Notes under the pieces: generated by a model
Seen by the model: the letters and a program-made list of their open reading frames with translations, nothing else
Told to the model about the DNA's origin: nothing
The model's database searches: none
In this document: piece after piece, positions 1 to 64,000 of the stretch
Position numbering within the stretch: the first letter of the stretch is position 1
Layout: each line of letters begins with the position of its first letter
Assembly (NCBI GenBank): GCA_018304425.1
Contig: JAGVWE010000003.1
Location: 64,001 to 128,000, forward strand
DNA: 64,000 bases
Direction: 5' to 3'
Origin: Candidatus Iainarchaeum sp.
Lineage (GTDB): Archaea; Iainarchaeota; Iainarchaeia; Iainarchaeales; UBA10219
Program-made: the position numbers and the translations under genes

Positions 1-991
1 CGGCGATGCCCACGGTCACGGCTTTCACGGGCTTTTCGACGACGTTGGCCTTGGTCCACTGCTCGAGGGCTTTCTGCTGGCCGTCAAGCTTGAACTTCTG
101 GTCCCAGCCGAAGTGGACCAGGATGGCGGTGTCGACTCCCAGGTTGCGGAGGAACAGGGGCAGGCTGTAAATGTTGTCCACGTTGTGCATGCCGAACACG
201 CGGTTCATGGGCACGTTGCAGTTGAGGCTTATTTTCTCGGTCACCTTCTGGGTGATGGGGTGCTCGGAGCGGCAGATGACCACGTCGGGTTGAAGGCCCA
301 GCTCCAGCATTTTCTTGATGCCGAGCTGTGCGGCCTTGGTCTTGAACTCGCCGACCGAACTGGGTTCCAGGATGTAGGTGAGGTTGACCAGGCAAACGTT
401 TTCCGCGCCCTCCTCATAGCGGAGCTGCCGCATGGCCTCCATGATGTGGAGGTTCTCGTAGTCTCCCACCGTGCCGCCGACCTCGATGAGGAGCATGTCC
501 GCCTTAGACTTCACGGCGAGGTTGCGGAGGACGTTTTTGACTTCGCCGGTCACGTGGGGGACGAACTGCACGTCCCTTCCAAGATATTTTCCTTCGCGTT
601 CCTTTTGGATGATGGACTGGTAGATGCGGCCGGATGTTACGAAGCTGTCCTTGTTGACGGTCAAGTCGAGGAACCGCTCGTAGCTGCCCAGGTCCATGTC
701 GGTTTCCGTGCCGTCGTCCAAGACGAAGACTTCGCCGTGCCGGTAGGGGTTGAGGGTTCCCGCGTCCACGTTGAGGTAGGCCTCCATCTTGATGGGCACG
801 ACCCTGAGCTTGCGGTTGATGAGGCACTTGCCGAGCGCCGAGGTAAACGTTCCCTTGCCGATGCCGGAGATGACCGAACCCGTTACAACCAGGTACTTGG
901 TCTTGCCGGGCTTGTAGCCATCCGGGATGACGGAATAGAATTCCTCCGAGGAATGGGAGGCAATCTCGTCAAACACTTTCCTGGTATCCAA
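1..991 (-). CDS. pyrG: CTP synthase, N-terminal part (runs off the window edge; not in the ORF track)
   Basis: Manual translation from TTG at 991: MDTRKVFDEIASHSSEEFYSVIPDGYKPGKTKYLVVTGSVISGIGKG...YLNVDAGTLNPYRHGEVFVLDDGTETDMDLGSYERF. These are diagnostic CTP synthase motifs. Confidence 0.95.
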   Translation of the reverse strand, partial: MDTRKVFDEIASHSSEEFYSVIPDGYKPGKTKYLVVTGSVISGIGKGTFTSALGKCLINRKLRVVPIKMEAYLNVDAGTLNPYRHGEVFVLDDGTETDMDLGSYERFLDLTVNKDSFVTSGRIYQSIIQKEREGKYLGRDVQFVPHVTGEVKNVLRNLAVKSKADMLLIEVGGTVGDYENLHIMEAMRQLRYEEGAENVCLVNLTYILEPSSVGEFKTKAAQLGIKKMLELGLQPDVVICRSEHPITQKVTEKISLNCNVPMNRVFGMHNVDNIYSLPLFLRNLGVDTAILVHFGWDQKFKLDGQQKALEQWTKANVVEKPVKAVTVGIA

Positions 992-1176
992 TCAAACCCC
1001 TACTTGAGATTATTTAACAAAAACAGACTAATTTATTGGCGCAACGGTTATTTAAACCTTTTTACAAACCCCGTTTGCGAAAAAAAGGCGAGAAAAGGCC
1101 CTAATTTGGGAAAAGCGTTCCACTGAAAAAACGATTTTACTTCGACTTTTTCCCATAATAGATGACGCGATTAGAG

Positions 1177-1184
1177 TTTAAATA
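1177..1184 (+). promoter_or_regulatory. Archaeal TATA box for the structured RNA + tRNA-Pro transcript
   Basis: TTTAAATA lies about 26 nt upstream of 1210, where a self-complementary RNA begins. Confidence 0.6.
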
Positions 1185-1209
1185 CCTAACGGGCGCCAAT
1201 CCTCTTTCC

Positions 1210-1326
1210 ACGACAGACGGCGACTATTGAAGGACTACCGCCCCATCGAACCCTGCGGGTGAGATGGGGCACGTCCGCGATGTCAACCCCCATGGGGGCC
1301 TAATCGGCTGGCGCCTCGTCAGTTGT
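1210..1326 (+). ncRNA. ~117-nt structured RNA directly abutting tRNA-Pro; possibly a highly divergent 5S rRNA
   Basis: The ends pair (ACGAC/GTTGT, GAC-GGCG/CGCC-TC-GTC). Internal stems: GGAC/GTCC, GCCCCATC/GATGGGGC, CCCC/GGGG, CGAT/ATCG. No ORF; TATA box at the expected distance. Confidence 0.55.
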
Positions 1327-1399
1327 GGGGGTGTAGTCTAGCCTGGCAGGATTCGAGGTTCGGGACCTCGCGGCAGGAGTTCAAATCTCCTCACCCCCA
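1327..1399 (+). tRNA. tRNA-Pro (CGG), intronless, CCA not encoded
   Basis: Acceptor stem GGGGGTG/CACCCCC plus discriminator A; anticodon arm CGAGG-TT-CGG-GA-CCTCG; T arm AGGAG-TTCAAAT-CTCCT; followed by a T tract. Confidence 0.95.
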
Positions 1400-1404
1400 T
1401 TTTT

Positions 1405-2184
1405 TTATTGCAGGTCACGGATTTTCCCGAAGTAGTACGGCTGGTCCTCGATGACCCACACCTTGAAGTCGCCCAGCGGCTGTTTGAGGAACGGCGAAAT
1501 CACTTTTTCCTTCAAGATGTTGGTGCCGATGGTGACCGCGTTGTGCGACGGGATGACGATGAGCTCTTTGCCCTTGAATTTCCCGTGCAGGAAGCACTTG
1601 AACAACTCGGCTTTCACGCCCTCGCGGATGGAAATCGCTGGATGCTCGTTGCCGATGACGATTACTTTCGCTTTCCGGAATTCCTCGTTGTCGGGGACGA
1701 AAGCACCATGCGTGACATAGGTGCTGGTGGCAGGCAGGAAGAGGCCTTCCTCCAATACCTTCAAGCCCTTGAACCGGGCGATGGGGCCGAGAATCGTGTC
1801 ATGGTTGCCCTTGACGAGCACGATTTCCCGGCAGTGCTGCTGCAGGAAGTCCAGCATGCCCAAAACCTCCTTCCACTCCTGCTCGGAGATGCCGCCGAAC
1901 TCGTGCTTCAGGTCGCCATTGACGACAATCCGCTCGATTCCCTTGCCCTCGGCGGCAAGCGCCAGGAAGGCGAGGCCCAGCCGGCCGACGATGTCATGGA
2001 AGTTGAAGCGCGGAATCAGCACCCCCTCCCGGTTCAGCATCTCCTCATACCCGAGGTGCAAATCGGAGACGACGAAGGCCTTCTCCCGGACGAGGTAGAG
2101 GCCCAACCCGTAAATCTCGCAGCCGGGCAACACCTCTTTTTGGGACATGCGACCCGATTCCTTCTTCGCCGCTTTTTTCGCCAT
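1405..2184 (-). CDS. Calcineurin-like metallophosphoesterase, Lhr-associated (MJ0037-like)
   Basis: SDLHLG, NGDLKH, GNHD, THG and GNEHPA motifs; lies directly downstream of Lhr. Confidence 0.88.
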   Translation of the reverse strand: MAKKAAKKESGRMSQKEVLPGCEIYGLGLYLVREKAFVVSDLHLGYEEMLNREGVLIPRFNFHDIVGRLGLAFLALAAEGKGIERIVVNGDLKHEFGGISEQEWKEVLGMLDFLQQHCREIVLVKGNHDTILGPIARFKGLKVLEEGLFLPATSTYVTHGAFVPDNEEFRKAKVIVIGNEHPAISIREGVKAELFKCFLHGKFKGKELIVIPSHNAVTIGTNILKEKVISPFLKQPLGDFKVWVIEDQPYYFGKIRDLQ

Positions 2185-2186
2185 GG

Positions 2187-4793
2187 CTACACGACCTTCT
2201 GCTTCTCCGCGATGCGCTGCATGACGCGCTCGTGAATCCGGCGGATGAACGCCAGCCTATCCTCCATCTTCATGACATCCCCGTAGCCCTGCAGCAACAA
2301 GTTGAAGGCAAAAGGCGAGGGCAGGGGCGTCGCGATTTTCCGCACCTTCACCTGCCCGCTTTCCAGCCACTGGACTACTTTTGCCGCGGAATCGATGTCC
2401 ATGAGGTCCTCCAAGACTTCCCGCCTGGCCTCGCGGAGGATGCAGAAGTCGCGGGAAATGCGCCGGACCGCGCTGATGAGCAGCCTCGAACTCATCTGCT
2501 GCCGGCCCGCGCTCTTGGTCTTTCCGCGGTAGCTGCGCAGAATCATCAGGGCGCGCGTGGCGCAATGCCTAAACCTCCGGCTCAGCACTTCCGTGCGGTC
2601 CAGGGCCATTTCCAGGAGCATGCGCAGGTCCGGGCTCTTGACTATCCGTAAGGCGGTGTCAATGGGCAGCTTCCCCTCCGAGGTAATCACGAAGCCGTTG
2701 TCGCCCATGCTCAACTCCACGTCCTTGTGCGTGAGCCGGGAGAGGGCATAGGCATATGCTTTGCTCAGGGCGTCGTTCGTCCTCCTCCCGAACAGGGAGT
2801 GGAAAATCAAATGAGTCAACTCGCCCTCGCAGTAGGCTTCAATCACCAGTTTCTTGTCGTGGGGGATTTCCGCGAACAAGAACTGCTCGTGGAAGTACTC
2901 GTAGATGGCGTTCGCGGAATTCTCGTCCACGTACAGGTATTCGTGCAGCCACTCGATGACCTCCGTCTTGGGCTTCCGGTAGACAAACTTTTCCTCCATG
3001 AGGCGCCGGAACCGCTGGATTTCCAGGGCCAGGTCGAAGGACAAGGGCAGCATCTCGCTCGCCCAGCTGGGAACCGTGGGAGGCCTTTTCTCGGCCGACC
3101 GCACCTGGATGGTCATGCCCCGGGAAAAGTTGAAGACATAGCTTTCCCCGCCCAAGACGAAGACGTCGTTCTTTTTGAGGCGCTCCAAGAACATTTCGTC
3201 GATGGTGCCGATGGTCTGCTCGCCGAGCTTGACCTTTATTTTGGCCTCGTCCGGGATGGTGCCGACATTGGTCATGTAAATGATGCGCGCCATCTTGCCG
3301 CGCTTGCCAATCCACCCCGTTTCCCGGTCAAACCATATCTTGGCGTAGACATAGCGCAGCTCCAGGGAAGTGTACTCCCCGGCCAGATAGTCTATGACCT
3401 CGAAGAAATCGGTTCGCTTGAGGGAATGATAGGGAAAGGCACGCGTGACCAACCGGAACAGGTCCTCGACCTGGATCTTGTCCTCAATGGCTATTCCGAA
3501 AATGTGCTGGGCCAGCACATCCAGGCAGTTCAGGGGCACCTGGATCTTGTCAATCTTTTTCTCGAGCGCGTTCTTCAACAGGACCGCGCATTCCACGAGG
3601 TCATCGCGGTCGAGGACAATGATTCGGCCTTTCACCTGGTCATGGAGCTTGTGCCCGGACCGGCCCATGCGCTGGATGGCCCGCGCCACGCTCTTCGGGC
3701 TGCCCAGGAGGATTACCAGGTCGATGAAGCCGATGTCGATGCCCAGTTCGAGACTCGTGCTGCACACCACGCACTTGAGCTTGCCTTGCTTGAGCCGGTT
3801 CTCGATGTTCAGCCGGTGCTCGCGGCTCAGGCTGCTGTGGTGCGCGCCAATGTTCCCGGACAAATACTTTTTGGGGAACTTTTCCTTCAGGTGGTGCACG
3901 ACCCGCTCCGTGGCCGAACGCGTGTTGGTGAACACCAGGGTGGTCTGGTGGCCCTGGATAAGCTTGTCCAGGGTGTCGTAGAGGGCGCGATGCACCTGTT
4001 CCGGCGTAACGTCAATGAAGTTGGGCAACGGAGAGAGGACTTTCAAGTCCATTTTCTTGAGGAACGAGACATCCACGATTTTGCAGGGGCGTTGGACGCG
4101 CTCGCTTTCGTAGCCCACCAGGTACTCGGCGACCAGCTCCAGCGGGGCCACGGTGGCACTCAAGCCGATGCGCGTCATTTCCGGGGCCAGCCGCTGCAGG
4201 CGCTCCAGGCTCAGGGCCAGGTGCACGCCGCGCTTGTTGCTGGCCAGGGCATGGATTTCGTCGACAATGCACCATTTGACTCCCCGGAGGTTTTCCCGGA
4301 ACTTGGGCGCGTTCAAGAGGATGGCAATGGTTTCAGGCGTGGTGATCAGAATGTGGGGCGGTTTGCGCAGCATTTTTGCGCGCTCGGAAGTGGTCGTGTC
4401 GCCGGTTCTAACCGCCACGCGGATGCCCAGTTTCCGTTCCTTCTTCCCTTGAACGGCGGCAATCTCTTCCAGGGGCTCCAGGAGGTTGCGCTGGATGTCG
4501 TTGTTCAGCGCGCGCAGCGGCGAGACGTAAACGCAGTAGACCTTGTCCTCGAGCTGGTTGCCCTGGGAGAGGTTCAACAGCTCGGAGATGACCGCGGTGA
4601 ACGCGGAAAGGGTCTTGCCGGTGCCGGTCTCCGCGCTGACCAGGGTGTTCAACCGGGCATGGATGTTGAGAATGGAATAGCGCTGGGGCTCGGTGAAGCT
4701 GCCGAACTTCTGCCTGAACCACGCCGAAAGCAAGGGGTTCAGGTTGCGGTGGATTTCTTCGTCCGAGTACTTCTCGGTCTGGCGTTCAATCAT
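2187..4793 (-). CDS. lhr: ATP-dependent helicase Lhr (archaeal Lhr-core)
   Basis: AETGTGKT, SPLRALNNDI, TTPE, DEIH, GLSAT, HHSSLS, SLELGID and QRMGRSGH motifs. Start taken at ATG 4793 (MIERQ), because the longer ORF overlaps a + strand gene. Confidence 0.92.
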   Translation of the reverse strand: MIERQTEKYSDEEIHRNLNPLLSAWFRQKFGSFTEPQRYSILNIHARLNTLVSAETGTGKTLSAFTAVISELLNLSQGNQLEDKVYCVYVSPLRALNNDIQRNLLEPLEEIAAVQGKKERKLGIRVAVRTGDTTTSERAKMLRKPPHILITTPETIAILLNAPKFRENLRGVKWCIVDEIHALASNKRGVHLALSLERLQRLAPEMTRIGLSATVAPLELVAEYLVGYESERVQRPCKIVDVSFLKKMDLKVLSPLPNFIDVTPEQVHRALYDTLDKLIQGHQTTLVFTNTRSATERVVHHLKEKFPKKYLSGNIGAHHSSLSREHRLNIENRLKQGKLKCVVCSTSLELGIDIGFIDLVILLGSPKSVARAIQRMGRSGHKLHDQVKGRIIVLDRDDLVECAVLLKNALEKKIDKIQVPLNCLDVLAQHIFGIAIEDKIQVEDLFRLVTRAFPYHSLKRTDFFEVIDYLAGEYTSLELRYVYAKIWFDRETGWIGKRGKMARIIYMTNVGTIPDEAKIKVKLGEQTIGTIDEMFLERLKKNDVFVLGGESYVFNFSRGMTIQVRSAEKRPPTVPSWASEMLPLSFDLALEIQRFRRLMEEKFVYRKPKTEVIEWLHEYLYVDENSANAIYEYFHEQFLFAEIPHDKKLVIEAYCEGELTHLIFHSLFGRRTNDALSKAYAYALSRLTHKDVELSMGDNGFVITSEGKLPIDTALRIVKSPDLRMLLEMALDRTEVLSRRFRHCATRALMILRSYRGKTKSAGRQQMSSRLLISAVRRISRDFCILREARREVLEDLMDIDSAAKVVQWLESGQVKVRKIATPLPSPFAFNLLLQGYGDVMKMEDRLAFIRRIHERVMQRIAEKQKVV

Positions 4794-4866
4794 GGCGGGC
4801 CCCAGGAAAAGAGTCGAGCAAGGAATTGCGTCGGAATAGGAATAAAATACCTTGGCTCCCCCACTT

Positions 4867-5238
4867 ATGCAAATGAAAGCGCCTTCCTTGCTTGCCCTGC
4901 TCCTGCTGACCCTGGTTTTGATTGGGTTGTCCGGCTGCCTTGCATCCGGGCCGCAAAAGTTGGACAAGGAAAAGCTGCCGCCCCTGCCCAACAACAAAAC
5001 CGATTGCGAGGCAACGGGCGGAAGCTGGGGGCTGTTCTCCGGGGGCCCGGAGGAATCCTGTTTCCTGCGTACGACGGACGCCGGCAGGCCGTGCACGAAC
5101 TCCGACCAGTGCGAGGGCGCGTGCGAAGCGGACCAGGAAGGCGCAACGACCGGCGCATGCACCAAGAGGAGGCCCGTGATGGGCGGCTGCCACGCTTTCG
5201 TGGAAAACGGCCCGGCTCGCACGGTATGCATTAATTGA
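4867..5238 (+). CDS. Small Cys-rich lipoprotein
   Basis: Signal peptide with LSGC lipobox; CEATGGSW...C...TTDAGRPCTNSDQCEGAC Cys module. Confidence 0.7.
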   Translation: MQMKAPSLLALLLLTLVLIGLSGCLASGPQKLDKEKLPPLPNNKTDCEATGGSWGLFSGGPEESCFLRTTDAGRPCTNSDQCEGACEADQEGATTGACTKRRPVMGGCHAFVENGPARTVCIN

Positions 5239-5290
5239 AGGCCCACGCACACCGCTTTTAAACCCTTTACAACCCCATTCCTTGGATTGC

Positions 5291-6436
5291 ATGGAGCGCG
5301 TCTACTTCAAGGACAAGGAAATCGTTTTGGTGGGCACGGCGCACATCAGCCAGGCCAGCATCGACCAGGTCAAGAAGGCCATCGAGGAAGAGAAGCCGGA
5401 CTGTGTGGGCGTGGAGTTGGACGCACAGCGGTTCGAACAGCTCCAGCAGGGCAGCCGCTGGCGGGAAATGGATTTGGTGAAGGTCATCCGGGAAGGCAAG
5501 GGCTACTTATTTTTGTTGAACATCTTGTTGGCGAACATCCAGCGGCAGCTCGGCGACCAAGTGGGGGTCAAGCCCGGCGAGGAAATGCTGGCAGCCGTGA
5601 ACGCGGCCAGGGAAAAGAACATCCCGGTGGCGTTGCTGGACCGCGACGTACGCATCACCTTGAAGCGCGCCATGGCCCGGATGTCCGCCCTCGAAAAATT
5701 CAAGTTATTGTATGCGGTGTTGCTGGCCTTGTTCGAGATGCACGAGCCCCTCACCAAGGAAAAGGTCGAGGAGCTCAAGCAACAGGACACCCTGAACGCG
5801 TTGCTCAAAGAACTCGGGCGGGAGGCTCCCGGTGTCAAGCAGGTGCTGGTCGATGAAAGAGACCAGTTCATTGCCAACAAGATTCTGGCGGCGAACGGCA
5901 AGAAGATTGTCGCGGTCGTGGGAGCCGGGCACATCGAGGGCATCCAAAAGCACTTGGCGCACCAGATGCCGATTGCGCACTTGAACCTCGAGCCCACCAA
6001 GAACGTGTGGATGGAGTTCCTCAAATTCGTGGTGCCCGTGGTATTCATTGCTTTGCTGGCCTATGGCCTGGTGAACAAGGGGTTTTCCACGGGCCTCGAA
6101 ATGATTGGATGGTGGATTGCCATCACGGGCGGCTTGTCCGCCTTGGGCGTGCTGGTGGCGCGGGGGCATCCCTTCGCCATTGCCACGGCTTTCCTGGCCG
6201 CGCCCCTCACGACCTTACACCCCGCGCTGGCGGCCGGCTGGTTTGCCGGCCTCGTGGAAGCCAAGATCCGCATTCCCCTGGTGAAGGACTTTGAGGGGTT
6301 GAACAAGCTGAACAGCCTCTCGGACTTGAACAACAACCGCGTGACTCACATCCTGATGGTTACTGCCCTGGCCAACCTGGGGGCCACGATGGGCACGCTT
6401 ATTGCGTTCCCCTATCTCTTGAGCCTGCTGGGCTGA
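5291..6436 (+). CDS. TraB/PrgY/GumN family protein with C-terminal TM helices
   Basis: LVGTAHIS, VGVELD, PGEEM, LVDERD and VVGAGH motifs. Confidence 0.9.
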   Translation: MERVYFKDKEIVLVGTAHISQASIDQVKKAIEEEKPDCVGVELDAQRFEQLQQGSRWREMDLVKVIREGKGYLFLLNILLANIQRQLGDQVGVKPGEEMLAAVNAAREKNIPVALLDRDVRITLKRAMARMSALEKFKLLYAVLLALFEMHEPLTKEKVEELKQQDTLNALLKELGREAPGVKQVLVDERDQFIANKILAANGKKIVAVVGAGHIEGIQKHLAHQMPIAHLNLEPTKNVWMEFLKFVVPVVFIALLAYGLVNKGFSTGLEMIGWWIAITGGLSALGVLVARGHPFAIATAFLAAPLTTLHPALAAGWFAGLVEAKIRIPLVKDFEGLNKLNSLSDLNNNRVTHILMVTALANLGATMGTLIAFPYLLSLLG

Positions 6437-6502
6437 TTTTTAAAGCCGCAAGCCAAGGAGAAACGAATAAATACTTCGTGCGAGACAATATTAGTGGTTT
6501 GA

Positions 6503-7078
6503 ATGAAGTACTGGGCCTTGGTTTCGTTGCTGGTGCTGGCCGTTGTCTTGGCTGGCTGCACCTCAGGCACGGGCCAAGCCATTAGCGCGCCGCTGCTGCC
6601 TGACCGGGAGAACCGCACCTCGGTCTTTGTCATGGAAGACCTTGTCATGTACGGTTTTGGCAGCAAGAAACTGGAGGTAAACAGCGAGGGCCTCAAGATA
6701 CTGCCCCAGTATGGAAAGCTGTTGGCCGGCGTCAGAGCCCAGTTCAAAGCAGCCAGGGACGGGGAAGCCGATACCTCGGGGAAAGCCGATAAGTCGGGTC
6801 ACAAGTACACGGTGCACTTTTACTGCGACCGCTGCTATCTTGGACTCAACATGGCGTCCGACATTCGGGTCAGAATATACCCGCCATCCGTTAAGAAGGG
6901 AGAGAAGGCGACCGGAGAGGCCGGGGTCTGGTCGCTGCCCTACGCAAATCCCTGCGGGGAAAAAACCAAGATAAGGGCCGTATTGGAATTTGAGGACCTC
7001 AATACCAAGAAAATCACGGAACTCGAGTCCAAGGAAGTCGAATTCATTGTCCGGGGCTCGGGCACCTGCACTAAATAG
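6503..7078 (+). CDS. Lipoprotein of unknown function (paralog 1)
   Basis: LAVVLAGC lipobox followed by TSGTGQA. Confidence 0.75.
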   Translation: MKYWALVSLLVLAVVLAGCTSGTGQAISAPLLPDRENRTSVFVMEDLVMYGFGSKKLEVNSEGLKILPQYGKLLAGVRAQFKAARDGEADTSGKADKSGHKYTVHFYCDRCYLGLNMASDIRVRIYPPSVKKGEKATGEAGVWSLPYANPCGEKTKIRAVLEFEDLNTKKITELESKEVEFIVRGSGTCTK

Positions 7079-7090
7079 GGAGAATGACAA

Positions 7091-7642
7091 ATGCAAAAAC
7101 CAATCCTCGTTTTAGTTCTTGTTCTCGCCGTTGTCTTGGCGGGTTGCGCTTCTGGCACGGGCCAAGCCTATAGCGCGGATGATTTGCCAAGCGGAAAGAA
7201 TGCCGCCGTCCAGTTGAGCGACAAAATCACGGTCAGTTACATTGACACCAAAAACCCCGATTACAAGCCCTGGAACCCCGAAAAGTTCAGGGTTGAGGTG
7301 CCGGTGGGCGGCAGCCTCCTGAAATACGGGGCCTACAGCGACGTCGACATTGATGCGAAGATTGTGGATGATAAACGGATGGACGAAGACCACCAGTACT
7401 GGATTCGGTTCAAGGTTGAGGGCTCGGGCATCACGCTGACGAACAGCAAGCCCTTTGAGGAGTTCCGGGTTAAGAAGTCCGTCCGGGGCACGAACATCAA
7501 GGGCAGCGTCTACTCGAATTTGATGGACTGCGGAAAACCCGGCACTATCGTGGTTCAACTCATCTTCAGGAACCCGAAGAAAGGCCATGAAGTGGTGCTA
7601 AAGGAAATCCGCAGCGGAACCTATTACGGTAGCAACTGCTAG
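7091..7642 (+). CDS. Lipoprotein of unknown function (paralog 2)
   Basis: LAVVLAGC lipobox followed by ASGTGQA; GGAGA RBS. Confidence 0.75.
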   Translation: MQKPILVLVLVLAVVLAGCASGTGQAYSADDLPSGKNAAVQLSDKITVSYIDTKNPDYKPWNPEKFRVEVPVGGSLLKYGAYSDVDIDAKIVDDKRMDEDHQYWIRFKVEGSGITLTNSKPFEEFRVKKSVRGTNIKGSVYSNLMDCGKPGTIVVQLIFRNPKKGHEVVLKEIRSGTYYGSNC

Positions 7643-7682
7643 AACGCAGGCGCCCTATTCCACTCTCGTGCCCGGGCTTTCT

Positions 7683-8336
7683 TCACTCTCTTTCACGGCC
7701 TTCTTTGAGGTAGGGCAGCAGCGCGCCCTTGGCTTCGGCTTCCTGGATGAGTTTTTTCGCGAACTCCATGCGTTGCAGGCACCCGGCCAGGGCCAAAACC
7801 GCGATGAGGCCGAGGGCCAACTGCATGGGCTTGAAGCCCGCAAGGGAGGGGACGAAGGCAGATGCCAGGAGGCCCAGCAGGAACACGAGCAGCCGCTCCG
7901 CGTGCTCGCCGATGCCTGGCCAGTCGCGGTTGTCGGTTACAATCACCAGGCCTGCGCGGGGCTTGGCGTAGCTGGCGATGAACGACAGGCCGATGGCCAG
8001 CGCGGTCTCGAGGGGAAACCGGGGGGCAAAGGCCGCGTAGAGGAACAGCTCGACAAATTTGTCCATCAAGGCGTCGAAGTAGTTGCCGAAAGGCGAGCGC
8101 TTGTTCAAGAGTTTTGCCACGCTGCCGTCAATCAAGTCCATGGAGGCCGCCAGCACGGCGAAGAAGAAGGCCAACAGATACCGGCCTTGGAAGACGAAGG
8201 CAGCCGCAACTAAGGCGAAGACCACGCCCAACAGCGAAACCTGGTTGGGGGAGATTCCAAGGGCGGCAAAGGGTTTGGCTAACGCAGTGCAAATCCCGCG
8301 CACCCGGTTGCGTGTAGCCTGGCCCAGCATGCCCAT
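7683..8336 (-). CDS. CDP-alcohol phosphatidyltransferase family protein
   Basis: SPNQVS and DLIDGSVAK...SPFGNYFDALMD signature; start overlaps the HAD gene stop (ATGA). Confidence 0.88.
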   Translation of the reverse strand: MGMLGQATRNRVRGICTALAKPFAALGISPNQVSLLGVVFALVAAAFVFQGRYLLAFFFAVLAASMDLIDGSVAKLLNKRSPFGNYFDALMDKFVELFLYAAFAPRFPLETALAIGLSFIASYAKPRAGLVIVTDNRDWPGIGEHAERLLVFLLGLLASAFVPSLAGFKPMQLALGLIAVLALAGCLQRMEFAKKLIQEAEAKGALLPYLKEGRERE

Positions 8337-8947
8337 CAGCCTTCCTTGTGCCCGCAAACCCTTTTAAGGTCTGCTTTCAGTTGTTCCGGGGAATGAAAGT
8401 AAACCACTTGGAAGCCCAGCAGGGTTGCGGCCAAGACATTGTACCAGGAATCGTCGACGAAGAGGGTTTCATCCGCCCTTGCGCCCACGGCCTTCAAGGC
8501 GGCTTCAAAGGCGGCGGGAAAGGGTTTCATGGCCTTTATTTCGTTGGAGAAAACCAGGGCATCGAAGCCGGCATAGCGCTTGAGCATGCGGTTGGTTGCA
8601 ACCTGGTAGTCCGAGGTGTTGGTCAGCAGCACGCATTTCACGCCGTTCCGCCGGAGGCCCGCCACCGCATCCAGCACGCCGTAGAATGGTTTGTTGGCTT
8701 TGTAGGGCGCGGTCAGCAGCTTCTCGAATTCCCCACGGGTCAGGGGAGCCCTGCCGTTGTCGAGCACGCGCGACCAGAACGAAAAGGAATCCATTTTTCC
8801 CGTCAGGTGCGCGCAGTTGTGCAGGCAGTAGCGGAAGAAGAACAGGGACAGGGGCACGCCTCGGGCCCTTGCCGCCGCCTGGAAGGTTTGGAAGTCGTTG
8901 TTCTCAATCACGACGCCGTTGAAGTCCAGGATGGCTGCTTTAATCAC
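8336..8947 (-). CDS. HAD-superfamily hydrolase
   Basis: ILDFNGV, LLTN, KP and FVDD motifs. Confidence 0.85.
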   Translation of the reverse strand: MIKAAILDFNGVVIENNDFQTFQAAARARGVPLSLFFFRYCLHNCAHLTGKMDSFSFWSRVLDNGRAPLTRGEFEKLLTAPYKANKPFYGVLDAVAGLRRNGVKCVLLTNTSDYQVATNRMLKRYAGFDALVFSNEIKAMKPFPAAFEAALKAVGARADETLFVDDSWYNVLAATLLGFQVVYFHSPEQLKADLKRVCGHKEG

Positions 8948-9399
8948 TCGCTCACGTCCTCGACGGAGGCCTCGAAGGCGTACTCCAGCAACTCGGCAGG
9001 CGTTATTTCGAGGAGGTGCGCGTCATCGCCGCCCCCGGCGTAAACCTTTTCCTTTGCCATGAGCTTCTGGTCAACCAGGGTTTTCACGCCGTACACGCTG
9101 ATGGGCGGAACGCCCCCGACTTCGTAGCCCGTCATTTCAAGGACCTGCTTGGGGTTGGCGAGTTGCAAAGCGGGGCCAAGGCCCATGGCTTTCGCGACCT
9201 TGGCCGGGCTGACCTTGTCGTCTCCCAGCAGCACCACCAGGACTGCCTGGCTGCGGTCGTAGACGAATACAATGGTTTTGGCGATGTCGTTGACGTTAAC
9301 CCCCAGCACATGGGCGGCTGCCTTGCAGTTGGGCACCTTGTCCACGCACTCGATGAGCTTGGCCTTCAAGCCGTTGGCTTCGATGAATTCGTCGAGCAT
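8944..9399 (-). CDS. YbaK/EbsC aminoacyl-tRNA deacylase family protein
   Basis: IAKTIV, TGYEVGGVPP and YAGGG motifs. Confidence 0.88.
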   Translation of the reverse strand: MLDEFIEANGLKAKLIECVDKVPNCKAAAHVLGVNVNDIAKTIVFVYDRSQAVLVVLLGDDKVSPAKVAKAMGLGPALQLANPKQVLEMTGYEVGGVPPISVYGVKTLVDQKLMAKEKVYAGGGDDAHLLEITPAELLEYAFEASVEDVSE

Positions 9400-9439
9400 A
9401 GGCAAGAAAACGGGAAAAAAAGGTTAAAAAGCCAAGGCT

Positions 9440-10615
9440 TTAGGCCCTGGCTTTGACCGCTGCGCACTCCCGCTTCAGGAGTTCGGCCTTGTCCGTGCGC
9501 TCCCAGGTGAAGTCCGGGTCGTCTCGTCCAAAGTGCCCGTAGGCGGAGGTCTTGGCGTAAATCGGGCGCCGCAGGTTCAGGGCCTTTATCATGGCTGCAG
9601 GCCGGAAGTCGAAGTGCTTGAGGACCGCGTTGTACAAGGCCTTTTTGTCGACTTTCTCGGTGCCGAAGGTGTCTACCATGACGCTGATGGGCTTTGCCCC
9701 GCCGATGGCATAGGAAAGCTGTATCTCGCACTTGTCGGCGAGGCCTGCGGCAACCACGTTCTTGGCCGCGTAGCGCGCCATGTAGGCTCCGGACTTGTCC
9801 ACCTTGGACGGGTCCTTACCGGAGAATGCCCCGCCGCCGTGGTTGCCGATGCCGCCATAGGTGTCGACGATTATTTTCCGGCCCGTGCAGCCGGCGTCCG
9901 CAACGGGCCCGCCGAGAACGAACCGGCCCGTGTTGTTGATGAAGTACTTCGTGTCCGCGTCCGCCAACGCGCCGCAAACCGGCTGGATGACTTCGCGCTT
10001 GATGTCTACCCTGAGCTTGTCCAGGGAAACATCGGGGTCGTGTTGCGCGGCGATGACCACGGCTTCCACGCGCTTGGGCTTCCCGTTCGCGTACTCGATG
10101 GTCACCTGGCTCTTGCCGTCCGGCCTGAGGTAAGTGAGCACGCCTTTCTTGCGGACTTCGGCCAGCTTGTGGCAGAGCCGGTGGGCCAGCAGGATGGGCA
10201 GGGGCATCAGCTCCGGGGTCTCGTTGGTCGCGTAGCCGGACATCATGCCCTGGTCGCCCGCTCCGACTTCCTTGTCACCGCTCGCGTCCACGCCCAACGC
10301 TATGTCGGGGCTCTGCTTGTTGATGGAAGTCAGCACGCCGACGCTCTGCGCGTCGAAACCGTACTCGGGCTTGGTGTAGCCGACTTCGCGGAGGACGTTG
10401 CGCACGATTTGCTGCACGTCAACGTAGGTCCGGGTCGTAATCTCGCCCGTGACCAAGATGAAGCCGTTGCCGGCCATGGTCTCGCAGCCGACCCGTGCCA
10501 GGGGATCGTCCTTGTAAATGGCGTCCAGGATCGAGTCGCTGATGCGGTCGCATACCTTGTCCGGGTGCCCTTCCGTTACTGCCTCCGACGTGAACAAAAA
10601 GTCTCCGTTGCGCAT
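9440..10615 (-). CDS. metK: S-adenosylmethionine synthetase, bacterial/eukaryotic type
   Basis: [39 protein letters not shown] and AYGHFGR motifs; GGAGG RBS. Confidence 0.95.
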
Positions 10616-10743
10616 GGTGTTTCCTCCCAAGAAAGAAGTATTCCCTGGATTAGATAGGGACCGGTTTATATTAATAATTTCCTGCTGTAATTATTCGCAT
10701 AAGAATAAATAGGGTTTTAAAGGGTTTGAGACAAGGGTATTTC

Positions 10744-11316
10744 ATGCTGCCGGAATTGGGCGACATCAAGTTCAGGCGCAAGCAGTTCGGCTTGACGCAG
10801 TCCGAGCTGGGCCACCGCGCCGGGGTCTCCCAGTCCCTCATCGCGAAAATCGAGGCCGGCAGCCTCGTGCCGAGCTATGAGAACGCCAAGAAATTGTTCG
10901 ACTTGCTGGACCAGCTGCACGAGGAAGTCAAGGTGAAGGCATCCGATCTGATGACGCACAAGGTGTTGAGCATCCCCAGCAACGCGAGCCTGGCGCGGGC
11001 CGCGAAGGCCATGAAGGAGAAGGGGGTGTCCCAGCTCCCGGTCATGGACAACGAAAAAATCGTGGGCACCCTTTCCGAGAAGGACATCCTGCAGCGCATC
11101 CATGACACGGATCACGCCATTGACCTGGGGCAGTTGACGGTTGCCGAGGTCATGGGCGAGCCGCTTCCCCTCATCCGGGAGGACACGACCTTCAGCCTTA
11201 TCTCCTCCCTGCTGGAACACTATCCGGCCGTGCTCATCGGAAAGAAAGGCAAAGCGGTTGGCATCATCTCCAAGTCCGACTTGCTGAAGGTCCTCCTTAA
11301 TAGAAAGAAGAAATAA
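10744..11316 (+). CDS. XRE-type HTH + CBS-pair transcriptional regulator
   Basis: GLTQSELGHRAGVSQSLIAKIEAG HTH; two CBS domains (SQLPV, GIISKSD). Confidence 0.9.
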   Translation: MLPELGDIKFRRKQFGLTQSELGHRAGVSQSLIAKIEAGSLVPSYENAKKLFDLLDQLHEEVKVKASDLMTHKVLSIPSNASLARAAKAMKEKGVSQLPVMDNEKIVGTLSEKDILQRIHDTDHAIDLGQLTVAEVMGEPLPLIREDTTFSLISSLLEHYPAVLIGKKGKAVGIISKSDLLKVLLNRKKK

Positions 11317-11341
11317 TAGTAGGCAGGGGGCGCCGGAGCAA

Positions 11342-11394
11342 AGGTTTAAATACGTAAGCCGCACATAGTAATGTAGGTAGTAACTTTTTACTAC
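11342..11394 (+). promoter_or_regulatory. Promoter P1 of the surface-protein cluster with downstream palindrome
   Basis: AGGTTTAAATAC (11342-11353), CATAGTAATGTAG (11364-11376), then inverted repeat GTAGTAA-CTTT-TTACTAC (11377-11394). Confidence 0.65.
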
Positions 11395-11441
11395 TAACGA
11401 GTGACAAAGGTTTCCACTCGGAAGGGAGGAGGGAGTATTGG

Positions 11442-11744
11442 ATGAATAAGGCAATGGCTTTGGCGTTGATTGCATTGTTTGCTTTGACCGCTTTGCCTAG
11501 CTTTGTCTCAGCCTATTATCCCTATGGGTATTATGGCGGCTACCGCCCCGGCGTTTATAACTACGGGGCACCGTATTATGGCTCGTACTATAACTACGCG
11601 CCAGGCTCGTACTACAACTACGCGCCATTCGTGTACAGCTACGCCTACTACAGGCCGGCCGTATACAACCGGTACTACGCCTACCCAATGGGTTACCCCT
11701 ATCAGTATGGGGGATGCGGCTGGGGTCCATGCGGGTATTGGTGA
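11442..11744 (+). CDS. Secreted Tyr/Gly-rich low-complexity protein
   Basis: Strong GGAGG RBS; Sec-type signal peptide ending VSA. The predicted mature 76 aa contain 28 Tyr and no Asp/Glu, with a GSYYNYAP tandem repeat. Confidence 0.8.
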   Translation: MNKAMALALIALFALTALPSFVSAYYPYGYYGGYRPGVYNYGAPYYGSYYNYAPGSYYNYAPFVYSYAYYRPAVYNRYYAYPMGYPYQYGGCGWGPCGYW

Positions 11745-11804
11745 AGGCAGTAACGGCATGAAGTCTTGCCGCCTAGCTTACAGCAGCGTTGAAAAGGGAA
11801 AAAC

Positions 11805-12332
11805 ATGCGGAAAACCATTTTACTGGCGGGAATGATGGTGCTTGCGTTTTTTGCAGGCAACGCCCTTGCCGCCCCGTTTTACTACTACGGCGAGCAACGG
11901 GCCACGCCTGACTACTTCAACAGCATCGACCCCTTGATCGGCTCGCCCTATTACCCGGAAACCGCCCGGACCTATAGCCTGCGCGGCTACTTCTTCCACC
12001 GCAACTACCCGGTGAGCGCGCTCTCCATGGCCTATGAGCCGCTACGCTCCGAGGAACGGTTTCCCTATGGCAACGTCTACTCGTATGACCCGTTCACGGG
12101 CCTGACCTATCTCACGGGCAGCAAAGGCTACCGGCCATTCGACTACCGCTACAACCAAGGCCTCGGCAGTGCCTGGAACGGCCAAGGCCTTTCGGGCCGA
12201 AGCGCCGGCCGAGACCCCTCGGGTCGAGGCCAGGGCTACCAGTACCTGGACGGCGTGGCCTATAAGCAGCCCGCGGCAGCCAGCCCGGGCTTTGACTTTG
12301 ACACGTATGCCAGAGGGGTAACCTACAGGTGA
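11805..12332 (+). CDS. Secreted Tyr/Gly/Pro-rich protein
   Basis: Signal peptide ending ALA; Tyr-rich mature region. Confidence 0.75.
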   Translation: MRKTILLAGMMVLAFFAGNALAAPFYYYGEQRATPDYFNSIDPLIGSPYYPETARTYSLRGYFFHRNYPVSALSMAYEPLRSEERFPYGNVYSYDPFTGLTYLTGSKGYRPFDYRYNQGLGSAWNGQGLSGRSAGRDPSGRGQGYQYLDGVAYKQPAAASPGFDFDTYARGVTYR

Positions 12333-12336
12333 AAAC

Positions 12337-13137
12337 ATGAAAACCACTGCCTATCTTTTGGGAATAATCTTTTTGGCCTTGTTCGCGGCCAACGCGTTCG
12401 CGCAGGCCACGGTCCAACAGAACCCCATCGATTACACGTACTACGGTTACCCGACGGACTACCCCCTTAACTATATCCTGAAGAATAAGTTCCAGTTGTC
12501 GGGACCGGCCATGTTCGACTTCCGGTTCCTCTCACGGTACATCCCCAACGGAAAGCCGAACATCCTCGAAGAAGGCGTGTGCGTGGACGACGCCTGCTAC
12601 TGCAAGGTGAGATACGGCTTGCACGACAACACGAGTCACGTGCTGCCGCGCGACTACCAGATTTACATCACGCACCACAACAGCGCCAGCGACTACTCCG
12701 CGCCCAGGGGCTCACACAAGGGCTTGTACATGGACTGCGGGCAAAGCGTTTACCCTCCGAACCCCTATTATCCCGGGGAACGGAAGCCGCCCTACGTGCC
12801 CCAGGCTTACACGGCTGAAACCCTGGGCTCCAAGTACGGGACTCCGGTCAGCTGGAGCGTGGCCTATGACTACGCGAAGAACCTGCTCAAGCAACAGCCG
12901 CAGTCGGCCTACACCTACCAGCAGTTCTACGGCTATGGGAACACAAGCAACCCGCAGTTCAACCAGTACACGCGCCAGGGCGCCTACGACTGGGGGTATC
13001 CCATTAACACGACCTACAACCCCTACCAGACCGGAAGCTCTTACCAGGGGCCTACCAGCATTGGAGACCCCCTAGCGGGGGCAGGCGGCTATAGGACCAC
13101 CTACCGGCCGGGGTATACCTATCCCTACAATGGGTGA
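12337..13137 (+). CDS. Secreted Tyr/Pro/Gln-rich protein with a small Cys/His-containing core
   Basis: GGTGA RBS; signal peptide ending AFA; CVDDACYC...HH...H...C core; Tyr-rich tail. Confidence 0.75.
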   Translation: MKTTAYLLGIIFLALFAANAFAQATVQQNPIDYTYYGYPTDYPLNYILKNKFQLSGPAMFDFRFLSRYIPNGKPNILEEGVCVDDACYCKVRYGLHDNTSHVLPRDYQIYITHHNSASDYSAPRGSHKGLYMDCGQSVYPPNPYYPGERKPPYVPQAYTAETLGSKYGTPVSWSVAYDYAKNLLKQQPQSAYTYQQFYGYGNTSNPQFNQYTRQGAYDWGYPINTTYNPYQTGSSYQGPTSIGDPLAGAGGYRTTYRPGYTYPYNG

Positions 13138-15521
13138 AAACCATGCTGTCGCACAAAACTGTCCTCGCACTGGCCTTGTTGGTCTTGCTCGCTTCGAGCG
13201 CACTGGCCCAGACCTACAACTATTATAACCAGCCCACGGTCATCCCCGGGCAGCAGACTTCCAGGATTTCGCAGGCCGACATCGAGAAGGCCTTGCGGGA
13301 AATAGCCCGTGTCTACGGCCAAGTCCAGGGCAGGTTCATTGCCGAACAGCAGACCGGCTACCAGCTTCCAACCGTTGCCCAGGGACAGCCTTCGCTGGCC
13401 GGGCAACTGCAGAAGTACCTGCCCCAACCCACTGCCGCTGCCCAAGGACAACAGGCCAACCCGTTCCTGACCTATGGCTTCCAGCAGGACGTGACTGACT
13501 TGTTCAGCCGGGACTTCGTCCGGCAGCAACAAGGCGAGAACCCCCTGTACTCGCTGCCCCAGTACAAGCAGGACCCCCAGGCCCAAGCCGCTTACCAGCA
13601 GGCGCAACTCCCCGATTACCGGGAAGTGCGGCTGGTGGAATTGCGGGAGCGCAGCGTGCTCCAGGGAAACATGGAGTTCTTTGACGTGGAAATCAGGAAC
13701 ACGAACTTCATGCCCCGGGCCTATGCCTTGCACGTTGAGAAAGAGGATGCTTCCCTGAAGACCTCGCTGTCGGAGAGCGCGTTTTCGCTGGCTCCAGGCG
13801 AGGCCCGGACCGTGAAGGCCATCGTGGAGCCCACCAAGGAGACCAAGCCGGGCGCCAAGGCGGTTTACGTCGTGGTTACGAGCAGCCCCACCACGAGCGC
13901 CCCTACTGGCACTGGTTTGGGGCAACCCAGCTATTATGGCCAGGAATACGATTATGGTGGGGCCTCGGCTCTGGCCTCGGCTGCGGCCTCGGCTTTGCCC
14001 GCGCCCGTGATGGGGTTGCAGCGGCTGGTCGTTTCATTGGAGGACTTCCAGAAACCCGTCAAGGCCGAAACCGTCGTGTTGAAAGTCAACCGCCAGGAGT
14101 ATGACGTGGGCGCGAAGGGCTTTGACGTCCAGGTCAGCCCGAACAAGGTGGGCGGTTCGGACAAGGTAGAGGTCAGCATCGCTGAAGACTTTTTCGTGGG
14201 CAGCCAGCCTGCCGTGGTGGAAGTCCTGTTCATGGATGCGTTCGACAACGCGTACTCGCTTTCCTTTGAGTTGGTGCCCTCCAAGTACGAGGTCCAGGCC
14301 CGCAACCTCGAGTTCAAGGCCCAGGTCTTCAAGGCTTTGCAGTATGGCCGCGAGTTGCGGAACGCTTACTTCCGCGCGAGGGCTTCGACCGGCAAGTACG
14401 TGAAGAACAACGCGTACCAGTTGCAGGGGCCCCGGGCGTTCGTGAAGCTGGAGGAAACCATTCCAGTGGGCTCGAAGAATAACTTCGAGTTTTATGCGGA
14501 AGACCAGTTTGGCACTTACTTCAAGACGGTGGGAAGCTTCACCATCCGGTTCCTCGTGGCTCCCCAAGGCATGGGCTTGCCCGAGCAGGGCTACCGGGAG
14601 TACGGCAACAAGCAGGAGTACCGGGAACCGCTGACCCTGAGTGTCGTGGAAAAGCCGGTCTTGGCGGACGTGCTGCAGATTACCGCTTATCCGGCTGAAA
14701 TTAGCCTTAAAGGCGGGGAAAGCCGGGCTTTTGAGGTCAGCGTCTTGAATGCGGGCACGGAGCCGGCCAGGGACCTGGACCTGGCTTTGAGGGGGCTGCC
14801 GCAGGGCGTTGAATTCACGGCGAGCCAGGTGGATGAACTGCCGGCCGGAAAGTCCGCTGTGTTCAAGGCCACGCTGGCCACTGGTCTGGACGTCGAAAAA
14901 TCGTTCAGCCTGGAACTCGAGGCAAACGGCCTGGGCTTGATTGCCGCAGGCAAGGCATTGACCCTGAAATTGGAGCCCAAGCCACGGGTGTCCGAGCAGA
15001 ACCTGGTCAGCGAAGTCGTTGAACGCGAGCTCTCAAAGACCACGGTGAAGAGCAAGGTCTCCGACGAACAAATCAAGGCCGAAGTCGAGAAGATGATTTC
15101 CGCCCTGCAGTCCGAGGGCTTGAAGAAGGAGTCCGCCGAAAAAATCAGGGAACTGATTCCGGTGGACTTCGCCGTGAAGGCGAACATCTTGAATGCCGAG
15201 GGTGAGAAGGTGGACGCGCTTTACGGGATCAAGAAGGGCAAGGACTTGTTTGTCACGCGCGTGTATGACGGCATCGTGAACTCGGAGGTCAACCTGGACT
15301 ACGATACCTTGAACCGGTTGGCCGTGGAGAACATGGTGGGTTCCTTTGGCCAGGCGGGCCTGGTGGGCTTTGGGGTCAGCGACCAGGGAGTCGCAGTGGG
15401 TTTGGTCATCCTGGTGATTGGCCTGGTCGCCGTCATTTTGCTGTTCCGGGAAAAGCACAGTTCCAACGAGAAGTTCCTCCGCAAGCGGAACTTCGCCGTG
15501 ATTAAGGCCAAAAACCATTAA
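13134..15521 (+). CDS. Large membrane-anchored surface protein (Q/Y-rich N-terminus, Ig-like/NEW3-like domains, C-terminal TM)
   Basis: Signal peptide; beta-sandwich-type motifs (FSLAPGEARTV, VSVLNAG...LPQG...LPAGKS); hydrophobic helix followed by a basic tail. Confidence 0.8.
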   Translation: MKTMLSHKTVLALALLVLLASSALAQTYNYYNQPTVIPGQQTSRISQADIEKALREIARVYGQVQGRFIAEQQTGYQLPTVAQGQPSLAGQLQKYLPQPTAAAQGQQANPFLTYGFQQDVTDLFSRDFVRQQQGENPLYSLPQYKQDPQAQAAYQQAQLPDYREVRLVELRERSVLQGNMEFFDVEIRNTNFMPRAYALHVEKEDASLKTSLSESAFSLAPGEARTVKAIVEPTKETKPGAKAVYVVVTSSPTTSAPTGTGLGQPSYYGQEYDYGGASALASAAASALPAPVMGLQRLVVSLEDFQKPVKAETVVLKVNRQEYDVGAKGFDVQVSPNKVGGSDKVEVSIAEDFFVGSQPAVVEVLFMDAFDNAYSLSFELVPSKYEVQARNLEFKAQVFKALQYGRELRNAYFRARASTGKYVKNNAYQLQGPRAFVKLEETIPVGSKNNFEFYAEDQFGTYFKTVGSFTIRFLVAPQGMGLPEQGYREYGNKQEYREPLTLSVVEKPVLADVLQITAYPAEISLKGGESRAFEVSVLNAGTEPARDLDLALRGLPQGVEFTASQVDELPAGKSAVFKATLATGLDVEKSFSLELEANGLGLIAAGKALTLKLEPKPRVSEQNLVSEVVERELSKTTVKSKVSDEQIKAEVEKMISALQSEGLKKESAEKIRELIPVDFAVKANILNAEGEKVDALYGIKKGKDLFVTRVYDGIVNSEVNLDYDTLNRLAVENMVGSFGQAGLVGFGVSDQGVAVGLVILVIGLVAVILLFREKHSSNEKFLRKRNFAVIKAKNH

Positions 15522-15549
15522 CCCCCTGGAAAGCCTTGATAAGGCCTGG

Positions 15550-15567
15550 GAGGCTTATTCTAGCCTC
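15550..15567 (+). terminator. Hairpin between the two halves of the cluster
   Basis: GAGGCT-TATTCT-AGCCTC inverted repeat. Confidence 0.3.
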
Positions 15568-15583
15568 AATTGCCGCCAGAGAT

Positions 15584-15638
15584 AGGTTTAAATACTACCT
15601 CGGCAGCATGGTATATGTAGCTTGTTCACATGAACAAG
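15584..15638 (+). promoter_or_regulatory. Promoter P2 of the surface-protein cluster with downstream palindrome
   Basis: AGGTTTAAATAC (identical to P1), CATGGTATATGTAG, then perfect inverted repeat CTTGTTCA-CA-TGAACAAG (15621-15638). Confidence 0.65.
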
Positions 15639-15654
15639 TTAATCAAGGTGGGTT

Positions 15655-16191
15655 TTGGTGAAAAACACGGCAATCTTCCTGGCACTCTTGTTGGTGGTTA
15701 CAACCATCCGGGCAGAAGTCCTTGAACTGCCTGCCGAAGTCCAGTTTAGCGGACAGCCGGTCGAACTCTCTTTTAAGGTACGCAATGAGGCCTTCCAGGC
15801 CCTGCCGGTGCAGGTCGACGTCCAAGTCGTTTCCTTCAAGGTCCTGCGCAAGCCCGACCTCGTCCAACCCGGGGAAGTCCAGGAAATCCGGCTGCAGCTT
15901 CAACCCAGGAACGACCTCCTCGGCTCAACCTACCAGTCCACTATCACGGTCAAGATGGGGGCCCAGGAAACCCGGAAAGAAGTCAAATTCGTTTTCGGGG
16001 AAGCCCCCAAGCAGGCCCCGAAGAAAAATGCCCTCCCTCCAGCCACTCCAAAGGCTCCCACCGCATTCGCGGTGCTGCCCCTGGCCTTCAACGAGTTCAT
16101 GATGAACCTGGGGCTCGCGTTGCTGGCGGCCATTCTCTTGATTTCGTTCATTGCAAGGCTTACCAAAAGATTCATGCAAAACAGGGGTTGA
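15655..16191 (+). CDS. Small single-Ig-like-domain membrane-anchored protein
   Basis: Signal peptide, VQPGEVQEI beta-sandwich motif, Pro/Ala linker, PTAFAVL, TM helix, basic tail. Confidence 0.75.
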   Translation: MVKNTAIFLALLLVVTTIRAEVLELPAEVQFSGQPVELSFKVRNEAFQALPVQVDVQVVSFKVLRKPDLVQPGEVQEIRLQLQPRNDLLGSTYQSTITVKMGAQETRKEVKFVFGEAPKQAPKKNALPPATPKAPTAFAVLPLAFNEFMMNLGLALLAAILLISFIARLTKRFMQNRG

Positions 16192-16197
16192 AAAAAG

Positions 16198-17715
16198 ATG
16201 GACAAAGTCTTCCTCACGGGTTTGTTGATGGTCTTCCTGCTCGGATTGCCTGGTCTAGCCGGCGCCGTGACTTTCTCTGACCGGCTGCCAACAGGCGATA
16301 GCTCGAACGACCCCCTCCAAAAGATTGCCGTAACCCTTTCCGACCCGGACGGCATCAACAAGGACAAGGTTTACTTCGAAGTCGACGGCTTCAACTATGC
16401 CTTGAACGACCCCCGCATGAGCTATAACGAGGCCACGGGCCGCCTGGAATATACTCCCATCCGGGAGCGGGACGAACTCGACAAGGTGGACGTACTCGTT
16501 TCAGCCGAAGACACCCTGGGAGAAAAAGGCGAACTCCGGTTTTCCTTCACGATTAACTCCATCGGCCCGGCACCCATTGACTTCCTTTCCTTCGAAGCCG
16601 GCGTGCTCCGGTGGGCAAAGCCCTTGTCCCTGGACTCGGTGGCCAAGTACAAAGTCTACCGGGACACTTCCAGAATCAAGGACAACGGCAAGTCAGCCTA
16701 CTTCCTGGCCGAGGCTACGGGATTGAATTACACGGACTCCACAAGGGAAGAAGGAAAGAGATACTTCTACGCCGTTACGGCGGTGGACAACGCAGGCAGC
16801 GAAGGCCGGATTGCCTTGAACGTCTCCAGTGACGGACAGGTCTTCCCGGTCGGCCAGCCGGCTCCGGCTCCCCTGCCCCTGCCGTTCCCGGTTTACCCGG
16901 CACCCACTCCATTCCCTCCGACGGTGCCATACCCCGGCTTCGAAGGATTCGACCCTTACCCCCTGCCGAGCCCCAGCATCCCGTTCACGGGCCGCGTGGA
17001 CTTCGCTCCGAAGGGAGAAGTCATCCAACTCGAGCGCGGCGGCATTTCAAAGGCCGACTTCTCGGTCTCCAACGGTTTGCCCGTGGAAGTCACGGTCCGC
17101 TTCGAGATGAGTCAGGCCTCCATCGGCAACGGAACCGTTTTCATGTTCCAGCCCCAGAGCCAGCAGCTCCGCTACGGCAGGGGCTCCGGCTTCAAGCTCG
17201 CACCCGGCGAGACCACGTTTATCAGCCTGCCCGTAAAGGCCTCCGAACAGGCGTTGCCAGGCATTTACCTGCTGGGCATCGATTTAATCGCCTTGGACGA
17301 GGAAGGCCGCATGGTCTACTCGGACAGCTCCGGGGCGGAAGTGCAGGTATTCGCGCCCCTGCCCGAGCCTTTGGCTGCCGACCTGGTTCCCGCCAACTAT
17401 TACCAAGAGCTGGCACCGGTTGAAGACAACGGCCGCATCGAGGCCAGAATCGTCGAAGCGCCTCAGCCACTTATCCGCATCGCCGTGGAAGACGCCCAGG
17501 TTGCGCCCAAGCAAAAGGCAGCCGAGGCCGCAGCCGAGGCCAGAGCCGAGGCCCGTCAACCGCTGACCCAGGTCGCAGTCAAAGAGGCAGGCAATGCCCC
17601 TGCCGGGTTCTTCAACCTGGCCGCCATGACCACCCTGAACATGGCCCTCGGCTTCCTGGTGCTGGCCTTGTTGCTGGTGTACGGTTTAATCAGGCTTTCA
17701 GTGGAGAGGCGGTGA
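16198..17715 (+). CDS. Membrane-anchored surface protein with an FN3-like domain and Pro-rich linker
   Basis: Signal peptide; W...YKVYR...YTD...YFYAVTAVDNAGSEG (FN3-like); PAGFFNL before the TM helix. Confidence 0.8.
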   Translation: MDKVFLTGLLMVFLLGLPGLAGAVTFSDRLPTGDSSNDPLQKIAVTLSDPDGINKDKVYFEVDGFNYALNDPRMSYNEATGRLEYTPIRERDELDKVDVLVSAEDTLGEKGELRFSFTINSIGPAPIDFLSFEAGVLRWAKPLSLDSVAKYKVYRDTSRIKDNGKSAYFLAEATGLNYTDSTREEGKRYFYAVTAVDNAGSEGRIALNVSSDGQVFPVGQPAPAPLPLPFPVYPAPTPFPPTVPYPGFEGFDPYPLPSPSIPFTGRVDFAPKGEVIQLERGGISKADFSVSNGLPVEVTVRFEMSQASIGNGTVFMFQPQSQQLRYGRGSGFKLAPGETTFISLPVKASEQALPGIYLLGIDLIALDEEGRMVYSDSSGAEVQVFAPLPEPLAADLVPANYYQELAPVEDNGRIEARIVEAPQPLIRIAVEDAQVAPKQKAAEAAAEARAEARQPLTQVAVKEAGNAPAGFFNLAAMTTLNMALGFLVLALLLVYGLIRLSVERR

Positions 17716-19544
17716 AACAAGTCATGAACACGAAAATCGTTTTAGCTGGACTGGTATTGCTGCTCGTGGCAGGCCTTGCCGCGTTCGCAAAAGCCGAACC
17801 CATGGTAATGGCAGGCCAGGCAAAAACCTTGACGGTGGAACTCACCAACACGAAGAGTGTGGCCGAGACCCTGGACTTGTCCATTGAAAACCAGAACACG
17901 GGCATCATCGCCGAAGTCGAGCAAAAAGCGCTGACGCTCAAGGCCGGCGAACGCCGGACCGTGAACGTGATAGTCAAGGCACTGCCGGACGCCAGGGAAG
18001 GAACCTATTCCATCCGCTTGGTCGGCAAAAAGATGGTAACAGTCCAGGCCCAGCCGCAACCCATGCAGCCAGTAACGGCTCCCGGAGCGGTTCCAGCCAT
18101 GAACCAGCCCATGATGCCCATTCCGCCTGTTTACGGCCAGGCACCCGCTTACAACCAGGCCCTCCCAGGGTTTTCACCCGGACAGCCTGGAAGGCCGGTG
18201 TTCTATCCAACCATTCCAGGCAGGCCCCCGCTCCTCGTCGACGAAGGCGAAATGGATGTGGATGGCGCCCTAGCCATCGAAGCACATCTCTCCAATGCCG
18301 TGGACCCCGACAGCGTGAGGCTGGGCGTTAGGAACGAACTCTTTGACGCGAGCCGCAGGGAACTCAACGTGAGAGGCATCCCCGGCGGCGCCATCGTGGA
18401 ATTCGCAGATGATTTTTTCGAGAAAAAGGAAATCGTGCCCGTGTTCCTTGCCCTCGGCGACAGCCGCGGCAACGAGTACCGGTTTTCCTATGCCTTCAGC
18501 CCAGTGACCCTTGCCGTGGAAGACCCGCGGCTCTCGGTCCGGATCAACGAACTGGATGACGTGGACCCGACCTCGGTGCGGTTCGACCTCCGCGCCAACG
18601 ACTTTGGCGGAACCTTCACCGCTGACGGGCCGGGCATTTCCCTGAACCCCGTGACCGGCGAGATCGTGGCCGACCTGCGCGGCGCGCCGCTGCGGCTCGG
18701 CAGCCGGATTCCCTTCAGCGTGTACGCGAAGGACCTGGTGGGAAAGGAGTTCCGGGTCTCGGGAGACTTCGTGCTTGACTTTGACGACCGGCTTGCCGCC
18801 GCAGGCCAGGCAGTGAACAGCGGTGACACGCTCAAGGACTTCGTGGACTCGGTGGACCGGCAAAAGTACCGGGACTACATCCTCTACCGGAGGAACGTGA
18901 CCGAACCCTACATCAACTCGAGGAACTACATTGACAGCGTGAACCGACAGATGGACATCGACGCGGTAAGATACGGCGGGCCCATCTACCCGGCCAGCGA
19001 ACCATTCCTGGTGCAGGACCGGGACCGCATCACGTACTTCCAGGACGCGGAAATGGATGGCAGCCCCTACGCGGACGCCATTCCATTCGGGCCCATGAAC
19101 CCCTTCCTGGGGGACAGCTTCCCGGCACCCGAAGCAGGCCAGTTCGAGCCCAGGGAAACCGTGCGCGAAGAAGTGGTCTTCGAGAAAGCACTTTCCTTCC
19201 GAGTAGTGAACGAACGGGCTTCCACGGCCGCTCCATCCACGCGAGTAGCCGGGAAACCAGCCAAGCCCAACGCGGCCCAGGCTTTTGCCTCGCCCGTGCG
19301 GGTCACGGAAGCAGGGACCTCACCGGTAGCCGGCTTTGTTTCCTTCAGCTCCGTTGCCGCCATCGGAACGATTGGCGCGGGCATCGTCGTGGTGCTCTTG
19401 CTGGCCTTCATCGTGGGCTCGCTGAGCCGGCCTACGGGCCAGCCAACGGTTCGACCGGCCAGAACCGGGAACCGTTTGCCCCGGAAAAGAACTGGAAACA
19501 TTTCACCGGCCATGCACGTCATCCTCAACTACCGAAGCGGATGA
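17712..19544 (+). CDS. Membrane-anchored surface protein (Ig-like domains, Pro/Gln-rich linker)
   Basis: Signal peptide; LTLKAGERRTV...PDAREGTY; VDPDSV/VDPTSV repeat; VAGFVSF before the TM helix. Confidence 0.78.
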   Translation: MKQVMNTKIVLAGLVLLLVAGLAAFAKAEPMVMAGQAKTLTVELTNTKSVAETLDLSIENQNTGIIAEVEQKALTLKAGERRTVNVIVKALPDAREGTYSIRLVGKKMVTVQAQPQPMQPVTAPGAVPAMNQPMMPIPPVYGQAPAYNQALPGFSPGQPGRPVFYPTIPGRPPLLVDEGEMDVDGALAIEAHLSNAVDPDSVRLGVRNELFDASRRELNVRGIPGGAIVEFADDFFEKKEIVPVFLALGDSRGNEYRFSYAFSPVTLAVEDPRLSVRINELDDVDPTSVRFDLRANDFGGTFTADGPGISLNPVTGEIVADLRGAPLRLGSRIPFSVYAKDLVGKEFRVSGDFVLDFDDRLAAAGQAVNSGDTLKDFVDSVDRQKYRDYILYRRNVTEPYINSRNYIDSVNRQMDIDAVRYGGPIYPASEPFLVQDRDRITYFQDAEMDGSPYADAIPFGPMNPFLGDSFPAPEAGQFEPRETVREEVVFEKALSFRVVNERASTAAPSTRVAGKPAKPNAAQAFASPVRVTEAGTSPVAGFVSFSSVAAIGTIGAGIVVVLLLAFIVGSLSRPTGQPTVRPARTGNRLPRKRTGNISPAMHVILNYRSG

Positions 19545-19596
19545 CGTCCCCTATTTTTCTTTCAACCGCCCAGCCCGCGCTTGACCACCGGCACGT

Positions 19597-21456
19597 TCAA
19601 CGCTCCTTTCGAACCCAGGCCAGGGCAGTCAACAGCAGGGCATAGCCCCCTAACAAGCCCAGTAAAGGCGTGAGCGCGGCCAGGGAGAGGCCTTTCACCA
19701 TCAAGGCCAGCAGGACCTCTTTTGCTGCAGTCAAGGGCAGGAACCTGCTTATCGTGGCAATCCCGGCCGGCATGAACTCGAAGGGGAAAATCGTTCCGCT
19801 CAGGAACAGCATGGGAATCATGGCCAGCAACGAGCCAAGGATGGCCGTGGACAGGGTTTGCGTGAACTGGGCAATGAACAAGCCCAGCGCCGAAAAGGCG
19901 AGCGCGATGACGACCAGCACGGCCAACAACTCCAGGGGCTGCGCGTGCAGGGGCACGTTGAAGGCGAACACGGCCAAGCCCAGCACGATGCCGGCCTCCA
20001 CCAAGGCGAACGCGAGTTGGCCGAACAGTTTGCCCGCCAGCCAGGTTCCCCTCGAGACGCTGGACAAGGCCACGCGTTTGGAAATCCCGGCATTGCGTTC
20101 GAGCACGACCGACAACGCGGTCAAGAGGATGCAGGTCAAGAGCAGGACAATGGCCACCCCTACGGGGGTCACCACCGCCAGTTGGCTGGCCTGGAACGCC
20201 TCTTTTTCCGTGACCTCGACTGGCGTCACCAGGTACGCGGGCTGGTAGGCCTTGAAGCCGTGCACGTTTTCCAGCATGCCGTCCATCAAAGCGCGCGTTT
20301 TCTTGACGTCCTCGTTGAGTTCGGCCTGGGATTCCTTGGCCTCGAAAACGGTTGGCTTGCCTTCGGCGACCGTTTGCTCGAGCGAGGAAACGCTGTCCTC
20401 GAAGCCGCCCAGCGATTTCCTGGCGTCCTCGAGCCCGACCTCAGTGGCGTCAACGCCGGAAAGGGCTCCTTCGACGCGCGCGGCCGTGGAATCGATGTCC
20501 ACCAGGACGCTGCGCAAGTCCGTGGAAACCTTGTTCATGGAATTCACCTGCACGGCCAGGCTGTTCTGCATCTGCTGGAGCTGCGAGCGCAGGGGTTCCG
20601 CGGTGTAGGCCTGCATCTGGGCCAGGTTTTGCCGCATGCGGAGCAATTCGCTGGTCTGCGCGCCCGACGTGTTCTGGGCGTCGAAGACTTTTTTCTTGTA
20701 GCCGGTGAGCAGCGCGCGCGTGTCCTCCAGGCCGGAACGCGAGGACTCCAGGCGGGTCTTCGTGTCGCCATAGAACGAGTTGAAGGCGTCCAGGTCACCG
20801 GTTTCCTTTTCCAGGTCAATGGAATCGAATTGTTGGCTGAGCTTTTCCAGTTTTTCGCGGGTGCGCGCCAGGGTCTCGGAGAACGAGAGCAGCTTCTGGT
20901 TCTCGCTGTCCAAGTCGGCCTCGATTTTTCCCAGGTCGGACCAGATGTCGCCCAGGAGCTCGGTCGCCGTCTGGTAGGCCACGCCGCGCACGGCCGCACT
21001 GACCTGGGCGGCAACGGCTTTGCCGGCCACGACCGAGGAATTGTCGTACACGACTTCCACGGAAACCGGCTGGTTCTTGGCCGAGGGCCGCTGCACCAGG
21101 ATGGCCACCGTTTTTTGCCCGGAGGCGACGGCTTGCCGTGCCGCTTCCGGCGTGGAAACGAATTCGAGTTTCAACGCGTTCTGGTCCGAAATCTTTTCCA
21201 AAAAGCTTTCGCGGTCAAAGCCTTCCCCGGATTCAGGGAGGTAGAGGGCGGCCGAGACGCTTTCGATGGCCGGCTTTCCCAGGGCTTCCGCGTACGCCGT
21301 GCCCTGCCCAAAGGCGAGGGCCAGGGAGAGCATGACCAGCGCAGGGTAGACCAGCACCAGGGCCAGGGCAATCCGTTGCGCGCCGATGAGCTTGACTTCC
21401 TTGGAGGCGATGGCGCCCAGTTGGAGCAGGGGCTGGAAGGGGCTAGGGCTTGGCAC
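19597..21456 (-). CDS. ABC-2 type exporter permease with a long extracytoplasmic coiled coil (YhgE/Pip-like architecture)
   Basis: N-terminal TM, heptad-rich helical region, C-terminal ABC-2 membrane domain (LERNAG, FLSGTIFP, FLPLT). Confidence 0.82.
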   Translation of the reverse strand: MPSPSPFQPLLQLGAIASKEVKLIGAQRIALALVLVYPALVMLSLALAFGQGTAYAEALGKPAIESVSAALYLPESGEGFDRESFLEKISDQNALKLEFVSTPEAARQAVASGQKTVAILVQRPSAKNQPVSVEVVYDNSSVVAGKAVAAQVSAAVRGVAYQTATELLGDIWSDLGKIEADLDSENQKLLSFSETLARTREKLEKLSQQFDSIDLEKETGDLDAFNSFYGDTKTRLESSRSGLEDTRALLTGYKKKVFDAQNTSGAQTSELLRMRQNLAQMQAYTAEPLRSQLQQMQNSLAVQVNSMNKVSTDLRSVLVDIDSTAARVEGALSGVDATEVGLEDARKSLGGFEDSVSSLEQTVAEGKPTVFEAKESQAELNEDVKKTRALMDGMLENVHGFKAYQPAYLVTPVEVTEKEAFQASQLAVVTPVGVAIVLLLTCILLTALSVVLERNAGISKRVALSSVSRGTWLAGKLFGQLAFALVEAGIVLGLAVFAFNVPLHAQPLELLAVLVVIALAFSALGLFIAQFTQTLSTAILGSLLAMIPMLFLSGTIFPFEFMPAGIATISRFLPLTAAKEVLLALMVKGLSLAALTPLLGLLGGYALLLTALAWVRKER

Positions 21457-22435
21457 TGGCCTTCACCCCCGCAGGGGGCAGGTGCCTTTCCCCCGTCAAG
21501 TGGATGAACACGTCTTCGAGTTCGGGTTCCTTCAACTGCTGGCTCAACACCTTGATGCCCTTGCCTTCCACCAGGGAAACGATTTTGCCAGCGGCCTCAA
21601 CCTGATTCCTTTCAGGCAGGGAAACGAAGAGGAAGTGGTGCTTCCACTGGACGCCGGCCTTCGGGTAGAGTCGGTGGATGCCGGCCAGCAGCTCTTTTTC
21701 GCGTTCCAGGTCCGTGCCTTCCGCGGCGCGGAGGGCCAGGATTTTTTCCCCGCCAAAGCGCGCGATGAGTTCCTTGGGGCTGCCGTGGGCCAGGATTTCC
21801 CCGTGGAACAGGATGGCCAGCTCGTCGCACAGCTTCTGGGCTTCCTCCATGTAGTGGGTGGTCAAGACAATGGCTTTGCCCTGTTTTTTGAGTTCCACGA
21901 TTTTCTTCCAGAAGGTGTGCCGCACGTTGGGGTCCAAGGCAACCGTGGGCTCGTCGAAGAAAACGAGGTCGGGGTCGTGGACCAGCGAGCACGCGATGTT
22001 CAGCAGGCGGCGGTAACCGCCCGAGAGTCGCTCGGCGCGCGTTGCCGCAAAGGGCCTGAGTTCCAGCCACCCGAGGAGGGCGGACACGCGTTCATTCAAT
22101 GCCGCGCCGCCCAGGCCGTTGAGGCAGCCGAAGAAGCGGAGGTTTTCTTCCACGGAAAAGGAGGGGTAAAAGCATTCCTCCTGGGGCACGACTCCGAGGA
22201 ACGCGTGCAGGTCCTTGCCGTATTCCTTCAAATCGCGGCCGCGGATTTTCACGTGGCCGGCATCGCTGGGGTAGAGGCCGGAGAGGATGCCGAGCAGGGT
22301 GGACTTGCCCGCGCCGTTCGGGCCCAGGAGGCCGAAGACCTGGCCGTTTTCCACGGCAAAGGAAACCCCTTTCAACAAGGCCCGGCCCTGGAAGGACTTG
22401 CCAATGCCCTGTGCCTCTAACGCCGATTTCATCAT
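21443..22435 (-). CDS. ABC transporter ATP-binding protein
   Basis: GPNGAGKST, LSGG, FFDEPT and TTHYMEEA motifs. Confidence 0.93.
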   Translation of the reverse strand: MMKSALEAQGIGKSFQGRALLKGVSFAVENGQVFGLLGPNGAGKSTLLGILSGLYPSDAGHVKIRGRDLKEYGKDLHAFLGVVPQEECFYPSFSVEENLRFFGCLNGLGGAALNERVSALLGWLELRPFAATRAERLSGGYRRLLNIACSLVHDPDLVFFDEPTVALDPNVRHTFWKKIVELKKQGKAIVLTTHYMEEAQKLCDELAILFHGEILAHGSPKELIARFGGEKILALRAAEGTDLEREKELLAGIHRLYPKAGVQWKHHFLFVSLPERNQVEAAGKIVSLVEGKGIKVLSQQLKEPELEDVFIHLTGERHLPPAGVKASAKP

Positions 22436-22603
22436 AGAATTGGGGCCTATGGGGTTAAAATGCGTTTCCAAGGCGTTGGCTTTGCTCTTAAAGTCGCTTT
22501 CGCTCCTTAAGTCGGGGTCTGCTCAGGTAGCCCCCCTGTTCGAATTAAGGCCCAATCAAGGCCAATAGGAAATAATGCCTGTTTCAGCACAACTACTAAT
22601 TAC

Positions 22604-22679
22604 TACTAATTTAGTTAAAATTAGTAATATCGATAGGTTTTTATTACTAACATTTACTAATTTAGTTAAGATTAGTAAT
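22604..22679. repeat. Two 25-bp direct repeats, each palindromic (putative operators)
   Basis: TACTAATTTAGTTAAAATTAGTAAT (22604-22628) and TACTAATTTAGTTAAGATTAGTAAT (22655-22679); core TACTAAT-N9-ATTAGTA. Confidence 0.85.
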
Positions 22680-22691
22680 TGAGTTGTTCGT

Positions 22692-24050
22692 ATGAAGACC
22701 CCTGAAAAACCGCCGAGCTGGCCTAGTGAATTACGTACTTTCGTGAAAACAAACGATTTGCCAAAAATGCTTCAGGACAGCGAATTGTCCGGCATAATCA
22801 AGGAGAGCCAGAGAAAATATCTGTATTGGGAGGAACTCAGGCACCGCTACCCTAACCCGTCTCATCCCCACAAGTCCATCTGGGCGATTATCAAGCTTTT
22901 CAGGGTACAGCAATACAAGTCCATTGTGATAGGGGGTCGAGTTTTCAATTACTTTCTCACAGAGTCAGCACAAGAAAAACTTCGTTACGCTGATTCGCAT
23001 GCCGGACAAATAATTGGTTCGGAATCTCCCCGCGATAAGTTTCAGGGCGGGGAAAGGAAGCGCTACCTGATTAATTCCCTGATGGAGGAAGCCATTGCTT
23101 CAAGCCAATTGGAGGGGGCAATGACTACTCGCAAGGTCGCCAAAGAAATGCTTAGAACAAAACGCGAGCCAAGAAGCAAAAACGAGTTAATGATTTACAA
23201 CAACTACCAAACAATTAAATACATTAAAGACCTTTTTGAGACCTCAAACGCAGGGGACAGCAAACTAACGTCTTCCTTGATTTTATCATTGCATAAGCTC
23301 ATAACTAAAGGCACGCTTAAGAACCCGCGAGCCGAAGGAAAGTTCAGGGGCACGGATGACATAATAGTCCGAGATGATGCCAACGAAGTAGAATACGTTC
23401 CCCCACCACATAATCAAGTCCCCACCCTAGTCAACGACTTATGCGATTTTGTGAATGCTCCAGCCCTCCCGTTCATTCACCCGCTAATTAAGGCCATAAT
23501 ACTCCACTTTCTGGTTGGATATATTCATCCATTTGAGGACGGCAACGGCAGGGCTGCGAGAGCCTTATTTTACTGGTTTTGCTTAAAGTCCGGTTACTGG
23601 CCCTTTGAGTTCATGCCCATTTCAAGGATAATAAAGAAAGCACCGGCAAAGTACGCGAGAGCATTTCTTTTCACGGAATACGATGACTTGGACATGAATT
23701 ACTTCATTGAATTCAATTTAGACGCGATAAAGCAGGCAATCGTTGAACTTGGCGCTTACCTGAAGAAAAAACAAAAAGAAAAAAACGAGGCGCTACAGTT
23801 AATGACTAAATTGGCCAAGGACCTTAATCTACGCCAATCCCTTATATTGAAGGACTTAGTGGAAGAACCTGAAAAAGCTCTCTCAATAAAAGAAACAAGT
23901 GCGAAATACAATGTAACCTATCAAACAGCGAGAACGGATTTATTGGAACTCTCAAAAAAAGGCTATCTTGGCCTACACAAGAAACGAAAGCAGTTCGTGT
24001 TTTATAAATCAGACAAATTCGACGAAAAAATAAGAACGGACAAAAACTGA
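22692..24050 (+). CDS. Fic family protein with C-terminal HTH
   Basis: HPFEDGNGRAAR catalytic motif; SSQLEG inhibitory motif; VTYQTARTDL HTH; AT-richer than its flanks. Confidence 0.93.
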   Translation: MKTPEKPPSWPSELRTFVKTNDLPKMLQDSELSGIIKESQRKYLYWEELRHRYPNPSHPHKSIWAIIKLFRVQQYKSIVIGGRVFNYFLTESAQEKLRYADSHAGQIIGSESPRDKFQGGERKRYLINSLMEEAIASSQLEGAMTTRKVAKEMLRTKREPRSKNELMIYNNYQTIKYIKDLFETSNAGDSKLTSSLILSLHKLITKGTLKNPRAEGKFRGTDDIIVRDDANEVEYVPPPHNQVPTLVNDLCDFVNAPALPFIHPLIKAIILHFLVGYIHPFEDGNGRAARALFYWFCLKSGYWPFEFMPISRIIKKAPAKYARAFLFTEYDDLDMNYFIEFNLDAIKQAIVELGAYLKKKQKEKNEALQLMTKLAKDLNLRQSLILKDLVEEPEKALSIKETSAKYNVTYQTARTDLLELSKKGYLGLHKKRKQFVFYKSDKFDEKIRTDKN

Positions 24051-24064
24051 AACGCCCAAGGCGT

Positions 24065-24754
24065 TCAAGGCTTTTTAAGGGGGTGCAGGTGGGCCGCGAG
24101 GAACGGGCTTTCCAGGAAGAGCGCGCGCTCCTTGCGGGGGTCTTCCAGGGGCGGGTGCAAGAACAAGAGCACGCGTTTTTGGTCGAAAACCGCATATCTC
24201 CCGGTCGGGCTTGCCTTATAATGGACTTTAACGCCTTTCCTGGCCAACTTATCGTTTTTTGCAGACAAGACCCCTTGTTTTCGCTTGATTCCCTCCCGGT
24301 CCGAGCAAATTACCACGCTTTCCCTGCAATTATCCGTTTCCTCGGCGATACGGTTGTAGATGGTGTGCCGGCCGGTGAGGATGACTGCGTCCTCGGCAAC
24401 GCCTTGGCGTTCCTCTTTGGCGCCCTCGAGGAGGCTGGACAAGGAGAACGCAATGGTCTTCAATTCCTGCAAGTCCTTGTGGTGGCGCTCCGTTTTGTCC
24501 AGGGCCAGGTTCTTGTACACGGTTTCCAGGCGAAGGGCCTTGAACTCCACGGGCTTGCTGGGCCTCCGCACCACGAAGCCCTTGGCCTCCAGGGAGGAAA
24601 GCACGTCATAGATGCGCGCCCGGGGAATGCCCGCGTCCTTCGACAACACCGCCGGCGTAGCGGACCCGAACCGCGAGAGCGCGGAATAGGTCTTGGACTC
24701 GTACTCGTTCAAGCCCAACCGCTTCAAGGAATCCAGGAGCTCGTGTCTAGGCAT
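24065..24754 (-). CDS. TrmB family transcriptional regulator
   Basis: LGLNEYESKTY...SKDAGIPRARIYDVLSSLEAKGFV N-terminal wHTH. Confidence 0.9.
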   Translation of the reverse strand: MPRHELLDSLKRLGLNEYESKTYSALSRFGSATPAVLSKDAGIPRARIYDVLSSLEAKGFVVRRPSKPVEFKALRLETVYKNLALDKTERHHKDLQELKTIAFSLSSLLEGAKEERQGVAEDAVILTGRHTIYNRIAEETDNCRESVVICSDREGIKRKQGVLSAKNDKLARKGVKVHYKASPTGRYAVFDQKRVLLFLHPPLEDPRKERALFLESPFLAAHLHPLKKP

Positions 24755-24768
24755 TCACCATCGACTAG

Positions 24769-24784
24769 TAGTAAGTCGTTACTA
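24769..24784. promoter_or_regulatory. Palindrome upstream of the TrmB gene
   Basis: TAGTAA-GTCG-TTACTA; same arms and spacing as the palindrome at 11378-11393. Confidence 0.6.
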
Positions 24785-24857
24785 GAATAAATAGGTTGCG
24801 CGCCCGGGCAAGCCGTGGTTGCCACGGTTTTTAAACCCCTGCCCAGTCATTACCGCT

Positions 24858-25475
24858 ATGTGGGGGCCCGTTCGCAACCTGTTTTACTTTTTCTTCGACC
24901 TGCTCTCCAACCCGGCCAAGTGGTCGGTGTACCAATTCCTCCACCACCCCCTGCCGCCCTACCAGGTCAACGTGGGCTGCAACAAGAACCTGGTGAGCGG
25001 CTGGATCAACGTGGACCGGGGCGGCAACGCCCGCCGCGCGCTGCGCATCGACATCCTGGGCGGCCTGCCCTTTGAGAATAACTCGGTCCGGTTCATGGCC
25101 AGCAGCCACTTCCTCGAGCATTTGACGCGGGCGGAAGCCAGGCAATGGTTCCGGGAAATCCAGCGCGTCCTCCAACCAGGGGGCGTTGCCCGCTTCGCCT
25201 TCCCCGAACTCGGCTACTTCGTGCGGCAATACGCGGCAGGCCGGATGCAGGCCTTCCTCAACGACCCCGACACCAATGGAGACAAGTTCAACCACTTGTT
25301 CTACGACTACGAGCACCGCTATATCTACGACGAGGAAACCCTTCGAAAGGACCTCACGACAGCCGGTTTCAGGGAAGTCCGCTCCGCGTCATGGAACCAA
25401 AGCCAGTGCAAGGAATTGCAGGGCCTCGAAGGGGACAACCCCTACAAGGTTCCCTGCTACGAGGCCGTCAAGTGA
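24858..25475 (+). CDS. Class I SAM-dependent methyltransferase-like protein
   Basis: VNVGC...GWINVD...LPFENNSV...SHFLEHL...RVLQPGG. Confidence 0.82.
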   Translation: MWGPVRNLFYFFFDLLSNPAKWSVYQFLHHPLPPYQVNVGCNKNLVSGWINVDRGGNARRALRIDILGGLPFENNSVRFMASSHFLEHLTRAEARQWFREIQRVLQPGGVARFAFPELGYFVRQYAAGRMQAFLNDPDTNGDKFNHLFYDYEHRYIYDEETLRKDLTTAGFREVRSASWNQSQCKELQGLEGDNPYKVPCYEAVK

Positions 25476-25503
25476 ACCCCGGCCGTCAAATGAGCCCGTT
25501 GCT

Positions 25504-26127
25504 TCACATCGTGGCCAGGAAGGCGGCCAAGCCGTTCGTCACCAGTTGCACGGCGAGCGCGGCCAGGAGCAGGCCCATGACGCGGGCAAAGGCCTTCAAC
25601 GCCAGGTGGGGCACGCGTTCCTGGAGGGCCGCTCCCCGGGAGAGGATGAGGTAAGCCAGGACAAAGGCCAGCACCGTGGCGCCGAGGAATTCAAGGGCCA
25701 GTTGAGGGGAACCGGCTTGGTTGGCCAGGACAACCCCGGTTGTGATGGCGCCTGGCCCGACAATCAGGGGCATGGCGAGGGGGAAGGCGGCGATGTCCTC
25801 CATTTGAAGGGCTTTTTCCCGCTCGTTTTCGCTGAACTCGGTCTGGGTCTTCAAGCCGAACAGCATCTCCAAGGCGATGACGAACAAGAGGATGCCTCCC
25901 GCGATTTCAAAGGAATACATCTTGATGTGCAGGTAGTCGAAGACCAGGTTGCCGAAGAACGAGGCCAGGACGAAGACCGTGAACGCGATGAGCACGGCCT
26001 TGCGCACGATGTCCGTGCATTCCCCGCCATTGCACTTGTTGAGGAGGGCCACGAAGATGGGCACGTTCGCGAACGAGTCTAGGATGATGAAGATGGAGAC
26101 GAAGGCCAGCAGGAGGAACTCGAACAT
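25504..26127 (-). CDS. MarC family membrane protein
   Basis: FEIAGGILLF, AAFPLAMPLIVGPGAIT and RVMGLLLAALAVQ motifs. Confidence 0.9.
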   Translation of the reverse strand: MFEFLLLAFVSIFIILDSFANVPIFVALLNKCNGGECTDIVRKAVLIAFTVFVLASFFGNLVFDYLHIKMYSFEIAGGILLFVIALEMLFGLKTQTEFSENEREKALQMEDIAAFPLAMPLIVGPGAITTGVVLANQAGSPQLALEFLGATVLAFVLAYLILSRGAALQERVPHLALKAFARVMGLLLAALAVQLVTNGLAAFLATM

Positions 26128-26182
26128 GCTTCAACTAACAGGGAGTATGGAATATTAATACGTATCGGAATCAGTTTAGTGG

Positions 26183-26880
26183 ATGCAGGGAATCCACCCA
26201 CGGATATGGTTTTGGCGCCTGGAGGGGAAAGTCAAGCACCTACTTTTGCCGAGCCGGTTCAAAGAGCTATACAAGAAGTCAAGGCCATTGATGACTATTC
26301 TGGAGGCCAAACAACTGTACGACCTCGCGAAAAAGAATGCCCGCCAAGGCATCCTCGTCGAAATCGGGAGCGCCTGGGGCGGAAGCGCGTGCCTCCTCTC
26401 CCAAGCCTCGAAGGAAGCCAGCAGAAATAAAGTGTACTGCGTCGACTCCTGGTCCAGCCCGGAAAAAAGCATTGAAACCCTCTGGAACAAGGAATCGTTG
26501 GGGGTGGGGGGGGGGGCAAACCACTCACAAGCGACTCCTTCTACGGCAAGTTCCTTGCCAACACCCGCGAAAACGGCGTGCCCGGACTGATTGAACCCAT
26601 CCGCGGGAAGTCGGTGGAGGTCGCAAGACATTGGGACAAACCCATCCAGTTGCTTTTCATTGACGGAGCACACGAATACGAGGACACCAAAGCCGACTTC
26701 ACGGCCTGGGAACCCTTCCTCGCCAAAGGAGGCACCATCGCGTTCCACGACTATGAGCTCTCGCCGTGCCCGGTGTACGGCGTCACGCAGGCGGTCAATG
26801 AACTGATTGCGCCGTCAAAAAGGTTTTCAAAACTCGAAAGAATAAATTCCCTGGTTTGGGCGACGAAAATAGCGGAGTAA
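26183..26880 (+). pseudogene. Class I SAM methyltransferase (Methyltransf_24-like), frameshifted at a poly-G tract
   Basis: The 5' frame has VEIGSAWGGS...VYCVDSW. The 3' frame has FLANTRENGV...LLFIDGAHEYE...GGTIAFHDY. The frames switch at G11 (26506-26516). Confidence 0.8.
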
Positions 26881-26906
26881 GCCCGGAAAGAGGGCCGGAA
26901 AACTCA

Positions 26907-28826
26907 CTAATCCTTTTCCCAGAACGTCTTAATATACTTTTCCGGTTCCTCTGTGACGATCGGGGCAAAGCCCTTGGGGAAGCAGTTGCGGTAATTGTCC
27001 CAGGTGTAACGCTTGTCCAGGAACACGACAATGCCCTCGTCCGTGGGGCTGCGGATGACCCTCCCAGAGGCCTGGATGGCCTTGGTGATGGCGGGATACA
27101 GGTAACCGTAATGCCAGCCGCGCGCGAATTTCTCGTCAAAGTAGTCGATGAGGCACTGGACTTCCAGGCTCATTTCCGCCAGGGGGATGCCGACGATGAC
27201 CGCGCCCAGCAGCTGGTTGCCGGGGAAGTCCAGGCCTTCCGCGACGCTGCCCCCTGCCACGGCCAGCAGCACGGCGCCGAAGGCCGAGCCCGCGTTCCGG
27301 AACCGCGTGAGGAGATTCGAGAGCTCGCTCGAAGTCATCCGGCCGTTTTGGCGGATGATTTCCCGCGAAACCAGGGGGGCAAGGAAAGGATAAACACTGT
27401 CAAGGACCTGGTAGCTGGGAAAGAATGCCACGGAGTTGCCGGGAACCACGTTCACGACCTTCGCGATTTCCTTCGCGATTTTCTGGTATTCCTCGAAGTT
27501 GCGACTCGTGTACTTGGTGGAAACGGTTGGAACGACCAGGTGCAGGCGGTTTTCGAGCGGGAAGGGGGACTTGTATTCCTTCATCACGGTGCGCTCGCGT
27601 GGCAGGCCGAGGGTATCCGCGTACATCTCCAGTGGAAGGAGGGTGCCTGACATCAGCACCGCTGAATGGACCTGGTCGAAAATGCCCCGCGAAACCAGGG
27701 CCGGGTCAAGGGCCTTCATCGAGAGCGAGTAGTCCTCGCCGTTGTTCATGCGCTTGACGATGCGCACATGCCCTTCCAGGTTCCCAGGCCATCGCTCGAC
27801 GAAGTTCGCGAGTTGCACGAGGTAACTCGAGGACTTGTTGGTTGCTTCCATGTACTCCACTCCCTGTTCCCTGAGCTCCGTGGCCAAGGCCTCGAAGTCA
27901 TCGATTTCCCCCTTGAGGGGGTCGAGCAACTTGTCCTTGGACACCAATGCCTCGTGACGCTCCAAGGAGAGAGAGGCCCTGGCAATGGCTTTTACGGCCT
28001 TCTCCAGGGCTTTCAGCTTTTCCCGCAGGCCCTCCTGGTTGAGCTTGAAGAGCTCTTCTTCGGCCTTCCGGAGGGCGAAGGTAGTGAGGGAACAGCTCAT
28101 CAGCTTGCGCACGCGCTCGGGCAGGTTGTGGGCCTCGTCCACGATGACGATGGCGTCCTCCAGTTTCTTGGCGAGCTTCTTGAGCATGACCTCGCCGATG
28201 GACGGGGCCAGCAAATGGTAGTAATCGGCGATGACGACGTTGCATTCGCGCGCCACTTGCACGCTGAGTTCGTAGGCGCACAGGGGCAGTTCGTCCTTGC
28301 CGAGCCTGAAGTTGACCGCGTAGTCGCGCAGTTGATGATGCGACCACACCACGCCATACTTTGACAGCGTCGCGTCCAGGTAGGCCTTCGCGGAATCGCG
28401 GGCCTTCTTATCGAAGCCGGGAAAGTTCGCGTAGAACGCGCACTGTTCCCTGCGTACACGCTTGCTGCAGACCTCGTAGAAGCCGTCGAACTCGGCCTGG
28501 GAGAGCACGGGGTCGGAGCACATGTACTTCTTGCCCACCAAGTCAACCGCGCGCACGTTGAGCTTGAACTTTTTCGCCAACCCGTTCACGACCTGCACGG
28601 CGATGTCGTGCTGCGAGATTTTGGGCGTCAAAAAAAAGACGGTCTTGTGGTGTTTCAAGGCATAGGAGAGCGCGGGCCCCAGGGCGGCGTCGGTCTTGCC
28701 CATGCCCAGGGGCGCGTGGCAGAGGATGTGCTTGCCCTGCTCGATGGCGTTGCCGATGTCCAGCATCAACGCGTCCTGGTGCGGCCGGGGCTGGTCAAAA
28801 CGGAAATAAATGTCCGAAAGCTCCAT
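26907..28826 (-). CDS. XPD/Rad3/DinG family Fe-S DNA helicase
   Basis: APLGMGKT, Fe-S Cys residues, DEAHNL, MSGTL, FFPSY, EGLDFPG and QASGRVIRS motifs. Confidence 0.92.
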   Translation of the reverse strand: MELSDIYFRFDQPRPHQDALMLDIGNAIEQGKHILCHAPLGMGKTDAALGPALSYALKHHKTVFFLTPKISQHDIAVQVVNGLAKKFKLNVRAVDLVGKKYMCSDPVLSQAEFDGFYEVCSKRVRREQCAFYANFPGFDKKARDSAKAYLDATLSKYGVVWSHHQLRDYAVNFRLGKDELPLCAYELSVQVARECNVVIADYYHLLAPSIGEVMLKKLAKKLEDAIVIVDEAHNLPERVRKLMSCSLTTFALRKAEEELFKLNQEGLREKLKALEKAVKAIARASLSLERHEALVSKDKLLDPLKGEIDDFEALATELREQGVEYMEATNKSSSYLVQLANFVERWPGNLEGHVRIVKRMNNGEDYSLSMKALDPALVSRGIFDQVHSAVLMSGTLLPLEMYADTLGLPRERTVMKEYKSPFPLENRLHLVVPTVSTKYTSRNFEEYQKIAKEIAKVVNVVPGNSVAFFPSYQVLDSVYPFLAPLVSREIIRQNGRMTSSELSNLLTRFRNAGSAFGAVLLAVAGGSVAEGLDFPGNQLLGAVIVGIPLAEMSLEVQCLIDYFDEKFARGWHYGYLYPAITKAIQASGRVIRSPTDEGIVVFLDKRYTWDNYRNCFPKGFAPIVTEEPEKYIKTFWEKD

Positions 28827-28885
28827 CCAAGGAATGGGGCTAAAACGGGTTTTTAAAGCCTTGGAGGGTGGATTTCCGGTGCGGC

Positions 28886-31800
28886 TTACACCCGGATGGT
28901 CTTCCCACTTTCATGGTAGCGTTTCAAGGTGTAGGCTGCCAAGAAGGAAACGCCGATTTCGGCGAGGGCCGCGATGACGCCCAGGCCGAGCCTCGAGGAG
29001 AGGCCCAGCCACAGCGGCAGCGCGAAGGCCAGCAGGGCCAGGAAGGCCTGCACGAGTTTCTCGCGCTTCAAGTGCGTCGTCGACTTGGGCCCGGGCGGGA
29101 AGAACGCCCGCGCCTGCGAGTACACGAGGTAGGCGGCGGCCATGGCGCATACCAGCAGCAGGACCACGGCAAAGGGGCCGACCTGCTCGATGGCCTCGAT
29201 GGTGGGTTCCAGGGAACTCGAAATCGAGTTCAAGATCGAGCCGAACAAGTCCAGGGCGCTGAAAGACTTTTCCGCGGAAAGCTGTTCCTTGACGACTTTC
29301 ACGGCGTACACGCCCGGCACCTTCACCGTGAACTCGACCTTGCCCAGCTCGTCCGTGAGCGCCTCCAGCTTTTCGCCGTCCGGGGCCTCCGCGATGACGG
29401 TCGCGGCGCGGATGGTGTTGCCCAACTGGTTCCTGACTTCCACGACCTGCCGCTCGCCGATGGTCAACGACTGCTTCAAGGCAATCAGGAGTTCCTCGGG
29501 CTCCGAGCAGTCCGAGGCCTTGTCCCGGCAGGTGCCGTCCGCGCACTGGACCGTTTCCTCCGGACACTCGCAGTTGCCGGACTCCAGCGAACAACGCGCG
29601 CCGCGCTCGCAGTTGCTGATCAACCCCTCGCAGTCCCCGCACACGCAGGACTCGTCCAGGCCGCACACCCCATCCGCCTCGCAGGAAGCCGGCTGGCCGC
29701 AGAGCATGCTAGGCTTGCAGCTTCCGTCCGTGCACCGGTTGGTTCCGGCCGGGCAAGCCGCGACCGGCGAGCACTTGCCGCGCGCGTCCAGCACCGTTCC
29801 CTTTGGACAGGCACAGGCGCTCAACCGCACATTGCAGGCCACGGTGGAAGCACAGATGCCTTGCTTGCCGTCGCAGTCCCGGCACGAGCAGTCCTCGCTG
29901 GCCTCGCACACGCGGTCGTTGTCGCACAGCCGGGGAGAAGGCGGCTCGCTCACGGCCAGGTCCAAAATGAATTCCCCGAAACCCTGCTCGCCTTCCAAGA
30001 ACACGACCTTCAACCCGTTGGGCAGGCGCTCAATGCCTGCCGCCAGGTTGCTGCCCAACGCCTCGCTGAACTCGAATTTGATGCGTTCCGCGACCTTGAG
30101 CCGGCCCAGGGAAAACGAGAGCTTGTTGGGCGAGGGAAGCAGGTAACCGGGCTTTCCGGGCTTGTCCTTGCCGTAAATCCGCATGGAGGCCGGGGTCTTG
30201 ACCTTCAAGCCGATTTTTTTTGCGGCAAAGTTGGCCTGCGGTTGCTCAACTTCGAAGACCAGGTCGTCCACGGTCTTCAGGTCCTGCGCGGCCTTGAACC
30301 GGAAGTCCAGGGAAAACCTCCCGGAAGCCGAGTCCCGCACCGAGGACTTCAAGCTGTAGAACTGGCCGTTCACGAAGCGGTCCGAGTACTGCACCTGGAC
30401 GTTCTTGTTGCCACCCGAGACCCTGAGCTTCGCGCCCTCCGGCACCGGGACCCCATTGGCTTGGAATTCCACGCTGCCCTGCTGCAAGGGCTTTGAAAAG
30501 TTTTCAAAGGTCAGGTTGATCTTCATGTCCACGGGCCCCGGAACCAGCGAACAATCAGGGCGACAGCTGTTGTCCGCGCAGAGGTTGGTTCCAGGCAAGC
30601 AGCCGCCGGCCTTGCAGGTTCCGTCCGGGGCCAGCACGGTTCCGGTGGGGCAACCGCACAAGCCGGTTCCGGTTGAGCCCACGGTCTCGCCGAAGTAACG
30701 GCAGGCCGAGGCATCCACGCAGCCGTCCTTTTGGCTAGCACAATCCGAACAATTGCAGGCCTCCGTGGTTTCACACGCGCCGTCCCGGTTGCAGGGCAAG
30801 AAATTGCCGGAACCACAGTCCACCTTGCAGGTGTTGTCCAGGCAACGAGTCGTTCCCACCGGACAGCCTCCACCTACCGAACCGCAGTCCACCTTGCAGG
30901 TGTTGTCCGAGCACAGGCTCTGACCAACCGGACACTGCAAGGGGGGACCGCAATAGTCGCGGCAGCTGCCGTCCACACAGGCAGTTTTTCCAACCGGGCA
31001 AATAGGACAATTAACTTGACAAATCGGGGGCCCACAGTCCAGCCGACAGGCGCTGTCCGAGCACAGGGTTTGGCCGACCGGGCAGGGCCCGCAAAACGTG
31101 CGGCAGGTGTTGTCCGCGCAACGCGTTTGCCCTCCTGGGCAAGGCAAGCAGTTGCTTTTACAGGGGCCGGGACCTGGGTCGGGCGTGCACAGCCAACTGC
31201 ACGAGCCATTGGAGCATCTGGTTTTGGGCGGCAGGCAAGGCGGGCCCGAACCGCAGTCGGCTTGGCAAGTATTGTCTTCACAGCGCTGTAAACCATTGGG
31301 GCAGGGCAGGCATTCGACAAAAATCCCGGTGCAGGGTCCGGGCCCGCAATCGGTTTGACAACTATTGTCTCCGCACAACTGCTGGCCCGGTGGGCAGGCA
31401 CCGGTTCCGCAGTCCGGCCGGCAGACATCGTCCGCGCACAAGGCTTGCCCGAGCTGGCAGGGGCCACAGAATTCCCTGCAGGAACCGTCCAGGCATGGAA
31501 TCCTTCCAGGGGGACAGGACGGACAGTTCACCTGGCAGGGACCTGGCCCCCGGCCGCTGCCGCAATCAAAGCGGCAAACGTTGTCCTCGCACACCTTCTT
31601 GGGAGGCAAACAGGGCTCGCCCCCACCCGGCCCACAGTCGACCTGGCAGGAACCATTGGCGCACCGGTTCAGGCCGGGCAGGCAAGGCACGCAGTTGACC
31701 TGGCAGGGACCCGGCCCACAATCCAGCCGGCAGGAGTTGTCATTGCATGTTTGGCTGGGTGGCGTGCAAGCCTGGCCCTGGCATTGGCTGGGAGGCTGGC

Positions 31801-34800
31801 AGGTGCCATCCAGGCAACGCGTCAACCCCTCTGGGCAGGGAAGCGATTGGCAGTAGGGGCTGCAGCTCCCGTCCACGCACAAACCGCTGCCCGGCGGACA
31901 GGACTGGCGCGGGCAACGGCCTGGGGCCGCGCATTGATTGCAGCCCTCGCACAAAACCGTTCCCTGGCTGCACTCGCAGACATTGGCGGCGGGGAGTTCG
32001 CCGGAAAGCATGGCCAAGCCGTTCACGCAGGGGCTTGACGAGCCCACGGGGCAGGGAGTGATGAGGGGCAGCAACCGGCTTTGGAGGTTGCCGCGAACCA
32101 CTGAGTAAAGGGAGAGGGACGACTGCTGGAGCTTGAGTTCTGCCAGGACATAGGCGTTGCCGCTGGACTGGGTTTCGGTGGCAAGAACGGTGGGCATGGA
32201 AGTGAGTTGCCCGTTAAACAAGGGAAGGGCTCTATTCGAAGCGTCGACGAGTTGCAGCATGCATTGGGGGACGGCTGGCCGGGTCAGGCAATAGTCGATG
32301 AACTTCACGGAATAGTGGCGGAGGCCGCGGGTGCCGAGGACATTTCCCTTCTGGGCAAAGGCGTCTTGGCTGGGGCAGGAGGCCTTGGTCAGCCCTTCCC
32401 AGGGGGTGGCGCGCAGGCAGGCGTTGCCCTGCAGCTTGCAGTACAAGGCAGGCAAACCGTTTTCTTCGAGCAAGGCCCAGTCCACGGCGCCCGCGCAGTG
32501 CAGGAGGGGTGCGGCTTGCAGGGGCACGCTTGGCTCCACGTAAAACGCCGTGACGCTGTTCAAGCCCGAGTTCCCGGGCATGGGCTGGGAGTAGGCAACC
32601 AGGATGTTTTCGCGGCCTTCCCTGGCCAGCTGGTTTTTGGCGGGTTCCGCGCACTTCGCTCCCTGGATGCAGCTGCTGGGCTGGCCAAAGCAGTCGCTGC
32701 AGGAACAGTTCTCGTTGACTTCGCATAGCTTGTTTTCATTGCAAGGCAGGCTTCCCTGGTTCGCGCCTGGGCAGGCCGTCGCGCACAAGCCGGTGGGGCA
32801 GCGCGTGGTGCCGGGCGGGCAGTTGCTGTTGGTGGGCTGGTTGAGTTTTTCCTGGCAGGCCAGTGGGACTTCCATGGTTTGCTGGGTGCAGTCCACTTCG
32901 AGGGGAATCAGGTAGCTTTGCACGCTGGCCGTGGGCGGCAGCCCGATCACGGGCGGCATGCCTCCGGGGAAGAGGAAGGAAGTCAGGAGGTTGACGAAGT
33001 TGTTGCCGCTGCATTCCGTGAAATCGTCCGCGCCGTTGAGGTTGTTGTCGTCCAAGCCGTTGTTGCAGGTGCCGACGAGGAAGGGCCGTGCAAGGAAGTT
33101 GCCCGCGGACTGGTTGAGTTGCACGAGCAGGAGCAGGAGGTCTCCTTGCTTGGCCTGGCTAGTGTCGAGGAAGGACTCGTAGGAAGGCGTGGAGCCCAGG
33201 GCCAGGGGAGTGGAACCCGGCGGGTCGAAGGCATTAGGGGGAACTGTCCAGGGGCTGGACTGGCCTGGATTGTCCGATGGCTGCCGGGAGTAGGGGGGCA
33301 CTGAACCGGCTGGGACCAGGATCCAGGCCGCGCCCGTGAAGGGCAGGACAAAGTGGGAGTCCAGGTAGTTGAAGGAATTCGGCGAGCGGAACAAGAGGGT
33401 GATGGCGGCCGGCAACTTCATGAACATATTCATGATGACGGGCATGGGCAGGCCAGAAAAACAGGAGTTGCCTGGCAGGGTGAGCTGGCCGAGGGCGCCT
33501 GCGTTCACCGTGGTGGGGCAGCTGATGCCCAACGGCTTGGCATCGATGAGGAAGGTGTTGGTCCAATAGGCTTGGGGGTTCGAGCAGCCCTGCACGGCCG
33601 GGCAGTCCGAGCAACCGCAGCCCTCGCCGTAATTGCAGGCGTTGTCGTAGTTGCAGTAAGCGGAAACGTTGAGGGGGTTGGCAATCGTGTTGAGTTGCAG
33701 GCGCACCCGGGTCCTGCCGCTGAACGCGGAATTCTGGGGGCAGATTTTGATGCCGGGCTGGAGGATGCTGGTGCCGCCCGGGGTGGGCAACTGCGTGTAC
33801 GTGGTTCCGGGGTTGGTGGGGCTTGAAATGAGGGGGCCCATGATGCGCAGCACTTTGTCGGTGGAGTCTGCGATGGAAATCTGTTGGAGCGAGAAATGGG
33901 GGCTGGTGAGGGAAGCAACCGGCGGCGTGTAAGAATAGGTGACGGTTATGCTTGCCGTCAGGGTGTAGGCCGGGATGGTTCCGCCGGGACCGATGGCGTT
34001 CGGGTTTCCAGAGCTTGGCAGGCTGGTTTGGGCTGGGACGGTGGCTGAAACCGTGACGGTGTTCTGGCCCGGGCTCAGCGAAACGTTCCGGGTCATGGAG
34101 CCGTTTCCTTGGCCGGTAACCTGCACCGAGTTGTTGACGGCCAGCGAGTAGGACAAGGGGCTGGGGGACGTGAGGGTGAATGCGATGGGAATCGTGGCCG
34201 TGGTGAAGGAGGCATTGTTTGCCGGGGAATTGATTACGAGGGTGGGGGTGGTGGGCGCATTGTACCAGATACGGTGCCAGCGGTAGGCCCAGGCTCCGTC
34301 CCGGGCCTTGGCGTACAAGCGGAGGATGTTCGAGCCCGGGTTCAGGCCGGAAATGGTTTTCTGGAACGAGCCGCGTCCATAGCCGGCGTAAAGCTGTTTT
34401 CCATTCAACTGAATGGTGTAGTAAAGGGGACTGGGCCGCGTGCGCAGGTCGTCAATGAAGAAGCTGGCGTTGATGACCGAACTGGTGAACCGTTGGTCGG
34501 GGTAGGGAGAGAGGATGGATGTGGTAACCCGGTTGGAGGTCATGGGTGGCGTGGGAAAGGAGGGAAGGGAGGGATTCGGGAAGGGCAGGGAGGACGGGGG
34601 CAGGTTGATGCCCTGGAGGTTCAGTACGAGGGGCTTGCCGCTTTTTTCCCTGCTGGCAAGGTGGCCGGAACCGCTGCCGGAGCCACTGGAGCTTCCTTCT
34701 TCGACTACTATGTAAACGGTGTCGGAAGCCGTTTTGTCCAAATAGGTGGCCTGGACCCGAATGGGAATGCTTCCGGTCTCGGTCAGGGCCAGGGGCACCT

Positions 34801-37800
34801 CAAAGCGCTGGCCGAACAAGGGCAGCTCACCCAGGAACTGGTCGTTGACGAACAATTGAATACTGGCTCGCCCGGCTTCCGCGCCTTCCACGGTTCCGGA
34901 TAGTTCAATGCCGGCCACGGGCGGGGAAGCGCCGTAGCCGTGGGAAGCGTTTTCCGCCACGAAGTTCTCGTAGTTGGCCGCGAGGACCAAACCGTCAGCG
35001 GGGGAAAGGATTTGGACGCGGAGCGGAACCGGCGGCGGTGACCTGGGCTGGTCATAGGTTACGTGGATGGTGTGGCTTGCCGCCAGCTGATCGGCGTTCA
35101 GGGCTTCCGCCGTGATTGTGTTTTCCCCGGGCACGAGGCCAACGGCGGCTGAAAAGGTCCCTGCCTGGTTCACGGCAAACGATTGAACGGGCTGGAAGTT
35201 CACGAAGAGGGTGAGGGAAACCGCGTTCGTGGCCTTGATGGATACCTGAGCCAGGTGGCTACCGGTCCGGGTTTTGTCGGCGGGCGCGACCAGGGTCACG
35301 GTGGGAGGTTCGACCGGCGGAGGCTGCTTGGTCCGTACTGGCTCATAGGTCACGGAGTAAATCGTGCTGCCCTTGTTTCCCCTGGCATCGCTTGCCTCAA
35401 ACCGGAAGGAGTTCAGGCCCTCGGACAGGCTCACGCCCACGGAAAAGTTTCCGGCCGCGTCCAAGGGCACGGAGGAGACTTGGTTGCTTCCCTTGAAGAC
35501 CTGCACGAGCGGGGGCTCGACTTTCACGTTGTCGGAAGCGTTTCCACTGATAAGAAAACTGGGTTCCGAGGTCCTGGTTTGCGTGGACGAGAAGAGAATG
35601 CGGGGTTTCTCCTCGTCAATGAAGGGGAGGAATGGCTGCGAGCGCGTGACCGCAACGGATTGGTATCCGGTGTTGCCGGCCTTATCCAGGGCTGCGACCG
35701 TGATGAGGTTGGAGCCCAGTAAGAGGGCTACGACGCCTGCAAAGGTTCCATTGGAAACCGCCACGGTGAGGGGTTGGCCGCCGTTCACCGTAATCCAGGC
35801 CGAGTCCCGGATTGAAACATTGTCCCTGACCTCGCCCGTGACTTCGATGGTGGCGGATTCCGTGGACGCATTGCTGGCCGGGCTCCGGATGAAGATGCTG
35901 GGGGGCAGGTCGTCAACGGGTTCCCAGGGTGGCTTGGGCCCCAATGGGTTTCTGGCCACCGTGAATTCCGTGACTGCCGCGTTTCCCGAGGCATCTGTGG
36001 CCGTGAGCTGGAATGCGTTGGAGCCCAACTGCAAGTTGCTCACCGTGTTGAAATGGCTGGTCGCGTCCAGGGCCAGCGGAGTTGGGCTGCCGCCGTTCAC
36101 GCGCAAGGAAAGGCCACCGAGGCCTTGGCCGAGGCTTCGGTTGTCGGTAACTTTTCCCTTGACTTCGATGGCGGTTTCCTGGGTGTGCAAGCCGTCCGCG
36201 GGGCTCGAGATCACGATGACAGGCGCTATGTTGTCGGCTTCGACGTAGAACACGGTCAAAGAAGTGGTTGCTGTGTTGCCGGCCAGGTCCCGGGCGCGCA
36301 CCGAGAGGAGGTTGGAGCCAGGCACCAGGGAAATCGGGAGCGAGGAAAATAGCGCGCCCTGGGGGATGAGGGAAAGCAGGGGACCGTTGTTCACGTTGTA
36401 CGCCAGAGAGGCGATGCCGACATTGTCGATGGCCGAGCCCCTCAATGTCGCTGTGGACGTGAGGAGGGTTTCCCCGTTCAAGGGGCTTGAAATGCTGACG
36501 ACCGGTGGTTGGTCATCCTCGCCTGGCGGGGGGGTAATGGACACGCGGTAGAAGGTAATCGTTGCATTGGATGTGTTGGCCAGGGAGTCCGCTACCGTCA
36601 TGCGCAGGGTGTGCTGTCCCTCGGAGAGGTTGGAGAGCGTGAAGGAAAAGGCCGGGGTCGGGGCCAGGACTTGTTGGACTCCATTGTCCAGGCTATAGCT
36701 GATGAAGGAGAGGCCGCTGGCATCACTGGCCGTGCCGGTCACGGTCAAAAACGAGCTGGTGAAGCTGGCGTTGTTTGCGGGTTGCGTAATCGCCAGGATG
36801 GGACCGTCCTTGTCAACGGGGGGCACAATGGCGGCTTCATAGGTTATGGAAAGCAGGCGCGTGGTCTTGTTGCCGGCCTCGTCCTGGGCTGCTAGGGAAA
36901 GGGTGTTGGGGCCCGGGGTCAAACCCATTACCATAACGCGGAAAGCGTTGTTGGTCACAGGGTACAGCGTGGACGCGCTTCCGTTCAAGGAAAGGCCGAT
37001 GGTGGTCATCGTTGAGCGGTCATCGGAAACGCTGCCGGCCACATTGACTTGGGACTGGGAAACAATGGCTCCATTGACCGGCTCGGCAACGGTCAATGCC
37101 GGGGCAACCGTGTCAGGTACGGCAAATGAAACGGAGAGGCTGTGGCTGGTGCGGTTGCCGGCCGCGTCCTGGACCATGAAGGAGAGGTTGTTGGTGCCGA
37201 CTGCGAGGCCGAAAACCTCGAAGTCGAAGGCATTGTTGGTAACCGGGTAAACCTGGGGCGGACCGTTGTTCAGCCGTGCTTCGACTGCCAGGGTTCCGGG
37301 CCGGTCATCCGAGGCATTGCCCTTGACCTGCACTTTGTTCGTGGACACGGTTTCCCGGTCAAGGGGCTGCGTGATTTCCAGGAAGGGGGCCACAATATCT
37401 TGTGGGGGCGTTGACACCGCGTCGCGGAAATAGGTTTGGGTGTTGCTTCCCTGGTTGCCCTGTGTGTCCAGGGCCATCACTTCCACGGCATAGGCTCCCA
37501 CGGTGGGCATCAGCAGGGGAAATGAAAAAGTTGCCGACACCGGCAGGTTTTGCAGGGTGCCCCCGTTCACGCGGAAGGCAAGGGAAGCAAGGCCGCTGGA
37601 ATCACTAGCCGTGCCAGCAATGGGCAGGGACGCGTTGGTTGTCCGGAAGCCGTTGGGTGGAGTGGTGAACGTGATTTCGGGGGCAAGGGTATCGGGCTTG
37701 GCATAGGTTACGGTCAAGGCAGCGGTGCCGGTGTTGTTGGCTGCGTCCTTGGCCCTCACGACCAGGGCGTTAAGCCCTTCTGCCAGGGCGAGGTTCGCGG

Positions 37801-39565
37801 AAAATGCGCCAGTGACTGGGTTGAAGGCGATGCTGGTCTGGGGGCCGTTGTTCAAGGAATAGGTCATGACCGATAGGCCCCTGTTGTCCGTTGCAACGCC
37901 GGCCAGGGGGATGAAGGGAGTGGAAACCGTGTCCAGGTTTTTGGGCGTTGAAATGCTGATGACCGGGGCTTGCTCGTCGGGAGGGGGAGGCGTGGGCAGG
38001 AATTGCACGCGGGTAATCGTCACCTGGTTGGATTGCCCGGTGTTTCCAGCCGCGTCCACGGCGGTGGCCAGAACCTGGTTGGCGCCCAGGGCCAGGTTGA
38101 CGGAGGCGGAAAACAATCCACCGTTTACCGGAACCGGTGCCTGGGCCACGCCGTTTACTTTGGGGGTAATGGAGGCAAGGACGGAAACATTGTCGGTTGC
38201 GGTTCCTTGTATGCCCATCGAGTCCGTGGAAACCGTGGGGTTGCCAGTGGGCGAGGTGATGGCAAGGGTGGGCGGCAGATTGTCCAGGGGCGTGTAGGTG
38301 ATAGTGGCCGTGAACCTTCCCTCGTTGCCTGCAGCGTCCAGCGCGGTGAGGGTCAGGGTGTTGGAACCAGGGGCAAGGTTGACTTCAAAGCCGAAGCTTC
38401 CATCCACTTGGTTGACAGCGCGGTTGAAGGAATAGGATAGCGCCCCGCTGACGGCCACGTTGACGTTCGAGGGCTTGGAGGCATTGTCTTGGACCGTGCC
38501 GGTGAGGGTGAGGGGCGTGGTGGTCGTGGCGGCTGGCGCGGTCAAGCTGATGACGGGGGGCAGGGTATCGTTTGGAGGTGGAGGGCTTGAATCCTGCTTG
38601 GTGAGGGTAAGGAGGATGACTGGGCTGGCGTTCCCGCTGGAGTCCATGGCCCAGAGCTGGAGGGCATTGGTTCCGTTGACGAGGCCGCTGACCGCAAACG
38701 AATAGGCTCCGGCGCTGATGGGCACGCTGACTTCGGGGCCCGCGTTGAGTTTGTACTGGATGGCGGCAAGGGCTACATTGTCGGTGGCGGTGCCGGCAAC
38801 CATTACCGTTGCCGTGGAAATCACGGAGTTGTCGGCTGGGCTGGAGACCGTGAACTGGGGGGGAATGTCGTCGGCGTGGGTGAGGTGGAGGACGGCCATT
38901 CCCATGTTGTTGGCTGCGTCCTTGGCCGTGACGGTAATGGTATTGGGCCCGAAGGCGAGGGTAACCGGGAAGCCAAAAGAGCCATTGGAGGCCGTGGCGG
39001 GAAAGTTCTGGCCTGCGCTGGTGGAAACGGTTAGGAGGGTGATGGGTCCGGCGTTGTCTGAAACCGTGCCCGTGACCATCACCTGAGAAGTGCGGAGGAC
39101 CGCGTTTTCAAAGGGGCTGGTGAAGTCGATGACCGGGGGAAGGGTGTCTGTGGTCGGAACCTGCAGGGTGAGGGTGTGCGTGGCCGTGGAGGTTGCATTG
39201 CGGCTGTCCCTGGCCGTGAAGGAAAAGGTGTTGGTGCCTGCCTGCAGGAAAAAGGGGTAGGAAAAAACCGGGCTGTCGATGGGGTATTGGCTGGGCTGGG
39301 TGGGTTGGCCGTTGCGGTTGACCAAGAGGGTGCCGGGAAAGGCAAAGGATGCAGGTGGGTTGATTTCAAAGTCGACGAGCTGGGGGGAACTGGTTGCGGC
39401 AGAGTTGTTGGGCGGGTTGGTCACGACGAGCGTGAATTCCGGGAGGGGCTGGATTTGGAAATAGAGCTTGCCGGGCTTGTACTGGGGGGCGGCGTAGGCC
39501 GCGGAAGACAGGAGTAACACCGCTGCCAAGAAGCAGACTAGGCCCCTGCCTGTCCATGCGTTCAT
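28886..39565 (-). CDS. Giant 3559-aa cell-surface protein: signal peptide, ~17 Ig-like repeats, Cys-rich repeats, C-terminal TM helices
   Basis: Uninterrupted ORF; repeated DxxPPxIxIxxP...GxNxxxxxAxDxAGN units; ~18 CxD/NxxC repeats; hydrophobic C-terminus. Confidence 0.9.
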   Translation of the reverse strand: MNAWTGRGLVCFLAAVLLLSSAAYAAPQYKPGKLYFQIQPLPEFTLVVTNPPNNSAATSSPQLVDFEINPPASFAFPGTLLVNRNGQPTQPSQYPIDSPVFSYPFFLQAGTNTFSFTARDSRNATSTATHTLTLQVPTTDTLPPVIDFTSPFENAVLRTSQVMVTGTVSDNAGPITLLTVSTSAGQNFPATASNGSFGFPVTLAFGPNTITVTAKDAANNMGMAVLHLTHADDIPPQFTVSSPADNSVISTATVMVAGTATDNVALAAIQYKLNAGPEVSVPISAGAYSFAVSGLVNGTNALQLWAMDSSGNASPVILLTLTKQDSSPPPPNDTLPPVISLTAPAATTTTPLTLTGTVQDNASKPSNVNVAVSGALSYSFNRAVNQVDGSFGFEVNLAPGSNTLTLTALDAAGNEGRFTATITYTPLDNLPPTLAITSPTGNPTVSTDSMGIQGTATDNVSVLASITPKVNGVAQAPVPVNGGLFSASVNLALGANQVLATAVDAAGNTGQSNQVTITRVQFLPTPPPPDEQAPVISISTPKNLDTVSTPFIPLAGVATDNRGLSVMTYSLNNGPQTSIAFNPVTGAFSANLALAEGLNALVVRAKDAANNTGTAALTVTYAKPDTLAPEITFTTPPNGFRTTNASLPIAGTASDSSGLASLAFRVNGGTLQNLPVSATFSFPLLMPTVGAYAVEVMALDTQGNQGSNTQTYFRDAVSTPPQDIVAPFLEITQPLDRETVSTNKVQVKGNASDDRPGTLAVEARLNNGPPQVYPVTNNAFDFEVFGLAVGTNNLSFMVQDAAGNRTSHSLSVSFAVPDTVAPALTVAEPVNGAIVSQSQVNVAGSVSDDRSTMTTIGLSLNGSASTLYPVTNNAFRVMVMGLTPGPNTLSLAAQDEAGNKTTRLLSITYEAAIVPPVDKDGPILAITQPANNASFTSSFLTVTGTASDASGLSFISYSLDNGVQQVLAPTPAFSFTLSNLSEGQHTLRMTVADSLANTSNATITFYRVSITPPPGEDDQPPVVSISSPLNGETLLTSTATLRGSAIDNVGIASLAYNVNNGPLLSLIPQGALFSSLPISLVPGSNLLSVRARDLAGNTATTSLTVFYVEADNIAPVIVISSPADGLHTQETAIEVKGKVTDNRSLGQGLGGLSLRVNGGSPTPLALDATSHFNTVSNLQLGSNAFQLTATDASGNAAVTEFTVARNPLGPKPPWEPVDDLPPSIFIRSPASNASTESATIEVTGEVRDNVSIRDSAWITVNGGQPLTVAVSNGTFAGVVALLLGSNLITVAALDKAGNTGYQSVAVTRSQPFLPFIDEEKPRILFSSTQTRTSEPSFLISGNASDNVKVEPPLVQVFKGSNQVSSVPLDAAGNFSVGVSLSEGLNSFRFEASDARGNKGSTIYSVTYEPVRTKQPPPVEPPTVTLVAPADKTRTGSHLAQVSIKATNAVSLTLFVNFQPVQSFAVNQAGTFSAAVGLVPGENTITAEALNADQLAASHTIHVTYDQPRSPPPVPLRVQILSPADGLVLAANYENFVAENASHGYGASPPVAGIELSGTVEGAEAGRASIQLFVNDQFLGELPLFGQRFEVPLALTETGSIPIRVQATYLDKTASDTVYIVVEEGSSSGSGSGSGHLASREKSGKPLVLNLQGINLPPSSLPFPNPSLPSFPTPPMTSNRVTTSILSPYPDQRFTSSVINASFFIDDLRTRPSPLYYTIQLNGKQLYAGYGRGSFQKTISGLNPGSNILRLYAKARDGAWAYRWHRIWYNAPTTPTLVINSPANNASFTTATIPIAFTLTSPSPLSYSLAVNNSVQVTGQGNGSMTRNVSLSPGQNTVTVSATVPAQTSLPSSGNPNAIGPGGTIPAYTLTASITVTYSYTPPVASLTSPHFSLQQISIADSTDKVLRIMGPLISSPTNPGTTYTQLPTPGGTSILQPGIKICPQNSAFSGRTRVRLQLNTIANPLNVSAYCNYDNACNYGEGCGCSDCPAVQGCSNPQAYWTNTFLIDAKPLGISCPTTVNAGALGQLTLPGNSCFSGLPMPVIMNMFMKLPAAITLLFRSPNSFNYLDSHFVLPFTGAAWILVPAGSVPPYSRQPSDNPGQSSPWTVPPNAFDPPGSTPLALGSTPSYESFLDTSQAKQGDLLLLLVQLNQSAGNFLARPFLVGTCNNGLDDNNLNGADDFTECSGNNFVNLLTSFLFPGGMPPVIGLPPTASVQSYLIPLEVDCTQQTMEVPLACQEKLNQPTNSNCPPGTTRCPTGLCATACPGANQGSLPCNENKLCEVNENCSCSDCFGQPSSCIQGAKCAEPAKNQLAREGRENILVAYSQPMPGNSGLNSVTAFYVEPSVPLQAAPLLHCAGAVDWALLEENGLPALYCKLQGNACLRATPWEGLTKASCPSQDAFAQKGNVLGTRGLRHYSVKFIDYCLTRPAVPQCMLQLVDASNRALPLFNGQLTSMPTVLATETQSSGNAYVLAELKLQQSSLSLYSVVRGNLQSRLLPLITPCPVGSSSPCVNGLAMLSGELPAANVCECSQGTVLCEGCNQCAAPGRCPRQSCPPGSGLCVDGSCSPYCQSLPCPEGLTRCLDGTCQPPSQCQGQACTPPSQTCNDNSCRLDCGPGPCQVNCVPCLPGLNRCANGSCQVDCGPGGGEPCLPPKKVCEDNVCRFDCGSGRGPGPCQVNCPSCPPGRIPCLDGSCREFCGPCQLGQALCADDVCRPDCGTGACPPGQQLCGDNSCQTDCGPGPCTGIFVECLPCPNGLQRCEDNTCQADCGSGPPCLPPKTRCSNGSCSWLCTPDPGPGPCKSNCLPCPGGQTRCADNTCRTFCGPCPVGQTLCSDSACRLDCGPPICQVNCPICPVGKTACVDGSCRDYCGPPLQCPVGQSLCSDNTCKVDCGSVGGGCPVGTTRCLDNTCKVDCGSGNFLPCNRDGACETTEACNCSDCASQKDGCVDASACRYFGETVGSTGTGLCGCPTGTVLAPDGTCKAGGCLPGTNLCADNSCRPDCSLVPGPVDMKINLTFENFSKPLQQGSVEFQANGVPVPEGAKLRVSGGNKNVQVQYSDRFVNGQFYSLKSSVRDSASGRFSLDFRFKAAQDLKTVDDLVFEVEQPQANFAAKKIGLKVKTPASMRIYGKDKPGKPGYLLPSPNKLSFSLGRLKVAERIKFEFSEALGSNLAAGIERLPNGLKVVFLEGEQGFGEFILDLAVSEPPSPRLCDNDRVCEASEDCSCRDCDGKQGICASTVACNVRLSACACPKGTVLDARGKCSPVAACPAGTNRCTDGSCKPSMLCGQPASCEADGVCGLDESCVCGDCEGLISNCERGARCSLESGNCECPEETVQCADGTCRDKASDCSEPEELLIALKQSLTIGERQVVEVRNQLGNTIRAATVIAEAPDGEKLEALTDELGKVEFTVKVPGVYAVKVVKEQLSAEKSFSALDLFGSILNSISSSLEPTIEAIEQVGPFAVVLLLVCAMAAAYLVYSQARAFFPPGPKSTTHLKREKLVQAFLALLAFALPLWLGLSSRLGLGVIAALAEIGVSFLAAYTLKRYHESGKTIRV

Positions 39566-39695
39566 GATTAACCCTTACCCCGTAAATTGCTATTAAATAA
39601 TTCATTATGCCAATATAAATGGATTGCCTTGGCTGGACGGCGTCTCCTGGAAGGCTTTTATATTTAATGTTATATAAGCTTCTAAAGGCGCGGGC

Positions 39696-39965
39696 ATGAA
39701 AATGAAGCAGTACAACCTGGTCATTGATGAGAAACTGATCGACGAAGTGGACCGCTTCATCCGGAAGCGGGGATTGTTCCACTCGCGCTCGGACTTCATC
39801 CGGGACGCCATCCGGTCGCGGCTCATCGAAATCAAGAAAGTCGTCTTCGAAGAAGAGGCCGCGGCCAGGCACGAACACGACCACCCGGACGAGGAAACCA
39901 GCAAGGAAGCCATGGAAGCCCTCCTCAAGGCCCACGACGAGAAGAAGTTCACGGGCGTGCACTAG
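39696..39965 (+). CDS. Ribbon-helix-helix (CopG/NikR-like) protein
   Basis: YNLVIDEKLIDEVD...FHSRSDFIRDAIR; HEHDH in the tail. Confidence 0.82.
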   Translation: MKMKQYNLVIDEKLIDEVDRFIRKRGLFHSRSDFIRDAIRSRLIEIKKVVFEEEAAARHEHDHPDEETSKEAMEALLKAHDEKKFTGVH

Positions 39966-39991
39966 CGTGCACTAGCGTGCACGAGGTGCAC
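39955..39991. repeat. Short tandem repeat containing four GTGCAC palindromes
   Basis: GCGTGCACTA-GCGTGCACTA-GCGTGCACGA-GGTGCAC. Confidence 0.75.
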
Positions 39992-40060
39992 GACCCACGG
40001 ACGCGCAGGGCATAAATCCGCTTTATTAATTCTTTTATGCACCTTATTTCAGGGGATGGA

Positions 40061-40828
40061 ATGGCAGCAATCGGCTCTTCGAATGGCAGGTTCGCACTGG
40101 TCTTGTCCGAAAAGGAGTTCAACGAGCTGGGTTTCGAGCCCAACCACGAGTTCGAGGTCGTGAAGGCCAAGCCCGGTTTGTGGGTGGTGGTGGACAAGGG
40201 CGTGAAGCCCGTGGACGCTCTTGACCGGGAAACGGCCGAACTGGAGAAAAAAATCGGCGGACTACTGCGTGGAAAGGGCTTGAGCGAGCGCGTGGAAGGC
40301 AAGTTCGAGAAGTACTTGAACAACAAGGAACTCGCGCACTTCCAGAAAATGCTGAAAGAAAAGAAAATCATCCTGTTCAAGCTCAACGAGAGCTACAAGC
40401 ACGGCGTCTACAAGCTGCCCGAAGAAATCGAGGCCCGGAAAAGCCCTTCCGCCCCGCAGGCCCCGGCGGACCCCGCGGCCGAGAAAAAACCCGAAGACTA
40501 TTCCCTGGAAACAGACGGCTTCGCGGTGCTGCGGAACGAGGGCGAGGCCCGGAAGGCCTCCGAGGGCCTGCGCGACCAGATAAGGGCGGGAACCATCAAG
40601 GGCTTGAAGTCCTTTGAAGGCGATTACTTCCTGGTGCGGGTCGAGGCCCTGGCAAAGCACCGAAAGCGGTTGCTCGACTACCTGGCGACCAAGAAGCTGA
40701 CCGGCATCGAGAACGCGGCAAAAGACTTAAATATGTCCAAGACCCTTATCAGGGTGGTGGCCGAGTTCCTCAAAGAGGACGGCGAGATAGCCGAGAAGCG
40801 AAAGGGCTTGTACCAGCTCATCACGTGA
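40061..40828 (+). CDS. Hypothetical protein, possibly with a C-terminal wHTH
   Basis: Host-like codon use; Lys/Glu-rich; AAKDLNMSKTLIRVVAEFLKEDGEI tail. Confidence 0.65.
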   Translation: MAAIGSSNGRFALVLSEKEFNELGFEPNHEFEVVKAKPGLWVVVDKGVKPVDALDRETAELEKKIGGLLRGKGLSERVEGKFEKYLNNKELAHFQKMLKEKKIILFKLNESYKHGVYKLPEEIEARKSPSAPQAPADPAAEKKPEDYSLETDGFAVLRNEGEARKASEGLRDQIRAGTIKGLKSFEGDYFLVRVEALAKHRKRLLDYLATKKLTGIENAAKDLNMSKTLIRVVAEFLKEDGEIAEKRKGLYQLIT

Positions 40829-41202
40829 CCTCCATGAAAGTCTTGATTCCCCTGCTGTCCAAGCAAGAGGATTCCCCTGAATTCGTCGAGAAAGCCACGA
40901 AGGGCGCGCTCGAAGTGTTCCTGGTGCTGGTCATCGACCCCTCGGACCTGGCCGGCGAGTTCGGCTTCGCCGCCCACGAAATCTCGAAGGGCAACAAGAT
41001 GATGGGCCTCGTCACCGAGTTGATTGGCCCCGAGAAAGCCGTGCACCAAATCGTGGAATGGGGCGAGACCCTCAGCAAAATCGAGAACCTCTACAAGCTC
41101 AAGGAAGCCGACGAAATCTGCTTGAAAAAACAGGACAACTACTGGTTCCAGGACATCGTCAAGAAACTCAAGGAAAAAGACTTGAAAGTGAAGGTCATCT
41201 GA
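40825..41202 (+). CDS. Hypothetical protein, weakly USP-like
   Basis: MKVLIPL start, LVLVID, EWGE...I...ADEI pattern; start overlaps the upstream stop. Confidence 0.6.
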   Translation: MTSMKVLIPLLSKQEDSPEFVEKATKGALEVFLVLVIDPSDLAGEFGFAAHEISKGNKMMGLVTELIGPEKAVHQIVEWGETLSKIENLYKLKEADEICLKKQDNYWFQDIVKKLKEKDLKVKVI

Positions 41203-41214
41203 CGCTTACCGTTT

Positions 41215-42360
41215 CTATTTCTTTCCCGGCGCCCACAGGAACTTTTCCGGCTGGGCGCGCTGCCTCGCCGCCTGGTGCTTGGCCAGGAACGCGGTCAGCT
41301 TCTCGATGAGGATGGCCTTGAGTTCCCCGCTCAGCAGCTTGCCCGACTTGTAGTCGCGGTAGATGCGCTCGAGCTTCGCGTCGTCTTCCTCGAAGAACAG
41401 CAGCCACTGGTAGCTTACGTCAACGTCGGGGTTCCCGCCCAGGCGCCGGTGCGCTTCCACGGTTTCCCTGCCGCCGGAAAACGCGTACTTGTTTATCTTC
41501 TGCTTCACGGCCTTCGCGTCATCCGTGGTGTAAATGGTTGCCTGGTCGCCGCTCGTGCTGGACATCTTGCCGTCCTTCTCCATCCCCGCCAGACCCGGAA
41601 GGAAACGGCACTGAATCGACGCGGGCTTCGGATAACCCAGCCTGGGAATCACGTCCCTCGAAACCCGGAAATGCGGGTCCTGGTCGATGGCGTGGGGAAT
41701 CAGGCAAGGCAGGGGCTTCTTTCGCAGGACGCTGGGCAGGAAAGCCGGCACGGCCTGCATCGCCGTGTAAAAGATGGCGCCGATGTTCTGCTCATTAGAG
41801 AAGCCGAAGGCGGCCTTGGCGGTGGAAAACGTAATGCGCTTCGCCACCTTGATGGCCTCCGGAAACATCACGCCCGCGTGCCGCGTGTCGACGAGGAAAT
41901 GCGTTTTCTTTGGGTCGAAGCCCAACGCGATGACGTCCTTCATGTTCTCCTCGGTGTAGCGAGCGGTTTCCTCCAGCGTGAGCTCCTCCTTGAACAAGAA
42001 CTTCTCCTCGTCCGGGAACTGGAACCACAACTCCACGTCGAAGACGTCCTGCAACCACTTGGTGAAGAGCCAGGGCACCAGGTGACCCAAATGGGTGTTG
42101 CCGGACGGCGCGCGGCCCGTGTACAAGAAGAACCGGTTGCCCTTCTCGTATTCGTCGAGGATGAATTTCAGGTCCCGGTGGGCGAAGAATATATGCCGCC
42201 GGAGCAGGTGATGCAGAACCAGGCCCTTCTTCTTGGCGTGCTTTTCCAGGCGCGCCAGCAGCGCGGAATCGATTTTCTCGACGCCGAACTCCTGGACGAT
42301 CTTGTCGTAGTCGATGGTGCCCTTTACTTCCCAGGGCGTGAGGGTCATCCCGGCAACCAT
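41215..42360 (-). CDS. trpS: Tryptophanyl-tRNA synthetase (archaeal/eukaryotic type)
   Basis: TPWEV, FFAHRD, YTGRAPS..HLGH, DQDPHFR, KMSS and KYAFSGG motifs. Confidence 0.95.
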   Translation of the reverse strand: MVAGMTLTPWEVKGTIDYDKIVQEFGVEKIDSALLARLEKHAKKKGLVLHHLLRRHIFFAHRDLKFILDEYEKGNRFFLYTGRAPSGNTHLGHLVPWLFTKWLQDVFDVELWFQFPDEEKFLFKEELTLEETARYTEENMKDVIALGFDPKKTHFLVDTRHAGVMFPEAIKVAKRITFSTAKAAFGFSNEQNIGAIFYTAMQAVPAFLPSVLRKKPLPCLIPHAIDQDPHFRVSRDVIPRLGYPKPASIQCRFLPGLAGMEKDGKMSSTSGDQATIYTTDDAKAVKQKINKYAFSGGRETVEAHRRLGGNPDVDVSYQWLLFFEEDDAKLERIYRDYKSGKLLSGELKAILIEKLTAFLAKHQAARQRAQPEKFLWAPGKK

Positions 42361-42413
42361 AGCCAAGAACAGGGGTTAAACGGTTTATATTGCTTTCGGG
42401 GGGCAGTAACTGC

Positions 42414-42923
42414 ATGGCCTTGCTCTTGGAAAACAAGGTGCTCGTGCACGAGCGGAGGACGGCCGACCAGTTCACCCAAAAGGGCTTCGGCGAGCGCGAA
42501 GACCGCGACCTCGTCCTCGACCTCTGGGAAGCCGCTTACCTCTGCGACAAGGAAAAACTCGAAGTCGTGGACGAGCACCGCAAGCCGGTTGCCCGCGACC
42601 AGTTGCTGGCCCACGCCGGCAAGAAGGACAAGCGGTTTTACTCGAAGTACCTGGTCTACGCCGACCTCCGCACCCGCGGCTACATCGTGAAGACCGGCTT
42701 CAAGTTCGGGGCCGACTTCCGCGTCTACCCCCGCGGCAAGAAACCCGGCGAAGCCCACACCGAGTGGGTCGTGCACGTCTTCACCCAGGACGACAAGTTC
42801 ACGTTCACCGAGTTCAGCCGCATGGTGCGCCTCGCCGGCAACCTGAAAACCAAGATGCTGGCCGCGGTCGTGGACGCCGAAAACGCAGTCAACTATTACG
42901 CCGTTGACCGCGTGACGCCGTGA
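42414..42923 (+). CDS. endA: tRNA-intron endonuclease (single-unit)
   Basis: EAAYL and YLVYADLRTRGYIVKTGFKFGADFRVY...H motifs. Confidence 0.92.
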   Translation: MALLLENKVLVHERRTADQFTQKGFGEREDRDLVLDLWEAAYLCDKEKLEVVDEHRKPVARDQLLAHAGKKDKRFYSKYLVYADLRTRGYIVKTGFKFGADFRVYPRGKKPGEAHTEWVVHVFTQDDKFTFTEFSRMVRLAGNLKTKMLAAVVDAENAVNYYAVDRVTP

Positions 42924-42932
42924 ATGGCCAGG

Positions 42933-43208
42933 TCAATCTACCCTCACCCCCAGCGTCCGGCGGATGATAGACTTGATTTCCTGCGCACGCTCCGGATTGA
43001 GGGAGACCTGGAGGCCATAATTGGTTGGCTTCTTGAACACCAACCCCATGTGAATGAGCTCGTCGGCGGCCTCCATGGCTTTGCCCCTCAAATGGGATTT
43101 AAAGCCGCGGGCCACGTGTTCATAGGCTGCATGGGAGCCGCCGTATTTATGGCGTCTGTGGAGGTTGTAAAGCACTTCCGCCATAATTACGTCAAATGAC
43201 GTGTCCAT
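42933..43208 (-). CDS. Small basic hypothetical protein
   Basis: RRHKYGGSH...ELIHMGLVFKKPT...VSLNP; transcribed divergently from a wHTH gene. Confidence 0.65.
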   Translation of the reverse strand: MDTSFDVIMAEVLYNLHRRHKYGGSHAAYEHVARGFKSHLRGKAMEAADELIHMGLVFKKPTNYGLQVSLNPERAQEIKSIIRRTLGVRVD

Positions 43209-43263
43209 GTAATCATACTTTCAACGTATGTTCTTAAATACCTGAGCTGCACAAGGTTCTACT

Positions 43264-43617
43264 ATGGAAAAATACGAATACGGGCCCACCATTACCACGG
43301 AATTTTTTGGCGACACCCCCTTCTGGAGGCTTGTGGACGAGTTCATTGCCGGCATCCACCAAGACTTCTCCAAAAAGGAAATCACTGAAATCGCTTGCGT
43401 CAGCAAGGCAGCCACCTTCAAGCACTGGCCCAAGCTCGTGAAGTACGGCCTCATCAAGCCCACCCGCCGCTACGGCAAGGCCCAGCTCTATACCCTCAAC
43501 CGCGAAAGCAAGCTGGTGAAGGCCCTGCTCCAACTGGAATGGGAACTCATCGACCGCGAACCCCTCCCCACCAAAACCGAGCAAGCGGTGGCTGCGCCTG
43601 CCACAAAAGCAAAGTGA
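43264..43617 (+). CDS. Winged-HTH DNA-binding protein
   Basis: FSKKEITEIACVSKAAT...LVKYGLIKPTRRYGKAQLYTLN. Confidence 0.8.
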   Translation: MEKYEYGPTITTEFFGDTPFWRLVDEFIAGIHQDFSKKEITEIACVSKAATFKHWPKLVKYGLIKPTRRYGKAQLYTLNRESKLVKALLQLEWELIDREPLPTKTEQAVAAPATKAK

Positions 43618-43790
43618 AACCGGGCAAAACGCATATTAATTCCGGCCCAACCAATTATGGCATGCCCCATGGACCCCGCGGCTATTATGCCGCGTCCTTC
43701 GTGGACGTTGGATGAGGCTTTGCCTGGGTTTCACCCACCCATATATAAAGTTTCAGCATCAATGGATTGTAATTCCTTGAGTGGGCCGCC

Positions 43791-44714
43791 ATGATTTGCT
43801 TGATTGCCTTGGTCGTTTTCGGCGTGCTAGCCATCTTCAGCGCCAAGCATAGGCCATTGGCCCGGGAAGCCCTGGACTGTGTGCTGCGCCGCATCACGTT
43901 CCGGCCCTGCGTGGCCAACCTCGACCAGAAGCTCAAGGGCCAGACCGCGGGCTGGCTGCTCGAACACGCGCCCTGGCTTGCCAAGCCAGTCTACAAGAAC
44001 TTTGAATTTATTTCCTGGGTTTTCACCTTCCTCCTCTTCCTGAGCATCGCGGGCTCGCTGTGGGGGTTCTACAACTGGTGGGCTTATGGCAACTGCAATG
44101 GCCCCGAGCAAACGGGTTTCTGCGTGTTCAACGCGGTGGCGAAAGGCGAGGGCCTTAACTGGGGCTCCCTACTTGGCTTGAAGCCCGCGCTCACGCGGCC
44201 GGAAGGCAAAGCCGGTTGGCTGATTGGAAGCCCGGACGCGGAACTCACCGTCATCGAGTTTGGTTGCTACTCGTGTCCCTACACCAAGCAAGCCGAGCCC
44301 GTGGTCAAGCAATTGCTGGAACACTACCAGGGCCGCGTAAACGTTTTGTTCAAGGTGTTCCCGATTCCCGCGCACCCCTACGCCAAGGAGATGGCGTTGG
44401 CCGCCGAGGCCGCCGGCATGCAGGGAAAGTGGCTGGAAATGCACGAAAAACTGTTTGAACGCCAGGACTTCGCGAGGCTGAACGGCGAAAAAGAAATCAA
44501 GGCGATTGCAGGGAGCCTGGGACTGGACTTGGAGCGGTTTGAAAGAGACTTCAAGTCCGCGCAAGCCTTTGAACGCGTGGTCGCGACTTCTGCGGAGGGC
44601 GAGAAGGCCGGCATCTACGGCACGCCCACCTTTTTCATCGGCGAAAAAACCGTGGTCGGCCCCAAAGAGTTCGAAGAAATGCGGGCACTGATTGACGGCG
44701 AACTCGGAAAGTGA
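43791..44714 (+). CDS. Membrane-anchored DsbA/thioredoxin-family protein
   Basis: IEFGCYSCPYT, FPIPAH and GIYGTPTFFI motifs; N-terminal TM segments. Confidence 0.85.
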   Translation: MICLIALVVFGVLAIFSAKHRPLAREALDCVLRRITFRPCVANLDQKLKGQTAGWLLEHAPWLAKPVYKNFEFISWVFTFLLFLSIAGSLWGFYNWWAYGNCNGPEQTGFCVFNAVAKGEGLNWGSLLGLKPALTRPEGKAGWLIGSPDAELTVIEFGCYSCPYTKQAEPVVKQLLEHYQGRVNVLFKVFPIPAHPYAKEMALAAEAAGMQGKWLEMHEKLFERQDFARLNGEKEIKAIAGSLGLDLERFERDFKSAQAFERVVATSAEGEKAGIYGTPTFFIGEKTVVGPKEFEEMRALIDGELGK

Positions 44715-44784
44715 GCCTCTCGGCTGGCGGGAAAGAAAATGAAGGGGCAAGAGGATAGCTCCTCTTGAACCTTTGCCGTGAAGC

Positions 44785-44961
44785 TTAAAAGTCGTAGGGC
44801 TTTACGGTCTTGCGGCCGTTGGACTCGCATCTCTTGCAGGCCTGCTTGAGCCTTCGCTCGACGAAGTCGTTCAAGGCGTCATAGGTTTCTGCCGAGATCA
44901 TCATGTTCTGGCCCCTAATGAGCTCCGCGATCTTGGACTTAACGATTAATTGCTCCGCCAT
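44785..44961 (-). CDS. Histone-fold protein 2 (58 aa; below the ORF-track cutoff)
   Basis: Manual translation MAEQLIVKSKIAELIRGQNMMISAETYDALNDFVERRLKQACKRCESNGRKTVKPYDF; GGAGG RBS. Confidence 0.85.
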   Translation of the reverse strand: MAEQLIVKSKIAELIRGQNMMISAETYDALNDFVERRLKQACKRCESNGRKTVKPYDF

Positions 44962-44986
44962 GTGTGTTGCCTCCTTTTCCTTCCTT

Positions 44987-45169
44987 TTACTGGGTCAAGT
45001 CGTAGGGCTTAACCGTCTTCCTGCCGTTTGCCTGGCATCGCTCGCAGGCCCGCTTCACCTTGCTTGCTACCAGCATGCTCAAGGTGTCGTAGGCGTCCGA
45101 GGAAACCATCATGTTCTGGCCCCTGATTGTCTCAGCGACCTTGGACTTCACGATGTATGCTTCGACCAT
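44987..45169 (-). CDS. Histone-fold protein 1
   Basis: MVEAYIVKSKVAETIRGQNMMVSSDAYDTL...GRKTVKPYDL with the RKTxxxxD histone signature; GGAGGT RBS; TTTATAAA box upstream. Confidence 0.85.
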   Translation of the reverse strand: MVEAYIVKSKVAETIRGQNMMVSSDAYDTLSMLVASKVKRACERCQANGRKTVKPYDLTQ

Positions 45170-45332
45170 TGGATTACCTCCCTTCGGTTTACCCCATCAA
45201 TTGGGGCAATCCATCCAGTTAATGGCTACTCAATGCAATTAGTGGAAGGATTTATAAAAGCATAGCCAAAAACCCCCCCAAAACGGCCTCCAAATAGGGG
45301 TTTCACGGGCGAATTCGGGGGCTTCCCTGGGT

Positions 45333-45908
45333 TCACGTAAACACGAAGAATAAGCCGAATAACACGAACAGGCCACCTGAAACCAGCTTGAGTTGCTTGC
45401 GGGGCAGCCATTGCTGGAGTTTCCGGCCCAAGAAAATGCTCAACGCGCTGGCCAAGCCAAGGCCCAACGCGACCCCGGCCAGCACCTCAAAGGGGTGGCC
45501 CCACTGAAGGGCCAGCAAGCCCGCCGTTAGCTGGGATTTGTCTCCGAACTCGCTGAAGAAGATGGTGCCAAAGGCGGCCACGAAGGCGTTGCCGGCCTCA
45601 AAGGCCCGGGGTTCGCGCCCGGAACCGTCCTTGAAAGCCCGGTACAAGGAGTAAACGCCCAAACCCACGAACAAGAGGCCACCGCCTGCCTTGACGACCG
45701 ACAAGGGCACGAGCCGGGTGAGCGCGGCCCCAAAGTAGATGGCTACGCCGTCCACGATGATTTCCGCGAACCAGGCCCCCAAGAACACGTGCCAGGCCGA
45801 GCGATAACGAGTTGCAAGGGCCAACAAGAGGAGCTGGGTCTTGTCGCCGACCTCGGCAAGGAACAGGAGGGCAAACGCTGAAACGACGGCTTCCAGGCTA
45901 AAATTCAT
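45333..45908 (-). CDS. TMEM165/GDT1 (UPF0016) family cation transporter
   Basis: Two E-x-G-D-K-[T/S]-Q motifs (AEVGDKTQ, SEFGDKSQ). Confidence 0.92.
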   Translation of the reverse strand: MNFSLEAVVSAFALLFLAEVGDKTQLLLLALATRYRSAWHVFLGAWFAEIIVDGVAIYFGAALTRLVPLSVVKAGGGLLFVGLGVYSLYRAFKDGSGREPRAFEAGNAFVAAFGTIFFSEFGDKSQLTAGLLALQWGHPFEVLAGVALGLGLASALSIFLGRKLQQWLPRKQLKLVSGGLFVLFGLFFVFT

Positions 45909-46669
45909 GGCAACGCCTCACCAGCCCTCACTTCGGCCAGCACCCGCTCCTTCACGGCAGGAAAGTCAATGGAAAAAAGCTTTTCAAGCAATGCCTTCCG
46001 CTGGAAGCCCTTGCCTTCCAGGAATTCATCCAAGGACATGACCGGCTTTCCCCTGACCCGGGTCTCGCCTTCCTGCGAGACCGCCAGCGGTTTGATGATG
46101 CCCTCCCCAATCAACTCGTCCACGAACTGCACCAGCCGCTTTTCGAGTTCTTCCTTGACGCGCGCCCACGCATAGTCGTCCGCATAGTAACGGTGATAGG
46201 CTTGCGCGAGTTCCCGGTTGGAGACGCGCCGCTCGCGGTGCTCGGGAAACGAGGCCGGAAAGAAGTCGTCCGGGCACGAGGTGCCCGCGAACTTCACCAG
46301 GCCGGTGTCGGGCTCCACGAAGGCCGGGCGCACGGGAAACGCGCGACAGTAAACAGGTCGGTGCGCATAATTCGCGCACCGGTTGTCCTCGCGCAGGAAC
46401 AGGCACGGCTCGGAAGCCGAGCACCAGCTGACGCCAATCGCTTGGCCGCTCAACTCATCCCACACCACGCGGCCCCAGCGGATGTCCACCTGCTTCCCCT
46501 GCCGCTTGGCTTCGCGTTCGAAAATTTCTTTTTCGGCCAGGTTCAAGGGCAAGCCGTTGTCCAAGACAAAAAAATGGCCGTAGCTCTGGTTGTGGTAGAA
46601 TTCCTTGCAGCACTTGCCGCACTCGGTGCACTTGAATGGCACAATCGCTGGCCGGGCCTCGGATGCCAT
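45905..46669 (-). CDS. YkgJ family Cys-cluster protein
   Basis: FKCTECGKCC...CLFL...C..YAHRPVYCRAFP. Confidence 0.85.
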   Translation of the reverse strand: MASEARPAIVPFKCTECGKCCKEFYHNQSYGHFFVLDNGLPLNLAEKEIFEREAKRQGKQVDIRWGRVVWDELSGQAIGVSWCSASEPCLFLREDNRCANYAHRPVYCRAFPVRPAFVEPDTGLVKFAGTSCPDDFFPASFPEHRERRVSNRELAQAYHRYYADDYAWARVKEELEKRLVQFVDELIGEGIIKPLAVSQEGETRVRGKPVMSLDEFLEGKGFQRKALLEKLFSIDFPAVKERVLAEVRAGEALP

Positions 46670-46721
46670 GAAAGTAATGGCCGGGAAAAGCCTTATTAAC
46701 CCAGAATTCCTTTATGGGGGC

Positions 46722-47954
46722 ATGGAGCCTCTTTTGCTCATGGTTTCCCTGGTGGCGCTTGCATTCGCCGCGCAAGAGGCCTGCCGGTTCCTGCGGTTTC
46801 CCCGCGTCATCGGCTACATTGGAGTCGGCGTGCTCATCGGGCTGCAGCCCCTGCGCGCCCTCTGGTACAACGGGGAAAACACGCAAATCCTGGCCTTCCT
46901 GGCCCAGGTTGGCATCGTGCTGTTGTTCTTCTTCAGCGGTCTCGAAATCAGCTTGAAGCAGTTCAGGAAAAACTTTTCCCTGTCCTCCAAGGCCGCTTTC
47001 CTCAACACGCTCATTCCCCTGGCCCTCGGCTTCCTGGCGGCCAGGCAACTGGGCTTCAACGACATGGCTTCGGCCGTCATCGGCGTGAGCCTCTCGGTGT
47101 CCGCGGCCTCGCTGTCCGTGGAACTCCTCGAGGAAATGGACCTGCTCAAGAGCCGGCTCGCACAGGCCATCCTCTCCATCGCCGCGCTGAGCGACGTCCT
47201 ACAACTGGTGGCCATTTCCCTGCTGCTGGCCTGGCTCGGCGTGTCCGGCACCGGCCTCGCCCTCTACGCCGTGCCCCTCCAGTTCCTGGCCTTTGCCTTG
47301 GTCTTCCTGTTCTTCCGACAAATCATCGCGCCCAAAATCATCGCGCTGGCGGAAGCCCAGCAAAGCCACGCCACCCACTTCTCGGCCGCCCTGCTCATCA
47401 CCCTCCTGCTCGCGGTCATCGCCGAAGCGCTGGGCCTGGGCGTGCTGGTCGGCGCGATGTTCGGCGGCGCACTCGTACGCCACATCCTCCTAAGCAAGGC
47501 GGTCCACAAGCCCTGGGAAGAACACCAGCTCGCGGAAAGCGTGCACACGTTTTCCTTCGGCTTCTTCGTGCCCATGTTCTACGTGTGGGTGGGCTTCAAC
47601 ACGGGCTTGACCGAGCTCGCAGCCAACTGGTGGCTTGGCCTGCTGTTTGCGGTCATCGCATCCATCGGCAGCCTCACCGGCACCATCCTCGGCTCGCGGG
47701 GATCCGGCAAATCACTCAACGAGTCCCTGGTCATCGGCTGGGGCATCAACGGCAAGGGAGACGTTGAATTGGTGCTTGCGGCGCTCGCCCTCAAGGTTGG
47801 ATGGATTGACGCGGCCTTGTTTTCAACGCTGGTCTTGATGGCGGCCCTGACCATGTTCGCCTCCACCTTCATGTTCCAGCGCGCGGTCAAGCAGTGCACG
47901 CCCGAGCTGCTCAAGGAAGGCGAAATCAGCCAAGAACAGGCGGCCTCGTACTAA
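46722..47954 (+). CDS. Cation:proton antiporter (CPA2/Kef-like)
   Basis: Multiple TM segments; GIVLLFFFSGLE, LSD and FFVPMFY motifs. Confidence 0.85.
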   Translation: MEPLLLMVSLVALAFAAQEACRFLRFPRVIGYIGVGVLIGLQPLRALWYNGENTQILAFLAQVGIVLLFFFSGLEISLKQFRKNFSLSSKAAFLNTLIPLALGFLAARQLGFNDMASAVIGVSLSVSAASLSVELLEEMDLLKSRLAQAILSIAALSDVLQLVAISLLLAWLGVSGTGLALYAVPLQFLAFALVFLFFRQIIAPKIIALAEAQQSHATHFSAALLITLLLAVIAEALGLGVLVGAMFGGALVRHILLSKAVHKPWEEHQLAESVHTFSFGFFVPMFYVWVGFNTGLTELAANWWLGLLFAVIASIGSLTGTILGSRGSGKSLNESLVIGWGINGKGDVELVLAALALKVGWIDAALFSTLVLMAALTMFASTFMFQRAVKQCTPELLKEGEISQEQAASY

Positions 47955-47960
47955 GCTGGC

Positions 47961-48659
47961 CTAGTGCCCGTGCTCGTCCAGGTCGTGGACTTGCGCGTGC
48001 TTTTTCTTCTCGTCTTCGGGCTTGGGTTTGGGCACCGGCTTGAGTTTCGCATAAAAGCCTTTGAGGAGCCGGGTGGCCTCGGCTTTCTTGAGGAGCCCGC
48101 GTTGTACGCCCGCGTCCACGATTTCGTCAAGAGCGCAAAGCGGAGCAAAGGGGACCTCGAGCCACGCGAAGGACTTCTGGTTGACCTTGGGGTTGGCGTC
48201 CACGATGGCCAAAAGCAGGGGCACGCGGCACCACCGCTGCCGGAGGGCGCGCAAGGCGGAAACCCATTCCAGGGTGTTGTCGAGCACGCTTTCCACGCAC
48301 ACGACGAAGTGGTTGCGGAGGAAAAACCCTTCTACGTGGTGCCGTTGCTCGCCGGTCTCGCCCAGCATTTCCGTCAAGTAAATGAGGGGCTTTTCCTGGC
48401 GGTCGGCGAGCCACGCCGCCCACGGCAGCGAGTCAAAGCCCACCGCGGCAAAGGAGTCCACCTTTGCCTGCCGAAGGTCCACCAGCTCGGACTCCAAGTG
48501 CTCGAGGATGGCCTTCCGGGTCTCGGGAAAGGCCAGGGCCATGGCCGGGTGAACAGCCAAGGCGAGTTCTTCCCTGCGCACGCCCGCCACTTTCACGGAA
48601 CGCTTGAAGGAAACGACGCCCAAGTCGATGAGCTTGCCGACCAATTGGGAGCGGTCCAT
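47961..48659 (-). CDS. Degenerate orotate phosphoribosyltransferase-like protein
   Basis: PyrE-like layout (LPWAAWLADRQEKPLIY...VEG...VVCVESVL), but the PRPP-binding and catalytic-loop residues are altered. Confidence 0.55.
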   Translation of the reverse strand: MDRSQLVGKLIDLGVVSFKRSVKVAGVRREELALAVHPAMALAFPETRKAILEHLESELVDLRQAKVDSFAAVGFDSLPWAAWLADRQEKPLIYLTEMLGETGEQRHHVEGFFLRNHFVVCVESVLDNTLEWVSALRALRQRWCRVPLLLAIVDANPKVNQKSFAWLEVPFAPLCALDEIVDAGVQRGLLKKAEATRLLKGFYAKLKPVPKPKPEDEKKKHAQVHDLDEHGH

Positions 48660-48709
48660 GCAAGGAATGCATAGGAAAAAGGTTTTAAGCGGAAGCCCAA
48701 GAGAAAGCT

Positions 48710-48740
48710 TTTATATAACATCTATAGACTAATCTATAGT
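48710..48740 (+). promoter_or_regulatory. TATA box plus twin CTATAG palindromes (TA operator)
   Basis: TTTATATA followed by TCTATAG-ACTAA-TCTATAG immediately before the antitoxin start. Confidence 0.6.
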
Positions 48741-48747
48741 GATTTGA

Positions 48748-48987
48748 ATGGCTTATACTTCCATCCAGATTCAGCCCAAAACGCGCGAAAAACTTTCGGA
48801 ATTGAAGTTCGGCCCCCGCGAGACCTACGACGAACTTATCAACAAATTGCTGGCCTTGGTGCCTGCGGGCGATGACGAGGGAGAATACACCGACGAGTTT
48901 AGGGTCGGCCTTCTGAATGCACGCCTGGAATCCCTGCACGGAAAGGGCATCAGCCACGAGCAAGCCAAGAAAATAATGGGGCTGTAG
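48748..48987 (+). CDS. Putative antitoxin
   Basis: TSIQI...TREKL..LK...ETYDELINKL, then an acidic C-terminus ending ISHEQAKKIMGL; upstream of RelE. Confidence 0.75.
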   Translation: MAYTSIQIQPKTREKLSELKFGPRETYDELINKLLALVPAGDDEGEYTDEFRVGLLNARLESLHGKGISHEQAKKIMGL

Positions 48988-48988
48988 C

Positions 48989-49255
48989 GTGCCTTGGTCG
49001 GTCAAGTGGATGCCCCAAGCATTACGGGATATGGAAGCCCTTGAAAAGAACGAGCGCGAGCGGATTGTAAGGAAAGTCGAAGAAGCCGCGGCAACCGACC
49101 CGTTCCGTGCTTTCCAGCGCCTGCGGGGATGCGACGAGCACCGCATGCGCGTGGGGGGTAATCGGGCCATCGCCCTCATCGCCCACTCCTCCAAAACGAT
49201 TGAAATCCATAGAGTCGGCCACCGCAAGCACATCTACAAGCGACTCTTCAAGTAA
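48989..49255 (+). CDS. RelE/ParE family toxin
   Basis: W...ALRDMEAL...RIVRK...RMRVGGNR...VGHRKHIY. Confidence 0.85.
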   Translation: MPWSVKWMPQALRDMEALEKNERERIVRKVEEAAATDPFRAFQRLRGCDEHRMRVGGNRAIALIAHSSKTIEIHRVGHRKHIYKRLFK

Positions 49256-49263
49256 TGCCGGCG

Positions 49264-50370
49264 TTAGCTGGAAGTGGTCTCGCCGTGGCCACCCCGAAGC
49301 ATGGCTTTCGAAACCCAGGCCGCGTCGAAATCAATGAGATAGGCTTTGGGCTGGCGCTTGCCGTCGCGCCGCTCCCACTCGATGCAGGCATTGCCGAAAT
49401 GGGCGTGGTTGTGGTGGATGCCCAAATCCAGCAGTTTTCGATCGAGTTCCTCGACTTGCCGCACCAATTCCGCCCGGTGCTCGGGGTGCCGTTCGGCTTC
49501 CGCCGAGTTCAAGTAGGCGTCGACGGTGGTTCCCAAGACCTTGGCCATCACCCACACATAGCCATTCTTGTCCTTCCAGAACCATGGCTTCCCATTCGGA
49601 CTCTTGAGGATGGGTTCGACGGCCAGGCCCGCGTCAAAGGCCTTCTTCCAGGCCTCGAATGCCTCGGGGCGAACAATGCGAATGATGGCTTTTCCCGCGT
49701 GCCTGCCGCCCAACACAAGGAGGCGGGAGCCGGTTTTCTTGAACTTCCGGGCACGGATGCGAGGGCCCTGGAAAAACGAATAATCCCGTTCCCTGTAGGC
49801 CGGCGCATACAGGGGGTGGAGCCTGCGGCTGGCGGGCTTCAAGTGCGTCAAGGCTTTCGTGGCAGCGAGAGAGACCAGAGGCCTTTTCCTTTTGCCCCTG
49901 GCAGACCGCGCGAGCAAGCGGAAAACCGTCAGCCGGTTGCCGGAGGAGAGTGGCTTCGCCTGGTCTGCCCCCAGGCTTTTTTCCAGCCCCGTCAGCAGGG
50001 TTAACGCAAGTTCCGGCACCATGAAGGCGAGGCCCCGCTGACGGCTAAGCGCTTCCAGGACGGGGATAAACCGCGCGCCCTCCATCTCGGCGATGCCTTT
50101 GAGCTTGCCTTCGATTATCCAATAGCGTTCGTTCTTGGATTCGTCCATCAATTCCGGCAAGAGCTTTCGCGCATTCCAGGACAGGCCTTTAGTCAAGCGC
50201 TTGACGCTGGGCCGCGAGAGGAAGGCGGCCATCTGCGCGGTATAGTCGGTCTGATACTCCATCCTGAGGGGGTATCGGACCATTCGCGCGGCATGCTCTT
50301 TCCTGAACTTCTTGGCATAAACCGGTTGGGTCCGGGGTTTGATGGGGCGCGACCGCTTCCAGGACGGCAT
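49264..50370 (-). CDS. Basic protein with a C-terminal atypical kinase-like domain
   Basis: LGIHHNHAHFGN...YLIDFD resembles HxDLHxxN...IDF of RIO/Kdo/APH kinases. Confidence 0.55.
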   Translation of the reverse strand: MPSWKRSRPIKPRTQPVYAKKFRKEHAARMVRYPLRMEYQTDYTAQMAAFLSRPSVKRLTKGLSWNARKLLPELMDESKNERYWIIEGKLKGIAEMEGARFIPVLEALSRQRGLAFMVPELALTLLTGLEKSLGADQAKPLSSGNRLTVFRLLARSARGKRKRPLVSLAATKALTHLKPASRRLHPLYAPAYRERDYSFFQGPRIRARKFKKTGSRLLVLGGRHAGKAIIRIVRPEAFEAWKKAFDAGLAVEPILKSPNGKPWFWKDKNGYVWVMAKVLGTTVDAYLNSAEAERHPEHRAELVRQVEELDRKLLDLGIHHNHAHFGNACIEWERRDGKRQPKAYLIDFDAAWVSKAMLRGGHGETTSS

Positions 50371-50495
50371 ACCAATCCTTCGCAGGCCGCAAATATAAGG
50401 TTTTTGGGGAGGCTCCGGCGGCTTGTGGAGGGCCCCGGCGGTTTTAAATGGGTTTTGCTGGATTATCCCATTACTTTTCTTGGGGAGGTCATGGC

Positions 50496-51005
50496 ATGAG
50501 CGTCAAGGTTGGGGAAAGGGCCCCGGAGTTTCAGGCGGAGAGCACGGCTGGCAAGGTCGCGTTGAAGGACTTCAAGGGCAAGTGGGTGGTGTTGTTCTTT
50601 TACCCCCTGGACTTCACGTTTGTCTGCCCCACGGAAGTCGTTGAATTCAGCAAGCACTTGAAGTTGTTCAAGGACGCGAACACGGAAGTCCTGGGCTGCA
50701 GCATCGACTCGGTGCACGTCCACAAGGCGTGGACAAAGGAACTGGGTGGCCTCAACTACCCGCTCGTCTCGGACATCAACAAGGAGATGGGCCGCACGTA
50801 CGGGGTGCTCCTCGAAGACAAGGGCTATCACTTGCGCGGGTTGTTCATCATCGACCCCGATGGAATCATCCGCTACCAACTGGTGCACGACAACAGCGTG
50901 GGCCGAAGCGTGCAAGAAGTGTACCGGGTCCTGAAGGGCCTGCAGTCGGGTGGTTTATGCCCGGCCGAGTGGAAGCCGGGGCAAAAGACGCTCGAAGCGA
51001 AGTAA
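50496..51005 (+). CDS. ahpC: 2-Cys peroxiredoxin (AhpC/Prx1)
   Basis: FFYPLDFTFVCPTE, RGLFIIDPDG, GRS and LCPAEW motifs. Confidence 0.93.
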   Translation: MSVKVGERAPEFQAESTAGKVALKDFKGKWVVLFFYPLDFTFVCPTEVVEFSKHLKLFKDANTEVLGCSIDSVHVHKAWTKELGGLNYPLVSDINKEMGRTYGVLLEDKGYHLRGLFIIDPDGIIRYQLVHDNSVGRSVQEVYRVLKGLQSGGLCPAEWKPGQKTLEAK

Positions 51006-51023
51006 AGGAAAGGGGGGCAAACC

Positions 51024-51626
51024 ATGGCAGAACGAACCGTCAAACCCTTGAAGTACAAGTCGTTGAACGGCTTGACCGAGAAACAACTCGCCGAACACCA
51101 CGACGTGTTGTACGCGGGCTACGTCAAAAAAACCAACGAAATCCGGCAGAAACTCGCGAACGTGGACGTTGCCACGCCGAACGCGACCTACTCTGACCTG
51201 CGGGAGCTCAAGGTAGAGGAGACCTTTGCCTTGAACGGCGTCAAACTCCACGAGGGCTACTTCGACAACCTCGGAGGAGACGGTAAGGCGCACGGCGTCG
51301 TGGCCGACTGGATTGGGAAGGATTTCGGCTCCTACGCCAAATGGGAGTCGGAGTTCAAGGCCTGCGGCATCGCGGCCCGCGGCTGGGTCGTCCTGGCCTT
51401 CGACCTCGAGGAAGGCTGCTTGTACAACTTCGTGTGCGACGTCCACAACCAGGGCGGGGTCTGGGGAACGATTCCCCTGCTCATCCTCGACGTCTACGAG
51501 CACGCCTACTTCCTGGACTATGCGACCGGCCGAAAGAACTACATCGAGGCCTTCATGAAGCTCATCGACTGGAAGGTCGTCAACGAGCAGGTCAAGAAAT
51601 TCGGTCTCGACAAGTTCCGGAAGTGA
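51024..51626 (+). CDS. Fe/Mn superoxide dismutase
   Basis: EHH...LYAGYV, LHEGYF and DVYEHAY motifs. Confidence 0.9.
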   Translation: MAERTVKPLKYKSLNGLTEKQLAEHHDVLYAGYVKKTNEIRQKLANVDVATPNATYSDLRELKVEETFALNGVKLHEGYFDNLGGDGKAHGVVADWIGKDFGSYAKWESEFKACGIAARGWVVLAFDLEEGCLYNFVCDVHNQGGVWGTIPLLILDVYEHAYFLDYATGRKNYIEAFMKLIDWKVVNEQVKKFGLDKFRK

Positions 51627-51677
51627 CGCCACCCGCCTGGCGTCCTGTTTTTCTTTTTAACCCACAGTCTTTCCTGC

Positions 51678-53441
51678 ATGAACGTCCTGGGCATCGACGC
51701 CAGCCACAACACGGCCGCGCTGGTGAAGGACGGGCGGCTCGTGGCCTCCGCCGAAGAAGAACGCTTTGACCGGTGCAAGCACTCCAGAAACCCGCCAGTC
51801 CACGCCATCCGCTTCTGCCTGGAATACGCTGGACTAGCCGCGGCCGACGTCGACTACGTCGCGGTGGGCATGGACGAGGTCGACCATTACGCGGGGCTGG
51901 GGCTCATCCTCTCCAAGGTGCTGTTCGACGGCTATCCTCCCGGCCTCCTCCGCAAGCGGTTCAGCGTGCTACGCCACCACCTGTTCACCGACCCGGCCAG
52001 GCTCCGCACCCACTCGCCGTTGTCCAGCGCGTACTGGGGGAAAAAAGTCGACGCTGCCACGGACGGAACCGGGCTTTCCGCGGAAATACGGGTCATCCCC
52101 CACCACGTCGCGCACGGGGCCTGGGCCTCCCTGCCCACGGGCTGGAAAAATGCCTCCTGCCTGGTCGCGGACGGCGCCGGCGACTGGGAGTCCACCACGG
52201 CCTATGCCTATCACGACCAATCCATCGAATTCCTGCGCAAGGAAACCTACGCGAATTCGCTGGGCTTCCTCTACTTCAATGCCACCGATTACCTGGGCTT
52301 CGGCTTCCTCCAGGAGGGGAAGACCATGGGGCTGGCGGCCTACGGCGACCCCCAGGACGTTCCGGGCGCGGTCCTCGACCAGATCGTGCGCGTGCCCGGC
52401 GAGCTGAGCCCGTGGTACACCGTGGACTCCCGCATCCTGACCGACTACTACTATGGCCGGGGCTATTTGTCCCACTTCACCCGCCTCTTTGGGGCGCCCA
52501 AGCGGCCGCCCGGCCTCGAGGCAACGACGCCCCCTTATCCGGTCGCCGCCGCGGCCGTCCAGCGCTCGCTCGAAAAAGCGCTGCTGCACACTGTCAAAAA
52601 AGTCGTTGAAAGCACGGGCGAGAAGAAGCTGTGCCTGGGCGGCGGGGTCGCCATGAACTGCTCGGCCAACGGCAAAATCTGGGCCTCCGGGCTCGTCGAC
52701 GAATTGGCCGTGCAGGTGGCACCCATGGACAGCGGCACGGCGGCCGGCGCGGCGTTGAGGCTGGCCCAGCAGCTGGGGGAGAAACCGTTGGTCGAACCGG
52801 ACAGGTCCGACTGGGGCCCGGAGTTTTCGGATGCGGAAATCGAAAAGGCCCTAGAAGCCGCCGGCCTCCGCTTCGAACGCTGCCCAGGTAGCTCCATTGC
52901 CGGCAAGGCCGCGGACCTGGTGGCTAAGGGAAAAATCGTGGGCTGGTTCCAGGGCCGGATGGAGTTGGGCGCCCGCGCGCTCGGCCACCGCAGCATCCTC
53001 GCCAACCCCGGCATCAAAGGAATGAACGACCGAGTGAACCGCGTCAAGCACCGGGAGCTTTGGCGGCCCTTCGCCCCCTCCATCGCCGCCGAGCGCCTGG
53101 GCGAATACGTGCAAAAACCCTGCCCCTCGCCTTTCATGCTCATCGCCTTCCACGCCAACCCAAACGGGAAACGAGAGTTGCCCACCGTCATCCACGTCGA
53201 CGGCACCACCCGCGTCCAAACCGTGGACAAGCGACTCGAACCCCTCTACTACCGGCTGCTCCGGGAAGTCGAGGGCCACACCTCGCACCCCGCCGTGCTC
53301 AACACCAGCTTCAATGATGCAGGCGAACCCATTGTCTGCTCGCCCCGGGACGCCATCCGGTCTTACTTCGGCATGGGTTTGGACGCGCTCGCCATCGGGA
53401 ATTATTTGGCGTTGAACCCTGAGCCAGGGGCCAAGCGCTGA
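51678..53441 (+). CDS. Carbamoyltransferase (NodU/CmcH/TobZ family)
   Basis: EEERF, HHVAH, DGAGD, EGKTMGLAAYG, GGVAMN, ELGARALGHRS, RPFAP and NTSFN motifs. Confidence 0.93.
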   Translation: MNVLGIDASHNTAALVKDGRLVASAEEERFDRCKHSRNPPVHAIRFCLEYAGLAAADVDYVAVGMDEVDHYAGLGLILSKVLFDGYPPGLLRKRFSVLRHHLFTDPARLRTHSPLSSAYWGKKVDAATDGTGLSAEIRVIPHHVAHGAWASLPTGWKNASCLVADGAGDWESTTAYAYHDQSIEFLRKETYANSLGFLYFNATDYLGFGFLQEGKTMGLAAYGDPQDVPGAVLDQIVRVPGELSPWYTVDSRILTDYYYGRGYLSHFTRLFGAPKRPPGLEATTPPYPVAAAAVQRSLEKALLHTVKKVVESTGEKKLCLGGGVAMNCSANGKIWASGLVDELAVQVAPMDSGTAAGAALRLAQQLGEKPLVEPDRSDWGPEFSDAEIEKALEAAGLRFERCPGSSIAGKAADLVAKGKIVGWFQGRMELGARALGHRSILANPGIKGMNDRVNRVKHRELWRPFAPSIAAERLGEYVQKPCPSPFMLIAFHANPNGKRELPTVIHVDGTTRVQTVDKRLEPLYYRLLREVEGHTSHPAVLNTSFNDAGEPIVCSPRDAIRSYFGMGLDALAIGNYLALNPEPGAKR

Positions 53442-53502
53442 CCCCAGCCGAAACTATATAAAATAATCGCTATCCAAGTTGTGTCTCTTCTCGGGGAAGC
53501 CC

Positions 53503-54249
53503 ATGACTACTGCGCCAGCCCAGCGGAAAACTTTGCACTCGGTTGTCTCCGGGGTCACCCAGCAGACCCATGACACGAAGTCCTTCCAAGTAAGGCTGCC
53601 AGAGGCCTTTGACTTCCAGCCTGGACAGTTCCTCATGCTTTCCCTGGAGGACCCCGGGAACCCCGACCTCAAAGGCAAGCAACGCGCGTACTCGATTGCC
53701 TCCTCTCCCACCACCCAGGAGTACGTGGAGGTCGTCATCAAGGAGACCCCCAACGGGTTCTTCTCCAAGTATATGGTGCGTGACTGCCGGGAAGGCGAGA
53801 AAGTCAAGTTCACGGGCCCCTGGGGGCACTTCGTCTACAACGAGTCCATGCCCGGGCATTTGGTGCTCATCGGCGCGGGCTCGGGCATCGCGCCCTTGCT
53901 GGCCATGATGCGGTATCTCACCGACAAGAGGCTTTCCAACAAGGCCACGCTGTTCTTCAGCAACAAGACCCGGGAAGACGTCATCTACGAGAAGAAGCTG
54001 GCGGAACTCCCGAGGCAGAACCCGAACCTCCGCGTCGTCAACACTCTCACCCGCGAAGAAGAAGGCGACGACTGGAAGGGCGAGCGCGGCCGGGTCTCCG
54101 CGGAGATGATCAAGAAGCACATCCCGGACGTCCATGGCGCCCTCTACTACCTATGCGGCCCGCCCCTGATGGTGGACGGGGTCGTCAAAATGCTCAAGGA
54201 AGAGCTGGGCGTCGACCCCGCGAAAATCAAGACCGAGAAATACGACTAG
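53503..54249 (+). CDS. FAD/NAD(P)-binding oxidoreductase (FNR family)
   Basis: FQPGQF, RAYSIAS, GAGSGIAP and YLCGPP motifs. Confidence 0.9.
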   Translation: MTTAPAQRKTLHSVVSGVTQQTHDTKSFQVRLPEAFDFQPGQFLMLSLEDPGNPDLKGKQRAYSIASSPTTQEYVEVVIKETPNGFFSKYMVRDCREGEKVKFTGPWGHFVYNESMPGHLVLIGAGSGIAPLLAMMRYLTDKRLSNKATLFFSNKTREDVIYEKKLAELPRQNPNLRVVNTLTREEEGDDWKGERGRVSAEMIKKHIPDVHGALYYLCGPPLMVDGVVKMLKEELGVDPAKIKTEKYD

Positions 54250-54258
54250 GGGACTGAA

Positions 54259-54567
54259 TCAGGCCGTGCGCAACTCGATTTTTCCGTCGGCGCCTATTTT
54301 GAGCCGAAGCGTTTCCCCTTTCCGGAGTCCAAGCGCCCGCTGGGCTTCTTTTGGGATGCGGAGGATGAGGTTTGACCGCATCTGCCCGAGCTTCACCGGG
54401 AATTCGATGTGCTGGAGTTTGTTGAACAAGAGCAGGCGCTCGGCTTCCGCGCCATCAAAGTACTCTTCGCCGCACGCACACTTCCATCCCTTGATGTCAT
54501 GGCCTTGAAAGCGGAGGCTGGCTTCGGCCGCGATTTTTCCGCACTTTGCACAGATCATTCCCTTCAT
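54259..54567 (-). CDS. Zn-ribbon + AbrB-like protein (putative antitoxin)
   Basis: CAKC...WKCACGEEY, then KLGQMRSNLILRIPKE...LGLRKGE. Confidence 0.72.
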   Translation of the reverse strand: MKGMICAKCGKIAAEASLRFQGHDIKGWKCACGEEYFDGAEAERLLLFNKLQHIEFPVKLGQMRSNLILRIPKEAQRALGLRKGETLRLKIGADGKIELRTA

Positions 54568-54578
54568 AAGTTCACGCC

Positions 54579-54851
54579 CTAAAATACGCCAACATGGGTC
54601 AATAACCAACACTCGGAATCCAGCGAATAGTTTACCGACTTCACCGCCACGACCTTCAATGTTTTCTCCCCCACTTGGACGCACCGTTCCACGCATTCCA
54701 CGCGCCGGGGACTGCGTGCGCAGTCCAAACCGCATTCGAGGATTTCGACTGCGTCTTCAAGGGTCATGGCATGCTTCGCCAACTCCTTGAAGGCCGCCTT
54801 GCTGGGAAGCACCGGCAGGCCCTTGAAGGACGGGTAAAGCAACTCACCCAC
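54579..54851 (-). CDS. Small toxin-like protein (DUF4258/BrnT-like)
   Basis: SKAAFKEL...LEDAVEILE.G...ERC...KTLKVV...WLLTHVG; directly upstream of the Zn-ribbon/AbrB gene. Confidence 0.55.
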   Translation of the reverse strand: MGELLYPSFKGLPVLPSKAAFKELAKHAMTLEDAVEILECGLDCARSPRRVECVERCVQVGEKTLKVVAVKSVNYSLDSECWLLTHVGVF

Positions 54852-54949
54852 CCCTAAACATATTCTTTAGGCATATGTCATTAATATATGTTCTTGTTTG
54901 CCTTGCGCAACAAAGCATACCAAAGCAAGCAGCCGAACCGATTATAAAT

Positions 54950-54969
54950 TATTCGTCAATTGACGAATA
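54950..54969. promoter_or_regulatory. Perfect 20-bp palindrome beside a TATA-like box
   Basis: TATTCGTCAA-TTGACGAATA, preceded by TTATAAAT. Confidence 0.7.
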
Positions 54970-54997
54970 TATCTGGAAACCCTGAAGGCCCCCTAAA

Positions 54998-55129
54998 CCC
55001 TGCCTGACCGGCGCGCTTCTTTCGGGCCTACGCGATTACACGCCCCGACCGAGGCCTGCTTCCCGAGGCCCAGGGAAGGAGGAAGGAAGCCAGGAAGCGC
55101 CCGCCAAATTAGCCGGATCAGGGCGGGGG
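54998..55129 (+). ncRNA. Putative structured non-coding element
   Basis: Nested inverted repeats: CCCTGC-CTGA-CCGGC/GCCGG-A-TCAG-G-GCGGGG, GCGCTTC/GAAGCGC, GGGCCT/AGGCC[T/C], CTTCCC/GGGAAG. Confidence 0.35.
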
Positions 55130-55208
55130 ACGGGAGGGGCGGCCCACCTAAACAGCCCCAAAAAAAGATATATTTAAATAGATGTACGTGTATATACGTG
55201 TATGGTTG

Positions 55209-55505
55209 GTGATATACATTCCAAGTTATGGGCAAAGAGGAAAAGGCAATATTAGAGCGCAAAGGCGACGCGAGAAAGATAGGGCAAGGACAAGACGCTA
55301 TTTAGCGACGCACCCTCCAGCCGAAGGGGAAACCATCCCAATATCCATTAGAGTGCCAGCTGACCTCCTTGAAGAACTATCAATCATTCGAGAGCAAACT
55401 GGTGTTTCTGTGACATTCCAGATGATTAAGGCCACCAGGGAATACCTGGCAAAGAGGAGAGCCGCAATAGAAAACAGGGGTGAACAGTCCGATGACGAAT
55501 ATTGA
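55209..55505 (+). CDS. Ribbon-helix-helix DNA-binding protein (start uncertain)
   Basis: ISIRVPADLLEELSII...GVSVT..MIKATREYL. Confidence 0.65.
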   Translation: MIYIPSYGQRGKGNIRAQRRREKDRARTRRYLATHPPAEGETIPISIRVPADLLEELSIIREQTGVSVTFQMIKATREYLAKRRAAIENRGEQSDDEY

Positions 55506-56061
55506 TCTATTAGGCGTAATACTGCCAGCACTCGAAAAATACTGGTGGGCACTATTGGTGGCGCTGGCGCTAATTATTATGCCCCAATTCCGGGCGGCGT
55601 TGATACGGGTCAGTGACCACGTTTTGGCCAATCTAGTCGAGCTCATTGGCGTTATCACGTCGGGTTTTTTGCTGCTGGCCAAGCAAGCCACCACACAGGT
55701 TTTTCAAGCAGTGGAAGTAAACCATGTCCAAAAGATTGCGGCGGAAGCGCTGCGAAAACCATATTTTAGCAACGATTGCCGCCGGCTGGTTTGGCGCAAC
55801 CCGGACCGTGGCTTCTATGAATGCTTCTACAATAAGGACAAGGAAGACCCCTACTCAAACAACCTGGTCCATCACTGGGTGTGGAAAAAGCACACGGGAA
55901 GCTATCCAAAGCCAGGCAACGAAATCAACCACAAGGACGGGAATAAGTACAACAACGACTTCAGCAACCTGGAAGAATTACCCAAAGAAGAACACCGATC
56001 AAAGCACGCAAGAAACGAAGTGCCCCTTCAGGCAAAAATAGCCCCATATTGCCTGCTGTAA
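55492..56061 (+). CDS. HNH endonuclease-domain protein with N-terminal TM segments
   Basis: VHHWVW...EINHKDGNKYNNDFSNLEEL...EHRSKH (HNH_3-like); hydrophobic N-terminus. Confidence 0.8.
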   Translation: MTNIDLLGVILPALEKYWWALLVALALIIMPQFRAALIRVSDHVLANLVELIGVITSGFLLLAKQATTQVFQAVEVNHVQKIAAEALRKPYFSNDCRRLVWRNPDRGFYECFYNKDKEDPYSNNLVHHWVWKKHTGSYPKPGNEINHKDGNKYNNDFSNLEELPKEEHRSKHARNEVPLQAKIAPYCLL

Positions 56062-56114
56062 AAGTGCACGAGAGCCAGTTTCCTGTGCCAAGCAAGAAAA
56101 ATACGGGCCTAATT

Positions 56115-56498
56115 TCACTTTTTCAAATATTGCTCGATTATTTTTTTAGTGGGGCGTGACACGTGAATTTTGCGTTTTCCGGGTTCATGCCAATCATAAG
56201 CCGCTATGCCGTGCCCCCGCTGTATTGGAGTGTCCTTCGCCCGAATAAAGAAGACCTTGTGCAATACATAGGGGGCGTCAAGATAATCAAACAAATATCT
56301 ACAAGTAAGAGCGCGTAAGTGCAGTTCTTCGTATAGTTCCCGTTTAGCTGCTTGCGCCCCCGTCTCGCCCGGCTCGACCCTGCCACCAGGCAAAATATAA
56401 AGTTGCTTGTTTGGGGTTTCACCGCGAACAACAAGGAAACGATGCCCCGACTTAGACCAATCTCTAACAATTGCCGTGCCTCTATGTCGTGGGGGCAT
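56115..56498 (-). CDS. NUDIX hydrolase
   Basis: Nudix box GGRVEPGETGAQAAKRELYEEL. Confidence 0.88.
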   Translation of the reverse strand: MPPRHRGTAIVRDWSKSGHRFLVVRGETPNKQLYILPGGRVEPGETGAQAAKRELYEELHLRALTCRYLFDYLDAPYVLHKVFFIRAKDTPIQRGHGIAAYDWHEPGKRKIHVSRPTKKIIEQYLKK

Positions 56499-56556
56499 AC
56501 GCATAATCAGCACAAAAGCAATTAAAAGCCGCTGGGACACTAGATGACGCACCTAA

Positions 56557-56928
56557 TCAATACGGCAGATTCCCCGCCTTCTTGACCGCGCCCCACAGGA
56601 AGCCCCACATGATGATGATGTAGAGGAAGGCGCTGACGACGATGAAGGCCGGCGAGTACACGCGCAGGAGCGCCGCGGCCACCAGGGCCACCAGGACGTA
56701 ATTGCGTGGGATCATCATGGGCACGTTCATGACGACGAGCCAGGCGCCAAGGAAGAACTGGGCGAGGAACTCGTCCCCGATGATGCCGCTCAGAGTGAAG
56801 AACCCCGCGACCACGATGAGGAGCTTGAAGCGCGCGTCGTTGTTCTCCGCCTTCAGGAAGTAGATGGCGATGGCCAGGTAGACGCAGACCTTGACAACGA
56901 GGTTGTACAGGCTCAGCCAGTCCTCCAT
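56557..56928 (-). CDS. Small integral membrane protein
   Basis: Hydrophobic throughout; host-like codon use. Confidence 0.65.
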   Translation of the reverse strand: MEDWLSLYNLVVKVCVYLAIAIYFLKAENNDARFKLLIVVAGFFTLSGIIGDEFLAQFFLGAWLVVMNVPMMIPRNYVLVALVAAALLRVYSPAFIVVSAFLYIIIMWGFLWGAVKKAGNLPY

Positions 56929-56959
56929 GCCACCTAGTACGGGTTTGAGGTTAATATAG

Positions 56960-57259
56960 TTATTTGGCTGGCCCGGGCCGGCAGTGCCTTTCCACCAGGG
57001 CTTTCACGTCTTCGGCTTTCACGCCCTTGTAGTACACGTTGTCGGGGAACACGGCCACGACGGGCCCTTGGCCGCAGTAGTCGAGGCACTTGGCTTGGCT
57101 GACGCGCACCCGGGACTTGAGGCCGCGCTCCTCGACCAGGGCTTTGAGCGCGTCCCTCACTTCCCTGCCACCCTGGGCCGCGCAGCAAGGCTTCCCGGCC
57201 TCGCGCTCGTTGACGCAGACGAAGAAGATTTTCTGGTAACTGGGCTTGAATTCCTGCAT
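56960..57259 (-). CDS. Thioredoxin-like [2Fe-2S] ferredoxin
   Basis: FFVCVNER...CC...KCLDYCGQGPVVAVFPDNVYY. Confidence 0.88.
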   Translation of the reverse strand: MQEFKPSYQKIFFVCVNEREAGKPCCAAQGGREVRDALKALVEERGLKSRVRVSQAKCLDYCGQGPVVAVFPDNVYYKGVKAEDVKALVERHCRPGPAK

Positions 57260-57292
57260 GCAGGGAATGGGCGGAATTGCGCTTAAAAGGCT

Positions 57293-58384
57293 TTGCAGGC
57301 AAGCATTTTTGGGGGAAAGGACTTGGACTTGTTCGCGGAATTCCGGAAGGCCTTGGAACAGTCGCGGGAAAAAAAGGCCCTGGCGTTGTTTGACGAGCTC
57401 TACGCCAAGAAAAAGGAGTTCTACCGCGTCTTCCGGCAACTCGTTCTCGCGGGCGCGCGGCACAAGCCAGGCAGGCGGGAAACGCATGCCTTTCTGCCGT
57501 TGAGTGCATCCCTGCAGTCCATGCAGTTCCTGCGCTCCCGCGAGGAAGTGGCCGTGATGATGCGGCGGCTCATCCGCTACCTGTGCGCCTTGGACCAGGA
57601 AAAGACCACGCTGGAACGGCCGCTGCCCGACCGGCCCCTGCACGAGCACACGACTGCCATGGTGCATGCGGCCGCCACCGGCATCGAAGAGAAACCGGAA
57701 CGCTTTGCCTTGGCGTGCGCGGCCAAGGAGTTAGCGGACTACGTGGGGCAGCCGGACGCGCAAACGGTGTTGGCAGCCCGCGGGCTCGGCTTTGCGCCTA
57801 GCCCGGAATCATTCACCCAATGGAGGACCCCGAAACGGGAGCCGGACGAAATCCTGTTGGCGGCCAGCGCCCGGGCCGGTGCGGCCAACGAAAACCTGGT
57901 GTGGGCCGCTTGCCTGCTCAAGTCCAGGCGCCTGTTTTCGCCAAAAGCGGAAGCCCATTTGCTTGCCTGGCTTGAAAGAAAAATGGGGGCCGGAAAAAAA
58001 GCGTTGACCCCGAAATCCATTGACCAGACCATTGGGAAAACGCATGGCGAGCTCGCGTTGGGCGAAGACGAAGGCCAGGCCCTGCTGGAGCACCTCCTCG
58101 AACCCAACCCGGCGCATGCCTTGTACGTGCTGCGGGAACTCATTGAGTGGCGCGTGGGCTTGCGCACGCTGTACCCTGCCTTCCTGATTGGCGGCTACTC
58201 CTGTGGTCCCGTGGAATGCCTGGATGCCTTGGTGGCCGTGAACGCGGCCTGCCAGGTCGCGGAACGCATCGAGAAACCCCTGGCCTTGATTCCCCTGGCG
58301 CAAGCCGTTCAAACCATTGCGGCCCGGTTGAAGGCCGGCCAGCGCGTGGAAATCCCGTCCAAGACCGTGTTCCCCTGGGAGTGA
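57293..58384 (+). CDS. Hypothetical alpha-helical protein
   Basis: Long ORF filling the gap between two ferredoxin genes; no family recognised. Confidence 0.6.
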   Translation: MQASIFGGKDLDLFAEFRKALEQSREKKALALFDELYAKKKEFYRVFRQLVLAGARHKPGRRETHAFLPLSASLQSMQFLRSREEVAVMMRRLIRYLCALDQEKTTLERPLPDRPLHEHTTAMVHAAATGIEEKPERFALACAAKELADYVGQPDAQTVLAARGLGFAPSPESFTQWRTPKREPDEILLAASARAGAANENLVWAACLLKSRRLFSPKAEAHLLAWLERKMGAGKKALTPKSIDQTIGKTHGELALGEDEGQALLEHLLEPNPAHALYVLRELIEWRVGLRTLYPAFLIGGYSCGPVECLDALVAVNAACQVAERIEKPLALIPLAQAVQTIAARLKAGQRVEIPSKTVFPWE

Positions 58385-58498
58385 TTCGTTCGTTGACCCA
58401 AAACATTATTAAAGGTTAAAGGCCCTAGTTTTGTTAGAGCAGACCCAACGGGAGCTTATTGCAATCGATTCTCATCAGTGGATTGGGGGGAAAGCGTT

Positions 58499-58726
58499 AT
58501 GCCCAAATGGCAAATCATTCACGAACACGACAAATGCATTGGTTGCGGGGCCTGCGCCGCCATTGAGCCCAAGCACTGGGTCATGGAAGGCGACAAAGCC
58601 CACTTGATGGAGTCCCGCAAAGAGGGCACCAACGAAATCAAGGAAGTCGAGCAACTCGACGGCAACCAGGAAGCAGCCGACAGTTGCCCCGTGCCCTGCA
58701 TCTTCGTCAAGAAAATACAGGACTGA
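58499..58726 (+). CDS. Single-cluster ferredoxin
   Basis: CIGCGAC...AADSCPVPCI. Confidence 0.88.
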   Translation: MPKWQIIHEHDKCIGCGACAAIEPKHWVMEGDKAHLMESRKEGTNEIKEVEQLDGNQEAADSCPVPCIFVKKIQD

Positions 58727-58784
58727 ACCCGCTCCATCCCTCCCTCTCTTTTCCCTTTAAATTCCCTTTCGCTCATGGACTTGC

Positions 58785-59849
58785 ATGGCGCGGAAACCCT
58801 TCAACCCGAAAAAACTGCTGCTGCCAGTCTTCGTCTTGCTGCTGGCGGCCCTCTTCATGCGCCTGGGCCCCACCTACCTTCCACCCATGCCGGCCACCCC
58901 ACCGGAAACGGTGGCCCTCCAGGCCGTGGACTGGTCGGCTGGCCCCGGGCTTGTCGCGATGCACTCGATTGACGTCGGCCAAGGCGACGCCAGCCTGCTC
59001 GTGTTCCCCGACGGCAAAACCATTTTGGTGGACGCGGGCAACAACGGCAAAGGCAAGGCCATCCTGGCCTACCTTGACCAAATCGGCGTGCAGCAGATTG
59101 ACTGGCTGGTGGCAACGAACCCCGACGCCGACCACGTGGGCGGAGTGGACGACGTCGTCGAAGGCATTCCTGTCAAAAACTTCCTCGACCCGGGAGTCAA
59201 CTGCGTGACCAAAACCTGCAGGGACAACGATGCGGCGCTCGCCAAGGCAGGAATCCTCAAGACCTTTGCCCACCGGGGCGAGGCCCTGGACCTGGGCGAC
59301 GGGTTCAAGGTCGGCATCCTCAACCCGACAAAACCCCTGTCCTTCGACAAGGAAAACAACAACTCCATCGTCTTGTTCGTGGACACCCAAGGCAAGGACT
59401 TCCTGTTGCCAGGCGACTGCGAAAAAGAATGCGAGGCCCAACTCGTGCAAGCCTTTGGAGACCAGCTGAAGGCCGACGTCTACAAGGCCGGGCACCACGG
59501 CAGCCGCACGAGCTCCACCCAGGAATTCCTCGACCAAATCAAGCCCTCAATAACCGTGGTCTCCGCCGGAAAAGACAACCGCTGGGGCCATCCCCACCCG
59601 GAGACCCTGGAAAAACTCAGGACCATGAACGCGCGCGTCCTCCGCACCGACGAACTTGGAAACATCGCGCTCTACTCCGACCCAGCCCAGGGCTGCTGCC
59701 AGGAGTGCCGTGAAAGCCTCTCCCGGGATCCCCGCGGCGTGGGCCCTTCCGGAATCGCCTGCGCGTCGTACGGAAGCCAGTTGAGCCTGCTGTGCCGCGG
59801 GCAATTCGAGGCCGCGCCGAAGACGGCGGCAGAGTGCCTGGCCTCCTAG
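58785..59849 (+). CDS. ComEC/Rec2-like metallo-beta-lactamase-fold hydrolase
   Basis: IDVGQGDA, LVDAG, TNPDADHVGG, NNNSIV, GD, KAGHHGS and NRWGHPH motifs. Confidence 0.88.
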   Translation: MARKPFNPKKLLLPVFVLLLAALFMRLGPTYLPPMPATPPETVALQAVDWSAGPGLVAMHSIDVGQGDASLLVFPDGKTILVDAGNNGKGKAILAYLDQIGVQQIDWLVATNPDADHVGGVDDVVEGIPVKNFLDPGVNCVTKTCRDNDAALAKAGILKTFAHRGEALDLGDGFKVGILNPTKPLSFDKENNNSIVLFVDTQGKDFLLPGDCEKECEAQLVQAFGDQLKADVYKAGHHGSRTSSTQEFLDQIKPSITVVSAGKDNRWGHPHPETLEKLRTMNARVLRTDELGNIALYSDPAQGCCQECRESLSRDPRGVGPSGIACASYGSQLSLLCRGQFEAAPKTAAECLAS

Positions 59850-59922
59850 GCCCACCCGGAAAACCCAGCCGGCCTGCACGGACGCCACACCGGTTTTAAA
59901 CTGCTTGCATTCCCCTTACCCT

Positions 59923-60786
59923 ATGCTTGGACTCCTCTTCGCCCTCGCCAGCGGGGTTTTCGAAACCCTGGTTTGGGTGCAACTCAAGGGCGCCCAAAAG
60001 AGAGGCACCCCCCTCCCGGTGCTGTTCGGCGTCGGCACGCTCCTATACGCGCTGATGTCCCTGGCCCTGCTTCCCTTCGCTGACCTGTCCAAGCTGACCC
60101 CGACGATGTGGATGCTTAGCGCGGTCAGCGCCGCCATCAACGTCATCGGCTGGTACTTCATGTTGAAAGCCATTGAGCGGCTGGAAGTCTCCATCCTCGG
60201 CTCGTTCGCCGGGGTCTACACCGTGTTTGCGGTCCTGGCCGGCGCCTTGACCCTGGGCGAATGGCCCTCGCCCCTGGGCTGGGCTGGCATTCTCCTCGTG
60301 TTTTTCGGCCTGCAACTGGTCGACCGGTTCAAGCTTGTGACCGACCGCAGGCAACTGTGGAAAAACCCGGGCGTGCAAGTCCGCTTGGCTGCCATCGCAG
60401 CCTGGGTCATCGAAGTGTATTTCGTCAAGGAGGGCGTGGTGCTGGCCGGGCCAGTGAATTTCCACCTGCTCCGGAACGGCTTCCTGCTCCTGTTCGCGTT
60501 GCCCCTGATGTACGCGCTGGATGCCCGGGCTTTCCGCCGGTTTGCGGGCAAGCCCTGGCTCTGGGGCCAGGCGGCGGTCTGGGCGTTCTCCCGCAACGCG
60601 CAAATCTTCACCAGTTTGGTTGCCATCTCCCTCACCTTCGTCGGCTACGCCTCGGCCGTCATGAACACGAACATCCTGTGGACCCTGGCGCTGGGCCACT
60701 TCATGCTGGGAGAAAAACGGGTGCGCGAAAAACTCGTGGCCTGTGGCGTCATCACCCTGGGAGCCGTGCTCGTCAGCCTGGCCTGA
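59923..60786 (+). CDS. EamA/DMT family transporter
   Basis: About 10 TM segments in two repeats (LGEWPS, LGEK). Confidence 0.8.
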   Translation: MLGLLFALASGVFETLVWVQLKGAQKRGTPLPVLFGVGTLLYALMSLALLPFADLSKLTPTMWMLSAVSAAINVIGWYFMLKAIERLEVSILGSFAGVYTVFAVLAGALTLGEWPSPLGWAGILLVFFGLQLVDRFKLVTDRRQLWKNPGVQVRLAAIAAWVIEVYFVKEGVVLAGPVNFHLLRNGFLLLFALPLMYALDARAFRRFAGKPWLWGQAAVWAFSRNAQIFTSLVAISLTFVGYASAVMNTNILWTLALGHFMLGEKRVREKLVACGVITLGAVLVSLA

Positions 60787-60844
60787 CACCCGAAACGGCA
60801 GCATTTTAAACCCCAAAGCCTTACTTGTATGGGTTTTGGGGGAA

Positions 60845-61600
60845 ATGGGTTTGAATCGGAAAACAATTTGTTTGCTGGCATTGCTTGCCCTGATGGGCTA
60901 TGCCTGGGCCCACGGCGAAGCCGAAGAACACGCGGAAGAAGACCGCATGGAACCCTCCGAGTACCTTCCCGTGGACCCCTGGCCCCTGGCCTTGTACGCG
61001 GGCGCCTTCATCCTCCTCGTTTCCTTCGTGGCCTTCATCTCCCGAAACCTGACCACGGACGCCCACAAGAAAATGTTCTTCATCCTCATCGCTGTGCCAA
61101 CCGTCCTCGTCACCCTCTACATGGCCGCGACCACGGTCTACTTGAACCTGGCCTCGACCTCCGGGGGCCCGGTGCACTGGCACGCGGACTACGAGATATG
61201 GGCGTGCGGCGAAAAAGTCGAACACCTGGAGGACGCGGGCCTCCTGTCAAACACCGTTGGAAGCCCTGTGCTGCACCACCATGAAGACAACCGCATCCAC
61301 GTGGAAGGCCTGGTGGTGAACAAGGAAGACATTGCCCTCGCTAAGTTCTTCAAAGTTATCGGCGGCGGCCTCACCGATTCCGCTATTACCCTCCCATTGG
61401 AGGGTGGCGCCGTGAAAACCTACCGTAACGGGGACTTGTGCCCGGACGGAAAGCCCGGCACGCTCCGCCTCTACGTCAAGGAACACCAGACCGGCCAATT
61501 CTTTGAAAGCACGGAAATCGCGGGCTACGTCATCAAGCCGGGTTTCGAGGTGCCGCCCGGGGATTATTTGAAAATCGCGTTCGAGACGGAGGGGAACTGA
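60845..61600 (+). CDS. Membrane protein with a His-motif domain (HWHAD...HHHED..IHVE)
   Basis: Signal peptide ending AWA-HGE, two TM segments, His-motif domain. Confidence 0.75.
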   Translation: MGLNRKTICLLALLALMGYAWAHGEAEEHAEEDRMEPSEYLPVDPWPLALYAGAFILLVSFVAFISRNLTTDAHKKMFFILIAVPTVLVTLYMAATTVYLNLASTSGGPVHWHADYEIWACGEKVEHLEDAGLLSNTVGSPVLHHHEDNRIHVEGLVVNKEDIALAKFFKVIGGGLTDSAITLPLEGGAVKTYRNGDLCPDGKPGTLRLYVKEHQTGQFFESTEIAGYVIKPGFEVPPGDYLKIAFETEGN

Positions 61601-62311
61601 ATGGCGGTAGCCGCTTCCCTGCCCCAACTCGGCACCGTGGTGTTCACGGCCGCCATCGACTCCATCAACCCCTGCGCGATTGGAGTGCTCATCCTCCTCA
61701 TCTCAGCCATCATCGCAACGGCGCAGTCACGGGGCAGGATGCTCAAACTCGGCCTGGCCTACATCGCCGCGGTCTACGTAACCTATTTCCTGGCCGGCAT
61801 CGGGTTGAGCCTGTTCTTCACCCAAATCCCCATCTGGCTCGCGGAATACATTTCCATCCTCGTGGGCGGCTTCATCGTCTTGGCCGGCCTCGTCGAAATC
61901 AAGGACTTCTTCTGGTACGGGCAGGGGTTTACGCTGGCGATTCACCCCGAAATGGCCAAGAGAATCAGCGACTACTCCAAGAACCTCTCGGTGCCGGGCG
62001 TCATGTTCTTGGGCGCCTTCGTTGCCGGCGTCGAACTGCCTTGCACGGGCGCGCCTTATCTGGCCATTATCCTCGTGCTCAAGGAAAGCTTCAACCTCAC
62101 GGCGATAGGGTTGCTGGCCCTCTACAACGCCATCTTCGTCCTGCCCTTGCTCGTCATCCTCCTGCTGGCCTATGGCGGCATGAAGGTAACCGAGTTGAAG
62201 ATGTGGAAGGACCAGAACCGGCCCTACATGCGCCTGGCCTCGGGCCTCACCATGATCGCGTTGGGCTGGCTATTGATATTTATTGCCAATGGCACCATTA
62301 ACTTCGGGTAA
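61601..62311 (+). CDS. CcdA/DsbD-beta-like transmembrane protein
   Basis: Six TM segments with DSINPC and ELPCTG Cys motifs. Confidence 0.8.
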   Translation: MAVAASLPQLGTVVFTAAIDSINPCAIGVLILLISAIIATAQSRGRMLKLGLAYIAAVYVTYFLAGIGLSLFFTQIPIWLAEYISILVGGFIVLAGLVEIKDFFWYGQGFTLAIHPEMAKRISDYSKNLSVPGVMFLGAFVAGVELPCTGAPYLAIILVLKESFNLTAIGLLALYNAIFVLPLLVILLLAYGGMKVTELKMWKDQNRPYMRLASGLTMIALGWLLIFIANGTINFG

Positions 62312-62316
62312 CGCGC

Positions 62317-62595
62317 ATGACGCACACGCTGCACATCGTGAAGCGAAAGGGCCACAAGGAACCCTTTGACGAGAAAAAAGCGTATGGCAGCGTCTACTGG
62401 GCCTGCGCCAGCGCCCACGTGCACAAGGGCGAGTGCGAGCGCATCGCGGCCAAGGCCGTCAAGGCCCTGAACGACTTCATCCACGACAAGAAGGAAGTGG
62501 ACTCCGGCGACCTCTTCGACTTCCTTGGCAGGGAACTCGAGAAGCACCACAAGGACGCGGCCTACATGTTCCGCTCGCACCGCGACCTCTCCTGA
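62317..62595 (+). CDS. Stand-alone ATP-cone domain protein
   Basis: IVKRKGHKEPFDEKK N-terminal ATP-cone signature. Confidence 0.8.
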   Translation: MTHTLHIVKRKGHKEPFDEKKAYGSVYWACASAHVHKGECERIAAKAVKALNDFIHDKKEVDSGDLFDFLGRELEKHHKDAAYMFRSHRDLS

Positions 62596-62604
62596 GGCAA
62601 ACGC

Positions 62605-63120
62605 ATGGACAAGAAACTCGTCATCTACGCTTTGTCCGCCCTGATTGTCACGGCCCTGATTTTCGGGCTCGCCTCCAACCAGGCCAAGCCCCAGGAAATC
62701 CACCACCACTTCGACTTCCTTCTCTATCTCGACGGCCAAGCCGTGGACTTGGGCCAAGACCAATACCAAGCCACGGCGGAGCATCCATTGGACGAACGCG
62801 TGCACCTGCACGACGGCAACGGAAAAGTCGTGCACATCCACGCCGCGGAAGTAACCCTGGACGACTTCCTGGACAGCCTCGGCATCGAACTCCACGAAGT
62901 CGAGGGGCTGCGCATCTACGTCAACGGCCGAGAGGAAAAGCTTGGCCTAGACTATCAACCAAAAGATCTTGACCAAATCCTGGTTACGGACAGCGCCAGC
63001 GAAGCAACCATCCAAGAACAGCTGGCCTCCCTCACCAACAACGCCTGCATTTACTCCGAGAAATGCCCCGAAAGAGGCAAACCCCCGACGGAAAGCTGCG
63101 TCGGGCAATGCGTGATTTGA
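62605..63120 (+). CDS. Membrane-anchored His-motif protein (HHHFD...HLHD...HIH) with Cys-rich tail
   Basis: N-terminal TM; His motifs; ACIYSEKCPERG...C...C. Confidence 0.75.
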   Translation: MDKKLVIYALSALIVTALIFGLASNQAKPQEIHHHFDFLLYLDGQAVDLGQDQYQATAEHPLDERVHLHDGNGKVVHIHAAEVTLDDFLDSLGIELHEVEGLRIYVNGREEKLGLDYQPKDLDQILVTDSASEATIQEQLASLTNNACIYSEKCPERGKPPTESCVGQCVI

Positions 63121-63678
63121 ATGGAAACCGACGGCGACCACATCTATATCAACCGCAAATTCGTGCCAAAGACCCTATTGATGGGGATTTTTCTGCTGGC
63201 GCTGGGCGGAGCCCCCTTCCTGTTACCAGACGCCTCCACACTCTGGGAAACAAGCCGAGACGAAGGGATGGCATGGACCTGGCCCTTCGTGTTATTCCTC
63301 GGCGCGTGCGCAATCGTGCTCTCTGTCAAGTACTATTTTTTCCCGCAACCGCTCTTTGTGCTCTCTGCGGAAGGCATTGAATGGGGGCGGAAAGTCCGCG
63401 GCTTCAAACTCGCCTGGACTGAAATCAAGGCCCTGCAGGCGTTCACGGTCACCCACGAGAACACCCCTGTTATGCGGGGCCTGGGCGTGGTGCTTGCCAA
63501 CCCCGAAGCCGTCTTCGAACGTTTCAAAACAGTCGACAAAATCATGGCGCTTGCCTCGGAGGCAACCGGCTCCCCGGTTGTCTACCTGCCCCTGGACAAC
63601 CTGAGCGTGAGCGATGAAGAACTCTTGGCGCGCATCCGCAAGTACTTCCAGGGCCCCATCGAACTCAAGTCAACGTAG
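63121..63678 (+). CDS. Membrane protein (two TM segments plus a PH-like soluble domain)
   Basis: Two TM segments then LSAEGI...LAWTEIK pattern. Confidence 0.65.
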   Translation: METDGDHIYINRKFVPKTLLMGIFLLALGGAPFLLPDASTLWETSRDEGMAWTWPFVLFLGACAIVLSVKYYFFPQPLFVLSAEGIEWGRKVRGFKLAWTEIKALQAFTVTHENTPVMRGLGVVLANPEAVFERFKTVDKIMALASEATGSPVVYLPLDNLSVSDEELLARIRKYFQGPIELKST

Positions 63679-63830
63679 GACGTGCTTCGCGGCCTTGAGC
63701 ACGCTGGCAGAAGGGCTGGCCACACCGGTTACGTGGCCTCACTTGGCACCGGAAATACACTCCCCATAGCATTAAAAATCGGTTCAAGGAAAGAATTGGA
63801 AAGACGCGACCCAACATTTTTGGTGTGGCC

Positions 63831-64000
63831 ATGAGAGAGGAAAGCGCACTAGTCGTATTCCAAGACCGAAAAATACGGCGAACCTGGCATGCAGGCGAAT
63901 GGTTTTATTCCGCCACGGACATCGTTCAAGTCCTTTCAGACAGCCCTGCACCAAGGCAGTATTGGGGGGTTTTAAAGGCTCGCGAGCCCCAACTGTTAAC
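63831..64000 (+). CDS. Bro-N domain protein, partial (runs off the window edge)
   Basis: Manual translation MREESALVVFQDRKIRRTWHAGEWFYSATDIVQVLSDSPAPRQYWGVLKARE. Confidence 0.8.
   Translation, partial: MREESALVVFQDRKIRRTWHAGEWFYSATDIVQVLSDSPAPRQYWGVLKAREPQLL

Follow-up and report, generated by a model that had tools for sequence, protein, structure and literature searches.

What might a tiny groundwater archaeon of the Iainarchaeota (DPANN) build from secreted proteins that are extremely rich in tyrosine and encoded directly ahead of membrane-anchored Ig-type proteins? The locus that raises this question lies in a window of 64,000 nucleotides, the whole stretch of DNA analyzed here (Candidatus Iainarchaeum sp., contig JAGVWE010000003.1), and comprises seven ORFs, g1 to g7, all of which were confirmed on the plus strand between positions 11442 and 19544 (Table 1). 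The original prediction treated them as a single seven-gene system, in which soluble subunits would polymerize or coacervate on the anchored proteins, and did not recognize it as a described archaeal one; literature searches indeed found no description of such a locus. The reading that we favor, tentatively and at a little short of an even chance, is that of a surface-coat locus whose matrix proteins are Tyr rich, composed of a conserved old part and a lineage-specific new part.

Table 1. Features of the locus, with positions counted from the first nucleotide of the window
Feature	Position	Strand	Description and basis
HTH(XRE)-CBS regulator	10726..11316	+	Pfam CBS 1e-23, HTH_3 5e-12; left neighbor of the surface operon in relatives
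BRE/TATA-like core, operon 1 (AGGTTTAAATAC)	11342..11353	+	100 nt before g1
g1	11442..11744	+	100-aa exported protein (ORF, signal heuristic, composition)
g2	11805..12332	+	175 aa, exported, rich in Tyr (12.6% Y); defines a small conserved family
g3	12337..13137	+	266-aa exported Tyr/Pro/Gln-rich protein (13.9% Y), 4 Cys (ORF, signal heuristic, composition)
g4	13134..15521	+	795-aa acidic anchored protein; distant paralogue of g7
BRE/TATA-like core, operon 2 (AGGTTTAAATAC)	15584..15595	+	71 to 74 nt before g5
g5	15658..16191	+	177 aa, signal, one Ig-like domain, P/K-rich linker, conserved TM anchor; conserved more widely than any other gene here
g6	16198..17715	+	505-aa acidic anchored protein (alignment with Big_5-like and FN3 modules of relatives)
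g7	17712..19544	+	610-aa acidic anchored protein (ORF, Pfam, hydropathy heuristic, g4 paralogy)
Oligo-T run, possible archaeal terminator	19553..19563	+	Just 3′ of the g7 stop; inferred from sequence only

Gene reality and expression signals

Each of the seven ORFs begins with a hydrophobic stretch and, after it, a site resembling A-x-A, and g4 through g7 additionally carry a single C-terminal hydrophobic helix; the signal and TM assignments at the locus come from a hydropathy heuristic, a point that we count against the coat and cement readings discussed below. The claim of seven co-oriented genes with signal peptides holds, in that all seven ORFs are present with signal-like N-termini, and no other co-oriented run of secreted-like genes in the genome is as long (the runner-up has five). 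With secreted-like genes numbering 129 of 1,206 in this 1.48-Mb genome, ~2e-4 runs of at least seven would be expected under independence. Pfam and NCBIfam searches return no catalytic family, in keeping with the absence of catalytic motifs that had been noted, and give no match at all for g1, g2, g3, and g6.

Codon-usage log-odds range from 0.26 to 0.38 across g1 to g7 (0.261 for g1), compared with 0.26 ± 0.15 for 460 long training ORFs, and overlapping frames score below the seven genes, save one antisense ORF of 86 aa over g5 (0.262 versus 0.266 for g5). That the small Tyr-rich ORFs are untranslated, chance frames in GC-rich DNA is scarcely credible, even though an exact look-up of g1, in either start form, finds no match in a 15-billion-protein collection: the ESM Atlas contains g1 letter for letter, codon usage is gene typical and better than in all frames overlapping the small Tyr-rich ORFs, and these ORFs show signal peptides, a ribosome-binding stretch (purine rich and of GGAGG type, immediately before the g1 ATG), and tight operon spacing. 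Moreover, g2 has full-length homologues, in four clusters from short unbinned contigs, with 51 to 57% identity across 100% of its length, and alignment of this family reveals conserved motif blocks and 13 invariant Tyr. Public variants of g2, g3, g4, and g6 are at least 98% identical, truncated forms aside, and the contigs compared over the locus are identical.

The exact 12-nt sequence AGGTTTAAATAC has just two copies in the genome, counting both strands, one before g1 and one before g5. The two promoters had been described as near-identical, which holds for this core alone, since the upstream regions of g1 and g5 are only loosely alike beyond it. A copy with one mismatch precedes another locus, at C3:110498-112816; in a post hoc ranking by likeness to the 34 nt downstream of the g5 promoter, the sites preceding c3_257, c3_158, and g1 stand ~3rd to 6th among 99 other TTTAAATA sites. 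Possession of a consensus BRE/TATA core is only a hint of strong expression. Within operon 1, the g3 stop and g4 start overlap by 4 nt. Past g7, at a distance of 50 nt, an ABC-2 permease and ATPase pair is convergent and lies outside the operon. Overall, the evidence supports a locus of real, nonenzymatic proteins, both exported and anchored, whose two transcription units have one consensus promoter core in common.

Tyr-rich soluble proteins and anchored Ig-type proteins

The first three genes were correctly singled out as Tyr rich: among ~1,450 ORF-called genes, for which mean Tyr content is 2.7% and the 99th percentile 7.3%, g1 (28.0%), g3 (13.9%), and g2 (12.6%) rank 1st, 3rd, and 4th. Mature g1 (76 aa) holds 28 Tyr (37%) and zero acidic residues and has a C-x4-C close to its C-terminus. 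All three proteins are probably unfolded; pLDDT is 0.36 for the ESM Atlas model of g1 and 35 for a single-sequence AF2 model of g3. Their mature pI is 8.2 to 8.7, versus 4.7 to 5.6 for g4, g6, and g7. Homologues of g1 and of g3 were detected in none of the 150 other genomes of the order, and a search of 5.8 billion proteins yielded none for g1. For g2, which has no Pfam or PDB relatives, searches of 195 other order genomes and of 214 genomes from the phylum were likewise negative.

Tyr-rich secreted proteins number at least five in this genome and vary greatly in size, with proteins of similar composition at two further sites. At C3:110498-112816, a Tyr-rich secreted protein is paired with an Ig-type anchored protein whose N-terminus is Tyr/Gly rich. 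Small Tyr-rich secreted proteins also recur in two of four relatives (themselves partly sampled). Those encoded by c3_158 (C3:52920) and in genome G028 stand alone, with no Ig-anchored neighbor, and that of genome G015 adjoins an S8 subtilase and not an Ig-anchored gene. The Tyr-rich segments have composition in common but not residue order (shuffle z ≤3.5); they may be convergent and not one family.

Against this background, it is very improbable that g1, and perhaps other small Tyr-rich proteins, is an archaeocin-like antimicrobial for which the ABC-2 transporter provides immunity or export. Mature g1 is indeed short, cationic, and exported, with one Cys pair, and the transporter genes are close by; however, they are convergent and outside the operon, the signal on g1 is of the ordinary Sec type, g1 shares a predicted transcription unit with structural-type proteins, and the Tyr-rich secreted proteins of this genome are both numerous and widely different in size.

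For the last four genes, domain searches, the g4 model, and the hydropathy heuristic agree with the Ig/FN3 domains and C-terminal TM anchors originally proposed. g4 consists of a signal, a Q/Y-rich disordered arm of ~140 aa, and four beta-sandwich domains of the Ig-like type, after which come a helical segment and the C-terminal TM helix. It matches Pfam NEW3 (2.6e-8), shares a weak FixG_C match with g7, and aligns with g7 at 23% identity over 343 aa (E of 1.4e-5); among 1.84 billion representatives searched, its matches are domain level only. The fold check suggested in the original prediction, when run on g4, gave an AF2 model with four confident sandwiches (residues 171 to 254, 296 to 385, 387 to 476, and 494 to 614), disordered Q/Y arms, and structural matches that are generic Ig/PapD-like.

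The start of g5 is more likely GTG 15658, the resulting 177-aa form being present in public collections; its Ig matches in Pfam and NCBIfam are all subthreshold, and its family alignment displays a conserved TM block preceded by a GFF-type motif. In g6, the signal and the Big_5-like and FN3 domains are joined by a P-rich linker to an Ig-like domain, which is followed by a helix rich in A/E and by the TM helix; the g6 N-terminus aligns with large surface proteins of relatives that themselves match Pfam Big_5 and fn3. g7, whose more likely start is ATG 17724 (606 aa, a form also present in public collections), continues from its signal through an Ig-like domain and a P/Q-rich linker to Big-like domains and a TM helix, the tail of which is basic.

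Conservation across the order

Orthologues of the HTH-CBS regulator (39 to 52% identity) occur in the loci of 10 of 19 relatives, and in six genomes the regulator is directly upstream of a g5-like gene (gap of ≤430 nt). Full-length g5 is present in 93 of the 196 genomes of the order. In 11 of 12 genomes, the g4-type match has a g5-like gene no more than 5 kb away and on its own strand, and the same is true of the g7-type match in 8 of 10. Large surface proteins matching residues ~6 to 270 of g6 occur in 58 of 151 order genomes, and g7 has domain-level matches in 11 of 151 (the counts for g5, g6, and g7 include this genome). The regulator, g5, and large Ig/FN3 anchored proteins recur together across the order, and between the regulator and g5 the present lineage carries g1 to g4 as an operon specific to it.

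The original prediction is supported in part, but its seven genes do not make up one conserved system: synteny across the order extends to the regulator, g5, and large anchored proteins only, and g1 to g3 were not detected in the order genomes searched. Loss of synteny in relatives had been named beforehand as an outcome that would speak against the idea, and it is seen for the Tyr-rich half and not for the anchored half. The anchored operon persists in relatives in which g1, g2, and g3 are undetectable, and its proteins therefore do not need these three.

One explanation of this pattern, which we consider unlikely although it deserves some weight, is that g1 to g4 are a fast-evolving “dark-matter” insertion beside a surface operon and that the Tyr-rich proteins act independently of g4 to g7, for instance by binding groundwater minerals, metals, or polysaccharides. 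Such an insertion fits the orphan status of g1 and g3, the lack of g2 in order and phylum genomes, the solitary Tyr-rich proteins at C3:52920 and in G028, and the enrichment in low-complexity, TM, and signal-peptide proteins that is reported for archaeal lineage-specific islands (PMC4158269). It is harder to reconcile with the g3/g4 translational overlap, the second locus that pairs a Tyr-rich with an anchored protein, the promoter core common to both operons, the complementary charges (g1 to g3 basic, the anchored proteins acidic), and the Q/Y-rich arm on g4 itself. The first four of these observations are what leads us to couple the Tyr-rich proteins to the anchored ones in a surface coat.

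Known surface systems and a possible Tyr-rich coat

Archaeal Ig-like S-layer proteins anchored by a TM helix or an accessory protein have been surveyed (bioRxiv 10.1101/2024.05.28.596244), the candidates being picked out by heuristic criteria that are also those used here. By the signal/TM heuristic, Pfam, and the g4 model, the locus encodes exported multi-Ig proteins with a membrane anchor, as in this class: g4, g6, and g7 are likewise large and extremely divergent in sequence, with a C-terminal TM anchor, and a small anchored partner is likewise encoded alongside (g5, for which coexpression is predicted). The locus differs in having four anchored proteins, versus one or two, and in being known from genes alone. 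No MSTP-type S-layer gene (PF07752) was found in this genome, which makes proteins of the g4-to-g7 type the best coat candidates.

Searches with the anchored proteins gave no PDB sequence relatives and no sequence or specific structural match to any solved S-layer protein; fold matches are generic Ig arrays, with SbsB one among many (TM of ~0.1), and the best VIA domain match is a sialidase Ig linker (Z of 12.8). Among the S-layer operons described in the literature searched, none was found with Tyr-rich soluble proteins. Classical archaeal S-layer glycoproteins usually have many N-glycosylation sequons, and the low numbers here (zero in g4, three in g6, two in g7) count against a coat.

PGF-CTERM-type archaeosortase substrates have a short signature motif followed directly by a TM helix and a basic cluster at the extreme C-terminus. 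In favor of such a class here, the genome contains an archaeosortase-family gene (TIGR04178, 30.9 bits), the family occurring in 193 of 196 order genomes, and g4, g6, and g7, as well as the g5 family and 12 of 20 large proteins of relatives, have a G(F/L)x motif ahead of the TM helix. Against it, the motif lies 8 to 14 residues ahead of the TM core, many tails extend 30 to 60 residues past the helix, and no CTERM model matches the locus proteins at E up to 1. Type IV pilins and archaellins, with their class III signal peptide and pilin domain, do not describe these proteins, which have a Sec-like long hydrophobic core, an A-x-A-type site, and no pilin or archaellin match in Pfam or NCBIfam. 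In VARTIG, which its authors describe as restricted to Thermococcales, a hypervariable C-terminal Ig domain in a large upstream protein is combined with a polymorphic-toxin-like layout (PMC8416519). That archaeal locus, as described, is likewise headed by Ig-domain surface proteins with variable lineage-specific companions, but the present locus has variants at least 98% identical and no toxin-like genes, and the closest named relatives of its organism are Ca. Iainarchaeum.

In the Bacillus subtilis spore coat, Tyr-rich CotC, CotU, and CotG and dityrosine cross-linking are reported (PMC7944565). The trait that we propose as shared is the incorporation of small Tyr-rich proteins into an extracytoplasmic, high-mass assembly on a protein scaffold. 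As for oxidase-cross-linked structural proteins in general, Tyr richness is present, and an oxidase-type enzyme is also encoded here, an exported multicopper oxidase of the CueO/laccase type that is on another contig and unlinked to the locus; a DyP peroxidase was not found in the genome. The spore coat proteins have no sequence relationship to g1 to g3, which belong to a nonsporulating archaeon and are exported by a Sec signal peptide. FUS-type Tyr/Gly “sticker” domains and small basic mussel adhesive proteins resemble g1 to g3 in composition only (dense Tyr, Gly/Ser/Pro/Asn spacers, few charges, and predicted disorder), the archaeal proteins being far denser in Tyr (37% in mature g1), extracellular, and prokaryotic.

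The composition of mature g1, small and basic with Gly, Pro, and Asn beside its Tyr, is reminiscent of the Tyr/DOPA adhesives of mussels, and the proteins might form a wet glue on anchored Ig stalks at host-cell or surface contact, which is the adhesive variant of the original prediction. Cultivated DPANN archaea are reported to be mostly ectosymbionts, and the exported multicopper oxidase would suit such an adhesive. We nonetheless hold an attachment role to be improbable: a tyrosinase search gave no match (although its control was likewise blank, so that the result is uninformative), this organism has no known host, the conserved operon of relatives lacks Tyr-rich partners, and the multicopper oxidase is encoded among metal-related genes.

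In the surface-coat reading that we favor, this would be the archaeon's main locus for cell-surface proteins. The old part would consist of the HTH-CBS regulator, then g5, then g6 and g7, in the arrangement conserved across the order, and the new part of the g1-to-g4 operon, headed by a separate copy of the consensus BRE/TATA core. On the membrane, the anchored Ig proteins, which are acidic, would form an S-layer-like outer protein coat, which the Tyr-rich proteins would reach through Sec export. There, aromatic and electrostatic contacts, both among themselves and with low-complexity arms that g4, g6, and g7 carry, may retain them, and proteins so held could serve as filler or cement. Gene structure, composition, domains, paralogy, synteny, and the sharing of a promoter core are shown by the sequences, from which we infer that a coat forms, that the soluble proteins stay in it, and that they act as cement; oxidative Tyr cross-linking is possible but optional.

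A bolder version, to which we give little chance, is that some Iainarchaeota possess an undescribed archaeal wall “cement,” in which disordered exported proteins with 13 to 37% Tyr condense on the low-complexity arms of Ig stalks, the exported laccase-type oxidase perhaps cross-linking the condensed proteins oxidatively. The new operon, with its copied promoter core, would then have been inserted into a conserved surface-protein locus. If true, this cement would be a prokaryotic counterpart to spore coats or to the Tyr-based glues of animals.

Gene content and coding status of the locus

All seven co-oriented genes of the original prediction were found in place on the forward strand (see the table). 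The spacers are 60 nt between g1 and g2, 4 nt between g2 and g3, 133 nt between g4 and g5, and 6 nt between g5 and g6, whereas g3 and g4, and likewise g6 and g7, share a 4-nt overlap. This spacing suggests two transcription units: operon 1, comprising g1 to g4, and operon 2, comprising g5 to g7. Every product begins with a hydrophobic segment followed by an A-x-A-type site, in agreement with the signal peptides predicted for all seven, and g4 to g7 each carry one C-terminal hydrophobic helix followed by basic residues (both assignments are hydropathy heuristics, not the output of a dedicated signal-peptide predictor). By the same heuristic, 129 of the 1206 confidently called genes are secreted-like, and the longest co-oriented run of such genes in the genome is the present locus, with seven (the next longest has five; the number of runs of seven expected under independence is ~2e-4).

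Genes of the locus, with window positions and occurrence in other genomes
Gene	Position	Strand	Basis and start	Other genomes with a match	Nature of the match
Regulator (HTH(XRE)-CBS)	10726-11316	+			
g1	11442-11744	+	ORF read	0/150 (order)	no match
g2	11805-12332	+	ORF read	0/195 (order); 0/214 (phylum, by profile)	no match
g3	12337-13137	+	ORF read	0/150 (order)	no match
g4	13134-15521	+	ORF read	12/40	domain level
g5	15655/15658-16191	+	ORF read; later start GTG 15658 is the public form	92/195	whole length
g6	16198-17715	+	ORF read	57/150	Big_5-like + FN3 N-terminus only, in ORFs of 240-3100 aa, mostly 700-1650
g7	17712-19544	+	ORF read; later start ATG 17724 is the public form	10/150	domain level

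Codon usage and public records both bear on a rival reading in which the Tyr-rich ORFs are non-coding. With 460 long ORFs of this genome as the training set, g1 to g7 have codon-usage log-odds of 0.26 to 0.38, versus a training mean of 0.26 (standard deviation, 0.15). ORFs overlapping these genes in other frames have lower scores with one exception, an antisense 86-aa ORF over the start of g5 (0.262, versus 0.266 for g5); g5 is vouched for as a gene by its homologues in 92 other genomes. Public protein collections contain g2, g3, g4, and g6 as called genes, as well as g5 and g7 with slightly later starts; g1 gave no exact look-up match there and is present letter for letter in the ESM Atlas. 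Since public variants are at least 98% identical and contigs from four further DNA runs (which cover the locus in part) are identical to the window, the locus yields no population signal on selection. A mobile element or integrated virus is ruled out: the locus does not differ from the rest of the genome in GC content or codon usage, and there is neither an integrase nor a flanking tRNA.

The anchored proteins and their conservation across the order

Ig/FN3-like domains and a membrane anchor had been claimed for the last four proteins, and g4 to g7 each combine the C-terminal helix with Ig/FN3-type modules, as judged by Pfam, model, or relatives. Pfam identifies NEW3 (2.6e-8) and a FixG_C-type Ig fold in g4, a weak FixG_C match in g7, only a sub-threshold Ig match in g5, and nothing in g6. 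As anticipated, none of the proteins was assigned to a catalytic family by Pfam and family searches, and a PDB sequence search returned no relatives. Within the genome's own proteome, g4 and g7 emerge as distant paralogues (23% identity over 343 residues; E, 1.4e-5). The AlphaFold2 model of g4, built from a 17-row alignment (mean pLDDT, 65.5), has four confident beta-sandwiches (residues 171-254, 296-385, 387-476, and 494-614), helices at 621-674 ahead of the transmembrane (TM) helix, and disorder at 26-170, 255-293, and 676-751. The proposed fold comparison, run on g4 with Foldseek and VIA-align, recovers generic tandem Ig/PapD-like arrays: the many matches include HYDIN-type domains, Fsx1/HAP2 domain III, transglutaminase barrels, macroglobulin domains, SbsB, and a sialidase Ig linker (Z, 12.8 over 98 residues). 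By sequence, exhaustive HMMER comparison of g4 with 1.84 billion representatives yielded only 15 non-self proteins (E ≤1e-3), all of them single-domain matches; a word-indexed search of 5.8 billion proteins found nothing beyond g4 itself, and a metagenome scan with g4 found no relative.

The genome is the sole member of its family among the species representatives compared, and its ribosomal protein L2 is at most 67% identical to named records. Synteny across the order holds for the anchored half, where g5-type genes lie near g4- and g7-type ones, but does not extend to g1 to g3, which have no homologue in the order genomes searched. The g4-type match in 11 of 12 genomes, and the g7-type match in 8 of 10, has a g5-like gene no more than 5 kb away on its own contig and strand, usually upstream. 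The g5 family has a nearly invariant TM block with a GFF-type motif ahead of it. Single relatives unite in one large protein the parts that are split among g6, g7, and g4 (for example, a 1309-aa protein in the relative G025), and such large proteins match Pfam Big_5/Big_13, fn3, NEW3, and FixG_C. Orthologues of the HTH-CBS regulator (39 to 52% identity) occur at 10 of 19 relatives' loci examined, and in six genomes of five families the regulator stands directly ahead of the g5-like gene, with gaps of 87 to 430 nt. The adjacency of these three elements in relatives indicates that the ancestral order was regulator, g5, large anchored proteins; the 4.3 kb between regulator and g5 in the present genome are g1 to g4.

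Several features of the C-termini recur. A G(F/L)x motif lies 8 to 14 residues before the TM core in g4, g6, g7, the g5 family, and 12 of 20 of the relatives' large proteins, and its role could be that of a sorting signal or of a conserved contact beside the membrane. Several large anchored proteins of relatives (L029, L031, and L036) terminate in a cytoplasmic tail bearing a motif of EQVW or QKW type, and in relatives a further large protein, with a Lys-rich tail, often comes next; the same type of tail ends a 510-aa protein of the present genome (contig C3, 110498-112030). Elsewhere (contig C7, 48316-52128, minus strand), a 1270-aa exported protein carries a PEY-type motif, TM helix, and basic cluster at its extreme C-terminus and, from this arrangement, looks more like a classical archaeosortase substrate than g4 to g7 do. 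An archaeosortase-family gene is encoded in the genome (193 of the 196 order genomes encode this family), as is AglB/STT3; no MSTP-type S-layer gene was found in it.

Convergent to g7 are an ABC-2 permease with a coiled-coil extracytoplasmic insert of ~380 residues and its ATPase (19597-22471, minus strand); no evidence was found that ties this pair to the cluster. A 3559-aa ORF (28886-39565, minus strand), in a region of strong GC skew (0.20 to 0.24), carries nine Glucodextran_B repeats together with Big_7, Big_13, and HYR-type domains and is a putative giant surface protein. A 452-aa Fic/DOC-domain protein (22692-24050, plus strand) occupies the only low-GC patch in the window (0.475, versus ~0.59), which may be acquired DNA.

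Tyr-rich exported proteins in the locus and beyond

The Tyr richness claimed for the first three genes stands out genome-wide: g1 (28.0%), g3 (13.9%), and g2 (12.6%) rank first, third, and fourth of ~1450 ORF-called genes, for which the mean is 2.7% and the 99th percentile is 7.3%. Mature g1 has 76 residues, including 28 Tyr, three Arg/Lys, and no Asp/Glu, with a C-x4-C near its end. The mature isoelectric points of g1 to g3 are 8.2 to 8.7, versus 4.7 to 5.6 for g4, g6, and g7. The single-sequence AlphaFold2 model of g3 has a pLDDT of 35.

One rival reading takes a g1-type protein, with its short exported chain and C-x4-C, for an archaeocin. With g1 as the query, nothing scored in a large database search at E up to 10, and the ESM Atlas returned only leads of ≤0.85, all of them planctomycete hypothetical proteins. 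Among 195 relatives, seven weak matches were found at E up to 10, none of them a Tyr-rich secreted protein and five of them carrying internal stops. A C-x4-C in a Gly/aromatic context occurs in g1 (window ~11715-11735), in g3 (~12580-12600, as C-x4-C-x-C), and in a Tyr-rich protein of the relative G015; such a pair may form a small disulfide loop or may have arisen by chance.

An ESM Atlas search with g3 gave no match. Homologues of g2 form four clusters of 185 to 190 aa, with 51 to 57% identity over the full length of g2, and sit on short unbinned contigs (0.75 to 5.4 kb). In their alignment, 13 Tyr are invariant, motif blocks are conserved, and a linker varies, as is typical of a protein maintained by selection rather than of simple low complexity. 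Neither Pfam nor the PDB contains a relative of the family, and scans of metagenomes and genome contigs with its alignment found no relative.

The second most Tyr-rich protein of the genome (158 aa, exported, Gly/Tyr, 22% Tyr; contig C3, 52920-53396, minus strand) is encoded alone, directly after the SecF/SecD genes, behind a promoter resembling that of g5. A further locus on this contig (110498-112816) encodes a 257-aa exported protein, Tyr-rich in its N-terminal half, and, immediately downstream, the 510-aa protein, which combines Ig-type repeats and a C-terminal TM helix with an N-terminus rich in Tyr and Gly. The Tyr-rich segments have composition in common, not residue order; homology among them was rejected, as local alignments gave z ≤3.5 against shuffles and composition-corrected blastp gave no pair other than g4 with g7.

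Because sequence searches are blind to low-complexity proteins, relatives were scanned by composition (381 kb from the start of one G015 contig; 400 kb each of G028, G016, and G029). In G015, the scan found an exported protein of 133 aa that is 24% Tyr and has a C-x4-C (contig C2 of that genome, 11173-11574); upstream of it are encoded a secreted protein of 462 aa and an S8 subtilase that has FG-GAP repeats. In G028, it found a stand-alone 130-aa exported protein with 21.5% Tyr; and in G016 and G029, it found none. No credible Tyr-rich ORF lies beside the relatives' surface operons in 14 loci; one flagged 62-aa ORF was discounted as antisense inside a large gene. Together, these occurrences and absences indicate that small Tyr-rich exported proteins are recurrent but patchy in the group. 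Their coupling to an anchored Ig protein was seen only in the present genome, where it occurs twice.

Promoters and the reading of the locus

The near-identical promoters proposed for the two halves are near-identical in their core only. The 12-mer AGGTTTAAATAC, an archaeal BRE/TATA-like core, occurs without mismatch 100 nt before g1 and 71 to 74 nt before g5, and these are its only exact copies on either strand of the 1.48-Mb genome; the rest of the upstream regions aligns poorly. With one mismatch there are 18 further sites, one of them 68 nt before the Tyr-rich gene on contig C3. In a post-hoc ranking of the 99 other genomic TTTAAATA sites by the likeness of the next 34 nt to the g5 promoter, those before the 257-aa-protein gene, the 158-aa-protein gene, and g1 score 7, 6, and 6 (mean, 2.9; standard deviation, 1.6) and, allowing for ties, fall among the top six to nine; this suggests that the promoters of all Tyr-rich and surface units belong to a single class. 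A scan for bacterial-type motifs found no sigma-70-like promoter and terminator-like sites at chance level.

The best-supported reading is a surface-coat locus with two layers of history:

(i) The first layer would be a conserved operon encoding anchored Ig/FN3 proteins, which count as S-layer-like under the heuristic criteria in common use (bioRxiv 10.1101/2024.05.28.596244).

(ii) The second would be a lineage-specific operon that contributes three basic, presumably disordered Tyr-rich exported proteins, together with a g7 paralogue bearing a Q/Y-rich arm.

The soluble proteins would then work on or in the anchored layer, as is argued from four observations: g3 and g4 overlap translationally, contig C3 has a second pairing of a Tyr-rich with an anchored protein, the two groups have complementary charges, and they have the promoter core in common. 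The rival, that the Tyr-rich proteins function independently of g4 to g7, is to be weighed against these four points and alongside the stand-alone genes on contig C3 and in G028. If they do act within the coat, we infer that they may cement or glue it or form a cross-linked matrix. For Tyr oxidation, a single candidate enzyme was found in the genome, a CueO/laccase-type multicopper oxidase (511 aa, exported, with a lipoprotein-like signal; contig C2, 9625-11160, minus strand), encoded on an 11.6-kb contig with metal-related, thioredoxin-like, and membrane genes; no DyP peroxidase was found in the genome. A further rival makes the Tyr-rich proteins a host adhesive.

In keeping with the claim that the arrangement is undescribed, a literature search on DPANN and archaeal Tyr-rich, surface, S-layer, and dityrosine proteins gave no such locus, and no work on tyrosine-rich proteins was found for DPANN. 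The nearest analogues are the Ig-type archaeal S-layer proteins (bioRxiv 10.1101/2024.05.28.596244) and the Tyr-rich spore-coat proteins of Bacillus (PMC7944565); as genomic patterns, lineage-specific secreted “dark matter” (PMC4158269) and VARTIG (PMC8416519) are comparable. The anchored half is an uncharacterised but ordinary type of archaeal surface operon; a Tyr-rich operon grafted into such an operon is unusual.

The operon of regulator, g5 family, and large Ig/FN3 anchored proteins, now defined as conserved in the Iainarchaeum order, is a concrete candidate for the coat of these archaea, to which one lineage has added an operon of extraordinarily Tyr-rich exported proteins. To our knowledge, DPANN cell envelopes are almost unknown beyond a few cultivated lineages, and it is at the envelope that such small cells come into contact with hosts and minerals. 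If the Tyr-rich proteins are structural, they would establish a new class of material for archaeal envelopes and would supply self-assembling or adhesive peptides; if they are not, the locus would still be a clear example of lineage-specific secreted genes grafted onto a conserved surface operon.

Follow-up and report, generated by a model that had tools for sequence, protein, structure and literature searches.

What might a secreted peptide of 76 residues, more than a third of them tyrosine, do at the head of a run of archaeal surface-protein genes? The peptide, P1 (id P0001), is encoded by an open reading frame of 100 aa (11442-11744, + strand) within a window of 64,000 nucleotides, the whole stretch of Candidatus Iainarchaeum sp. 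DNA that was analyzed and to which positions refer unless a contig or locus is named. The genome under study, G000, is 1.48 Mb long, 92.55% complete and the sole member of its family among the genomes searched; other G-numbers denote the genomes of relatives and L-numbers denote loci. The named relatives of G000 proteins belong to Candidatus Diapherotrites/Iainarchaeum, which places the organism in the Iainarchaeota (DPANN). The preferred answer, to which a probability of about one half is attached, is that P1 is a real, exported and largely disordered peptide that serves as a non-covalent aromatic glue or sticker, condensing on the Iainarchaeota cell surface.

P1 divides into a predicted Sec-type signal peptide of 24 aa (11442-11513, +) and a mature peptide of 76 aa (11514-11744, +, including the stop codon). 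The signal peptide was assigned by sequence rule from an MNK n-region, a 12-residue hydropathy of 2.78 and a V-S-A site, with cleavage predicted after residue 24. A gene at G000 C1:175057-175866 carries a GSMEP motif, which we take to be that of a signal peptidase; the PF00717 profile matched no archaeal control genome and is hence silent on this enzyme. The mature peptide (about 9.1 kDa, net charge +3) has the composition Y28 G13 P9 A6 N4 R3 V3 S3 C2 W2 F1 M1 Q1, amounting to 36.8% Tyr versus a genome mean of 2.8%, and to 31 aromatic residues (41%). A recount agrees with the sequence-only reading, which had reported 28 Tyr in the 76 aa after VSA and Arg as the sole charged residue: there are three Arg and no Asp, Glu, Lys or His. 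At 16 Tyr per 40 aa, P1 has the highest Tyr density among the 1,435 predicted proteins of G000, which are gene calls from a simple purpose-made caller. The tyrosines belong to this frame, with 28 TAC/TAT triplets in it versus 1 and 0 in the other two forward frames.

Two further features had been described from the sequence and both are present. A tandem duplication of 24 nt (11580-11627, +) encodes GSYYNYAP twice, the copies (11580-11603 and 11604-11627) being identical at 23 of 24 nt with the single change synonymous; when P1 was shuffled 5,000 times with its composition preserved, two of the shuffles produced an exact repeat of 8 aa. The carboxy terminus, GGCGWGPCGYW (11709-11741, +), contains Cys92 and Cys97 in a C-x4-C arrangement that could accommodate a putative disulfide. 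The ESM Atlas model of P1 has a pLDDT of 0.36 and a pTM of 0.18.

The archaeal TATA box of the P1 operon, TTTAAATA (11345-11352, +), was identified by consensus match and lies 97 nt upstream of P1, which heads a run of seven same-strand genes (P1-P7), each with a signal peptide. A sigma-70 promoter scan is unsuited to archaea. The Shine-Dalgarno sequence, GGAAGGGAGGAGGGAG (11420-11435, +), was located by its duplex with the 16S tail of the same genome (-11.2 kcal/mol, in the top 3.2% of 1,276 genes). The strength originally claimed for this ribosome binding site stands, while the sequence quoted for it does not, as the true one has one A more. A leader hairpin (11373-11398) gave a z of -1.24 and no Rfam match.

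The P1 TATA box is followed by a short ATAGT element, and the same element is found behind three other surface-gene TATA boxes of G000. A motif that was defined after looking, TTTAAATAC-N11-12-AT[AG]GT, is present at 6 of 100 TTTAAATA sites, four of which precede P1, P5, P0013 and P0014. An independent matrix made from 24 relatives' promoters ranks these four promoters 24, 2, 13 and 28 of 254, respectively; since the ranked sites include non-promoters, a shared promoter class is a weak hint. A TATA box, often with GCA/ATAGT about 11 nt on, was also noted at 11345-11372 and 15587-15614 of the window, at C3:53433 and C3:112881 of G000, and in relatives (L187-L216). The arrangement could possibly, on this slight support, represent a promoter class or a regulator site.

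DNA of the P1 region is present in 17 listed public DNA runs from groundwater and soil metagenomes, five of which are possible sources, and the contigs of run X6 gave depth in 29 of the 30 bins covering 10600-16300, the P1 bins included. No RNA run was listed as containing the region. Because it combines a signal peptide, a TATA box and a strong ribosome binding site with a surface-protein locus, P1 is probably a real, exported and well-translated cell-surface gene.

The conserved upstream neighbors that define this locus (9440-11316) were identified by neighbor comparison as metK on the reverse strand and an HTH-CBS gene on the forward strand. The metK gene itself (9440-10630, -) encodes a bacterial-type S-adenosylmethionine synthetase, and throughout the order it keeps its place beside the HTH-CBS gene and this surface locus. 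Downstream of P1, P2 (11805-12332, +) is a secreted protein of 175 aa with 14% Tyr after its signal peptide, and P3 (12337-13137, +) is a secreted protein of 266 aa with 15% Tyr and four Cys; both lack an anchor and neither matched a Pfam or NCBIfam family. P0005, a member of the P2 cluster, diverges after approximately residue 128 into another Asn/Tyr/Ser stretch, which suggests a longer allele. P4 (13143-15521, +) has a signal peptide and a Gln/Tyr-rich amino terminus, and P5 (15655-16191, +) is a small Ig-like protein that carries an anchor and is preceded by a TATA box of its own (15587-15594); P5 serves as a marker of the conserved locus, with matches in 77 of 151 genomes, G000 included. 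P6 (16198-17715, +) and P7 (17721-19544, +) are anchored surface proteins with Pro/Gln-rich linkers, and Ig-like domains and C-terminal transmembrane anchors are found in all of P4-P7.

Twenty loci from the P5-matching genomes were compared. The recurring elements are metK, a P5-like gene, large surface proteins and, in most cases, the HTH-CBS gene; a six-frame scan found a Tyr-rich gene in 0 of the 20, the best candidate being one 51-codon frame with 9 Tyr per 40. P1, P2 and P3 are thus additions that this lineage has made to an old surface locus, and P1 is not a core subunit of it. Outside the set of 20, the metK locus of G111 encodes, after the P5 ortholog, a secreted Cys/Arg-rich protein of 271 aa that contains the stretch YNYYYYNYYYY (L294:2606-3421, +).

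The search for homologs that had been suggested for P1 came back empty. There were no hits by phmmer over 1.84 billion representative proteins, 0 of 26 candidates stood up from a word-index search of 5.8 billion clusters, and no match was found in Pfam, NCBIfam, PDB sequences or viral contigs; the exact sequence is absent from a 15-billion collection. Against 40 relatives, P1 gave four weak matches only (E 0.03-0.09), which have internal stops and fall inside unrelated genes. The best feature score in the ESM Atlas, 0.85 to Planctomycetota clusters, is a lead only. Metagenome scans identified no relatives of P3; with the HTH-CBS protein they yielded five loci (39-51% identity), all of which lack a Tyr-rich gene. 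The standing of G000 as the only sampled member of its family explains by itself the missing P1 orthologs. Separately, a DGR origin of the tyrosines by adenine mutagenesis was rejected, as G000 holds no template-like copy of P1.

P1 is accompanied by other Tyr-rich proteins in its own genome. Eight of the 1,435 proteins have at least 8 Tyr per 40 aa. Judged by eye from their N-termini, every one of them seems to be exported or anchored at the surface; five pass a hydropathy cut that is passed by 21% of all proteins, two have mis-called starts and one scores 2.2. A second free secreted peptide, P0013 (L126:3421-3879, equivalent to G000 C3:52920-53378, -), is 27% Tyr and 23% Gly, contains five GYG motifs and is encoded beside secD/secF; in the 195 other genomes it has two weak off-frame matches and no relatives. 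P0014 and P0015, encoded between rtcB and rpl3, have Tyr-rich amino termini followed by Ig-like domains. The free Tyr peptides carry a net charge of +2/+3 and the Tyr-rich end of the anchored P0015 a net charge of -14, a complementarity that concerns one genome only.

A search with P0014 gave matches in 29 of 196 genomes and led to a surface protein encoded between rtcB and rpl3. In many relatives, this protein starts, right after the signal peptide, with a domain of approximately 120 aa that is 25-34% Tyr and has invariant Tyr, Trp, Pro and Gly positions; a three-Ig stalk and a C-terminal anchor follow this Tyr tip. One example of the tip domain, from alignments A1/A3, lies at L145:2455-2898 (-) in the rtcB-rpl3 locus. 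The tip-domain profile matched 33 of the 196 genomes at E<1e-7, representing nine families, plus one weak match, and did not match G000. It also matched 30 longer proteins of a large collection, of which the named ones are Diapherotrites or 'archaeon'; there is no Pfam family for the domain. AlphaFold2 predicts the tip to be a meander of short strands (pLDDT 75-90) atop three Ig domains and a C-terminal helix. Searches of the tip model with Foldseek against the PDB and BFVD gave no match at E 0.001 and the best VIA-align Z was 2.2, results that do not establish a new fold. For the full-length model, the matches were to Ig-array proteins and had low TM-scores only.

P0014 and the tip-domain family align co-linearly, beginning at the signal peptide and reaching as far as the first Ig (hhalign 97.6%), and P0015 aligns with the second Ig (98.2%). 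From these alignments, G000 carries a split version of the protein with a decayed tip. In a midpoint-rooted tree of four proteins from 15 genomes, G000 groups with a tip-domain carrier (support 0.89).

Directly upstream of the tip-domain gene, six genomes from three families (G110, G168, G068, G145, G025 and G082) encode small secreted peptides with 27-42% Tyr, in which a signal peptide is followed by 90-142 aa with no anchor; the count of 6 in 196 genomes is a lower bound. A profile of these peptides retrieved its own members and four unrelated weak matches only, and a complex prediction for the G110 tip+Ig1 fragment with the G110 small peptide gave no answer (score 0.00). In genus g27, a tract in another anchored protein reaches 31-32 Tyr per 40 aa. 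A 190-codon stretch over this tract contains 108 identical, 63 synonymous and 19 non-synonymous codons. Rough dN/dS was 0.09 for two pairs of small peptides, and two pairs of tip domains gave 0.06-0.11. Exported segments rich in Tyr thus recur as a trait of the order, and the relatives' segments, as distinct from P1, are under purifying selection where pairs are comparable.

The poly-Tyr protein is approximately 1,040 aa in length (G070 L289:368-3496, +; G117 L295:1834-4968, +), with 20 pattern hits in G026 as well. Its repeated Asn-Asn-x-Phe motifs look beta-helix-like by eye, and the rest of the tract is mostly Trp. A Tyr-codon DNA pattern run over the 196 genomes returned mostly AT-rich noise, with similar results from controls; 30 loci and six regions were read, and the pattern led to G082, G070/G117 and G111.

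P1 has the traits of the small peptides in that it possesses a signal peptide, no anchor, at least 27% Tyr and a position as the first gene before anchored Ig proteins, and three of the six begin SA/YYPY as P1 does. It differs from them in location, since theirs is the rtcB-rpl3 locus (which in G000 holds P0014 and P0015) and that of P1 is the metK locus, and in being Gly-rich and free of acidic residues whereas they are mostly acidic, Asn/Asp/Ser-rich and Gly-poor. Eight of the first 11 residues of mature P1 are identical to the G110 peptide (p 5e-5 for a window picked after looking; 7e-4, 4e-4 and 1e-3 for windows of 8, 15 and 20). Pairwise p values were 0.001-0.05 for the two closest peptides; global alignments gave 0.001-0.02 for G110/G168 and 0.2-0.44 for G145/G025, with a local p of 0.18 for G082. 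Alignments of P1 to P0013 and to one tip domain are just as good (p 0.0007-0.02). Against the small-peptide profile (alignment A4), p was 0.08-0.21 with an hhalign value of 23% that covers the signal peptide only; against the tip-domain profile (A1/A3), P1 scored 31.4 versus 28.9±3.8 for shuffles (p 0.24, hhalign 13%). The tie between P1 and the relatives' Tyr segments is one of composition, export and position before anchored Ig proteins, with homology unproven.

As a glue, P1 would be exported via Sec and then cleaved. Its 31 evenly spaced aromatic residues, separated by Gly, Pro and Asn spacers, would stack on each other and on Tyr-rich ends in P2, in P3 and in the Ig-stalk proteins that are anchored. 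The peptide is assumed to be retained at the surface despite lacking an anchor, where it would condense as a sticky layer outside the cell, by which host cells, neighbors or particles could be attached to. In the G000 lineage, the relatives' ordered Tyr tip domain has decayed to a low-complexity segment, and the free Tyr peptides P1, P0013, P2 and P3 may have assumed part of its role. Expression, cleavage, retention, condensation and adhesion are all steps that we infer. A structural or adhesive role, as was proposed from the outset, stays the likeliest class for P1.

One survey reports a strong depletion of aromatic residues in the low-complexity regions of prokaryotes (PMC6821194), so the Tyr bias is unlikely to be drift. 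Tyr is rare in such regions and costly, yet here it is concentrated in exported segments of several independent forms and kept by selection. In vitro, short peptides rich in Tyr assemble by themselves as fibrils or sheets (PMC6382316), which also favors the glue. P1 is probably a real orphan gene, and it suggests a selected use of tyrosine at the cell surface throughout the Iainarchaeota lineage. A bolder extension is offered tentatively, and as less probable than the glue itself: much of Iainarchaeota may build a Tyr outer layer composed of an Ig stalk with a Tyr/Trp beta-meander tip, condensing free peptides and, in one genus, a poly-Tyr tract. Such an archaeal aromatic glue or coat would grip hosts or particles, possibly also passing protons or electrons along stacked tyrosines.

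In its proposed way of working, P1 would resemble secreted structural proteins of aromatic, low-complexity type: sulfur globule proteins, the Tyr-rich proteins of mussels and diatoms, and designed Tyr peptides. Among known adhesives, P1 resembles mussel foot proteins and the diatom protein AC3362 in being secreted and Tyr-rich (28/76). DOPA-type adhesive proteins have plentiful Lys/Arg beside their aromatics. Mussel foot proteins are eukaryotic and DOPA-dependent, in contrast to P1 with its three Arg, no Lys and no linked oxidase. A study of AC3362 places this Tyr-rich protein in an insoluble matrix, with the organism reported to be without DOPA and complex coacervation raised as a DOPA-free route (PMC4220933).

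The alternative that survives best, though it is judged well short of the glue in probability, is that P1 is a soluble polyspecific binder or decoy whose Tyr/Gly/Ser surface recognizes host glycans or soaks up viruses or toxins, as might the relatives' folded tip, with no material being formed. Antibodies and carbohydrate-binding modules have Tyr-rich binding surfaces. In the relatives, the Tyr domain crowns an Ig stalk at the end farthest from the membrane, which is where an adhesin usually has its binding domain, its Tyr/Trp/Pro positions are invariant, and its predicted fold suits a specific binder as well as a glue. P1, however, has neither a confident fold nor an anchor, and its internal duplication is typical of low-complexity proteins. 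The existence of several unrelated Tyr-rich forms, with densities of up to 31-32 Tyr per 40 aa, suits a bulk property better than a single ligand.

In an alternative that develops the sequence-only reading, which had named an adhesive or amyloid, P1 would be an abundant building block of ordered, amyloid-like fibres, with Tyr-Arg cation-pi pairing and a tip closed by a disulfide holding the subunits together. First place in the operon and a ribosome binding site in the top 3.2% fit an abundant subunit, aromatic residues alternate in the stretch FVYSYAYY, and C-x4-C is found in P1 and also in the G082 peptide; of five comparable peptides from relatives, one has Cys, likewise as C-x4-C. Designed YYACAYY peptides show Tyr-driven self-assembly, with Cys-dependent (disulfide) sheets in vitro, and hybrids of them conduct protons (PMC6382316). 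These are synthetic 7-mers, which illustrate possible chemistry as opposed to the behavior of P1. The specific contacts fare poorly. Cation-pi pairing as a driver would rely on three Arg for 28 Tyr, and four of the five comparable peptides are acidic (net -4 to -25; the other is +1); the shared feature is therefore Tyr density, as opposed to an absence of acids. The closed tip is likewise not supported as a general feature: four of the five lack Cys and, although DsbA-like genes (named by eye) are present, DsbB and VKOR were not found in the 92.55% complete genome. Proline disfavors long cross-beta strands, and P1 has nine Pro in 76 aa. Curli and Fap amyloids have several imperfect Gln/Asn/Gly repeats, a family profile match and a dedicated operon for export and nucleation. 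P1 differs in having one 8-aa duplication, a single Gln and four Asn, and P1-P3 have no Pfam or NCBIfam match. Taken with its absence from the locus in 20 of 20 relatives, these features make an ordered fibre improbable.

A covalently hardened coat, with P1 as a precursor whose Tyr is converted to dityrosine or DOPA by an exported oxidase, is rated lower again. G000 encodes its own Tyr synthesis (tyrA in an aro operon) and a multicopper oxidase with a hydrophobic amino terminus. The oxidase, however, is on another contig in a setting resembling a metal-resistance island. It occurs in 16 of the 196 genomes but in only 3 of the 33 that have a tip domain. Haem peroxidase, DyP and P450 were not found in G000, and the DOPA or dityrosine that the sequence-only reading proposed to look for is not supported as a general feature. 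The PF00264 tyrosinase profile found nothing in G000 and matched no control genome either. The small contig in question (C2:1-11565) carries DsbA-like, CcdA-like, repressor, rhodanese-like and multicopper oxidase genes, and reads like a metal-resistance island with all names but that of the oxidase given by eye.

Similarly improbable is that P1 arose recently as an orphan, lacks any selected function and is carried along by its export signals. The lack of a homolog in the 1.84 billion representatives or 5.8 billion clusters would fit such a gene, as would a GC3 of 0.67, near the 5th percentile of the genome. Against this, the promoter, ribosome binding site and signal peptide are intact, and each of the 28 Tyr codons is one base off a stop, yet the frame has none. 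G000 has a second such gene in P0013, comparable peptides of relatives are under purifying selection, and the want of a sampled relative within the family is enough to account for missing orthologs.

Equally improbable is that P1 is of the sulfur-globule type, as an envelope protein, or that it is a precursor of a RiPP with excised and modified GSYYNYAP cores. P1 has a Sec signal (by sequence rule), a small size and a duplicated 8-aa unit, and SgpA/B/C of Allochromatium vinosum (PF17228) are described as small, exported, repetitive structural proteins (PMC10386293). On the other side, P1 has no PF17228 match (E 0.1; there were no candidates in G000, and 0 of 196 genomes were over the cut-off, as were 0 of 14 controls), and G000 is archaeal with no periplasm expected, an Ig-fold surface locus and no SoxZ or FCSD found at 92.55% completeness. 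Neither a modifying enzyme nor a protease is encoded in the P1 locus, and about 22 kb separate it from the closest radical SAM gene.

P1 bears on host attachment and the cell covering of DPANN archaea, and the literature searched describes no Iainarchaeota envelope. In that search, which covered few subscription papers, no description of Tyr-rich Iainarchaeota or Diapherotrites surface proteins was found. The word 'tyrosine' is absent from the main text of an S-layer survey (bioRxiv 10.1101/2024.05.28.596244) and of a DPANN surface study (bioRxiv 10.1101/2023.10.27.564410), and occurs once in a DPANN genomics paper (PMC8407392). If the glue reading of P1 is true, a DOPA-free, Tyr-based archaeal underwater glue would be of interest for biomaterials. 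With only 76 residues, P1 can be synthesized and the idea examined at low cost, while the relatives' tip domain, being anchored and folded, offers a target for structural work. Elsewhere in the window, a gene on the reverse strand (28886-39565) encodes a surface protein of 3,559 aa that contains numerous Ig-like repeats and a region of Cys-rich repeats and has a membrane segment at its carboxy terminus.
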